This document shows, one piece after another, positions 1 through 24,000 of a stretch of 24,000 nucleotides of DNA. The stretch comes from Eubacterium sp. AF22-8LB. GTDB taxonomy: Bacteria > Bacillota_I > Bacilli_A > Erysipelotrichales > Erysipelotrichaceae. Under the pieces are notes generated by a model. That model searched no databases and was not told the DNA's origin. It saw only the letters and a program-made list of their open reading frames with translations. Where the stretch lies: the NCBI RefSeq assembly GCF_003458715.1, contig NZ_QRVI01000001.1:57997-81996 (forward strand). Reading direction: 5' to 3'. The position numbers were made by a program, and so were the translations under genes. The first letter of the stretch is position 1; the number at the start of each line of letters is the position of its first letter.

Positions 1-487
1 CATTTTTAATTGCCACTTCACTTAATGCGATTGCAAACTGCCAAGGATTAATAATACATGCACTTGGTGCATATAAAGCGCTTGTACAGTCTGGATTTAA
101 ATTAGGTTCCATAACAGATAGCTCTGGCTGTTTAATAATACGCTGATTCTCAACACCATTTTCTACACCGCGCTTATATAGCGTTTCAATGGTCTTATCA
201 TCCTCTTCACTAAATCCAACGACCAAAGAACCAATATTCTTACATGGAACATCTAAATCTTTACATAAAGTAGGAATGATTTTATTACCCCAAATATTAT
301 ATTTTGCCATCAAAGTATTTGGCATTGGATCATAACCCGCATGAATAATGGCACTATTGGCTTTAGTAGTTTCGTCAGCCACATCATTATTCTTTTCCAG
401 CCACAATACTTTTCCACTATATTTACTTAATTCAAACGCTAAAGAGCATCCACTAATTCCCGCTCCAATTATTATACAATCATACAT
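1..487 (-). CDS. FAD-dependent oxidoreductase, N-terminal part (glycerol-3-phosphate dehydrogenase / DAO family-like). The gene continues past the window start.
   Basis: Absent from the ORF track because it runs off the edge. My minus-strand translation from the ATG at 487 reads MYDCIIIGAGISGCSLAFELSKYSGKVLWLEKNNDVADETTKANSAIIHAGYDPMPNTLMAK... It has a GxGxxG dinucleotide fold and an ANSxIIHAGY motif. The SD AGAGGTG lies 6 nt upstream. Confidence 0.75.
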   Translation of the reverse strand, partial: MYDCIIIGAGISGCSLAFELSKYSGKVLWLEKNNDVADETTKANSAIIHAGYDPMPNTLMAKYNIWGNKIIPTLCKDLDVPCKNIGSLVVGFSEEDDKTIETLYKRGVENGVENQRIIKQPELSVMEPNLNPDCTSALYAPSACIINPWQFAIALSEVAIKN

Positions 488-558
488 AGTTCGCACCTCT
501 TTCAAACTAACGATACGCTTATTTTTATTCCTTTTCAAACGCGCAAAAACTGGCAAAG

Positions 559-584
559 TTATTAATCATAATATTGATTAATAA
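559..584. promoter_or_regulatory. Candidate operator: inverted repeat TTATTAATCA-N6-TGATTAATAA
   Basis: Perfect 10-bp arms read directly from the sequence. The site lies in the 199-bp divergent intergenic region between the FAD oxidoreductase and the LacI-family regulator. Confidence 0.35.
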
Positions 585-624
585 CTAGACAACGAAATAA
601 AATGGTGTAAGATTAAAATAGATA

Positions 625-663
625 TTGATTAATGCTTTGATTAGTAATCGATTTATTAATCAA
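625..663. promoter_or_regulatory. Second set of TTGATTAAT boxes: TTGATTAAT ... TTGATTA ... ATTAATCAA around a central AATCGATT palindrome
   Basis: TTGATTAAT at 625-633 and its reverse complement ATTAATCAA at 655-663. A partial TTGATTA copy sits at 637-643 and an 8-bp palindrome AATCGATT lies between them. The site is 24 nt upstream of the LacI-family start. Confidence 0.3.
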
Positions 664-686
664 AATAAATCAAAAGAGGTTTTATT

Positions 687-1718
687 ATGGGAAAAAGAAA
701 TAAAGTAACTACACGTGATATTGCTCTGGCTACTCATGTTTCGCAATCTACCGTTTCAATGATTTTAAGCGACAACAAAAATGTTTCATTTAAAGAAGAA
801 ACAGTAAAGCTTGTAAAAAATACAGCGAAACAAATGGGATATAAAAAGCCTGTTGTAAAGAAAAGATATTCCAATTCAAAGAATACTATTGTCGTAATAT
901 GTGCTAACTTATCAAATTCATACTATTCTATGGTCGTATCCAGCATTATCCAGCAGGCTAGTAAAACGAAGACACAAATTCTGACCATCTCCACCCTGCG
1001 CAAAGATGAACTTGAAAAGCATGCCATAACACACTTGAAAACAATCAAACCTACTGGCATCATTCTTTTGTATCCTCCTAAATTTGTCGATGAATGGAAT
1101 CAGCTTTCAAAACAAATTCCATGTATCATCATTGGTGACAAGCCAAAGAATTTAGATTGTGATTCCATTGAACTTAATAGTTTTAAATGTGGTAAACTTT
1201 TAGGTTCTCATTTAAAACAATTAGGACATAAAAAAATAGCTTACATCTCCAGTCCTTTAGATACAACTGAAATTGGCAGAAACGAACGATATGAAGGTGT
1301 GAAAAGTATTCTTCGTGACACTCAAGTATTCTTTAGTTCTTCTAAGCAATTTGAAATGTATGCCATTGAAAAAAGAGAATATGAAAATGGATACCATCTC
1401 ACTAAACAAATTCTAGACAATCAATTTGATGCCTATATTGGAAATAACGATATGACGGCTCTAGGAATTTTAGCTTGTTTAAAAGACAATAACATCAAGG
1501 CAAGTGTGGCAGGTTTTGACAACATTCCAGAGGCCAACTTTCCTCAAATCCAATTAACAACTGTAGATCATGGTGGCTGTGAAAAAGGAATGGAAGCTGT
1601 AGATATTCTTTTAGAGCAAACAAAAAGCGAACGAAAACGTATCGTCCATATGGAATATGAACCACAGTTAATCATTCGCTTATCTACATTTAGTCGCAAG
1701 AAATCATCATCTCAATAA
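687..1718 (+). CDS. LacI-family transcriptional regulator
   Basis: The N-terminal HTH TTRDIALATHVSQSTVSMILSD is followed by a periplasmic-binding-protein-like sugar-binding fold of about 280 aa. The SD AAGAGG lies 8 nt upstream of the ATG. Confidence 0.9.
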   Translation: MGKRNKVTTRDIALATHVSQSTVSMILSDNKNVSFKEETVKLVKNTAKQMGYKKPVVKKRYSNSKNTIVVICANLSNSYYSMVVSSIIQQASKTKTQILTISTLRKDELEKHAITHLKTIKPTGIILLYPPKFVDEWNQLSKQIPCIIIGDKPKNLDCDSIELNSFKCGKLLGSHLKQLGHKKIAYISSPLDTTEIGRNERYEGVKSILRDTQVFFSSSKQFEMYAIEKREYENGYHLTKQILDNQFDAYIGNNDMTALGILACLKDNNIKASVAGFDNIPEANFPQIQLTTVDHGGCEKGMEAVDILLEQTKSERKRIVHMEYEPQLIIRLSTFSRKKSSSQ

Positions 1719-2964
1719 TTTTATCATTGGTCTGAAGCATACCTTGAGAACCTAATGTTCCAATATTCTTAATTGTTTCATCGACACTATGAGCAACGAT
1801 TCCATCTCCTGCATAGAATTGTTGCTTATTTTTATACATATAATATCCCATTATACCCGCATCTACACTAGATGCGATCTTTGCAGCACAGCTAGCCTTT
1901 GCCCCATCACAAATTGTTCCCGAAAGAATGGCTAACGCATTCACAATTGTATGTTGAATTTCTTTATAATCACCATTATGTAAATAAGCAATACCAGCGC
2001 CCGCTGCAGCTCCTGCACTTACAGCACCACAGAATGCGGATAAAGTACCAATACCCGTTTTTATATAAATAGCTGTTAAATTTGACAATACTAAAGCTCG
2101 ATACAATTTTTCTTCTGAACAATTCAATTCTTTGGCATACACAACAACAGGAACACAACAAGTGATTCCTTGATTGCCACTACCTGAATTGATCACAACA
2201 GGTAACTCACAACCATTCATTCTCGCATCAGAACCTGCGGCAGCATAGGCTTTTGCCCTTGTCTTTACACAATCCGAATCCATATTTAAAATCACATGTC
2301 CAATATTTGCGCCATATGAATTATTAATGCCTTCATTAGCGATAGCCATATTGCAGGTAATTTGTTGGTCTAAAGTTGCCTTTACATCTTCAATATCTAC
2401 AGTTTGTGAAAAATCCCAAATCTGTTTCATGATCAACGCACTATGATCTGCTTTATACTCTAAGTTCGTTGTCTTATCTTCATAGATAACTTCCCAGTTC
2501 TTTTCTATTTGAACAATGTTTGTATGTGTATCCACAATACGAACACTCGCATGTTCCTGTTCATAATATACATTGATTTCTAGGTCAAAGACATGTCCCT
2601 GTTCAAAATGTTGAACTGTTATATTGGTATTCTTGACATATTCAGGCAACGCTTCTATCTGCTCTTTTGTTGCAGTAGAAAGCACCTCAAGTTTGGCATC
2701 CGCATCCCCATATAATGCACCCGCTGCTGCTGCCACTTCAATTCCTTTTAAACCATTTGTATGAGGAACAATAACACTCTTTACATTTTTGATAATGCTG
2801 CCACTTGCCTTAACTACAATTCGATCAGGCAAATGATCTAAAACCTGCGTTGCCTTAGCACACGCATAACTAATCGCAATAGGTTCTGTACAGCCCATTG
2901 CCATAACTAATTCTTCTTTTAAGATTTGTACATAAATTGAATATAATGAATCTTCTTTATTCAT
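1690..2964 (-). CDS. cyuA: L-cysteine desulfidase family protein (UPF0597, YhaM/CyuA-like, serine dehydratase alpha-like fold)
   Basis: Near full-length motif match to E. coli YhaM recalled from memory: GCTEPIA, HTNIV, SDARM, NSGSGNQGIT, ICDGAKASCA, GIVA and a QTNDKIIEMM tail. Confidence 0.8.
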   Translation of the reverse strand: MNKEDSLYSIYVQILKEELVMAMGCTEPIAISYACAKATQVLDHLPDRIVVKASGSIIKNVKSVIVPHTNGLKGIEVAAAAGALYGDADAKLEVLSTATKEQIEALPEYVKNTNITVQHFEQGHVFDLEINVYYEQEHASVRIVDTHTNIVQIEKNWEVIYEDKTTNLEYKADHSALIMKQIWDFSQTVDIEDVKATLDQQITCNMAIANEGINNSYGANIGHVILNMDSDCVKTRAKAYAAAGSDARMNGCELPVVINSGSGNQGITCCVPVVVYAKELNCSEEKLYRALVLSNLTAIYIKTGIGTLSAFCGAVSAGAAAGAGIAYLHNGDYKEIQHTIVNALAILSGTICDGAKASCAAKIASSVDAGIMGYYMYKNKQQFYAGDGIVAHSVDETIKNIGTLGSQGMLQTNDKIIEMMISCD

Positions 2965-3574
2965 GATCTTTCACCCATACACACACCAACTTATCGTCTT
3001 CCATTTGTGTCATACCAAAATACACTGTATCCTTTTCTTTTACACCAAAATCTTGATGTAGAGCCGTCAACACAGTACCATACATCTTCCCATCCTGCAT
3101 TCCCTCAAGTCTTATCCAACATGCTTCTGGCTCTTTTCCTTCTTCTAGAAAATAAACCATAACATCATCTGGATATTCTAAATGTCTTGATGGATCTAAT
3201 TCTTTATATAAACGCAATTCTTCTAATTCCTTTGATACTTGCGTTGCCTTTGCGACAATATCGATTTTATCTTGAAACAAATCCACATTCACATTATCTA
3301 AAATTTCAATATTCATTTCTTGCACATCAAATCGTGGGATTTTACAAGAAACCCCAATAGGAACAATACGATATTCAATATTTTGCTTTTTTGTTTCTAA
3401 AGCCATGATTTCAAATGTGAATCCCGCATTATGATCAATATACCCATACATTAAAGCTCCATATAAATGATCAAGCTTCAAGCCCATCTTTTCTAATAGT
3501 TTAACCATTTTCACACCGTGAATCTCCACCATTTTTTGGTTCATGTCACGAAAACTCATTTCATATACTTTCAT
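2957..3574 (-). CDS. Hypothetical protein of 205 aa. The C-terminal roughly 60 aa weakly resemble a DUF2314-type beta domain.
   Basis: Clean ORF, 8-nt overlap with cyuA and a 2-nt gap to the upstream gene. I recognise no confident family. Segment EACWIRLEGMQDGKMYGTVLTALHQDFGVKEKDTVYF. Confidence 0.6.
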   Translation of the reverse strand: MKVYEMSFRDMNQKMVEIHGVKMVKLLEKMGLKLDHLYGALMYGYIDHNAGFTFEIMALETKKQNIEYRIVPIGVSCKIPRFDVQEMNIEILDNVNVDLFQDKIDIVAKATQVSKELEELRLYKELDPSRHLEYPDDVMVYFLEEGKEPEACWIRLEGMQDGKMYGTVLTALHQDFGVKEKDTVYFGMTQMEDDKLVCVWVKDHE

Positions 3575-3576
3575 TC

Positions 3577-4122
3577 CTATTCACCCTCATACACATCTTT
3601 TAATTCTATAAAATTATCTTCAAAATACTTATTCAGTTCTACGATATCTAAATCTTCATCTATTGGAAAATCCGATACTTCCATATCATTTGCCTCTACA
3701 AATTCTTTAAACAATTCCATTGACTGATAATAATAATCCTGAAACTCTTTAAAGATTTCCCATAACGAAAAGCCCCGACCATTGATAACTCTAGCCTCTT
3801 CTTCTATATCATTCACTTTTTCAACATGAATTTCAATTTCAAAAGGATCTTCTAAATCATACAACATTTTAAAAGTATCTCCCTCTTTGAAATCAGGTTG
3901 AATCAAGGATGCACAAGGCAAATGATTGAATTGTTCATCCTCACAATTTGGACATACAAAAGGAAGTCCATTGCTTTCAATCACAAAATCTAAATATTCT
4001 TCAGACAAATAAGATGCCAATGTATAATAAGCTAAATCCGCTAAAGAAATTGATTTAGGCAAACTCACATATCGATACATTAAATTATTATATCCTAATA
4101 CTTCTGTATATATTTTTATCAT
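3577..4122 (-). CDS. Hypothetical protein, possibly pRiA4b ORF-3-like (PF07929-like) domain protein
   Basis: IKIYTEVLG..MYRYVSLPKSISLADLAYYTL and MLYDLEDPFEIEIHVEKV resemble the family pattern (kV.L....iWRri.vp...tL.dLH ... YeYDfGD.WeHeI.vE). The start overlaps the MscS stop as ATGA. Confidence 0.45.
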   Translation of the reverse strand: MIKIYTEVLGYNNLMYRYVSLPKSISLADLAYYTLASYLSEEYLDFVIESNGLPFVCPNCEDEQFNHLPCASLIQPDFKEGDTFKMLYDLEDPFEIEIHVEKVNDIEEEARVINGRGFSLWEIFKEFQDYYYQSMELFKEFVEANDMEVSDFPIDEDLDIVELNKYFEDNFIELKDVYEGE

Positions 4123-4889
4123 GACTGACTTACCTCTACTGAATAATTGCCAAAATTAATATTTGCCTTTCCATACTCTTTTACAAGTTCATAACGAATC
4201 TTTGCGAGCATATCAAAACCATCTAAGCTTGTCTTGCTTGGAACCACCACTCGCAAATCAATACCCGTTGTTGAAAAATTAATAACCTTAACTTCGATAG
4301 GATCATCACTTTCAACTTCATATTCCTTCATTGTTTTTACAACTAGATTTTTTAATATATCAATCGCCATATCAATATCTGTTCCATAAGAAACTTCAAT
4401 TTCCAAATAATTGTTTTTTCTTGTATCTTGAAAATAAGCATTCTCAATCGTTGCCGAATTCAATGTTGCATTCGGAACAATGATTCGATTACTTTCATAC
4501 GTACGAATAATAGTATGGCGAAAACGTATACTTTCAACATACCCAATCAATTCACCTTGATTGACTTTGATTAAATCGCCTTCAACAAAGGGCTTAAATG
4601 TCAAAATCATCAATCCACTACATAGATTTCCAAACGCATCCTTAGCGGCAACACCTAGAACAAGGGCAACCACTCCACTGGATGCTGCTAAATACGACAT
4701 AATAGGTTTTGTCTGTTCGAATTGTCCTAATATAACCATACAGTTGATAAAAACCAGAACATATTTTACCAATCTGGCAAAGCTCGTTTTGTTTGTGACA
4801 TCCTTTTTAAATAAAACCTTACGAATCCCCTTGTAGATTACAATTGAAACTACAATCGAAACAACGGTTACAATAATAATCGATTTCAT
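4119..4889 (-). CDS. Small-conductance mechanosensitive channel (MscS family)
   Basis: N-terminal TM helices followed by the MscS core GVAAKDAFGNLCSGLMILTFKPFVEGDLIKV...GYVESIRFRHTIIRTYESNRIIVPNATL. I moved the start from the TTG at 4904 to the ATG at 4889, which has SD GGAGA 8 nt upstream. Confidence 0.85.
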   Translation of the reverse strand: MKSIIIVTVVSIVVSIVIYKGIRKVLFKKDVTNKTSFARLVKYVLVFINCMVILGQFEQTKPIMSYLAASSGVVALVLGVAAKDAFGNLCSGLMILTFKPFVEGDLIKVNQGELIGYVESIRFRHTIIRTYESNRIIVPNATLNSATIENAYFQDTRKNNYLEIEVSYGTDIDMAIDILKNLVVKTMKEYEVESDDPIEVKVINFSTTGIDLRVVVPSKTSLDGFDMLAKIRYELVKEYGKANINFGNYSVEVSQS

Positions 4890-4894
4890 GCATA

Positions 4895-5902
4895 TCATCT
4901 CCAATACAACTTTTTCTGTTCTTCCGTAGTCTGATTAATAAACTTCTTTTTTGTATATAAAAACTCCTCAAGATCCATATAAATATGTAGAAGCATAGCC
5001 CTAGACTCAAATTCAATTTGTGTCTTAGGGAGCTCTGCCCTTTGTTTATCTTTCAACATTTGATGAAGAGAAGTAATCTGTGGTTGCGGATCATTCTGTT
5101 CATGAATAAATGGAATTAGATACTCAATATATTTTGCCAATTCACCCGCCTCTTCAGGCATTTGACGAATCTTACGAATTTTATAATGAAGCATATGTAG
5201 AATATCACACTGCAAGGCACGCATTTCAAAATAACGAATATAGTAGTCTGGCAAGCTTGAAAAAGTATTGTCTTGATACTCCATCGCAATATGAATATAT
5301 TTTTCAGCTTGTTCCTTAATATCTTCTAGTTCCTTCCAAATCGTCGTGTTTCTTTCTTCACTTTGAATATAATGAACAATTTGATACATCAAGCTTTGAA
5401 TCTTATCTTCCATATATTGCATACAAGAATTCAAATATTCTTCTTCACCACTATAATCATGCACTAAGTTCAATAAAAATGCGATAATAGCACCAATCAA
5501 TATTAAATAAAATTCATTCATCATAAAGTTCACACTAAAATCTAAATAACTCAAATAATGAACGGCAATCATCGCATTTACACTTAATGTATTCTGACAT
5601 TTCATTTTCTCACTATACCCAACTAAACACGCAATCACAAGTCCAAACGCAACCCAATGACTCGATATGAGTTCAAAAAACAGAAAACAAAATAGAATCG
5701 TTACAAAAAACGTTGTAATTCTACGTAACACAAGCTTAACTGTCCCCCATTTTGTCGTCAATAAAGATAATAACGCAATGGTCCCTGCACTTGTTGGATT
5801 ATCTAAATTAAAAACATTTGCAATAAAAATAGCTATTGCACTACCAATTCCTATTTTTAAAGCAAGTATAAATACTCTTTTCGTTTCTCTTTTCATATGC
5901 AT
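4895..5902 (-). CDS. Aromatic acid exporter (ArAE / FUSC-like, UPF0421-type) family membrane protein
   Basis: N-terminus LKIGIGSAIAIFIANVFNLDNPTSAGTIALLSL, then 4-5 TM helices and a soluble helical C-terminal domain. No SD precedes the ATG at 5902 or 5896. Confidence 0.7.
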   Translation of the reverse strand: MHMKRETKRVFILALKIGIGSAIAIFIANVFNLDNPTSAGTIALLSLLTTKWGTVKLVLRRITTFFVTILFCFLFFELISSHWVAFGLVIACLVGYSEKMKCQNTLSVNAMIAVHYLSYLDFSVNFMMNEFYLILIGAIIAFLLNLVHDYSGEEEYLNSCMQYMEDKIQSLMYQIVHYIQSEERNTTIWKELEDIKEQAEKYIHIAMEYQDNTFSSLPDYYIRYFEMRALQCDILHMLHYKIRKIRQMPEEAGELAKYIEYLIPFIHEQNDPQPQITSLHQMLKDKQRAELPKTQIEFESRAMLLHIYMDLEEFLYTKKKFINQTTEEQKKLYWR

Positions 5903-5919
5903 ACATTTTATGCGAAATT

Positions 5920-5944
5920 AAAAAAAAGGACAATAATAATTGTC
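5920..5944 (-). terminator. Weak rho-independent terminator or attenuator after the sigma factor gene
   Basis: Minus-strand RNA reads GACAAU-UAUU-AUUGUC followed by C and U8. The stem is 6 bp with only 2 GC pairs and overlaps the sigma stop codon. Confidence 0.4.
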
Positions 5945-6443
5945 ACTTCTTATCTAATACATCCTTCACTTTTTGTTTACCACTCTTCAACAAACGAGCG
6001 ACACCCTCTTCACTCATTTTTAATCGATTTGCGATATCCTTTTGTTTTAATTTTCCCAAACAATGCATGATTGTAACTGTCTTTTGATTTTCTGGCATGT
6101 CATTTAAACAATCGTCTACATCGGATTGTCGATATTGAGGCAATTCGCGTAAAGCCGTAGTCACACCTGAATTTTCTTTAGCACGCATATATTCACGAAG
6201 CTGTTTGTTCAACAGGACAGTAATCCATTTTTTAAAATTTGCATCATCAATTAGCTTGTCCATATTCATAAATGCATATGTATAGGTTGCCTGTAAAATA
6301 TCATTAATTTCTTTTTCTTCTAGACCAATATAGCGCTTATAAATGGTCTGCACCAAATACTCTCGTGTCAATGAAATAAGCTCTTTTTTCGCATCCGCAT
6401 TCTTATTTCGTACACCTTCTATTATTTTTAAATCAATATCCAT
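5943..6443 (-). CDS. Sigma-70 family (ECF-like, regions 2 and 4) RNA polymerase sigma factor
   Basis: The 166-aa size, a region-2-like segment (YLVQTIYKRYIGLEEKEINDILQATYTYAF) and a C-terminal region-4 HTH (LKQKDIANRLKMSEEGVARLLKSGKQKV). SD AAAGGA. Confidence 0.8.
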   Translation of the reverse strand: MDIDLKIIEGVRNKNADAKKELISLTREYLVQTIYKRYIGLEEKEINDILQATYTYAFMNMDKLIDDANFKKWITVLLNKQLREYMRAKENSGVTTALRELPQYRQSDVDDCLNDMPENQKTVTIMHCLGKLKQKDIANRLKMSEEGVARLLKSGKQKVKDVLDKK

Positions 6444-6500
6444 ATATTTTTATCCTTTATATAAGTTTTTTTTAGCATACAACACAACATTTGATAAATC

Positions 6501-6530
6501 AACAAGAAAAAGGCAATCCAAAGATTGCCT
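6501..6530 (-). terminator. Rho-independent terminator closing the Mo/Se operon
   Basis: Minus-strand RNA reads AGGCAAUC-UUUG-GAUUGCCU followed by UUUUCUUGUU. The 8-bp stem starts at the VanY stop codon. Confidence 0.7.
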
Positions 6531-7317
6531 AAGCTCCATAATATTCATCTAAAGTTAAGTTGTTCTTATATAAATATGTAGCTAGATCCACACCAACATA
6601 TCTTAAATGCCAGCTTTCAGGAGCTATTTTAGTCTTATCTTCCTTATCATCCGGATAACGTAAAATAAATCCATATTTATGCATATTTTTTAATAACCAA
6701 CCATAATGTGAATTATATCGAACAGCATCTAAATCACTACAATCATTATCCATACGAATATCTACAGACAAACCGGATTGGTGCTCACTATATCCTGGTC
6801 TTGTCCAATAACGATCTGCATACTCTTCACCATAGCTTGCAGCTCCATTATTAAACAAATCCGTTTGGTAAGCGTAAGAACGATATGCCGAACAAGCATT
6901 CAAAATAAATCCTTCTTTTTCGGCTGCATCAATCAATTTATTAAATGCCTTTGCGGCAGGCTTACGCATACGCACATTCGCATTTTCTCCACTCGAAGGC
7001 ACTTCAACCAAATCCTTTGGCTCATAATCTTCTGGCAATCCTGAATATTTATTTACAAGAATATAAATAGAATCCAAATCTGAAACCGTGATAGTATTCT
7101 CATAAGGCTCTTTGCTCTGATCGACCTTTGTCACTTTTGGCAAATTCGTTTCCGTATCTTCTTTTTTAGAAACCACTTCCTGTGTTTGTTGCGGCTGACT
7201 CACCTTATTATCATTCGTTCTTTTCATAATCAATGCCAATAATAACGCAATAATCATAATCAATACGATTATCACAAACACAAGAAATTTTCTTACTCTT
7301 CTTCTTTTCTTTTTCAA
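6529..7317 (-). CDS. VanY-type D-alanyl-D-alanine carboxypeptidase (peptidase M15B), membrane-anchored
   Basis: KKKRRR followed by a TM helix, then the M15B motifs SEHQSGLSVD and WHLRYVG. I moved the start to the TTG at 7317 (SD AGAGGTG 6 nt upstream), which removes the 38-nt overlap implied by the ORF-track ATG at 7368. Confidence 0.85.
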   Translation of the reverse strand: MKKKRRRVRKFLVFVIIVLIMIIALLLALIMKRTNDNKVSQPQQTQEVVSKKEDTETNLPKVTKVDQSKEPYENTITVSDLDSIYILVNKYSGLPEDYEPKDLVEVPSSGENANVRMRKPAAKAFNKLIDAAEKEGFILNACSAYRSYAYQTDLFNNGAASYGEEYADRYWTRPGYSEHQSGLSVDIRMDNDCSDLDAVRYNSHYGWLLKNMHKYGFILRYPDDKEDKTKIAPESWHLRYVGVDLATYLYKNNLTLDEYYGA

Positions 7318-7330
7318 ATCAAACACCTCT

Positions 7331-8698
7331 TTAAACTGGAATAAACAACACTTTATTATAGCCCCCACAAATCATGCCCAATGACGCACCCTTAGAATTG
7401 GATAAATTATAGTCTTTGATCATGACTTTTTTACATGCCCTCGCATCTAATATAGCTTCATATTCCACTTTTCCTCCACCTATTGTGTCAATAATTCCAT
7501 CTTTATACACGAGCATCATACTTCCAACACCTCTTGGTGCCGAGCCTTTTTTCTCAATAATAATGCATAATGTTCCGTGAACATTGGATTCCAACAATTC
7601 TTTAGAAACACTCGAGCTAAACTTCGCATTCTTGATTTCAATCAATTGAGCCAAAATACTAATCGATATTTCAGCTGGCGTCTGTGCCCTGATATCTAAA
7701 CCAATAGGTGCATGTACTTGGGATATTTTTTCTTTTGAATAGCCTTCTTCAATCAAAGCATCAAAAGTTTTTTTCACTTTCCCTTTACTGCCAATCATCC
7801 CTAAATATAAATGAGGTCGCCAAAGAACCTTTTCTAAACATAGACGATCATCCTTATGACCTCGAGTTACAATCACATAACATGTATTGTCTTCATTTGG
7901 CAATATTGAATCCATTTGATTATATTCCATACAATGAATTTCATTTGCGGTTGGAAAACACTCCTTATTCGCAAACTCTATGCGATTATCAATTACGATT
8001 GTATACAGTTCTAGAATACTGGCCATCTTGGCTAAATACTGACTTACATGCCCACACCCCAAAATCACCAGCTTAGGTTGTGTTTTAAACCAATCTTCAC
8101 AAATGCAATCCACATCTATATCTTCTTCTAACAATGTTTTTAGACAACGCGTATATAGATTCGAATCCCCATTCACATGAATTTTAACAGGTTTATCTAG
8201 CTTCTTTAAATACACACGAATCAAATCCTGCATAATTTTAGGTGTAACCAATTCATTCGGATCAATATCCATTAACGTATATCGATGTATCACATTCTTT
8301 ACAGGATTACCCAATCCTTTCAGATTGGAAATCAATACAATTTCATCCGAATCTAAATCAATGACAGGTTCCTTTTCATTCGGATATTTTAAAGGTAAAT
8401 GTTTAGAACCATCCGCTTCTATCAAAATCACATCCACCATTTTTTTAAGTTGATTCAACAAGTTCAAATCTAAGGCACAAATTTTTTTATCATCACACAA
8501 ATTTCCCGCATGACAATACCCATACTTTTCAATTTGATGCATTATTTCATCCAAACTAGGATTGACTAAAGTATCCTCTTCTATCAACATATGTGTCGTT
8601 GTACACATTAATACTGTTTTTCCCTGTGATACATATTTATCTTTTAATTCATGGATATATGTTGTTTTTCCACCTGAACCAATAACACTAATAATCAT
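7331..8698 (-). CDS. Fusion protein: YqeC-family selenium cofactor biosynthesis P-loop protein (N-terminal about 210 aa) joined to an XdhC-family Moco-insertion chaperone module
   Basis: YqeC motifs: ISVIGSGGKTT, CTTTHM, ILIEADGSKHLPLKYPNEKEPVI. XdhC Rossmann part: LVILGCGHVSQYLAKMA...GMIGSKGKV...HAPIGLDIRAQTPAEISISILAQLIE. XdhC_CoxI-like part at the extreme C-terminus: KKGSAPRGVGSMMLVYKDGIIDTIGGGKVE...MICGG. Start set at the ATG at 8698 (SD GGGAGA 6 nt upstream) rather than the GTG at 8719. Confidence 0.8.
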   Translation of the reverse strand: MIISVIGSGGKTTYIHELKDKYVSQGKTVLMCTTTHMLIEEDTLVNPSLDEIMHQIEKYGYCHAGNLCDDKKICALDLNLLNQLKKMVDVILIEADGSKHLPLKYPNEKEPVIDLDSDEIVLISNLKGLGNPVKNVIHRYTLMDIDPNELVTPKIMQDLIRVYLKKLDKPVKIHVNGDSNLYTRCLKTLLEEDIDVDCICEDWFKTQPKLVILGCGHVSQYLAKMASILELYTIVIDNRIEFANKECFPTANEIHCMEYNQMDSILPNEDNTCYVIVTRGHKDDRLCLEKVLWRPHLYLGMIGSKGKVKKTFDALIEEGYSKEKISQVHAPIGLDIRAQTPAEISISILAQLIEIKNAKFSSSVSKELLESNVHGTLCIIIEKKGSAPRGVGSMMLVYKDGIIDTIGGGKVEYEAILDARACKKVMIKDYNLSNSKGASLGMICGGYNKVLFIPV

Positions 8699-9779
8699 TT
8701 GAAATCTCCCGAATCGCACAAATTGCTAAATCTATATCTTCAATTGAATTTTGAAAAGATAATGATAAGCGAACTATTCCCTTTTCTTCTGTTTTTAAAT
8801 GTTTATGCATAAGTGGTGCACAATGCGCACCACAACGCGTTATAATACCATACTTATAATTCAGTACATCACTCACATAAGCACTATCTTTATGTGGAAT
8901 ATTGAATGCCACAATCGAAGTAGAATTTTGTAAAGACGAATAAAATTCTACATATCCTTCTAAACCTGAATATAGTCTTTCTAATAAAAAACGTTCCTTT
9001 TCAATAATCTCTTTTTGATGCGAAGCAACATATTGAACACCTGCATTTAAAGCCGCAATTCCAACTAAATTCTGTGTTCCCGCCTCTAAATGCTCTGGAT
9101 ATGCATGGGGCATTTCTTGACTAAAAGAATCTATACCCGTTCCACCAGAAATCAAAGGTTTTACTTCAATGTCTTTTACACAAAAACCACCAATACCACC
9201 GATACCTAAAAGGCCTTTGTGTCCACTAAAACATAAGATATCTATGTTTTCTATAGACACAGGAATATGTCCTGCACTCTGTGCTGCATCTACCATCAAT
9301 AACACACCATGTTCTTTACAATAGTGTCCAATTTCTTGCACATCAAAAATTTCTCCAGTCACATTTGAACTGTGAGTCATAACAACCATTCGTGTATTTA
9401 GCTGAAATTGATTTTTAATATCCTCTAGATAAGGCGAACAAATTGTTAGTGAAATGAACCCCTTCTTTTCTAACTCATATAAAGGGCGAAGAACACTATT
9501 ATGCTCTGCATACGTCGTGATCACATGATCCTTTTCTTTTAAGATTCCTTTGATGCATGTATTTAAGCTTTCCGTATTTCCACTATTCAATATCACACGA
9601 TGAAAATCTGGTATTTGAAAAAAATTAGCCACGTTTTTTCGTGTTTGAAAAATCAAACGCGAAGCATCCATATTCGCACTGCGATTGGCATTTCCAGCTA
9701 CCTCCATAGCTTCTATGACAGCTTGCTTCACAGTATCAATTTTAGGAAAACTCGTTGCTGCCTGATCAAGATAAACCAT
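8688..9779 (-). CDS. Class V aminotransferase: NifS-like cysteine desulfurase / selenocysteine lyase (short EF2568-type subfamily)
   Basis: YLDQAATSFP N-terminus, PLP lysine in FSGHKGLLG and active-site Cys in RCGAHCAP. The 363-aa length with a short N-terminus fits the clade linked to the E. faecalis SelD/YqeB/YqeC cluster. Confidence 0.8.
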   Translation of the reverse strand: MVYLDQAATSFPKIDTVKQAVIEAMEVAGNANRSANMDASRLIFQTRKNVANFFQIPDFHRVILNSGNTESLNTCIKGILKEKDHVITTYAEHNSVLRPLYELEKKGFISLTICSPYLEDIKNQFQLNTRMVVMTHSSNVTGEIFDVQEIGHYCKEHGVLLMVDAAQSAGHIPVSIENIDILCFSGHKGLLGIGGIGGFCVKDIEVKPLISGGTGIDSFSQEMPHAYPEHLEAGTQNLVGIAALNAGVQYVASHQKEIIEKERFLLERLYSGLEGYVEFYSSLQNSTSIVAFNIPHKDSAYVSDVLNYKYGIITRCGAHCAPLMHKHLKTEEKGIVRLSLSFQNSIEDIDLAICAIREISNDY

Positions 9780-10557
9780 GCAATATAGCCTCCAAGACGC
9801 CTCCTGCTATGCAGCGTGCTTTATCTGAAATCGTAAAACAATTCTGATATTCACCGATTCTTGGATCAATATCTGCCATTTTAAAGCCTGTCGTTACATA
9901 ATATCCATCTTGAATCAAGCCCCGAAGTAGCCCTGACATGCTCGCATAAACAGGTGTCTTGTCTACATACGCAATAATTTCATTCTTTTCCACAATATCT
10001 GTAATCTTTTTTACATTGTGACAAGCACCCTCACAAGGCGAATGAATCACTCTTTCTTTAGAATATCCCTTAATATTTCCAGGTACACCCGTATTTGGCA
10101 ATGCGCAACCATCGTAAATCAATCTTCCTAAATTATGTCCACGCATTGTTTCCACAACAACATGTACATCTTTGCCCGCACAAAAACCTGGGCCAAGACC
10201 AATTGTAATAGGCGCCATATCCATTGTTGTTCCTAAATTCTTTTTAGCTAGAATCGCATCCACTAAGGCCACATGTTCTATTTTCAAAATCATTTCTCCA
10301 TTTGGATCCACCATCATTGCCACTTGATTCTTTGACATGACTTCTTTTGCTTCTTCAATTGTAGAAACTAAAATACACGTCATATCTTCAACAGAAAATT
10401 CACCTTCATATACAGCTTGGCAAAAAGCAACATTTCTTCGTATCGCGCTTGGCTTTTCGACTTCTAACACCAAGACTTGAAATCCACTCTTCACAAGCTT
10501 ATAGATTGTTCCTGTCGCAATGTCTCCTCCACCACGCACAATTACACATTTATCCAT
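9766..10557 (-). CDS. yqeB: Selenium-dependent molybdenum hydroxylase system protein, YqeB (EF2563) family
   Basis: 263 aa. N-terminus VIVRGGGDIATGTIYKLVKSGFQVLVLEVEKPSAIRRNVAFCQAVYEG is characteristic of this family as I recall it. Confidence 0.75.
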   Translation of the reverse strand: MDKCVIVRGGGDIATGTIYKLVKSGFQVLVLEVEKPSAIRRNVAFCQAVYEGEFSVEDMTCILVSTIEEAKEVMSKNQVAMMVDPNGEMILKIEHVALVDAILAKKNLGTTMDMAPITIGLGPGFCAGKDVHVVVETMRGHNLGRLIYDGCALPNTGVPGNIKGYSKERVIHSPCEGACHNVKKITDIVEKNEIIAYVDKTPVYASMSGLLRGLIQDGYYVTTGFKMADIDPRIGEYQNCFTISDKARCIAGGVLEAILHGLS

Positions 10558-10562
10558 AATCC

Positions 10563-11156
10563 TTACGGCTTGATAATTTTATCAGCCTTCTCCATTCTCT
10601 CTACAATATCATACATATTTGTGACAGATCCTACTTGTAACTCTTCTTTTAAGTGGAAGAAATCCAAACAAGTTCCGCAACTTACAATTTCAACTCCATT
10701 TGATTCCAAATATTTCAAATCCTCTAAAGTCTCATTCTTTGTTGTTGTGATTTTTACACCCTCATTATAAAAAATCATTTCATCTGGTAAAGCATCCTGC
10801 TTTGTCAAAGAAAAGATGAATGATTTCATTAATAAAGTGCCTAATTCCGGGTTTGATCCCATCACATTGCTTGCGCAAACCACTACCATTTTAGGTTTAG
10901 CACAACTACAATCTGCATATGTGTATTCCACTTCAAAATCAGCCTCTTCATCACCCTTTGAAATTTCAACAATATAATCCTTGCCCTCTTGTTTTGAACT
11001 TACCGAATAGTTCTTCACCTTCGCAAATTTAGTTAAGTTTTCAACCGCAATTTCATTATCTACAATTGTTGAAACTACATTCTCCTCTTTCAAAGCATCC
11101 TTGGTTTTTACGACTGGAAGTGGACACTCCAATCCTCTACAATCTAAAGTTTTCAT
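10563..11156 (-). CDS. yedF: YedF-type selenium metabolism protein (TusA/SirA-like N-domain fused to a DsrE-like C-domain)
   Basis: 197 aa. CPxP sulfur-carrier motif in LDCRGLECPLPVVKTK. The C-terminal domain has GSNPELGTLLMKSF...FYNEGVKI...SCGTCLDFF...NMYDIVE. Confidence 0.8.
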   Translation of the reverse strand: MKTLDCRGLECPLPVVKTKDALKEENVVSTIVDNEIAVENLTKFAKVKNYSVSSKQEGKDYIVEISKGDEEADFEVEYTYADCSCAKPKMVVVCASNVMGSNPELGTLLMKSFIFSLTKQDALPDEMIFYNEGVKITTTKNETLEDLKYLESNGVEIVSCGTCLDFFHLKEELQVGSVTNMYDIVERMEKADKIIKP

Positions 11157-11160
11157 CTCT

Positions 11161-12177
11161 CTACCTCACATATACATTATATTCATTTTTATCAATAACT
11201 TCACCCACAACATATAGCTCGAGATTGTTTTCTATAAAATTCTTTTTTATATCCATCAAATCTTCTTTAGATACACTTGCCAACAATCCACCACTGGTTT
11301 GTGGATCAAATAAAATCTCTTCCGTAAAGAAATCACAATCAAAATAAATCTTACCCTCTACGCTGTTTCGATTCGTCTGTGCAGCCCCACTCAAATAGAA
11401 CTCTTCCACATATCTTTTACAATCATCAAAACAAGGAATCGAATCCTTGTAAATTATGGCACTGTTCTTGTCATCTAACATTTCATTTAAATGTACTAAT
11501 AGTCCAAAACCAGTCACATCCGTTAAAGCATGCACATCATACTTTTTTAAAGCATCACACGCATACTTATTTAGCGTAGTCATGCTTTTAAAGACACGCT
11601 GCTGCATACTTTCTGAACAATCGTCCATGCGCAAAGCATTTAAAGTTAATCCTACTCCAAGTGGCTTTGTCAAAATTAAGACGTCTCCACTTTCAGTCCC
11701 ATTATTTTTCTTTACGTCTTTCGGATTTACTAATCCTGTTACACTCAAGCCATATTTAATTGAATCATCACGAATAGAGTGGCCTCCTGCCAACGCACAC
11801 CCAGCTTCAACCAGCTTAGAATTTCCTCCCTCAATGATTTTACCTAAAATATTCAAATCCTCATTATCCGGAAAACACACAATATTTAAAGCTGTTTTAG
11901 GCGTACCATTCATCGCATAAATATCGCTCAATGCATTCGTTGCCGCAATCTGGCCATATAGATATGGATCTTCTACCATAGGTGGAAAGAAATCCAACGT
12001 GGATACAAAGGCATGACTTTCATCAATTTGATACACAGCTGCATCATCCCTAGAATCAAAGCCAACCAACACATTATCATTTTTATAAGAATCAATTTTT
12101 TCTAAAATGTGGCTTAATTTTTTAGCCCCTAATTTAGCACTACATCCACCACTCTTACAATATATTTTCTCATTCAT
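11161..12177 (-). CDS. selD: Selenide, water dikinase (selenophosphate synthetase), Cys-type
   Basis: N-terminal glycine-rich loop SGGCSAKLG, with the catalytic position encoded by TGT (Cys, not a TGA Sec codon). AIR-synthase-like fold motifs: DDAAVY, LDFFPPMVEDPY, ALSDIYAMNG, GGHSIRD, TDVTGFGL. 338 aa. Confidence 0.9.
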   Translation of the reverse strand: MNEKIYCKSGGCSAKLGAKKLSHILEKIDSYKNDNVLVGFDSRDDAAVYQIDESHAFVSTLDFFPPMVEDPYLYGQIAATNALSDIYAMNGTPKTALNIVCFPDNEDLNILGKIIEGGNSKLVEAGCALAGGHSIRDDSIKYGLSVTGLVNPKDVKKNNGTESGDVLILTKPLGVGLTLNALRMDDCSESMQQRVFKSMTTLNKYACDALKKYDVHALTDVTGFGLLVHLNEMLDDKNSAIIYKDSIPCFDDCKRYVEEFYLSGAAQTNRNSVEGKIYFDCDFFTEEILFDPQTSGGLLASVSKEDLMDIKKNFIENNLELYVVGEVIDKNEYNVYVR

Positions 12178-12398
12178 TAAAAATTCACCCTAACTATATC
12201 CTCATATGAAATGTTATTTTCCTCTAAAAAAACTCTCCACTTTTCAATATTTAGATCCTTAGACATAAAACACATACCACATCCAGCTTTAACACAGCTT
12301 GGAACAGGAATCATACGTCCATTCTTTGTGATGCTTTCTAGTTCTAATACATCTTGAATACTCTTAAAAGTAATAATCAACACTTTTTCTTTATTCAT
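12177..12398 (-). CDS. DUF3343 (putative Se/S carrier-like) small protein
   Basis: 73-75 aa. Pattern VLIITFKSIQDVLELESIT...RMIPVPSCVKAGCGMCF. Its stop overlaps the selD ATG by 1 nt (TAATG). I prefer the ATG at 12398; the TTG at 12404 is also possible. Confidence 0.65.
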   Translation of the reverse strand: MNKEKVLIITFKSIQDVLELESITKNGRMIPVPSCVKAGCGMCFMSKDLNIEKWRVFLEENNISYEDIVRVNF

Positions 12399-12723
12399 TT
12401 TCAAATATTTCCTTAAACACTTCGTCCGTATACATATCCACTTTTTCTTTGAATACTTTATATTTATGAACCAATATTTTCCCTTCCGGTGTTAAAAAAG
12501 AACCACCACCATGATTTCCTCCACTTATCGTATGAACTAGCTCATAGCCTAAATCCTCTTCAGCTCTTTTAATGATTTTCCAAGCCTTTGAATTTGACAT
12601 TCCCATTTCTTTATAGGCCCTCGATAAAGAGCCATATTGATCGCATAAGTCTAAGAGTTCGACAACGCCTTTGCCAAAATCCATTTCTTGGTTGCCAATT
12701 TGAATCTTTAATTTATATCTCAT
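12391..12723 (-). CDS. ModE N-terminal-domain-like winged-HTH protein (no Mop/TOBE molybdate-binding domains)
   Basis: GKGVVELLDLCDQYGSLSRAYKEMGMSNSKAWKIIKRAEEDLGYELVHTISGGNHGGGSFLTPEGK matches the ModE/LysR-type N-terminal domain. Start set to the ATG at 12723, which overlaps the upstream stop as ATGA. Confidence 0.65.
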   Translation of the reverse strand: MRYKLKIQIGNQEMDFGKGVVELLDLCDQYGSLSRAYKEMGMSNSKAWKIIKRAEEDLGYELVHTISGGNHGGGSFLTPEGKILVHKYKVFKEKVDMYTDEVFKEIFENE

Positions 12724-13733
12724 TTTCCAAAACCACAATTTGGATATGTGCAAGCCTTACATCCTAAGCACAATCCACCTTCTCCTAAATCACATAACTC
12801 TTCATAGGTAACTACATCTTTTGCGAGTAAACGAGGAAGTATTAAATCAAACACCGTTCTTTTGGCATACATGACACAGCCTGGAAGCCCCACAATTGGT
12901 ACTTCGCCTTTATAGGAAAGTAAAAACATAGCTCCAGGAAGAACAGGCGATCCATAACTAATTATATTGGCTCCGGTATTCTTGATTGCAAGTGGCGTTT
13001 TGTCGTCTGGATCCACACTCATTCCACCTGTACAAAGTACAATATCTACACCTTGTTTTAATGCTTCATTAATTTTTTTGGTCACCATTTTATCATCATC
13101 ATCGCAAATTTCATGATAAACCATTTCACAACCAAACTCAGCTAATTTTTTCTGAATAACGGGTGTAAATGTATCTTTGATTCTTCCCTTATACACTTCA
13201 CTTCCTGTTGTGATCACAGCTGCTTTTTTTAATACAAAAGGCTTAATTTCTAGAATTGGAGAAACAACTAAAGAACGGACTTTCTCCATTTTTTCCTTTT
13301 CAATCACCAAAGGAATAATACGCATACCTGCCAATTTATCTCCAGGATGAACCACCATATTTCCATGTCGAGTCGCAATCATCATTTGTCCAAATGAATT
13401 CACAGTAAACAAAGATTTACGATCCACTTTAAACAAACCATGGATGTCACTTTTTAATTCAATCTTACCCTCTTTGATTTCACCATACGACATATATTCA
13501 TTTTTACACATGTCTAGCAAAACCATAGCTGCATCATTTTCATGCATCATACTCTCGTCATTTTCCCAAACATATAAATTTTCTTTCCCCACCGATAACA
13601 ATAAAGGAATATCTTCTTCTGTCACGATATGACCCTTACGAAAAAGGGCATCTTTTGTGACACCCTTTATAATCTGCGTTATATCATGACAAAGTACATG
13701 CCCTACGGCATCCTCAGTTTTGATTAATTTCAT
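12720..13733 (-). CDS. MoeA-like molybdopterin-binding protein (atypical short form with a Cys-rich C-terminal tail)
   Basis: Central MoCF_biosynth domain: AAVITTGSEVYKGRIKDTF...DIVLCTGGMSVDPDD. The N-terminus is only loosely MoeA_N-like and there is no MoeA_C domain. The tail is CDLGEGGLCLGCKACTYPNCGFGK. Confidence 0.65.
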   Translation of the reverse strand: MKLIKTEDAVGHVLCHDITQIIKGVTKDALFRKGHIVTEEDIPLLLSVGKENLYVWENDESMMHENDAAMVLLDMCKNEYMSYGEIKEGKIELKSDIHGLFKVDRKSLFTVNSFGQMMIATRHGNMVVHPGDKLAGMRIIPLVIEKEKMEKVRSLVVSPILEIKPFVLKKAAVITTGSEVYKGRIKDTFTPVIQKKLAEFGCEMVYHEICDDDDKMVTKKINEALKQGVDIVLCTGGMSVDPDDKTPLAIKNTGANIISYGSPVLPGAMFLLSYKGEVPIVGLPGCVMYAKRTVFDLILPRLLAKDVVTYEELCDLGEGGLCLGCKACTYPNCGFGK

Positions 13734-13734
13734 A

Positions 13735-14511
13735 TTACTCTCCTTTTTTGAATCCGTATTTCTTAAATACTTTTAATGCTTTATCGCTCTTTAAGAATTT
13801 AATTAATGAATCCGCTTCATCTTTGTGCTTTGTACTAGAAACACGACCTACTGGATATAGGACTGGTGTAGCTAATAATGAATTATCGCACTCTGCCACT
13901 ACTTCTACTTTATCACTACTTGCCGCATCTGTCGCGTAAACCAAACCAACTTCTGCATTTCCTGCTTCAACCTGAGACAATACTTCAGTTACATTTCCAG
14001 CTAAACTTAGACGATCTTGAAGCAAATCCCATACACCTAAATTTGTCAAAGCCTCTTTTGCGTAGCTTCCTGCTGGCACAACCTCTGGATCTCCAATCGC
14101 AATCATAGAAGCAGCACTAATATTGTCAAATCCAGTTACTGTTGTATTGCTGCCTTTTCCTTTGATCAATACTAATTTATTTTCTAATACATTTGAAATA
14201 GAATCCGCATCTACTAAATTTTCATCTTTTAAAGCGTTCATCTGTGTTGTAGCTGCACTAAAGAAAACATCTGCATCTAAACCTTTTTCAATTTGAAGCT
14301 GTAGCTTTCCACTACTATCATACACACCTTCGATTGTCACATTTGAATACTCCTTTTCAAACATAGGAATCAATTCATCTTCAAATGCATTCTCTAAACT
14401 TGCCGCAGCTGCAATTGTTAGTTTTACTTCTTCTTTCGGTTTATTTGAACTACACCCAAATAAACTTGTGGCCATCACTCCAGCCAATAAAATACTTAAA
14501 CCTTTTCTCAT
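13735..14511 (-). CDS. modA: Molybdate ABC transporter substrate-binding lipoprotein
   Basis: Signal peptide with lipobox LFGCSS. ModA-type motifs: TIAAAASL, VYDSSGKL, DVFFSAA, IGDPEVVPAGSYAKEAL, VLYPV. Confidence 0.85.
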   Translation of the reverse strand: MRKGLSILLAGVMATSLFGCSSNKPKEEVKLTIAAAASLENAFEDELIPMFEKEYSNVTIEGVYDSSGKLQLQIEKGLDADVFFSAATTQMNALKDENLVDADSISNVLENKLVLIKGKGSNTTVTGFDNISAASMIAIGDPEVVPAGSYAKEALTNLGVWDLLQDRLSLAGNVTEVLSQVEAGNAEVGLVYATDAASSDKVEVVAECDNSLLATPVLYPVGRVSSTKHKDEADSLIKFLKSDKALKVFKKYGFKKGE

Positions 14512-15140
14512 GTAATTTCTCCGTCTTTAATCTTATATTTTAGATCACACAAATAATTCACTTCTTCCTTATTGTGTGATACAAAAATAACGGGTTTTGA
14601 GATTCGAAGCTCGCTTTTAAGCTCCTTTAATAAATCTTCCTTTAAATCTTCATCCAAAGCACTAAACGGCTCATCGAGCAATAATACATCGGGCTCATAC
14701 GCCATCAAACGAGCTAATGCCACTCTTTGTCTTTGTCCACCTGACAATTGTTTAGGATATCTTGGAGCAAGTTCACTAATTCTAAATTGTTTCATCACTC
14801 TTTTAACAACAAAATCCACATCGTTCACTTTTCTAGCTTTTAATCCCATACTAATATTTTCATATACATTCATATTAGGAAATAAAGCATAGCTTTGAAA
14901 CATATACCCCACGTTGCGTTTTTGAATGGGAATATTGATTTTCTTTTCGGAATCAAATAAAACACGATTATTCAAAGTAATTCGCCCTTTATCTGGTGTT
15001 TCAATACCTGCAATACATTTTAATGTCATACTTTTACCTGAGCCTGAAGCCCCCATAAGGCCTAATATATTGTCTTCTACTTGAAATGAAATATCTAAAT
15101 CAAACTCTGCAAGCTTTTTGTATATTTGTACTTCTAACAT
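14508..15140 (-). CDS. modC: Molybdate ABC transporter ATP-binding protein, minimal NBD (210 aa, no C-terminal TOBE domain)
   Basis: Walker A GASGSGKS, Q-loop, signature LSGGQRQR, Walker B LLLDEP and H-loop VSHN. The protein ends about 20 aa after the H-loop. Confidence 0.8.
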   Translation of the reverse strand: MLEVQIYKKLAEFDLDISFQVEDNILGLMGASGSGKSMTLKCIAGIETPDKGRITLNNRVLFDSEKKINIPIQKRNVGYMFQSYALFPNMNVYENISMGLKARKVNDVDFVVKRVMKQFRISELAPRYPKQLSGGQRQRVALARLMAYEPDVLLLDEPFSALDEDLKEDLLKELKSELRISKPVIFVSHNKEEVNYLCDLKYKIKDGEIT

Positions 15141-15830
15141 TTAGAAACTCCTTTTCTTCCGAACATACAATTGATATAGATTCAACAAGATTACAGCTGT
15201 AAAACAAATACCAATAATTACCCACACATAAAAGGCAGCAGAATCCATATCTCCACTCATCACTTCACTATAAACAGCAACCGGAAGTGTCCTTGTCTTT
15301 CCTATAATGTTTCCCGCAAGCATTGCCGTTGCCCCAAACTCACCTAGACCACGCGCAAAAGCAAGTACTCCACCACTAATAATTCCCGGCAAGGCATTGG
15401 GAATTAACACCTTTAAAAAGATGCTCCATTCACTCATTCCTAGAGTTCTTGCGACATAGACCAAATCCATATCCACCTGTTCAAAAGCCCCCCTGGCATT
15501 GCGGTACATAAGTGGAAAAGATATCACAACAGCTGCAATCACGGTAGCGCTAAAGCTAAATGCGATACGAACACCAAATGCATTCATAAAGAACTTGCCT
15601 ACGGGTTGATTCACGCCAAAGATCATCAACAAGAAAAAGCCAGCTACTGTTGGTGGTAAAACCATAGGCAAAGTAAAGAGTCCATCAAATATCATTTTCA
15701 ATGCTTCACTTTTTCGTGAATAGATCCACCATGCAGCTAGCAAACCAAGAATAAACGTAATCACAATTGTGATACTTGCCGTTTTTAGAGATATCCAGAT
15801 AGGGGTTAAATCCAAGTTATTTCCTTGCAC
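15141..15830 (-). CDS. modB: Molybdate ABC transporter permease
   Basis: 229 aa with about 5 TM helices. EAA-loop region ARTLGMSEWSIFLKVLIPNALPGIISG. It sits next to modC and modA. Confidence 0.85.
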   Translation of the reverse strand: MQGNNLDLTPIWISLKTASITIVITFILGLLAAWWIYSRKSEALKMIFDGLFTLPMVLPPTVAGFFLLMIFGVNQPVGKFFMNAFGVRIAFSFSATVIAAVVISFPLMYRNARGAFEQVDMDLVYVARTLGMSEWSIFLKVLIPNALPGIISGGVLAFARGLGEFGATAMLAGNIIGKTRTLPVAVYSEVMSGDMDSAAFYVWVIIGICFTAVILLNLYQLYVRKKRSF

Positions 15831-16752
15831 ACTCTCTCGCTTCCCCTTTCATGATTTCTAAACCATGTTTTAATGGGCCTAAAATAATATCTAAGCTTTC
15901 CTTTACTGCCTTAGGACTTCCTGGTAAATTGATAATCAACGTTTGATTTCTTAATACACTTACACCACGTGACAACATAGCCTTGTTGGTATATTTCATC
16001 GATTCATAACGTAATGCCTCACTAATACCCGGAACATTGCGTGTCATAACTTTCATTGTGGCTTCCGGCGTCACATCACGAATACTTAACCCAGTTCCTC
16101 CGGTTGTAAGAATCAAATCATTTTGGCAACGATCACTTAAATTGATCAATTGCGAAATAATTTCATTTTCATCATCCGCAATTACCGTTACACTCGTCAC
16201 ATTGTATCCATGTTCTGTCATGATTTTTTTAATCAATGGACCACTCTCATCTTTTCTTTGTCCTACACTAGCCTTATCACTTAGTGTTAATACGGCTACG
16301 CGCATTCTAGAATCCTTATTTTCAATGACTTCAACTTTATTTCCAACACAAATATGTCCACCATGTATTACACGAGTAAACACCCCTAAATGAGGCATAA
16401 TACACTGTCCTACTTGATGATAAATAGCGCAATGTGAATGACAGCTTTTTCCAATTTGAGTAAGTTCTAGTAATACGTCTCCAATCTTAAATTGTGTTCC
16501 TACAGGATAATCTGTGAATTCAATACCTGATACAAGTAAATTTTCACCAAAGGCTCCATCCTCTACATTGGCTCCTTTGGCCTTAAATTCTTCACGCTTT
16601 TCATATGATAATAAAGAAACCTGGCGATGCCACTTGCCTGCATGTGCATCATTTTCTAATCCATGATCTTCAATAATTTTAATATCTTGAACTGGATGTT
16701 TTTCCGTTCCTTTTTGTTTGCTGATACAAATAGCTTTAATTATTCCTTCCAT
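15817..16752 (-). CDS. Fusion: MOSC domain (N-terminal about 145 aa) joined to a MogA/MoaB molybdopterin adenylyltransferase-type domain
   Basis: MOSC part: [19 protein letters not shown]...[11 protein letters not shown]...[10 protein letters not shown]...[10 protein letters not shown]. MogA/MoaB part: [11 protein letters not shown]...[21 protein letters not shown]...INLPGSPKA. Confidence 0.8.
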
Positions 16753-17216
16753 ACAAAATCCCCACTCTTTCCACCTGATTTAGAAACCAAATGTATATTC
16801 TTGATTTCCATATCTTTACTTATAGCTTTACACATGTCATAAATTGTCAGAAGACAAACATTCACACCTGTCAAGGCTTCCATTTCTACACCTGTTTTTC
16901 CATTACACTTAACTGTACAATAGGCGTAGATCAAACAATTCTCTTTATCGATTTCAAAATCAATATTTACTTTATTGATCATTAAAGGATGACACAAAGG
17001 AATCAAATCACTCGTCTTTTTTACACCCATGATTCCAGCTATTCGAGCTACACCTAGTACATCCCCTTTTTTCATATCGCTATGTTCGATTTTCTCAATA
17101 ATCTCTTTATTCACTAATATACTTCCAACAGCACAGGCGCTTCTTGAAGTGATATCCTTTTCACTTACATCCACCATACGTGCGTTTCCTTGTTTATCAA
17201 AATGCGTTAATTCCAT
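16740..17216 (-). CDS. moaC: Cyclic pyranopterin monophosphate synthase accessory protein MoaC
   Basis: [23 protein letters not shown] and GVEMEALTG motifs. I moved the start to the ATG at 17216 (SD GGAGG 5 nt upstream, 1 nt after the moaA stop) instead of 17234. Confidence 0.9.
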
Positions 17217-17217
17217 T

Positions 17218-18162
17218 TCATCCTCCAATTTCATTCATCACCGTCGATGAATTTTCCTTCTCAAAATGATGTTCCTTAGGCTTCTTGAATATCCACTCTC
17301 TCATCACTTTTTCTAATTCTGATAAATTATCTAAATATGGCTTTAAATCCACACCATCCATATGGAATAAACATAATTTCAATCGTCCTACACTACTTAA
17401 GCGTATACGATTACAGTCTTGACAAAACTTATTATGTAACGCTTCAATAAAACCAATATAGCCTTGATAATCTGTTATTTTATAATAGTGTGCCGGCCCA
17501 TTTCCAAGCTTTTTATCGTACACATTTAATGTATAATTCTTTTGTACATATTCAATCAATTCATCCATTTTTGTGTTTCGATCACTATTCTTTAATGGCA
17601 TCAGTTCAATAAATCGCAGCGCAATCTTTTTATCTTTGATGAGTTCCAACATAGATTCAAAGCGTGAAAATGAAAATAGATTATCCACAACACAATTCAC
17701 TTTAACCGCAATTCCAATCTTATAAGCATATTCCAAATTCAAAAGAATTTTCTTCAAATTATTTATCTTACATATCTTTAAATATTCAGATTCATCTAAT
17801 GTATCAATTGAAAAATTTATACAATCAATACCAATCTTTTTGAGTTCATCTAAATCAGAAAACGAAAATAAACTTCCATTGGTCGTTAGTGTTACTTGTT
17901 CAACACCATCTAATTCTTTCAATCTACGAATAAATCCAATATATCCTTTACGAAGTGTGGGTTCTCCACCCGTAATTTTAAATCGCGTGATTCCTAATAA
18001 AACGGCACATCTACAAATATCTAAAAGTTGTTCATACGTTAATATATCCGAATGACAAAGATGTTTTGCGATATCTGGCTTGCAGTAGTAACAAGCATAG
18101 TTACATCGGTCTGTTAATGAAATTCGCATATAATTTATGTTTCGTCCAAATGAATCTTGCAT
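17218..18162 (-). CDS. moaA: GTP 3',8-cyclase MoaA (radical SAM)
   Basis: [19 protein letters not shown] radical-SAM cluster motif, a C-terminal CxxCxRxRL second cluster ([12 protein letters not shown]) and a terminal GG. SD GGGAAGGA. Confidence 0.9.
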
Positions 18163-18174
18163 AATATCCTTCCC

Positions 18175-18196
18175 GTTATTCTCATGCGAGAATAAC
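18175..18196. promoter_or_regulatory. Perfect inverted repeat GTTATTCTC-N4-GAGAATAAC between the candidate promoter and the moaA SD (operator or 5'-UTR hairpin)
   Basis: The 9-bp perfect arms were read directly. The repeat ends immediately next to the SD, 13-34 nt upstream of the moaA ATG. Confidence 0.45.
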
Positions 18197-18207
18197 CAAC
18201 TGATTCA

Positions 18208-18236
18208 ATTTTATCATTGAATCTACATTTTATCTA
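18208..18236 (-). promoter_or_regulatory. Candidate promoter of the Mo/Se operon (extended -10 TGATAAAAT, weak -35 TAGATA, 17-nt spacer)
   Basis: Minus strand reads ...TAGATAaaatgtagattcaaTGaTAAAATtgaatc... This is the only sigma-A-like -10 upstream of moaA in the 89-nt intergenic region. Confidence 0.35.
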
Positions 18237-18245
18237 CTTTAAAAT
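18217..18245 (+). promoter_or_regulatory. Candidate tag promoter TTGAAT-17 nt-TAAAAT, ending 6 nt before the ATG
   Basis: TTGAAT at 18217-18222 and TAAAAT at 18240-18245. The ATG at 18252 is fixed by homology (MKRCTW versus E. coli MERCGW). Confidence 0.4.
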
Positions 18246-18251
18246 GGAATC

Positions 18252-18791
18252 ATGAAACGATGTACGTGGTGTAATCTAAACAATCCAAAATATATTGAAT
18301 ATCATGATAACGAATGGGGAAAACTGAATACAGATGAAAAATATCTATTTGAAATGTTGATACTTGAATCTTTTCAGGCAGGACTAAGCTGGCAATGTAT
18401 TCTAAATAAAAGAGAAGCTTTTAAAGAGGCTTATGAAGACTTTGACATTGATAAAGTGATTGAATTTGATGAAGAAAAAGTAGAACAATTAAGAAACAAT
18501 CCTAATATCATTCGTAACAAATTAAAGATCAAAGCGAGTATTTCAAATGCGAAGATTTTTAAATCCATTCAAGAAGAGTATCAAACTTTTTATAATTATT
18601 TATGTACTTTTACACATGGGAAGATTAATTATGAAACAGGAAAAACCACATCGACTCTTTCGGATTCCATATCAAATGATTTAAAAAAAAGAGGCATGAA
18701 GTTTGTAGGAAGCACCATTATATACTCCTATCTTCAAGCCATTGGTGTTATTTATTCTCACGAAAAAGATTGTTTCTTATACAAAGACTAA
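18252..18791 (+). CDS. tag: DNA-3-methyladenine glycosylase I
   Basis: Full-length similarity to E. coli Tag recalled from memory: RC.W....P.YI.YHDNEWG, FEML.LE.FQAGLSW, KFVG.TI.YS.LQA.G...H...C. Confidence 0.9.
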   Translation: MKRCTWCNLNNPKYIEYHDNEWGKLNTDEKYLFEMLILESFQAGLSWQCILNKREAFKEAYEDFDIDKVIEFDEEKVEQLRNNPNIIRNKLKIKASISNAKIFKSIQEEYQTFYNYLCTFTHGKINYETGKTTSTLSDSISNDLKKRGMKFVGSTIIYSYLQAIGVIYSHEKDCFLYKD

Positions 18792-19120
18792 TCCCATGTT
18801 TTCCATACATTTGGTTCATAACCTACTGTCGCCAATTTGCCGTTACGCACGATTGGCGTTTTTAGTATGTGCTGGTTAAGATACACCTTTTCCTCTTTAT
18901 TCGATAAATAATTCAACATCGTCAATAATTCTTTATCCTTCGCCTTTGGATCAATCATAGAATCAATTCCTACTTGTCTTAATACACTCTCAAATTCTTT
19001 CTTACTCATTTCTTTTTCATCTAAATTGATAAACTGAAACTTAATATTTCTTTCTTTAAAATAGCGTTGTGCTTTCTTTGTATCAAAGCACTTGTTCTTC
19101 CCAAAAATCTGTATATTCAT
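18788..19120 (-). CDS. ArsC/Spx/YffB-family thioredoxin-fold protein
   Basis: 110 aa. N-terminus IQIFGKNKCFDTKKAQRYFKERNIKFQFINL is typical of the ArsC family. Its start overlaps the upstream amidohydrolase stop as ATGA. Confidence 0.7.
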   Translation of the reverse strand: MNIQIFGKNKCFDTKKAQRYFKERNIKFQFINLDEKEMSKKEFESVLRQVGIDSMIDPKAKDKELLTMLNYLSNKEEKVYLNQHILKTPIVRNGKLATVGYEPNVWKTWD

Positions 19121-20382
19121 CGCATTAACCTCTCTACCCTTTTTTGTACTTCATCATATAGTGTCTCAATCTCAAATCCTACATGAAAATGTCCATCTTC
19201 ATATAGAATCTTTCCATTGACCATCGTATATTTTACATTGGATTTAGATCCGCTGTATACAATATTTTTTGCGACATTATTCATTGGCTGCATATTCGGT
19301 TGATGTAAATCTAAAACAATTAAATCTGCCAACTTTCCAGCTTCTAATACCCCACAATTTAAATTTAAAGCCTTGGCTGCATTGACTGTAGCCATTTTTA
19401 GTACTTCATATGCATCGACTGCAGAAGCATCCTTCTCTTTATATTTTGCCAATCCCGTCACTAAAAACATTTCTCTAAACATATCTAGACAATTATTACT
19501 TGCCGCACCATCCGTTCCTAGACATATGTTAATCTTTCGTTGAAGCATCGATTGGATTGGGGCTATACCACTGGCAAGCTTTAAATTGGATGCAGGATTC
19601 GTGATAACATTTAAGTGTTTTTCTTCAAATAACGCTAAATCGTGTTCACTCATATGCACACAATGAAAGGCTCCACCGCCATAGTCATATACACCTAGAT
19701 CACATAAGTATTCAACAGGACTGCGTCCCGTCTTTTCTTTGCATGTATTAACTTCATATTCTGTTTCACTTAAATGTGTATAAACAGGTGCTTTATATTT
19801 ATGAGATAATGCAGCTACTTGTTGAATTTTTTCTTTAGAATTAGTATATTCATGACTAAAACCTAGTATATAAGAAATCAAACTATTTTCTTGATTGTAT
19901 TCATTGAAGCAACGCTCTACATCTTCTACAGATAGACAAAAGTCATTGACCGCACCACACAAAACTGTTCTATAATTCATATCAAGGCTTGCGTGTAAAA
20001 TAGCTTCTGGATTAATATACATATCAAAATTGGAAGTGATGCCGCTGGTTAAATATTCTAATATAGCTAATTTTGAGAAATAATAAATATCTTCTTCTGA
20101 AAGCTTTGCCTCAATCGGAAATACTTTTTCATTCAGCCACTGCTGTAAAGGCATATCATCGGCCATGGATCTTAAAAATGTCATTCCAGAATGGGTATGC
20201 GCATTGATAAAGCCAGGCATAATTAGATTCTGGCGTACATCTATTTCTCGGTCAAAACAAAAAGTAGAAGCTTTCACTTTTCCTACATATATAATCTTAT
20301 TATCTTCTATCCAGACTTCTCCTGAAAAAATATCAAAATCCTTCATCGTGAGGATTCGTGCATTATAGAATCGAATACGCAT
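19117..20382 (-). CDS. Amidohydrolase, MtaD-like (5'-methylthioadenosine / S-adenosylhomocysteine deaminase / chlorohydrolase family)
   Basis: PGFINAHTHSGMTFLRSMADDMPLQQWLNEKVFPIE, HLSET, LGTDGAASNN and LDL motifs. Start set to the second ATG at 20382 because its spacing to SD GAAGGG is better than for the ATG at 20388. Confidence 0.7.
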   Translation of the reverse strand: MRIRFYNARILTMKDFDIFSGEVWIEDNKIIYVGKVKASTFCFDREIDVRQNLIMPGFINAHTHSGMTFLRSMADDMPLQQWLNEKVFPIEAKLSEEDIYYFSKLAILEYLTSGITSNFDMYINPEAILHASLDMNYRTVLCGAVNDFCLSVEDVERCFNEYNQENSLISYILGFSHEYTNSKEKIQQVAALSHKYKAPVYTHLSETEYEVNTCKEKTGRSPVEYLCDLGVYDYGGGAFHCVHMSEHDLALFEEKHLNVITNPASNLKLASGIAPIQSMLQRKINICLGTDGAASNNCLDMFREMFLVTGLAKYKEKDASAVDAYEVLKMATVNAAKALNLNCGVLEAGKLADLIVLDLHQPNMQPMNNVAKNIVYSGSKSNVKYTMVNGKILYEDGHFHVGFEIETLYDEVQKRVERLMR

Positions 20383-20424
20383 ATGCATCCCTTCTTTCTA
20401 ATCTAATCATCCCACAAATAGAAT

Positions 20425-20456
20425 CAAAAAAAAAGAAATAACTTTTGATTATTTCT
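20425..20456 (-). terminator. AT-rich rho-independent terminator after the small membrane protein gene
   Basis: Minus-strand RNA reads AGAAAUAA-UCAAAAG-UUAUUUCU followed by U8. The 8-bp stem is AT-rich and overlaps the stop codon. Confidence 0.45.
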
Positions 20457-20880
20457 TCTTAAAAATCGATTTTATTAATTCGATAATCGCCACCACCAGC
20501 AGGAATATAAAGGACATCGCAAAATAACCGACTAAACCTGCCAAAATATCGTTAAAGTCCATTTCTCCCGTGTGCGAATACCATTGACCTATTTCAATCG
20601 CAAAGGTGATAACCACAAGTACGGTAAACACATAGAACCAGCTAATTAAAACTGTTAGATGTTTTTTTGCCATCCACTTAAATAGTGGATAAATCACTAG
20701 TAACATCGCAATTCCTAATAAACCAATAACTATGAAATGCAACTGCTTATCCGATAGTTGAGATTCATACGCATCATTCATACTTAAAATACGGCTATGT
20801 GTCTTATAGATGATGTCGATCAATATGTCGACAATCCTTTTTAAAGTTGAAGTATTATCCATCATGCGTGCATTATACAT
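20449..20880 (-). CDS. Small integral membrane protein (3-4 TM helices, possibly VanZ-like)
   Basis: The hydrophobic segments and EMDFNDILAGLVGY loosely resemble the VanZ D..D...N..G signature. No SD is visible. Confidence 0.5.
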   Translation of the reverse strand: MYNARMMDNTSTLKRIVDILIDIIYKTHSRILSMNDAYESQLSDKQLHFIVIGLLGIAMLLVIYPLFKWMAKKHLTVLISWFYVFTVLVVITFAIEIGQWYSHTGEMDFNDILAGLVGYFAMSFIFLLVVAIIELIKSIFKKK

Positions 20881-20946
20881 GATATCGTTCGATATTTCAA
20901 ATTTCGAAAAATTATACTATTATTGTATCAAAGGAGAACTTATATT

Positions 20947-22134
20947 ATGAAATACGATTTTACAACTCTTTTAAACCGAAAAGGACACGATGCCCTTGCC
21001 CTTGATGTTTTACCTATTAAAGATGCAGAAGTTGATCCAAACTTTACTCAAATCCCTATGTGGGTTGCAGATATGAACTTTCCTGTTTTTGAGAATATTC
21101 AAAGACAAATGATCAACAGAATCAACGAACCTCATTTTGGTTATTTTGAAATGCCAGAAGCCTATTATAAAGCCATTCAATTTTGGCAAAAAGAGACACA
21201 TAACATGGATGTGGAAAAAGAAGCTATCGGATATGAAAATGGTGTTCTTGGTATTTTATCCAGTGCACTTGAGGCTTTTAGTGCTAGTGGCGAACCCATT
21301 TTAGTGCAGTCACCATGTTATATTGGATTTATTCATACATTGAATAATTTGGGTAGAAAAATCATTGATAGTCCATTAAAGAAGGATGATAATTGGTCTC
21401 TAGATTATGAGGATATTGAAAAGAAAATCATTGCCAACAATATTCATTTTGCGATATTCTGTTCTCCACACAATCCAACGGGAAGAGTATGGAAAAAAGA
21501 AGAAATACAAAAATTTATAGATATCTGTAAAAAACATGATGTTTTAGTATTTAGCGATGAAATCTGGTCCGATCTAGTACGTAAAGAAAACACACATATT
21601 CCTACACAATCCGTAAGTGAAGATGCCAAAAATAGAACCATTGCAGCATATGCCCCTAGTAAAACATTTAATCTTGCTGGTTTAGTCGGCTCTTATCATA
21701 TTGTTTATGATAAATATCTTCGTGACCGATTAAATAAGCAGGCTTCTTTATCTCACTATAATTCACCAAATATTTTAAGTGTTCATGCCCTAATCGGTGC
21801 TTATTGTAAAGAGGGATTGGATTGGGTCAATGAATTAAATGAAGTGATTGCGAACAATGTAGATTATGCGATGGATTTTATCTGCACTCATTTCAAAGGT
21901 ATTGAAGTCATTAAGCCAGAAGGCACTTATATGTTATATCTAGATTGCACAAAGTATTTAGATACACACAATATCACCATGGATGAACTTTTAAAGAAAG
22001 GGGTTCACTATGGTGTATGTTGGCAGGATGGCCGTCCATTTATGAATCCAAATACGATTCGTATAAATTTAGCTTTACCAACTTGTTTAGTAGAAGAAGC
22101 ATTTTCTCGTTTAAAAGAATTTGTATTTAAGTAA
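20947..22134 (+). CDS. MalY/PatB-family PLP-dependent C-S lyase (cystathionine beta-lyase-like aminotransferase class I/II)
   Basis: MKYDFTTLLNRKG N-terminus, CSPHNPTGRVW, SDEIWSDL and the PLP lysine in APSKTFNLAGL. Start moved from the TTG at 20923 to the ATG at 20947 (SD AAGGAGA). Confidence 0.8.
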   Translation: MKYDFTTLLNRKGHDALALDVLPIKDAEVDPNFTQIPMWVADMNFPVFENIQRQMINRINEPHFGYFEMPEAYYKAIQFWQKETHNMDVEKEAIGYENGVLGILSSALEAFSASGEPILVQSPCYIGFIHTLNNLGRKIIDSPLKKDDNWSLDYEDIEKKIIANNIHFAIFCSPHNPTGRVWKKEEIQKFIDICKKHDVLVFSDEIWSDLVRKENTHIPTQSVSEDAKNRTIAAYAPSKTFNLAGLVGSYHIVYDKYLRDRLNKQASLSHYNSPNILSVHALIGAYCKEGLDWVNELNEVIANNVDYAMDFICTHFKGIEVIKPEGTYMLYLDCTKYLDTHNITMDELLKKGVHYGVCWQDGRPFMNPNTIRINLALPTCLVEEAFSRLKEFVFK

Positions 22135-22153
22135 AAGAAAGAGGAATCTGATT

Positions 22154-22669
22154 ATGAAAAATACAACAAAAAAATTAGTATCCTGTGCTTTATGCATCGC
22201 CCTAGGCGTATTACTTCCAATGGCCTTTCACATGATTCCAAATGCTGGAAGTGTATTTTTACCTATGCACATTCCTGTATTGATTTGTGGATTATTTTGT
22301 GGTGCACCCTATGGTTTGGCATGTGGAATCATCACGCCCTTTCTTTCAAGTATGACAACAGGCATGCCTCCAGCTATGATTTTACCTCAAATGGTCATTG
22401 AACTTGGTGTATATGGTTTAGTTACTGGTTTATGTGAAAAACACATCAATTTCAAAAACGAAATGTCAAAATTATACATGAGTTTAATTATTGCGATGCT
22501 TGCAGGAAGAATTGTGAATGGTTTAGTAAATACATTTGTACTAAGTACACAAGGCTATACACCATCTGTATTTATGATGGCTAGCTTTATTACTTGTCTT
22601 CCAGGTATTATCATTCAATTAATTGTAGTTCCAATTTTAGTTCGTATATTAAACAAAACAGTAGCCTAG
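22154..22669 (+). CDS. ECF-transporter S component-like membrane protein, substrate unknown
   Basis: 171 aa with about 5-6 TM helices. LLPMAFHMIP..GSVFLPMHIPVLICG..GAPYG pattern. Start set at the ATG at 22154 (SD AGAGGA), 19 nt after the C-S lyase stop. Confidence 0.6.
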   Translation: MKNTTKKLVSCALCIALGVLLPMAFHMIPNAGSVFLPMHIPVLICGLFCGAPYGLACGIITPFLSSMTTGMPPAMILPQMVIELGVYGLVTGLCEKHINFKNEMSKLYMSLIIAMLAGRIVNGLVNTFVLSTQGYTPSVFMMASFITCLPGIIIQLIVVPILVRILNKTVA

Positions 22670-22679
22670 GCTACTGTTT
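22656..22679. terminator. Perfect 24-bp palindrome AAACAGTAGCCTAGGCTACTGTTT. Candidate bidirectional terminator shared by convergent genes.
   Basis: Read directly from the sequence. The left arm encodes the last residues and stop of the ECF S-component, and the right arm touches the DUF362 stop codon. The genes are only 8 nt apart. Confidence 0.5.
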
Positions 22680-23811
22680 ATTTCATTTCAATCAATTCGT
22701 ATTCTCGATTTCCCAAGCCAATCTTTTGGGCATGTTCTAAACAAGATTTCCATTCCGATTCAGGCGTCGAATTTGTGAAATGGTCATGATGATCACAGAA
22801 GTTTGGATCATGTAGATGTTTATCTAATTGTGATCCTGGCATCGGTTTTGCCTTCATACATAAATCTACACATGCTTGATCTAGGGCAAGCGGATCGAAA
22901 GATGCCAACATTCCAATGTTTGGTAAAATTGGTAAATCATTTTCGGGGTGGCAATCGCAGTTTGGTGAAACATCCACAATTAAAGAAATATGGAAGTTAG
23001 GGCGTCCATCCACAACGGCTTTTGTGTATTCAGCCATACGCTTATTTAATAATTCATTCGCATTGTAGTTATTAAATGAGATCGCATCAAAGTTACATGC
23101 ACCTAAACAACGTCCACATCCAACACAATTTGTTTCATTGATATGCATCTTATGTGTTGTTTCATCATATTCCAATCCATTATTCGCACATTCTTTAAAG
23201 CATTGTTTACAACCACGGCACCGTTTTTCATCAACATGCGGAGTACCTGAACAGTGTTGTTCTTTTTTACCAGCACGCGAACCACATCCCATACCAATAT
23301 TTTTTATGGTTCCACCAAAACCTGTTGATTCATGGCCTTTAAAATGTGTCAAAGAAATAAATACATCCGCATCCATAATAGCTCGACCAATCTTAGCTGT
23401 TTGACAATATTCTCCACCAACAACTGGCACTTCAATATCATCCGTTCCTTTTAGTCCATCTCCTATCAAAATTGGACATCCTACAGTTAATGGTGTAAAG
23501 CCATTTTGCCAGGCACACTCCAAGTGTTCCAAAGCATTTTTTCTTGATCCTGGATACATTGTATTACAATCGGTTAAGAATGGTTTCCCACCTAATTCTT
23601 TTACCACATCCACAATAGCACGTGCATAATTTGGGCGTAAATACGCAATGTTCCCTAATTCTCCAAAATGCATTTTAATTGCGACAAACTTTCCGTCTAG
23701 ATCCAAATCGGCAATTCCTGCTTTTTTTGCCAACAATTGCAGTTTTGTCGGTAGACCCTCACCAAATTTACGGGCATGAAAATCCGTATAGTATACTTTA
23801 GATTTTTCCAT
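22678..23811 (-). CDS. DUF362 domain protein with an inserted 2x[4Fe-4S] ferredoxin-type domain
   Basis: DUF362-like N-terminus (KVYYTDF...VAIKMHFGELGN...RPNYARAIVDVVKELGGKPFLTDCNT) and two CxxCxxCxxxC motifs (CRGCKQCFKEC, CVGCGRCLGAC). Confidence 0.75.
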   Translation of the reverse strand: MEKSKVYYTDFHARKFGEGLPTKLQLLAKKAGIADLDLDGKFVAIKMHFGELGNIAYLRPNYARAIVDVVKELGGKPFLTDCNTMYPGSRKNALEHLECAWQNGFTPLTVGCPILIGDGLKGTDDIEVPVVGGEYCQTAKIGRAIMDADVFISLTHFKGHESTGFGGTIKNIGMGCGSRAGKKEQHCSGTPHVDEKRCRGCKQCFKECANNGLEYDETTHKMHINETNCVGCGRCLGACNFDAISFNNYNANELLNKRMAEYTKAVVDGRPNFHISLIVDVSPNCDCHPENDLPILPNIGMLASFDPLALDQACVDLCMKAKPMPGSQLDKHLHDPNFCDHHDHFTNSTPESEWKSCLEHAQKIGLGNREYELIEMK

Positions 23812-23832
23812 CGAATATCACCTCAATTTTAT

Positions 23833-23860
23833 TTTACAATTCATAAAAAAATGATACAAT
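23833..23860 (+). promoter_or_regulatory. Candidate sigma-A promoter TTTACA-16 nt-(TG)A-TACAAT for the aminotransferase gene
   Basis: TTTACA at 23833-23838 and the extended -10 TGATACAAT at 23852-23860. The start codon lies 29 nt downstream with SD AAGGAAG. Confidence 0.5.
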
Positions 23861-23888
23861 GCAAAAAATGAAAAAAGGAAGTGTGATT

Positions 23889-24000
23889 ATGAAAGAATTA
23901 TCAAAAAGAACCGAGACATTCACAGATTCTGTAATTCGTCGAATGACTCGAATCGCAAATGAATATGATGCGATCAATCTGTCGCAAGGATTTCCTGATT
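23889..24000 (+). CDS. Class I/II PLP-dependent aminotransferase, N-terminal fragment (continues beyond the window)
   Basis: My translation reads MKELSKRTETFTDSVIRRMTRIANEYDAINLSQGFPD, the typical N-terminus of YbdL/MtnE/kynurenine-aminotransferase-like enzymes. Confidence 0.7.
   Translation, partial: MKELSKRTETFTDSVIRRMTRIANEYDAINLSQGFPD

Follow-up and report, generated by a model that had tools for sequence, protein, structure and literature searches.

The window analysed here, a 24,000-nucleotide stretch of Eubacterium sp. AF22-8LB (contig NZ_QRVI01000001.1), contains 15 co-directional open reading frames, all on the minus strand and running from 18162 to 6529 in our ORF analysis. The gene identities given in the original prediction all hold against Pfam and NCBIfam HMMs. 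The genes and their flanking signals are as follows.

18208–18236, minus strand, promoter-like site TAGATA, 17-nt spacer, TG-extended TAAAAT (9/12 consensus matches plus TG)
18174–18197, no strand assigned, ModE-box-like 24-bp palindrome GGTTATTCTC-GCAT-GAGAATAACG, 13 nt ahead of the moaA start
17218–18162, minus strand, moaA, GTP 3',8-cyclase, radical SAM (TIGR02666 291 bits, cutoff 284; Pfam Radical_SAM and Mob_synth_C)
16740–17216, minus strand, moaC, cPMP synthase (PF01967 196 bits; NF006870 238 bits, cutoff 162)
15817–16752, minus strand, MOSC domain joined to an MPT adenylyltransferase domain of MogA/MoaB type (PF03473, residues 36–141; PF00994, 153–294)
15141–15830, minus strand, modB, molybdate ABC permease (TIGR02141 231 bits, cutoff 183)
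14508–15140, minus strand, modC-like ABC ATPase of 210 aa, a short form (TIGR02142 200 bits, cutoff 285)
13735–14511, minus strand, modA, molybdate-binding lipoprotein (TIGR01256 167 bits, cutoff 62.5)
12720–13733, minus strand, Mo337, a 337-aa atypical MoeA-like molybdopterin-binding protein (in Pfam, PF00994 only)
12391–12723, minus strand, ModE-N, a 110-aa HTH protein resembling the ModE N-terminal DNA-binding domain (TIGR00637 59 bits, cutoff 98.5; PF00126 31 bits)
12177–12398, minus strand, Se/S carrier, DUF3343 (PF11823 52 bits)
11161–12177, minus strand, selD, selenophosphate synthetase (TIGR00476 385 bits, cutoff 125)
10563–11156, minus strand, yedF, TusA-like and DsrE-like fusion, selenium metabolism protein (TIGR03527 215 bits, cutoff 110)
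9766–10557, minus strand, yqeB, selenium-cofactor trait marker (TIGR03309 375 bits, cutoff 220)
8688–9779, minus strand, sclA-like, class-V PLP enzyme, NifS-like, EF2568/SclA type (selenocysteine lyase) (PF00266 230 bits)
7331–8698, minus strand, yqeC::xdhC fusion (PF19842 122 bits; PF13478 132 bits; PF02625 55 bits; TIGR03172 130 bits, cutoff 73)
6529–7317, minus strand, vanY, VanY/LdcB-type carboxypeptidase, a passenger (PF02557 126 bits)
6501–6530, minus strand, predicted intrinsic terminator with an 8-bp stem, 4-nt loop and T-tract

The proposed placement of 9766–10557 and 7331–8698 in the YqeB and YqeC families is upheld, both scoring above their cutoffs, and with it the SelD/YqeB/YqeC selenium-cofactor signature. 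The fusion protein runs from YqeC, with a GSGGKTT motif, through an XdhC Rossmann domain to an XdhC_CoxI domain. The YqeB structure model combines a Rossmann-like N-domain with a lipoyl/BCCP-like beta-sandwich, and a search for a close solved structure found none. SelD is the Cys form (SGGCSAKLG), as read from the sequence. The SclA-like protein falls under both curated cutoffs (TIGR01977, 359 against 377 bits; NF040779 SclA, 305 against 525), as MOSC-MogA does for NF006932 (145 against 158), and the modC-like ATPase aligns to positions 1–210 only of the 353 in TIGR02142. The MOSC half of MOSC-MogA had gone unmentioned before. Domain III of Mo337 aligns with E. coli MoeA residues 189–317, including the GLPG motif. 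Its AlphaFold2 model (pLDDT 85) retrieves full-length MoeA, gephyrin E and Cnx1E as top Foldseek matches (E=4e-9), and the protein keeps about 70% identity across distant Firmicutes. It ends in a C-terminal tail, CLxCxxCxxPxCGFGK, whose four cysteines are invariant among the homologues compared. As modelled, Mo337 is an atypical protein of MoeA fold with a four-Cys tail.

The genes had been described as overlapping or separated by at most 13 nt. Recomputing the junctions with alternative starts and ribosome-binding sites allowed confirmed this packing, with 10 of the 14 junctions overlapping, although the vanY junction depends on the start chosen. Between moaA and moaC the gap is 1 nt from ATG 17216, which is preceded by a GGAGG ribosome-binding site, while ATG 17234 would give a 17-nt overlap. 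The following junctions are overlaps of 13 nt (moaC/MOSC-MogA) and 14 nt (MOSC-MogA/modB), 0 nt (modB/modC), an ATGA overlap (modC/modA), a 1-nt gap (modA/Mo337) and another ATGA overlap with the ATG 12723 start (Mo337/ModE-N). ModE-N overlaps the Se/S carrier gene by 8 nt, which overlaps selD by 1 nt; gaps of 4 and 5 nt follow at selD/yedF and yedF/yqeB, and then overlaps of 14 nt (yqeB/sclA-like) and, with the ATG 8698 start, 11 nt (sclA-like/yqeC::xdhC). The gap to vanY is 13 nt only if vanY starts at TTG 7317, which has a good ribosome-binding site (AAAGAGGTG) and yields a full signal anchor; the start chosen by gene callers on public contigs, ATG 7257, leaves 73 nt.

The same 14-gene order, from moaA to yqeC::xdhC, is found in Holdemanella, one further relative, Erysipelatoclostridium/Coprobacillus and Catenibacterium (YqeB identities 93%, 91%, 77%, 69% and 66%). 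Since the tight packing is conserved in these relatives, it is more than chance. The inclusion of VanY in the unit was not borne out: vanY lies on the opposite strand in one locus (L009), is absent in Coprobacillus (L011) and is separated by an IS110 element in a Holdemanella locus (L096). Among the loci compared it is co-directional with the train only in Holdemanella. The conserved unit is therefore the 14 genes from moaA to yqeC::xdhC (18162–7331), and vanY is a lineage-specific co-directional passenger outside it.

The palindrome at 18174–18197 is the only match of its kind in the window, against 0.01 expected. In 23 loci the box is kept once per locus, directly upstream of moaA, MOSC-MogA or ModE-N; a relaxed form occurs in 16 of 24 loci with ModE-N and in 1 of 56 without it (p=4e-10). 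An unbiased metagenome scan again placed it upstream of ModE-N, moaA or yqeB. The sequence upstream of E. coli modA, CGTTAT-N12-ATAACG in its outer part, which we take to be the ModE footprint, has the same half-sites and spacing, and in both cases the palindrome lies directly upstream of the first regulated gene, whereas the inner half-sites here (TCTC/GAGA) differ. ModE-N likewise shares the ModE-type N-terminal HTH with E. coli ModE, but its 110 residues, against 263 positions in the ModE model NF007957, are too few for the C-terminal part. In E. coli ModE that part binds molybdate via Mop/TOBE domains. Other species carry ModE-N fused to MocA, unlike the stand-alone protein here. Judged by sequence, the palindrome is the probable operator of the train's own ModE-N. 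Alternatively, it could act as an RNA hairpin; a C-to-T change in three lineages would retain a G-U pair.

The 14-gene core is probably served by one promoter, gated by this predicted operator. The original prediction had named a single candidate promoter and one good terminator. The promoter-like site at 18236–18208 exists, but it is not exclusive because such matches occur at shuffle frequency (60 in the region, 58.2 expected). The terminator stands: the stem at 6530–6511 with its T-tract is the sole convincing one on the minus strand, and in the two further matches within the train the stems are short and the T-tails poor, leaving no convincing internal terminator to split it. The train might instead be split into at least two transcription units, driven from inside by promoters that precede, for example, Mo337 or selD, with vanY under a promoter of its own. 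About 30 minus-strand promoter-like matches lie inside it, the best (11/12) at 14129–14102, the Anaerostipes ModE box is internal, between moaA and MOSC-MogA, and the gene callers' start leaves the longer gap ahead of vanY. However, the matches are no more frequent than in shuffled sequence, the 11/12 site was sought in sister Holdemanella species and not found, and the overlapping junctions and single ModE box in the window also argue against a split, which we consider unlikely, if still a serious contender.

Genes for molybdate uptake and Moco synthesis are indeed physically coupled to the selenium genes, and the coupling recurs in reshuffled form. Among 80 species-level yqeB loci, 14 hold moa, mod and selD/yqeB together, in several orders and often interleaved. 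The fusions seen comprise YqeB::SclA (Anaerostipes and Robinsoniella), YqeC::XdhC (in most of the 80), YqeC::MocA, YqeB::MocA, YqeB::MoaC, MogA::MocA and ModE-N::MocA. Recurrence in different orders, together with the fusions, points to functional association and not accident. Chance adjacency or selfish-operon drift of two unrelated modules, with SelD serving mainly selenocysteine or selenouridine, would fit the lack of a hydroxylase in the window and the dispersal of the same genes in C. difficile and E. coli. It is highly improbable given this recurrence, the fusions that join selenium to Moco proteins, and the single operator type that precedes moaA in some genomes and yqeB, selD or ModE-N in others.

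The proposal that the train is the most complete self-contained assembly line is not supported. It has no MPT synthase (MoaD/MoaE), MoeB, MocA or hydroxylase; in this species none of these was found in the flanking 10 kb or so on each side, nor a hydroxylase, MocA or MoaD/MoaE within about 44 kb, so the hydroxylase client is assumed and not seen. Relatives hold fuller trains, of 19 genes with xdh and mocA or of 20 that also have a MogA::MoaE fusion. Erysipelatoclostridium/Coprobacillus loci (L011, L012, L015) share the 14 genes, their order and the ModE box with the window, and directly downstream add a xanthine permease, xdhFAD/FeS/Mo and a MocA-like gene. In two Clostridia MAGs (L021, L029) the gene set is shared but reordered and the box is the same; both have 20 co-directional genes that include a hydroxylase, MocA and xanthine/uracil permease(s), and carry MogA::MoaE where the window has MOSC::MogA.

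Moco sulfuration in Rhodobacter capsulatus relies on the Moco-binding chaperone XdhC and the NifS-like NifS4, as could be paralleled in the train, and the eukaryotic Moco sulfurase ABA3/MOCOS joins NifS-like and MOSC domains, both halves of which the train holds as separate proteins. Here, MOSC is fused to MogA instead, and the chalcogen is predicted to be selenium, via SelD, YqeB and YqeC. The NifS-like enzyme, YedF and DUF3343 might nevertheless relay sulfur, supplying an ordinary sulfur-type Moco with its dithiolene or its terminal sulfido ligand, with SelD, YqeB and YqeC only loosely connected. TusA is known to influence E. coli Moco synthesis, the train needs a sulfur source from somewhere as it lacks MPT synthase, the SclA-like protein misses its SclA and TIGR01977 cutoffs, and no selenium-specific subfamily exists within DUF3343, a family connected with Sec lyase and YedF (PMC5322559). 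On the other side, YedF is a TIGR03527 equivalog match from a family almost confined to SelD-containing genomes (PMC5322559), YqeB::SclA fusions directly link lyase and selenium marker, and selD sits midway among the relay genes. We regard a sulfur relay as improbable.

A selenium-cofactor cluster, EF2563–EF2572 of E. faecalis V583, was described previously (Haft and Self 2008, PMC2276186; Zhang et al. 2008, PMC2432076), as were fusions of YqeB or YqeC with XdhC and with MobA-related proteins. It shares YqeB, YqeC, a DUF3343-like protein, SirA-like YedF, SelD, NifS-like EF2568, XdhC and a ModE homologue with the window, and has the hydroxylase EF2570 and the MobA-related EF2569, whereas the window lacks the enzyme and MocA. 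As published, it comes with no mention of moaA, moaC, mogA or modABC (PMC2276186, PMC2432076); the train here includes cPMP synthesis, MPT adenylation, a MoeA-like protein and molybdate transport, and its YqeC is fused to XdhC. C. difficile shares the markers yqeB and yqeC, the latter adjoining mocA and a gene whose annotation reads molybdopterin cofactor biosynthesis protein, but its genes are dispersed and not co-localised with selD (Johnstone and Self 2024, PMC11448449), in contrast to the one train in the window.

We then propose, with a probability of roughly 0.8, that the locus is a conserved selenium-Moco supercluster of a Holdemanella (Erysipelotrichaceae), with a 14-gene core and a ModE-type operator, for seleno-hydroxylase maturation. 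We infer a single transcript, binding by ModE-N, roles for YqeB, YqeC, Mo337 and MOSC, and the following order of chemical steps. ModABC would import molybdate, and MoaA and MoaC would form cPMP, to which an MPT synthase encoded elsewhere would add the dithiolene; the MogA domain would adenylate MPT and the MoeA-like Mo337 would insert molybdenum. In a parallel arm, the SclA-like lyase, the DUF3343 carrier and YedF would mobilise selenium and shuttle it to SelD, yielding selenophosphate. YqeB, with the YqeC domain, may then place labile Se onto Moco bound to the fusion's XdhC chaperone domain, which would load the cofactor into a hydroxylase of the xanthine dehydrogenase family, encoded immediately downstream in sister genera and presumably elsewhere in this species. 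C. difficile purine use requires yqeB and selD (PMC11448449), and active DOPDH in C. sporogenes requires selD (bioRxiv 2025.04.24.650524); the lack of a phenotype on yqeC deletion in C. difficile (PMC11448449) counts against the scheme, as do the scores of ModE-N and the SclA-like protein below their cutoffs, the shortness of ModE-N and the failure to find a hydroxylase, MocA or MoaD/MoaE within about 44 kb.

Together, our results show that the arrangement is real, is not unique and recurs in many gut Firmicutes. What this analysis adds is a 24-bp palindrome before moaA whose distribution in genomes and metagenomes follows that of the train's short ModE-like regulator.

Fifteen co-directional minus-strand ORFs were called in the window, from moaA at 18162 to vanY ending at 6529, and no ORF inside this train is left unassigned. 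When all junctions were recomputed with alternative start codons and ribosome-binding sites (RBS), ten showed overlaps of 1 to 14 nt, of the ATGA or TAATG type at three, and the non-overlapping junctions had gaps of 0, 1, 4, 5 and 13 nt. The gap of 13 nt precedes vanY if this gene starts at TTG 7317, which has a good RBS and yields a complete signal anchor; with ATG 7257, the start picked by gene callers on public contigs, it is 73 nt. The sole convincing minus-strand terminator is 6530-6511 plus a T-tract. The tight gene train with one good terminator described in the original prediction is thus borne out, and the co-directional, minimally spaced genes, with one downstream terminator and none inside, have the predicted layout of a single operon. 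The proposed promoter stands only in part: a promoter-like site with a TG-extended -10 is present at 18236-18208, but promoter-like hexamers occur across the region at chance frequency (60 found versus 58.2 expected). The best internal site, 14129-14102 (11/12 matches), was rejected as a functional promoter, being not conserved in sister Holdemanella species. A scan of the whole window at Rfam gathering thresholds gave no family, the Moco riboswitch included.

Genes of the train, all on the minus strand, with their profile matches in bits
moaA (from 18162): TIGR02666 291, cutoff 284
moaC: PF01967 196; NF006870 238, cutoff 162
MOSC::MogA fusion: MogA part PF00994 115, TIGR00177 118, cutoff 85
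modB: TIGR02141 231, cutoff 183
modC: short form of 210 aa; 200, cutoff 285
modA: TIGR01256 167, cutoff 62.5
Mo337 (12720-13733): MoeA-like protein of 337 aa; MoCF_biosynth domain only
ModE-N (12391-12723): HTH protein of 110 aa; TIGR00637 59, cutoff 98.5; PF00126 31, cutoff 26.6
DUF3343 Se/S carrier: PF11823 52
selD: Cys form; TIGR00476 385, cutoff 125
yedF: TIGR03527 215
yqeB (9766-10557): TIGR03309 375, cutoff 220, full-length match
NifS-like enzyme of the EF2568/SclA type: TIGR01977 359, cutoff 377; NF040779 305, cutoff 525
yqeC::xdhC fusion (7331-8698): YqeC part TIGR03172 130, cutoff 73, residues 9-167, and PF19842 122; XdhC part PF13478 132 and PF02625 55, above cutoff, and TIGR02964 135, below its cutoff of 162
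vanY (to 6529): PF02557 126

All of these belong to known families and are routinely annotated in public genomes. The original prediction had been staked on the YqeB and YqeC assignments, and the profiles placed both proteins where expected (375 and 130 bits). Together with SelD (385 bits), the three markers of the maturation trait of selenium-dependent molybdenum hydroxylases are all present above cutoff. ModC scores below its cutoff because the match is confined to positions 1-210 of the 353-position model, and the two models listed for the NifS-like enzyme are its best-scoring ones, both sub-cutoff. The predicted MogA domain was found, but the MOSC half fused to it had been overlooked. In YqeC::XdhC, the XdhC Rossmann domain (217-359) precedes XdhC_CoxI (376-429), an order also seen in locus L101; the XdhC-type model of NCBIfam has the Rossmann part at the C-terminus, so that the arrangement here seems circularly permuted.

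On contigs from human-gut metagenomes, exact copies of the YqeB protein occur within an identical gene order. Among GTDB contigs, sampled at one genome per species, the closest matches are two uncultured Holdemanella MAGs (YqeB 93% and 91% identical). The order and tight spacing of the first 14 genes, moaA to yqeC::xdhC, are kept in locus L009 (YqeB identity 77%), in the Erysipelatoclostridium/Coprobacillus loci L011, L012 and L015 (69%) and in Catenibacterium (L016, 66%). The gene vanY follows this unit co-directionally only in Holdemanella; it lies on the opposite strand in L009 and is absent in Coprobacillus, and an IS110 transposase gene stands between it and yqeC::xdhC in one strain of Holdemanella (L096:17001-18116, on a 507-kb contig). 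The 15 predicted ORFs are co-directional, but vanY is therefore a passenger rather than part of the unit. The IS110-family insertion also shows that the yqeC::xdhC/vanY junction tolerates disruption. Beyond a divergent tag gene, 18788-20388 encodes a TRZ/ATZ-type amidohydrolase (423 aa) and a glutaredoxin/ArsC-like protein (110 aa), a pair that adjoins the operon only in Holdemanella. Identification of the amidohydrolase (19117-20388) as SsnA was rejected (TIGR03314 175 bits, cutoff 455); its top curated models, all sub-cutoff, are of the N-ethylammeline chlorohydrolase, TRZ/ATZ hydrolase and 5'-deoxyadenosine deaminase types.

To place the unit among its relatives, we surveyed 80 species-level yqeB loci with 10 kb on each side, labelling ORFs by phmmer with the window proteins and the Coprobacillus xdh genes. 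The gene yqeC lies near yqeB in 72 of the 80 loci, followed by selD (47), xdhC and yedF (44 each), sclA (42), mocA (34), the xdh Mo subunit (32), Mo337 (25), ModE-N (24), moaA (22) and modA (19). Moa, mod and selD genes occur together in 14/80 loci, in several gene orders and in genera that include Anaerostipes, Roseburia, Anaerotignum, Fusicatenibacter and [Eubacterium] saphenum-like organisms; five of the 14 also carry the hydroxylase. In the Clostridia MAG loci L021 and L029, 20 co-directional genes comprise two permeases, xdhFAD/FeS/Mo, selD, DUF3343, sclA, yedF, yqeB, ModE-N, mocA, Mo337, modABC, moaA, moaC, MogA::MoaE and xdhC::yqeC. The Erysipelatoclostridium block in L015 has 19 genes, from moaA to a MocA-like gene, in about 16.7 kb. 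Gene fusions point the same way. YqeB is fused to SclA (650-664 aa), MocA or MoaC, and further fusions are YqeC::XdhC, YqeC::MocA, MogA::MocA, MoaC::MOSC::MogA and ModE-N::MocA. The original prediction that molybdate uptake and Moco synthesis are joined to the selenium genes is confirmed by this recurrence and by the fusions; the link between Moco supply and selenium delivery is therefore functional, widespread and not peculiar to the window. The fusion of YqeB to SclA further predicts that these two proteins work together directly. Its sites are L017, L019, L028, L042 and L049 (~10001-11990 in each), from Anaerostipes, Robinsoniella and related MAGs. In L031, L034, L035 and L086, sclA and selD are separated by a recurring trio of ORFs (~360, 68-70 and 81-85 aa), which may encode a selenium transporter of the YedE type together with small carriers.

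The train had been described as the most complete self-contained assembly line, a claim that fails because steps are missing in the window and fuller versions exist in relatives. None of its genes encodes the MPT synthase MoaD/MoaE, MoeB, MocA or a hydroxylase, and the Pfam matches in the 10-kb flanks of the window in this species supply none of them. No Pfam match to MoaE or ThiS/MoaD was found among the genes of the window and 10 kb on either side, and XDH-family molybdenum hydroxylases are likewise absent from this interval. NTP_transf_3 (MocA/MobA) has no match in the window and was found in 34/80 related loci, and in sister genera hydroxylase genes lie directly downstream of the unit. A search with the Coprobacillus XdhMo subunit gave no match on known long Holdemanella contigs. 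The best candidate for a Holdemanella hydroxylase, P0244, was rejected, as it comes from a different organism, in which xdh follows yqeC-xdhC.

The MPT synthase genes may lie elsewhere in the genome. A first scan for MoaD and MoaE, with E. coli seed sequences, gave no match in 92 loci, the seed being too insensitive. A MoaE domain is fused to MogA in L021 and L029 (Pfam 36 bits, cutoff 23.4), and jackhmmer with this fused domain found it in the loci set only in L021, L027 and L029, all three of which are devoid of a MOSC match. Elsewhere the domain fused to MogA is MOSC, so that across these loci MogA seems to be joined to either MOSC or MoaE but not to both. The fusions lie at L021:16952-17848, L029:16935-17831 and L027:17059-18630; their MoaE domain is divergent, and the L027 protein adds MocA.

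The proposed MoeA-like insertase, Mo337, is similar to MoeA in fold but differs from a canonical MoeA in that neither a MoeA_N nor a MoeA_C domain was detected. PF00994 is its sole Pfam match, and it scores far below the cutoffs of all MoeA models in NCBIfam. The central domain of the protein, with the GLPG motif, can be aligned to domain III of MoeA, and MoeA, gephyrin E and Cnx1E match the whole of its AlphaFold2 model (pLDDT 85; E=4e-9), so that "MoeA-like" is a fair label. In place of the usual MoeA C-terminal domain, Mo337 has a four-Cys tail with the invariant motif CLxCxxCxxPxCGFGK, which could be a metal or Fe-S site. Mo337 is ~70% identical across distant Firmicutes, compared with roughly 64-69% for YqeB. 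YqeB itself has no sequence relatives in the PDB. Its model (pLDDT 80) contains a Rossmann-like domain and a lipoyl/BCCP-like beta-sandwich, and assignment of a function from structure was dropped, the Foldseek matches being too weak to give a mechanism.

A palindrome, GGTTATTCTC-GCAT-GAGAATAACG, occupies 18174-18197; it falls between the RBS of moaA and the -10 element, at a distance of 13 nt from the moaA start codon. It is the only match to GTTAT-N12-ATAAC in the window, where 0.01 would be expected. Just upstream of E. coli modA, CGTTATATTGTCGCCTACATAACG has the same half-sites and the same 12-bp spacing; this site is the ModE operator of modABC. With up to two substitutions allowed (strict box), 23 related loci each have a single copy, which mostly precedes the start of moaA, MOSC-MogA or ModE-N by 10-15 nt, and by up to 70 nt when longest-ORF starts are used. 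A relaxed box is present in 16/24 loci with ModE-N versus 1/56 without it (Fisher p=4e-10), located before moaA, selD or ModE-N or between divergently oriented xdh and ModE-N genes. The outer arms CGTTAT/ATAACG are invariant and the inner bases differ by lineage. When 241 million metagenome records were scanned for nothing but the 18 specified bases, with no gene condition, 80 loci were returned, in which the box is directly upstream of ModE-N in 24, moaA in 18, yqeB in 12, and MOSC-MogA and yqeC in one each. Besides the window, the palindrome is carried by L009-L019, L042, L049, L067, L081, L083 and L102-L181.

The palindrome might alternatively act as an RNA hairpin, in keeping with a C-to-T change in three lineages that would preserve a G-U pair. 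Given the conservation of the box, its association with ModE-N and its likeness to the E. coli modA site, we read it as a putative operator of the operon's own ModE-N protein. On two environmental metagenome contigs (L110:205-1074 and L112:3896-4765), the strict box precedes the gene for a ModA/WtpA-like periplasmic binding protein of 289 aa in a neighbourhood free of selenium genes, and the pair of box and ModE-N is therefore broader than the selenium supercluster.

In full-length ModE, the C-terminal Mop/TOBE domains bind molybdate. These domains have no counterpart in ModE-N (110-120 aa, HTH only): the full-length model NF007957 (263 positions) matches ModE-N only at 22-93, the HTH is its sole Pfam domain, and at 110 aa it is too short for the C-terminal part. 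In L023, L048, L056, L071, L072 and L078 (Faecousia and related MAGs), one protein combines the HTH with a MocA-like nucleotidyltransferase domain (~300 aa). From this fusion it is tempting to speculate that the signal to which the regulator responds may be a nucleotide or an intermediate of the cofactor instead of molybdate.

We propose a working model for the unit. Molybdate would be imported by ModABC, cPMP synthesized by MoaA and MoaC, and MPT made by an MPT synthase encoded elsewhere; MogA would adenylate MPT and Mo337 would insert molybdenum. Selenium would be supplied to SelD by the SclA-like lyase, DUF3343 and YedF. YqeB and the YqeC domain, with its GSGGKTT motif, would move the activated selenium onto Moco held by the fused XdhC domain, and XdhC would load an XDH-family enzyme. 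The model draws on family knowledge, on C. difficile genetics, in which selD and yqeB are required and yqeC is dispensable (PMC11448449), and on C. sporogenes, in which DOPDH is inactive when taken from a selD mutant (bioRxiv 2025.04.24.650524). As both papers state, the selenium-insertion chemistry has not been reconstituted (PMC11448449; bioRxiv 2025.04.24.650524).

A different reading, which we consider improbable, is that the genes provide a separate late route to Moco that serves selenium enzymes alone, in which Mo337, MOSC::MogA and YqeC::XdhC may build and selenate the cofactor before insertion. ModE-N would govern this route by sensing something other than free molybdate, given that other species have it joined to MocA. 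The strongest version of this reading is that MOSC-type clusters may operate without canonical MPT synthase, as suggested by the mutual exclusion of MOSC and MoaE on MogA and by MoaD/MoaE never otherwise occurring in the cluster. Our working model, with MPT synthase encoded elsewhere and selenium moved onto Moco by YqeB and YqeC, remains the preferred one.

Among described systems, the E. faecalis EF2563-EF2572 cluster (PMC2276186; PMC2432076) comes closest; genes for ModE, XdhC and MobA-related proteins are already part of it, and fusions have been noted. The literature searched gave no account of selD, yqeB and moaA together, nor of the merger of selenium genes with moaA, moaC, mogA, Mo337 and modABC in one train. 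It was equally silent on a ModE-box regulon, on Holdemanella and selenium enzymes, and on moaE in E. faecalis selenium clusters. The window is one more instance and not a new principle, and it overturns nothing.

In the gut, the anaerobic degradation of purines and urate is driven by selenium-dependent hydroxylases, and on the route by which labile selenium reaches their Mo centre the 2024-2025 literature offers only genetics of selD and yqeB (PMC11448449; bioRxiv 2025.04.24.650524). The recurrent supercluster provides a short, evolution-curated parts list, consisting of YqeB, YqeC::XdhC, the SclA-like lyase, YedF, the DUF3343 carrier and SelD, and adds two under-noticed members, the Cys-tailed MoeA-like Mo337 and MOSC::MogA. 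The natural fusions YqeB::SclA, YqeC::XdhC and YqeC::MocA predict which proteins act together, and the conserved ModE-type operator offers a testable handle on regulation. In sister genera, the client enzyme is encoded within the compact block itself, 19 to 20 genes in all, which would lend itself to transfer into a heterologous host, and such compact natural modules would be a route to reconstituting selenium insertion.

Follow-up and report, generated by a model that had tools for sequence, protein, structure and literature searches.

The window, i.e., the whole stretch of 24,000 nucleotides that was analysed, carries a co-oriented run of genes on its minus strand, consisting of the mod/moa genes for Moco, selD, yedF, yqeB, and a gene for an SclA-like lyase, with a yqeC::xdhC fusion gene in last position. 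The features of this run and of the fusion gene are the following.

13735..18162, minus strand: modA, modC, modB, a MOSC-MoaB fusion, moaC, and moaA, for molybdate uptake and Moco synthesis (NCBIfam and Pfam)
12720..13733, minus strand: 337-aa molybdopterin-binding protein with a MoCF_biosynth domain (PF00994 at aa 172-302)
11161..12177, minus strand: selD, selenophosphate synthetase (TIGR00476, 385 bits against a cutoff of 125)
10563..11156, minus strand: yedF, selenium-metabolism protein with TusA and DsrE domains (TIGR03527, 215 bits against a cutoff of 110)
9766..10557, minus strand: yqeB, 263 aa, no XdhC domains (TIGR03309, 375 bits against a cutoff of 220, aa 5-260)
8688..9779, minus strand: class-V aminotransferase, like cysteine desulfurases and the selenocysteine lyase SclA (EF2568 family; PF00266, E 4e-68)
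7331..8698, minus strand: coding sequence of the YqeC-XdhC fusion, 455 aa plus stop at 7331-7333 (full-length homologues)
8084..8698, minus strand: complete YqeC module, aa 1-205, a SIMIBI-class P-loop NTPase (PF19842 and TIGR03172, both above cutoffs)
8660..8680, minus strand: Walker A P-loop GSGGKTT, aa 7-13 (read from the sequence)
7619..8083, minus strand: XdhC Rossmann-like domain (XdhC_C), aa 206-360 (PF13478; alignments to 2WE7, 3ON5, and E. coli YqeB)
7334..7618, minus strand: linker and XdhC_CoxI-like domain, aa 361-455 (PF02625; alignments to 2WE7 and E. coli YqeB)
7433-7594, minus strand: Pfam core of XdhC_CoxI (PF02625)
7361-7381, minus strand: invariant LGMICGG motif (homologue alignment)

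The class-V aminotransferase also matched TIGR01977 (359 bits) and the SclA model NF040779 (305 bits), in both cases under the cutoff. The MoCF_biosynth protein is a conserved neighbour of XdhC proteins of either topology, and relatives that are 59-60% identical to it are encoded beside permuted xdhC genes (L084/L085) as well as beside a canonical one (L092). Within the 24-kb window, we found no molybdenum hydroxylase structural gene, and an Rfam scan of the window revealed neither a Moco riboswitch nor any other RNA. Among the related loci of the best 80 of the 301 matching species genomes, 76 have yqeB just upstream of the fusion gene, in some cases separated from it by the lyase gene; of the remaining four, three have yqeB at a distance of about 7 kb on the contig that bears the fusion gene.

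According to the list of open reading frames, the fusion is encoded by one uninterrupted frame spanning 7331..8719. A GTG at 8719 was considered as the start codon but was dropped in favour of the ATG at 8698, because the latter is preceded by a ribosome-binding site (GGGAG, 8 nt upstream) and agrees with the N-termini of homologues, which likewise start with MII. The 5' end of the fusion gene thus placed overlaps the 3' end of the upstream SclA-like lyase gene by 11 nt. Pfam positions given below were counted from the GTG; subtracting 7 converts them to the numbering of the 455-aa protein.

Pfam and NCBIfam searches agree on the domain order proposed in the initial annotation, i.e., YqeC, XdhC Rossmann domain, and XdhC_CoxI from the N- to the C-terminus. 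The YqeC domain (PF19842) covers aa 10-147 in GTG numbering with an E value of 3e-35 and 121.9 bits against a cutoff of 27.6, and TIGR03172, also a YqeC model, scored 130.2 bits against 73.05. XdhC_C (PF13478) follows at aa 217-359 (E 2e-38, 132.2 bits, gathering score 29.7) and XdhC_CoxI (PF02625) at aa 376-429 (E 7e-15, 55.1 bits, gathering score 24.3), both likewise in GTG numbering. At 455 aa, the protein exceeds the range of about 210-270 aa that is typical of single-domain YqeC proteins, and its XdhC module follows aa 205. Two equivalog models for XdhC, TIGR02964 (xanthine_xdhC) and NF045664 (XdhC_rel_AOR), scored 134.9 and 247.9 and thus remained below their cutoffs of 161.6 and 350; in both cases, the match was split into two stretches.

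All motifs quoted in that annotation are present in the protein, namely GSGGKTT, TTTHM, and IEADGSK..PLK in the YqeC part and LVILGCGHVSQYLAKMA, PIGLDIRAQTPAEISISILAQLIE, GSAPRGVGSMM, and MICGG in the XdhC part. Across 50 homologues, none of the three modules shows any variation in its catalytic and family motifs. This includes the YqeC motifs GxGGKT[TS], TTTHM, and EADGS, the P-loop residues G7, G9, G10, K11, and T12, and the motifs GSxPR, GGG..E, and LGMICGG of the CoxI domain. The AlphaFold2 model of the whole fusion has a pLDDT of 92.6 and a pTM of 0.86, with a pLDDT of 96.4 for the YqeC part. As a separate observation, Cys444 of the fusion is invariant.

Canonical XdhC proteins, such as Rhodobacter capsulatus XdhC, E. 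coli PaoD, and the structures 2WE7/2WE8 and 3ON5, share the two Pfam domains and the conserved motifs with the fusion and are the presumed template for Moco binding, NifS-like chalcogen exchange, and insertion into the hydroxylase. They are arranged as CoxI, in some cases a middle domain, and Rossmann domain, and are not fused to an NTPase, whereas the window protein reads YqeC, Rossmann, CoxI. The reversal of the two XdhC subdomains was borne out by pairwise alignments, which split into two parts in swapped order: aa 211-361 of the window protein correspond to residues 201-356 of 2WE7 and aa 386-461 to residues 26-105, while aa 207-364 correspond to E. coli YqeB 103-262 and aa 365-455 to YqeB 7-99. 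The CoxI domain, which precedes the Rossmann domain in 2WE7, 3ON5, and E. coli YqeB, thus lies on its C-terminal side in the window protein. A Foldseek search of the PDB, a method that is blind to permutations, aligned the Rossmann part alone (about 155 columns) to 2WE8/3ON5.

The reversed order was initially taken for a trait of the fusion. This part of the reading had to be given up, because the order proved to be common among ordinary XdhC proteins, the very result that had been named as speaking against it; taken as a whole, the initial interpretation is supported in part. Stand-alone proteins with the Rossmann-then-CoxI order make up a large clostridial family and account for 118 of the 150 nearest 50%-identity representatives, and this search ruled out that the permutation is unique to the fusion. 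In detail, 79 of the 150 show a middle-Rossmann-CoxI and 39 a Rossmann-CoxI arrangement, 17 carry a YqeC domain, and 14 are canonical; one colinear stretch covers aa 4-258 of the query in 133 of them. The permutation is therefore real in comparison with canonical XdhC but is a property of a whole clade, and it is most probably older than the fusion. According to the initial annotation, the CoxI-like lobe may pack against the Rossmann lobe whatever the connectivity of the chain.

The nearest relatives of the XdhC module are stand-alone permuted proteins of about 345 aa from Clostridium, e.g., P0131, P0290 (C. beijerinckii), P0321 (C. botulinum), and P0380 (C. difficile). Permuted stand-alone proteins in these three species bear the annotation 'XdhC/CoxI family protein'. 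They have the same Rossmann-then-CoxI order as the module in the window and are encoded in similar clusters with selD, yedF, yqeB, and yqeC. The Rossmann domain of the window protein is 48-53% identical to that of permuted stand-alone forms versus 35-40% for canonical forms. In contrast to the window protein, the Clostridium proteins are not fused to YqeC and have an extra N-terminal CoxI-like domain of about 80 aa. This degenerate 'middle' domain is lacking in the window protein, in which the corresponding HMM found no match, but at least one other fusion, P0214, retains it between the YqeC and Rossmann parts (E 1e-16). At all five loci sampled for permuted stand-alone xdhC, the gene adjoins xanthine dehydrogenase genes, yqeB/yqeC/selD genes, or both, whereas the canonical long XdhC proteins from Clostridia were found in other gene contexts (four loci); both samples are small.

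Two routes to the reversed order were compared. In a classical circular permutation, a tandem duplication is followed by trimming of both ends. Alternatively, a CoxI domain may have been gained at the C-terminus, with the original N-terminal CoxI decaying to the 'middle' domain or being lost. An HMM of the N-terminal extension of permuted proteins weakly matches the N-terminal CoxI of canonical short XdhC (E 1e-5 to 1e-2), so that the extension is itself CoxI-like; this suits a gain at the C-terminus, as does the existence of short Rossmann-CoxI forms without the extension (P0140, P0168). However, aa 5-238 of P0131 match the canonical long model NF045664 without a break over its positions 110-344; the P0131 extension therefore corresponds to the canonical middle domain and not to the first domain. 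Moreover, the halves of permuted proteins align colinearly to canonical XdhC in swapped order, and canonical long and permuted proteins are equal in length, with about 340 aa each. Rare proteins with CoxI domains on both sides of the Rossmann domain, with or without the middle domain (P0127, P0502), also fit the duplication model. We consider the addition of a new C-terminal CoxI to be rather unlikely. P0127, a CoxI-mid-Rossmann-CoxI protein, was considered as an intermediate of the permutation but counts as no more than a lead: this singleton comes from a contig of 1.8 kb and may be a chimera, given that its C-terminal half shows 76% identity to a YqeC fusion. P0502 is the one further protein of this kind that was found.

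All of the best 80 of the 301 matching species genomes contain a match that covers aa 1-455 in the same segment order with 42-86% identity, and the YqeC-Rossmann-CoxI layout is present in 115 of the 120 closest protein clusters. The carriers are gut Bacillota, e.g., Holdemanella, Anaerostipes, and Faecalibacterium. In a neighbour-joining tree of the Rossmann and CoxI parts, which is crude, improperly rooted, and without support values, the fused forms fall into 8 separate pure clades.

The XdhC module is fused to different partners in different organisms. E. coli YqeB (b2875, 'XdhC-CoxI family protein YqeB') resembles the window protein in that a CoxI and Rossmann module is joined to a marker of selenium-dependent molybdenum hydroxylases, with the other marker gene adjacent, and its module is 32-35% identical to that in the window. 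Domain searches placed XdhC_CoxI at 12-74 and XdhC_C at 106-247, followed by the YqeB part, in agreement with the layout given in the initial annotation. The two proteins differ in partner and topology: in E. coli the partner is YqeB and the module is N-terminal with the order CoxI-Rossmann, whereas in the window the partner is YqeC and the module is C-terminal with the order Rossmann-CoxI. That XdhC is attached here to YqeC rather than to YqeB is confirmed by the YqeB protein of the window, which matches TIGR03309 from end to end and has no XdhC domains. XdhC-YqeB fusions have also been described in Haloarcula and often elsewhere in the family (Haft & Self 2008, PMC2276186). The swap of fusion partners postulated as Rosetta-stone evidence was indeed found, as the same parts occur in three arrangements: XdhC-YqeB with a free YqeC, which carries the YqeC domain alone (E. 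coli); a free YqeB with YqeC-XdhC (the window and the best 80 of the 301 matching species genomes); and separate yqeB, yqeC, and xdhC genes within one selD/yedF/yqeB/yqeC cluster (Clostridium). Fusion and synteny suggest that YqeB, YqeC, and XdhC may act as one complex. In the open-access literature, we found no paper on a YqeC-XdhC fusion or on a circular permutation of XdhC.

Stand-alone E. coli YqeC (b2876, TIGR03172/PF19842) has the same P-loop, TTTHM, and EADGS motifs as the window protein, to which it is 30% identical over aa 2-141, and it co-occurs with yqeB and selD as in the window; however, it is a single-domain protein of 256 aa, whereas the window protein runs on into the XdhC module. 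In a Foldseek search, the YqeC part matched BioD, MinD, NifH, FtsY, HypB, and MeaB with TM scores of 0.4-0.5 and E values around 1e-3. YqeC shares the P-loop NTPase fold class of SIMIBI metallochaperones such as HypB and MeaB by a distant structural resemblance, and the shared idea of an NTPase tethered to a handler of a fragile cofactor is a functional analogy and not family membership. IcmF is a natural fusion of MeaB with a mutase. The type of nucleotide chemistry that YqeC might perform is uncertain, since the modelled structure shows weak likeness to known NTPases.

A genetic study of C. difficile from 2024 credited YqeB and YqeC with 'no known predicted domains' and found the role of YqeC puzzling (PMC11448449). 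In that study, growth on xanthine or urate was not obviously affected by deletion of yqeC but was affected by deletions of yqeB and selD (PMC11448449). This suggests that YqeC may be just an efficiency factor.

The explanation that we prefer, with a rough probability of 0.6 for the whole of it, is that a complete YqeC and a permuted XdhC-type Moco chaperone are naturally joined here in one chain, which would serve as a nucleotide-gated Moco platform during the installation of selenium, and that the permutation goes back to the stand-alone clostridial XdhC clade instead of being an adaptation of the fusion. The functional link is based on the clustering of yqeB, selD, yedF, and the lyase gene with the fusion, on the gene contexts of stand-alone permuted xdhC, and on the XdhC-YqeB fusions. 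Rhodobacter XdhC binds Moco, the cofactor is sulfurated there by the cysteine desulfurase NifS4, and insertion into XdhB follows (PMC2997495; PMC13653126). By analogy with Rhodobacter XdhC, the XdhC module would take and hold Moco, with the adjacent MoCF_biosynth protein as the probable donor. A labile chalcogen ligand would then be put on the bound cofactor, in this case selenium delivered by way of SelD, YedF, and the lyase and with participation of YqeB. Finally, the YqeC NTPase, tethered 1:1 to the chaperone, might gate loading, modification, or hand-off of the cofactor to the apo-hydroxylase, driven by nucleotide binding or hydrolysis at YqeC. Observations that speak against this explanation are the mild outcome of the yqeC deletion in C. 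difficile, the lack of a molybdenum hydroxylase structural gene in the 24-kb window, the weak likeness of YqeC to known NTPases, and the scores of the XdhC module below the TIGR02964 and NF045664 cutoffs.

It is also conceivable that the XdhC module is an ordinary Moco chaperone of the sulfur type and that an unrelated or dispensable YqeC became fused to it as a co-expressed neighbour. The lack of an obvious phenotype upon yqeC deletion in C. difficile (PMC11448449) is in line with such an incidental fusion, and so are the spread of fused forms among unfused ones in the crude neighbour-joining tree and the fact that separate yqeC and permuted xdhC genes are not always adjacent, with seven genes lying between them in L084 and L086. 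On the other hand, the fusion has been kept across several Bacillota families, in which identities range over 42-86% and neither the P-loop nor the XdhC motifs vary, and the same XdhC module is elsewhere joined to YqeB, which is the second marker of the selenium-cofactor trait. In addition, the pTM of 0.86 suggests that the domains are fixed relative to one another in the AlphaFold2 model. We regard a merely incidental fusion as unlikely.

The C-terminal 95 aa could be a decayed remnant, which would leave the XdhC module inactive or merely regulatory. The Pfam match takes in no more than 54 of 68 positions, and with 55 bits it scores below the Rossmann part. Nevertheless, this score is well over the gathering score of 24.3, the hallmarks GSxPRGxGxxM, GGGxxE, and LGMICGG are invariant across 50 homologues, and the domain and the N-terminal lobe of E. 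coli YqeB show 35% identity. In the AlphaFold2 model, its pLDDT is mostly 84-97, with one loop at 70-77, and such decay appears very unlikely. Finally, although some database entries are partial, comprising only the YqeC and Rossmann parts (P0029, P0042, P0047, P0092) or being cut at the N-terminus (P0030, P0121), the idea that a frameshift or assembly error merged neighbouring yqeC and separate xdhC genes has next to no credibility and was ruled out by conservation, given the single frame without interruption, the colinear full-length matches in the best 80 of 301 species genomes from independent assemblies and isolates (including Holdemanella biformis DSM 3989), the shared layout of 115 of the 120 closest clusters, and the invariant junction residues W203 and F204 in 50 homologues.

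Of all the routes by which selenium is used in biology, the least understood is the one that places a labile selenium ligand on the Moco of clostridial xanthine, purine, and nicotinate hydroxylases, and selenium-dependent hydroxylases have now become relevant to urate removal by gut bacteria. Taken together, the YqeC-XdhC fusion, the XdhC-YqeB fusions, and the unfused clusters of Clostridium put YqeB, YqeC, and an XdhC-type chaperone at one step, and YqeC gains a specific role that is open to testing, namely that of a chaperone-coupled NTPase. For annotation, it is relevant that the permuted XdhC clade is under-scored by equivalog models built on the canonical order; this clade also makes it possible to ask, with natural proteins, if chain connectivity matters for the cofactor site of XdhC. 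We tentatively propose that permuted XdhC could be the dedicated cofactor holder in the maturation of Bacillota selenium-dependent molybdenum hydroxylases and that YqeC could be a nucleotide-driven partner that acts on the chaperone, i.e., on its loading with Moco, its closing, or Moco release, and not in the selenium chemistry. If true, this would account for the constant association of YqeC with YqeB, for the mild effect of YqeC loss in C. difficile, and for the many fusions of YqeC to XdhC, and the single-chain Holdemanella protein would represent a ready minimal system in which the insertion of selenium into Moco could be reconstituted in vitro.

The longest open reading frame of the yqeC-xdhC fusion runs from 7331 to 8719 on the minus strand and begins with GTG. 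We dropped this start for the ATG at 8698, which follows a GGGAG at a distance of 8 nt and fits the N-termini of homologues, which likewise start MII.... From this true start, the product is 455 aa long, and its coding sequence overlaps the end of the upstream gene by 11 nt. Pfam detected three domains, all far exceeding the gathering scores (coordinates are counted from the GTG; subtracting 7 gives the 455-aa numbering):

aa 10-147, YqeC (E 3e-35)
aa 217-359, XdhC Rossmann domain, XdhC_C (E 2e-38)
aa 376-429, XdhC_CoxI (E 7e-15)

The order YqeC-Rossmann-CoxI proposed in the initial annotation is thus borne out, and all the motifs quoted there were found. Among NCBIfam models, the fusion passes TIGR03172 (YqeC) with 130 bits against a cutoff of 73; its matches to the XdhC equivalogs TIGR02964 and NF045664 are each split into two stretches, and both models score below cutoff. 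Database names cover one half of the protein each: NCBI calls it "selenium cofactor biosynthesis protein YqeC", JGI "xanthine dehydrogenase accessory factor".

Among 5.8 billion proteins searched, 2226 relatives of the fusion were found. The best 120 of these are nearly all 445-485 aa long, with full query coverage, three Pfam domains and identities down to 48%; HMMs built from the three segments recovered the order YqeC-Rossmann-CoxI in 115 of them, the remainder being truncated entries. Scanning one genome per species, we found relatives in 301 genomes, and all of the best 80 match residues 1-455 at 42-86% identity. The hosts among these 80 include Holdemanella (81-86% identical), Faecalibacillus, Catenibacterium, Anaerostipes, Faecalibacterium, and Gemmiger as well as other Lachnospiraceae, Oscillospiraceae, and Anaerovoracaceae. 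The 90% cluster of the window protein includes WP_295570917.1 from Holdemanella biformis, one of the gut Erysipelotrichaceae. Invariant in 50 homologues are the YqeC P-loop residues G7, G9, G10, K11, and T12 and the EADGS motif, the junction residues W203/F204, the Rossmann motifs GxGH, GMIGS, and APIG, and the CoxI motifs GSxPR, GGG..E, and LGMICGG. This conserved full-length layout, together with the invariant motifs and junction, excludes a sequencing frameshift as the source of the fusion, an objection that the initial annotation had itself raised. Variants of the architecture also occur: the homologue P0204 (749 aa) consists of a GNAT acetyltransferase, YqeC, a spacer, and XdhC, and P0142 (534 aa) and P0175 (597 aa) carry insertions of at least 45 aa within YqeC. 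P0092 (353 aa; 74 member sequences; on a 265 kb contig) consists of YqeC and Rossmann and has no CoxI domain at its C-terminus; it may represent a real truncation or a split gene and not a piece cut off at a contig end.

Solved structures related by sequence to the fusion come from two families only, 2WE7/2WE8 and 3ON5. In the alignments, query aa 211-361 correspond to the C-terminal residues of these proteins (about 200-356) and aa 386-461 to their N-terminal residues 26-105. The same inversion is seen against E. coli YqeB, whose residues 103-262 align with aa 207-364 of the window protein (32% identity) and residues 7-99 with aa 365-455 (35% identity). The domain map of E. coli YqeB (XdhC_CoxI 12-74, XdhC_C 106-247, YqeB part last) agrees with the initial annotation, which placed its XdhC-like domains N-terminal to the YqeB region. 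E. coli YqeC has a single domain, whereas the window YqeC runs into the XdhC module. The YqeC part of the fusion is complete: E. coli YqeC covers HMM positions 2-165 of 213, and both it and the window protein also have the remaining strand-helix unit.

AlphaFold2 modeled the whole fusion confidently from 50 homologues (pLDDT 92.6, pTM 0.86) and the YqeC part alone with pLDDT 96.4. Foldseek aligned only about 155 columns of the fusion model, the Rossmann lobe, to 2WE8/3ON5, as expected of a sequential aligner given a permuted relative. For the YqeC part, it returned no close solved relative; the best matches are SIMIBI-class P-loop NTPases (TM 0.4-0.5, E about 1e-3 to 1e-2), namely dethiobiotin synthetase, MinD, NifH, FtsY/SRP54, HypB, and MeaB.

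The permutation is not peculiar to the fusion. Queried with the 258-aa XdhC module by itself, a set of 1.84 billion representatives at 50% identity yielded 13,853 relatives, the best 150 of which fall into the following layouts:

118 of 150, stand-alone Rossmann-then-CoxI proteins without a YqeC part, 79 with an N-terminal extension (m-R-C) and 39 without (R-C)
17 of 150, YqeC-carrying proteins
14 of 150, proteins in canonical order
1 of 150, CoxI at both ends

By Pfam, P0140 and P0168 contain Rossmann and CoxI and nothing else, and P0131 has XdhC_C at 92-234 and CoxI at 256-320. Residues 5-238 of P0131 match positions 110-344 of the canonical model NF045664 (346 positions) as one stretch, which indicates that the extension is the "middle" domain of canonical long XdhC. 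By this alignment, the m-R-C family is a circular permutant in the true sense: its order is mid-Rossmann-CoxI, that of the canonical form CoxI-mid-Rossmann, at about 340 aa each. An HMM of the extension matches the middle of the canonical protein P0254 and, weakly, the first CoxI domain of short canonical XdhC, which marks the extension as a degenerate CoxI-like domain. It also matches the YqeC-Rossmann gap of the longer fusion P0214 (565 aa; E 1e-16), so that at least one fusion keeps the middle domain, unlike the window protein. The window Rossmann domain shares 48-53% identity with permuted forms versus 35-40% with canonical ones.

The m-R-C layout recurs in 116 of the 120 closest relatives of P0131, named "XdhC/CoxI family protein" in C. 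beijerinckii, C. botulinum, C. saccharoperbutylacetonicum, and C. difficile; Clostridia are also rich in canonical long XdhC (117 of 120 relatives of P0127). Rare CoxI-mid-Rossmann-CoxI proteins, P0127 (434 aa) and P0502 (441 aa), have the layout predicted for the intermediate of a duplication-and-trimming route to circular permutation. P0127, a singleton on a 1.8-kb contig, may be a chimera, and these proteins therefore serve as a lead only.

We sampled the contexts of five permuted stand-alone xdhC loci and four canonical long XdhC loci from Clostridia. The permuted loci read as follows:

L084/L085 (C. beijerinckii-like) and L086 (C. botulinum), yqeC, yqeB, yedF, selD, ..., mocA-like gene, permuted xdhC
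L090, contiguous yqeC, yqeB, permuted xdhC, then yedF, selD, and a xanthine dehydrogenase operon
L082/L083 (C. difficile) and L089, permuted xdhC adjoining a xanthine permease and FAD, FeS, and Mo subunits

Three of the four canonical loci show a FecCD/ABC/methyltransferase/binding-protein/XdhC/NTPase_1 cluster, and the neighbors in the fourth are a molybdate transporter and a MoCF_biosynth protein; adjacent selenium genes are absent from all four. Small as the sample is, it points to the permuted clade as the XdhC linked to xanthine dehydrogenase and selenium in the Clostridia sampled. In the canonical pairs (L087 9001-10568, L088 9001-10556, L091 9001-10949), the gene for the NTPase_1 P-loop NTPase (PF03266), fused to NUDIX in one locus, overlaps the preceding xdhC by 4 nt; this is a second and independent case in which an XdhC-like protein is paired with a P-loop NTPase. 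In the selenium/Moco maturation clusters of the C. beijerinckii-like and C. botulinum genomes, two further genes stand between selD and the mocA-like gene, one for a 2-hydroxyacyl-CoA dehydratase-like HGD-D protein and one for a BcrAD_BadFG activator ATPase (L084/L085 3318-5269, L086 6406-8346); neither occurs in the window.

The fusion closes a run of co-oriented genes in the window: moaA, moaC, a MOSC-MoaB fusion, modB, modC, and modA, then a 337-aa MoCF_biosynth protein and a ModE-like regulator, and finally selD, yedF, yqeB (263 aa, without XdhC domains), a SclA-like class-V aminotransferase, and yqeC::xdhC. Its products with MoCF_biosynth domains include:

12720-13733, minus strand, 337-aa protein with a C-terminal MoCF_biosynth domain (aa 172-302)
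15817-16752, minus strand, MOSC domain fused to a MoaB/Mog-like MoCF_biosynth domain

Of 80 related loci, 76 have a short yqeB just upstream of the fusion, sometimes with the lyase gene between, and three of the other four have it on the same contig at a distance of about 7 kb; selD, yedF, and lyase genes are usually present as well. The N-terminal 170 aa of the 337-aa protein match no family, and most fusion loci keep the protein, at 40-94% identity. Homologues that share 59-60% identity with it adjoin xdhC (L084/L085 about 7130-8155, L092 10005-11027), which has the permuted order in the C. beijerinckii-like loci and the canonical order in a Lachnospiraceae metagenome-assembled genome; the 337-aa protein may hand Moco to XdhC. 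In eukaryotic Moco sulfurases, the MOSC domain carries the chalcogen and binds Moco, which makes the MOSC fusion another candidate for ligand transfer.

The 24-kb window holds no molybdenum hydroxylase structural gene (no other ORF exceeds 424 aa), and no aldehyde/xanthine dehydrogenase domain was found in the ORFs scanned; the enzyme that this maturation cluster serves must be encoded elsewhere. No Rfam family, including the Moco riboswitch, reached threshold at 1-24000, and ORFs 2957-3574, 3577-4122, and 20449-20880 (minus strand, 143-205 aa) had no Pfam match at E <= 1e-5. Just upstream of the moa genes lie an amidohydrolase (19117-20388, minus strand) of the chlorohydrolase/guanine deaminase/SsnA-like group, below all equivalog cutoffs, and, after it, a small glutaredoxin-like protein (18788-19120, minus strand); the amidohydrolase could be tied to purine metabolism.

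Rhodobacter XdhC binds Moco, which it takes from MoeA; sulfuration by the cysteine desulfurase NifS4 takes place while XdhC holds the cofactor, which it then inserts into XdhB (PMC2997495; PMC13653126). In the fusion, an NTPase whose P-loop is intact is tethered to an XdhC-type module that retains every family motif; the fusion gene overlaps that of a NifS-like lyase and neighbors yqeB, yedF, selD, and a full Moco gene set. We propose that the XdhC module would hold Moco during installation of a labile ligand, here selenium, assisted by YqeB and the selenium-delivery proteins, and that YqeC would couple nucleotide binding or hydrolysis to loading, modification, or release. Deletion of yqeC in C. 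difficile has a mild phenotype (PMC11448449), which argues against an essential part for YqeC in the chemistry and better fits a role in raising the efficiency of the chaperone step.

YqeB has been described as frequently fused with XdhC-like domains and YqeC proposed as a co-accessory protein (Haft and Self, 2008; PMC2276186), and a 2024 C. difficile study lists both without known predicted domains (PMC11448449). We found no mention of a YqeC-XdhC fusion or a permuted XdhC in the open-access literature searched. The component families are known, and the architecture and the permuted clade, visible in domain databases, are undescribed as far as could be checked. Although unsurprising in principle, the fusion opens both the role of YqeC and the step of selenium insertion to more direct tests.

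Follow-up and report, generated by a model that had tools for sequence, protein, structure and literature searches.

How is labile selenium placed on the molybdenum of clostridial purine and nicotinate hydroxylases? A 24,000-nucleotide stretch of Holdemanella biformis DNA (the window) bears on this question, as it carries an operon that amounts to a compact, complete inventory of parts, from uptake and Moco synthesis to selenium activation, carriers and an XdhC chaperone. A sequence-only reading of the window had proposed that two products of this operon, a MOSC–MogA fusion and a NifS-like enzyme, form a split version of the Moco sulfurase ABA3. In this "Moco selenurase", the MOSC domain would hold Moco while the NifS-like enzyme and SelD-activated selenium install a terminal Mo=Se (or Mo=S) ligand. 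Here we find that the gene anatomy behind this proposal is sound, whereas the selenido-installation claim is not supported. The fusion is instead, in our judgment, probably a bifunctional, general anaerobe-type Moco-pathway protein that contributes to cofactor supply and not to selenium specificity.

An operon of two modules

The operon comprises 15 genes, running from moaA (position 18162) to a VanY-like gene (position 6529), with all neighbours overlapping or at most 5 nt apart (Table 1). moaA is preceded by a single promoter-like site, and the sole convincing terminator is at 6530-6511. Together with the tight gene spacing, these signals make the proposed single transcript plausible. The fusion is gene 3 and the NifS-like enzyme gene 13, with nine genes between them, in agreement with the earlier placement of the latter ten genes downstream. 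Between the promoter-like site and moaA lies a perfect inverted repeat that is also found upstream of moaA in two comparison loci, L089 (2336-2357) and L093 (3090-3113); it is probably an operator for the operon's ModE-like regulator. No Rfam match to a Moco riboswitch was found within the window.

Table 1. Features of the molybdenum and selenium operon, in window coordinates
Feature	Positions	Strand	Evidence or remark
Sigma-70-like promoter candidate, TAGATA-17-TAAAAT with TG extension	18208..18236	-	Consensus match only
Perfect 9-bp inverted repeat GTTATTCTC-N4-GAGAATAAC	18175..18196		Between promoter-like site and moaA start
moaA, GTP 3',8-cyclase	17218..18162	-	TIGR02666 291 bits (cut-off 284); Pfam Radical_SAM and Mob_synth_C
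moaC, cPMP synthase	16740..17234	-	Pfam MoaC E 2.2e-58; NF006870 238 bits
MOSC half of fusion, small beta-barrel, residues 1-147	16312..16752	-	Pfam, AF2, Foldseek
Cys/His loop G101-K-S-C104-H105-S-H-C108 ... G115-x-C117-I-M-P120	16393..16452	-	Alignments
MogA/MoaB half of fusion, MPT adenylyltransferase domain, residues 148-311	15817..16311	-	Pfam, TIGR00177
modB, modC, modA, molybdate ABC transporter	13735..15830	-	Pfam BPD_transp_1, ABC_tran, SBP_bac_11
Short MoeA-like protein, 337 aa	12720..13733	-	MoCF_biosynth domain
ModE N-terminal-type HTH regulator, 120 aa	12391..12753	-	TIGR00637 E 3.1e-16 (under cut-off); Pfam HTH_1
DUF3343 / Se_S_carrier protein	12177..12404	-	Pfam PF11823 E 5.3e-14
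selD, selenophosphate synthetase	11161..12177	-	TIGR00476 385 bits (cut-off 125)
yedF, TusA+DsrE-like selenium metabolism protein	10563..11156	-	TIGR03527 215 bits (cut-off 110)
yqeB, selenium-dependent Moco biosynthesis marker	9766..10557	-	TIGR03309 375 bits (cut-off 220)
NifS-like class V PLP enzyme	8688..9779	-	Pfam Aminotran_5 E 4.3e-68
YqeC + XdhC fusion, 462 aa	7331..8719	-	Pfam YqeC, XdhC_C, XdhC_CoxI; TIGR03172 130 bits (cut-off 73)
VanY-like D,D-carboxypeptidase gene and terminator-like hairpin (6530-6511)	6511..7368	-	Overlaps yqeC-xdhC end

The first part of the operon encodes Moco synthesis and molybdate uptake. Its short MoeA-like protein, the presumed molybdenum insertase, consists of an uncharacterised N-terminal region of 170 residues, a MoCF_biosynth domain and a Cys-rich tail. 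The second part carries the selenium-dependent molybdenum hydroxylase markers YqeB, YqeC and SelD, all scoring above curated cut-offs, and profile matches likewise bear out the SelD, TusA-like (YedF) and DUF3343 carriers named in the sequence-only reading. Also as described there, the NifS-like protein contains the RCGAHCAP active-site motif (TRCGAHCAP), along with an SGHK PLP-lysine motif. It scores 359 bits against TIGR01977 (cut-off 377) and 305 bits against NF040779 (SclA; cut-off 525), values below both cut-offs that would put it near the EF2568/SclA-like family of selenocysteine lyases/cysteine desulfurases. Its gene overlaps yqeC-xdhC by 32 nt; the two are also adjacent in L089 and L093, and the DUF3343 gene intervenes in L087. 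The YqeC-XdhC product, which recurs as a fusion in L089, L090 and L092-L095, would by its domains be a Moco-binding maturation chaperone joined to a selenium-cofactor marker.

These selenium genes closely recall the selenium-dependent molybdenum hydroxylase locus described by Haft and Self (2008) in E. faecalis (EF2563-EF2572) and C. difficile, which shares selD, yedF, yqeB, yqeC, an EF2568-like NifS enzyme and XdhC with our operon. The difference is that in Holdemanella, Coprobacillus and Anaerotignum this module is welded to a complete molybdenum-uptake and Moco-synthesis module. The 2008 paper makes no mention of a MOSC gene, and MOSC falls outside the SDMH components given there. The selenium-handling genes are a separate, already described module concatenated with a Moco operon.

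The MOSC–MogA fusion protein

The third gene (15817-16752, minus strand) encodes 311 residues in which a small MOSC domain is joined to a MogA/MoaB domain, as the sequence-only reading had recognised. Pfam detects only these two domains and no MOSC_N: residues 36-141 match MOSC with 48 bits (cut-off 22.7; E 1.5e-12), and residues 153-294 match MoCF_biosynth (PF00994; E 2.8e-33). The protein scores 118 bits against NCBIfam TIGR00177 (cut-off 85) and 145.5 bits, slightly below the cut-off of 158, against the equivalog model NF006932. Its C-terminal half contains TTGGTG and NLPGSP motifs, and LTTGGTGLS and NLPGSP are invariant in our alignment; by sequence, the domain score and the TTGGTG/PGS motifs show this half to be a MogA/MoaB-type domain. 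Proteins of the MogA/MoaB family adenylate molybdopterin ahead of metal insertion.

Residues 1-147 form a minimal MOSC beta-barrel. Modelled with AF2 (pLDDT 90), this N-terminal half, whose barrel begins at residue 2, matches YuaD (1ORU, TM 0.79), YiiM and mARC1 in Foldseek searches. The half retains FGEN and TQ motifs and an invariant cysteine, C104, which lies in GKSCHSHC and aligns with C119/C120 of YiiM, confirming it as the canonical MOSC cysteine. The surrounding Cys/His loop does not vary in alignments A1 and A3 and shows at least 90% conservation among 150 family representatives; it is also the least confident part of the AF2 model. With E. coli YiiM and YcbX and human mARC the MOSC half shares the fold and the invariant cysteine, and with YiiM also counterparts of the FGEN Asn and the Gln modelled there as Moco contacts. 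It differs from all three in lacking both an accessory module (3-alpha or MOSC_N) and a redox partner domain, and in adding two invariant cysteines, C108 and C117, and several invariant histidines.

These comparisons bear on whether the MOSC half might itself be an enzyme that uses Moco in the manner of YiiM, YcbX and mARC, perhaps to reduce N-hydroxylated bases, with MogA attached only to supply its cofactor. Its closest solved relatives in sequence and fold are indeed YiiM and YuaD, and such proteins figure among the molybdoenzymes of Peng et al. (PMC6147048). However, the YiiM 3-alpha bundle and MOSC_N, the modules that complete the active site in known MOSC enzymes, are missing here, and the domain is embedded within a biosynthetic operon. 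In addition, the recurrent fusion partners of its family are all Moco biosynthesis or insertion proteins, with no electron-transfer domain among them, and partners outside the Moco pathway (CutC, 5-FTHF cyclo-ligase and others) are single occurrences. We consider an enzymatic role of this kind very improbable.

The MOSC half instead belongs with a family of small, roughly 145-residue MOSC-only barrels encoded beside moaA, moaC and mogA. This family has 1293 representatives at E<=1e-10, and more than 1000 at 50%-identity clustering, located in Moco operons. Its signature, DAH..HRQ..GxFGEN..QIGKxCHxxC..GxCxMP (alignments A1-A4), fits the MOSC half; residues 4-145 also align with the NCBIfam MoaC/MOSC fusion model NF011069 at 163 bits. 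B. subtilis YuaD, Geobacter MosC, E. faecalis EF1394 and NF011069 have the same minimal barrel, and MosC and EF1394 also share its placement beside moaA, moaC and mogA: Geobacter mosC adjoins moaA (PMC2700814), and EF1394 is followed directly by EF1395, a "Molybdenum cofactor biosynthesis family protein" (PMC7701990). Unlike these small stand-alone proteins, the fusion carries a C-terminal MogA, and YuaD differs further by a longer beta3-beta4 insertion and is just 17% identical to the MOSC half. What we found in the literature on characterised small MOSC proteins in bacterial Moco operons, or on MoaE missing in Clostridia, was limited to remarks in genome papers.

Among 150 representatives, small MOSC domains are fused to MogA (~26), XdhC (5), MoaC (3-4), MobB (3), ThiF/MoeB-like proteins (2), FdhD (1) and MoaA (1), a pattern that fits a general Moco-binding or sulfur-handling helper. 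The XdhC and FdhD fusions are compatible with a sulfurase-like role. The fusion in the window probably arose from a small MOSC gene and the mogA that follows it, an unfused order kept in Anaerotignum (L087) and in an Actinobacteria MAG (L088). A frameshift artefact is excluded, since the exact protein belongs to a cluster of 1712 sequences and at least 80 species-level genomes encode the fusion in full length.

Genomic company of the fusion and of the NifS-like gene

We examined 10 kb on either side of the fusion in the best 80 species-level loci of at least 592 relatives; all 80 encode full-length MOSC–MogA. More widely, the fusion has over 8000 database relatives, and both Pfam domains are present in 119 of the 120 listed (precomputed annotation). 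Across the best 80 loci, Moco genes are frequent neighbours: moaA in 71, moaC in 57, modA/B/C in 48-53 and a MoeA-like homologue (53-66% identity) in 47. For selenium genes the counts are nine (yqeB), seven (yqeC), six each (selD and NifS-like) and one (yedF), with any selenium-cofactor gene within 10 kb in 12 of 80 loci (15%), a figure that upholds the earlier caveat about small MOSC proteins in moa operons lacking selenium links. The fusion is not dedicated to xanthine-oxidase-family enzymes: FDH-alpha is encoded nearby in 8 of the best 80 loci, an XO-family enzyme in 5, AOR in 4 and FdhD in 7, and the loci with FDH, FdhD or AOR all lack selenium genes within 10 kb either side. A minimal locus in Blautia consists of just moaA, MOSC-mogA and moaC amid housekeeping genes.

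The converse comparison starts from the selenium module. In L091, L094 and L095 the sequence examined contains this module beside XDH genes, and neither MOSC nor Moco genes; the NifS-like gene stays with the module there. In L090 a combined molybdenum and selenium super-operon encodes MogA without MOSC. The NifS-like gene thus travels with selD, yqeB and yqeC-xdhC and not with MOSC, and co-distribution of MOSC–MogA with the SelD/YqeB/YqeC markers fails at the locus level. Genome-level co-occurrence may exceed the local 15%, since many fusion-bearing genera of gut Firmicutes include members positive for all three markers. In the consulted portion of Table S1 of PMC5029168, these include members of Faecalibacterium and Dorea and also L. 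saburreum DSM 3986, the same strain as locus L041 and the one named fusion-bearing genome matched there, while B. hansenii and B. hydrogenotrophica are tabulated as selenium-negative.

Published genomes place MOSC in similar company. Dehalogenimonas has MOSC genes in Moco clusters that serve FDH only (PMC13390414), and one species, D. lykanthroporepellens, is scored YqeB- and YqeC- in the same portion of Table S1. In Dielma and many Clostridia the molybdoproteome consists of MOSC and AOR only (PMC6147048).

Set against ABA3/MOCOS (HMCS) and HxB, the window shows real likenesses: an invariant MOSC cysteine in the fusion, a NifS-like PLP enzyme encoded in the same operon, and a cofactor destined for xanthine-oxidase-family enzymes. 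The differences are that no single polypeptide of the operon combines the NifS-like and MOSC domains, which are here separate proteins ten genes apart that do not co-vary across genomes; that the fusion has MogA joined to its MOSC domain and no preceding MOSC_N; and that MOSC–MogA also occurs where the neighbouring Mo/W enzyme is FDH or AOR. A split ABA3 is favoured by the gathering of all components into a single operon in the window, Coprobacillus, L093 and Anaerotignum, by one locus (L032) with the NifS-like gene directly after the fusion, by the link that MOSC–XdhC and MOSC–FdhD fusions make to Moco sulfuration chaperones, by the selenium-positive members of the gut genera noted above, and by the binding of sulfurated Moco to the C-terminal part of ABA3 (ABA3-CT; PMC13653126). 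Weighing against it are the tracking of Moco genes and not selenium genes by the fusion, its occurrence in FDH and AOR operons that lack selenium genes, the FDH-only MOSC clusters of Dehalogenimonas, the segregation of the NifS-like gene with the selenium module, the complete Mo+Se set without MOSC in L090, and the missing MOSC_N. Published views moreover put the NifS-like enzyme upstream of SelD, where EF2568/SclA is placed as a Sec lyase, and the part of ABA3 is, on the accepted view, played in bacteria by XdhC together with a cysteine desulfurase, as in XDH sulfuration by XdhC and NifS4 (PMC13653126). The split-ABA3 selenurase hypothesis is accordingly weakened, and we now regard it as quite unlikely.

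The operon has a closer ABA3 analogue in its NifS-like/YqeC-XdhC pair. As with XdhC and NifS4 of Rhodobacter capsulatus, an XdhC-domain protein and a desulfurase-like enzyme are encoded side by side; unlike there, the XdhC domain shares a polypeptide with YqeC, and SelD, YedF, DUF3343 and YqeB are encoded with it, which points to selenium instead of, or besides, sulfur. Selenium-specific steps are therefore to be sought in these proteins and the NifS-like enzyme, and not in MOSC–MogA, a widespread and ordinary part of the Moco biosynthesis operon of anaerobes.

Operons without MoaE and the role of the fusion

A MoaE homologue is absent from about 91 MOSC-containing Moco loci, and the single MOSC-less Moco locus that we recovered, L090, encodes one (PF02391, 28.8 bits, over the gathering score). 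Searches with E. coli MoaE and L090 MoaE and inspection of Pfam lists found no MoaE in the window, the 80 fusion loci or 11 further MOSC loci, many of which still encode moaA, moaC, mogA, MoeA-like, mobA/B, fdhD and modABC. MoaD-like ORFs are present in 3-4 of the best 80 fusion loci, and an ORF scan of the window found none with a Gly-Gly end. We also considered a hidden MoaE domain at the N-terminus of the MoeA-like protein, hinted at by weak BLAST similarity to L090 MoaE (E 9e-7 for the L093 homologue, 0.12 for the window protein). This candidate was dropped, as profile-profile comparison with E. coli MoaE gave a probability of 0.3% and a PDB profile search found nothing. Among published genomes, that of G. 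metallireducens carries mosC twice and lacks moaE, a situation called "unexplained", and G. sulfurreducens has both moaE and mosC (PMC2700814); no moaD/E is listed for the Dehalogenimonas fdn/Moco cluster (PMC13390414).

The consistent lack of moaD and moaE in small-MOSC operons may mean that the textbook Moco pathway is incomplete for anaerobes. One way to complete it would be for the small three-cysteine MOSC, free or fused to MogA, MoaC or MoeB-like proteins, to act in the dithiolene sulfur step of MPT synthesis, as a replacement for MoaE or as a persulfide donor. The position of MOSC between MoaC and MogA would follow from such a role, and fusions with MoaC, MoaA and ThiF/MoeB-like E1 enzymes, the MoaE-less yet often otherwise pathway-complete MOSC loci, the MoaE in L090, and the G. 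metallireducens and Dehalogenimonas gene sets all speak for it. Yet the complementarity depends on one MOSC-less locus, moaD and moaE could sit elsewhere in the genomes, beyond the loci examined, and both G. sulfurreducens and the fusion loci with MoaD-like ORFs run counter to it. Furthermore, characterised MOSC proteins all bind finished Moco and not cPMP, and fusions with XdhC, FdhD and MobB indicate late steps. We hold this role to be unlikely, if less so than a split ABA3; were it true, small MOSC proteins would fill the vacant sulfur-insertion step of a non-canonical route to molybdopterin in many anaerobes.

We return to the general Moco-pathway role that we favour for the fusion. By homology to YiiM, mARC and ABA3-CT, its MOSC half would bind a pterin-phosphate ligand (Moco or MPT) beside C104. 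There it would keep the cofactor and pass it on, probably with some handling of sulfur, on the way from synthesis to the enzyme-specific chaperones XdhC and FdhD, and would serve whichever Mo/W enzyme is present, be it a formate dehydrogenase, AOR or a xanthine-oxidase-family hydroxylase. Two points argue against this explanation: a second sulfurase or carrier seems redundant where FdhD or XdhC is already encoded, and a general helper leaves the systematic absence of moaD/moaE from fusion operons unexplained.

In Holdemanella, a Moco module (moaA-moaC-MOSC/mogA-modBCA-moeA-like-modE) is concatenated with DUF3343-selD-yedF-yqeB-NifS-like-yqeC/xdhC. Going by what is published on SclA, NifS/SelD and XdhC/NifS4, selenium may be freed from selenocysteine for SelD by the NifS-like enzyme, and selenophosphate or carrier-bound selenium could pass via YedF, DUF3343, YqeB and YqeC to Moco on the XdhC domain, which would insert the selenium-bearing cofactor into the hydroxylase. 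The operon's conservation as a set in Holdemanella, Coprobacillus and Anaerotignum recommends it as a template for reconstitution.

Operon layout

In Holdemanella biformis (Eubacterium sp. AF22-8LB; Erysipelotrichaceae), the MOSC–MogA gene belongs to an operon of 15 minus-strand genes running from 18162 to 6529, in which every neighboring pair overlaps or lies at most 5 nt apart. moaA is preceded by a promoter-like site and by a perfect palindrome. The sole convincing terminator lies 3′ of the VanY-like D-Ala-D-Ala carboxypeptidase gene, which overlaps the last Moco/selenium gene by 38 nt and encodes a protein with a hydrophobic N-terminal segment. An Rfam search of the window matched no family and hence detected no Moco riboswitch, and no xanthine-oxidase (XO)-family hydroxylase is encoded within the 24 kb. 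In the Coprobacillus locus L089, the same operon runs on into a permease gene, three XDH subunit genes and a MocA-like gene; there, the permease and XDH genes stand 3′ of yqeC-xdhC in place of the VanY-like gene.

The palindrome, (C)GTTATTCTC...GAGAATAAC(G), is common to three related operons and lies just 5′ of moaA. Since its ends (CGTTAT/ATAACG) resemble the half-sites of the E. coli ModE operator, it is likely the operator of the operon's own ModE-N-type regulator. Upstream, the divergent tag gene separates the operon from two minus-strand genes. One of these encodes a TRZ/ATZ-type amidohydrolase that may be a purine-catabolic neighbor of the operon, given that it resembles, below threshold, both SsnA (“selenium metabolism protein”) and guanine/8-oxoguanine deaminases. 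The other is ArsC-like, and an ArsC-like gene also lies near the XDH genes of L091, a locus anchored on a YqeB homologue.

Features of the operon, its flanks and related loci (window coordinates unless a locus is named)
Feature	Position	Strand	Basis
Genes 1, 2: moaA, moaC		-	domain/family profile matches
Gene 3: MOSC–MogA fusion	15817-16752	-	domain/family profile matches
Genes 4-6: modB, modC, modA		-	domain/family profile matches
Gene 7: short MoeA-like	12720-13733	-	domain/family profile matches
Gene 8: ModE-N-type HTH regulator	12391-12753	-	domain/family profile matches
Genes 9-12: DUF3343/Se_S_carrier, selD, yedF, yqeB		-	domain/family profile matches
Gene 13: NifS-like	8688-9779	-	domain/family profile matches
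Gene 14: yqeC-xdhC fusion	7331-8719	-	domain/family profile matches
Gene 15: VanY-like	6529-7368	-	domain/family profile matches
Palindrome, window	18175-18196		
Palindrome, L089	2336-2357		
Palindrome, L093	3090-3113		
tag	18252-18791	+	
ArsC/Spx/glutaredoxin-like (110 aa) and amidohydrolase (423 aa)	18788-20388	-	
Divergent MOSC-like ORF, L020	7490-7936		
MoaE-family gene, L090	17501-17911		

The MOSC–MogA protein and its neighbors

WP_117992367.1 has the same sequence as the fusion protein; its sources call it “molybdopterin adenylyltransferase” or “MOSC domain-containing protein”. Pfam places a MOSC domain at residues 36-141 (E = 1.5e-12) and a MoCF_biosynth/MogA domain at residues 153-294 (E = 2.8e-33) of the 311-aa product. 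C104, within GKSCHSHC, corresponds in alignments to YiiM's invariant MOSC cysteine, identified in the YiiM paper as the reactive residue beside the modeled Mo (PMC5818509). These matches bear out the domain anatomy given by the sequence-only reading, a MOSC domain with a conserved cysteine joined to MogA/MoaB.

The AF2 model of the MOSC half (residues 1-147; pLDDT 90) resembles YuaD most closely (TM 0.79), followed by YiiM and then the mARC1 MOSC domain. Residues C108, C117, H37, H42 and H105 and the GAFGEN and TQIGK motifs are invariant across the fusions, and these cysteines, histidines and motifs are at least 90% conserved among 150 diverse family representatives. Because several of the modeled Moco-contact residues of YiiM have invariant counterparts here (the Asn of FGEN, the Cys itself and a Gln lying three to four residues ahead of it), we can reasonably infer that the MOSC half binds a pterin-phosphate ligand.

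Searching the whole library by phmmer with the MOSC half as query gave 2616 representatives (1293 with E ≤ 1e-10). Most of the best 150 of these are stand-alone proteins of ~145-160 aa. Fusion partners among the same 150 are MogA (~26), XdhC (5, e.g. in 448-495-aa proteins), MoaC (3-4, in both orders), MobB (3), ThiF/MoeB-like E1 (2), and FdhD, MoaA and a ModE-N HTH (1 each), plus a few one-off partners seemingly unrelated to Moco, such as CutC and 5-FTHF cyclo-ligase. Every recurrent partner in this set is a Moco synthesis, sulfuration or insertion protein, and none is a redox domain. This pattern argues against the MOSC half being a YiiM-like enzyme, and favors a predicted role as a cofactor- or sulfur-handling helper. 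Anantharaman & Aravind are cited as having predicted a similar role for MOSC domains in 2002.

Genes of this kind are known and widely annotated, and are biochemically uncharacterized. A protein search found at least 8000 relatives of the fusion, with both Pfam domains present in the precomputed annotation of 119 of the 120 hits listed, and a species-level genome collection holds at least 592 confirmed relatives. All 80 of the best loci among these 592 or more encode the full-length fusion. They come mostly from Lachnospiraceae, Oscillospiraceae and other Clostridia, and also include MAGs labeled Treponema, Sphaerochaeta, Anaerolineae or Symbiobacterium, with a small number labeled Alistipes, Bacteroidales or Eggerthellaceae. 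Counting ORFs within 10 kb of the fusion in these best 80 loci, we found moaA in 71, moaC in 57, modA/B/C in 48-53, the MoeA-like gene in 47 and an XdhC-like gene in 19. Clustering of all neighboring ORFs followed by Pfam checks identified adjoining molybdoenzymes: formate dehydrogenase alpha sits beside the fusion in 8 loci (FdhD in 7), an XO-family hydroxylase in 5 and an aldehyde:ferredoxin oxidoreductase (AOR) in 4. In a Blautia locus, moaA, MOSC-mogA and moaC stand alone amid housekeeping genes. The fusion is common and is part of the Moco module.

Where the halves are separate, in Anaerotignum lactatifermentans (L087) and an Actinobacteria MAG (L088), the order MOSC to mogA is kept, so the fusion is a simple joining of neighbors within a conserved Moco gene pair. 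In E. faecalis, the MOSC gene EF1394 directly precedes EF1395, a “Molybdenum cofactor biosynthesis family protein” (PMC7701990). A second, divergent MOSC-like ORF of ~149 aa (motifs EGDFHGKG..DRQITLVS and SRKRCYPELC) adjoins the fusion in L005, L006, L020 and L078.

A separable selenium module

The sequence-only reading had suggested that MOSC–MogA may pair with the NifS-like enzyme as a split counterpart of the Moco sulfurase ABA3, possibly a “Moco selenurase”. This functional reading is borne out only in part: the MOSC domain could plausibly act like a sulfurase or carrier; the specific partnership and the tie to selenium are unsupported. Within 10 kb of the fusion in the best 80 loci, yqeB occurs in 9, yqeC in 7, selD and the NifS-like gene in only 6 each and yedF in 1, with at least one selenium-module gene in 12, and no selenium gene lies within this distance in the formate dehydrogenase, FdhD or AOR loci. 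The association amounts to no more than two modules having been concatenated in some few lineages. The MOSC gene is not selenium-specific, and published genome descriptions agree: it lies inside an 11-gene fdnGHI/Moco cluster in Dehalogenimonas (PMC13390414), of which D. lykanthroporepellens, the sole species of the genus in Peng's table, lacks YqeB and YqeC (PMC5029168); a MOSC protein and AOR are the only molybdoproteins of Dielma and “many Clostridia” (PMC6147048); and “mosC” adjoins moaA in Geobacter (PMC2700814).

Loci anchored on YqeB homologues showed three kinds of selenium-module context. L089, L093 and L087 carry the same or nearly the same combined Mo+Se operon, and in L092, of the same kind, two hydroxylases adjoin the fused MOSC–MogA, yqeB and yqeC-xdhC. 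L091, L094 and L095 combine XDH subunits with DUF3343, NifS-like, YedF, SelD, YqeB, YqeC-XdhC and MocA, and their locus views show neither Moco nor MOSC genes. The third kind, a single Mo+Se super-operon (L090, GCA_965357635.1), contains MoaC, MoaA, a stand-alone MogA (165 aa), ModABC and a MoeA-like gene, with no MOSC in its 20.9 kb (10 kb either side of yqeB). The selenium genes are a separable module, already described in 2008, and the NifS-like gene moves with it.

The better “split ABA3” of this operon is the NifS-like enzyme plus (YqeC-)XdhC, because their genes overlap by 32 nt at the yqeC-xdhC start, bacterial XDH sulfuration requires XdhC and the cysteine desulfurase NifS4 (2026 review, PMC13653126, which nowhere mentions a bacterial MOSC protein), and published roles of related enzymes fit: Haft & Self viewed EF2568 as probably a selenocysteine lyase that works ahead of selenophosphate synthesis, and the SclA study proposes that SclA first generates HSe-, to be accepted by SelD, YqeB and YqeC. 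The NifS-like protein has an SGHK PLP-lysine and RCGAHCAP; it scores 359 bits against the EF2568 family TIGR01977, just under the cut-off of 377, and its score against the SclA “exception” model falls well short of that model's cut-off. Its 90%-identity cluster has many 263-aa members beside the 363-aa form, and one 263-aa protein occurs on 121 contigs; this points to a different start call or to a truncated variant that is common.

YqeC and XdhC form one protein of ~462-467 aa in Holdemanella, L089, L090, L092, L094 and L095 (409 aa in L093), and are separate in Anaerotignum (L087). The fused form physically ties a selenium-cofactor marker to a Moco insertion chaperone. The Mo-uptake, Moco-synthesis and selenium genes form a single cluster in the window, L087, L089 and L093, spanning Erysipelotrichales and Lachnospirales. 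Conservation of this kit across two orders, despite differing gene order and MOSC/MogA and YqeC/XdhC pairs fused in some clusters and separate in others, suggests that co-expression has been selected for or that the entire set has moved by horizontal transfer.

Missing MoaE and the MoeA-like gene

Using tblastn with the E. coli and L090 MoaE proteins together with Pfam lists, we found no MoaE in the window (1-24000), the 80 fusion loci (L001-L080) or 11 further MOSC-containing loci (including L082-L089, L092 and L093). In contrast, a MoaE-family gene (PF02391, 28.8 bits versus a gathering score of 23.4) does occur in L090, the sole MOSC-less Moco locus, where modC and the MoeA-like gene flank it. 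moaD and moeB are nearly absent from the MOSC-containing Moco loci surveyed, with MoaD-like ORFs in just 3-4, and none of the window's ORFs shorter than 200 aa terminates in Gly-Gly. Several MoaE-less loci encode all other steps as far as FdhD or XdhC. One explanation would have the small MOSC participate in dithiolene sulfur insertion, consistent with the L090 contrast, with the MOSC–ThiF fusions, and with G. metallireducens, which lacks moaE and has two mosC genes (PMC2700814). We consider this unlikely: L090 is the only complementary case, G. sulfurreducens has both moaE and mosC (PMC2700814), and the evidence is locus-level. The part worth pursuing is the absence of moaD/moaE from small-MOSC loci.

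No canonical MoeA accompanies the MoeA-like gene. Its 337-aa product has a central MoCF_biosynth domain as its sole Pfam domain, an N-terminal 170 aa with no relative detected in PDB or Pfam, and a Cys-rich C-terminal tail, GGLCLGCKACTYPNCGFGK. The gene is among the best conserved of the operon, with 53-66% identity in the 47 of 80 loci that carry it versus 31-44% for MoaA.
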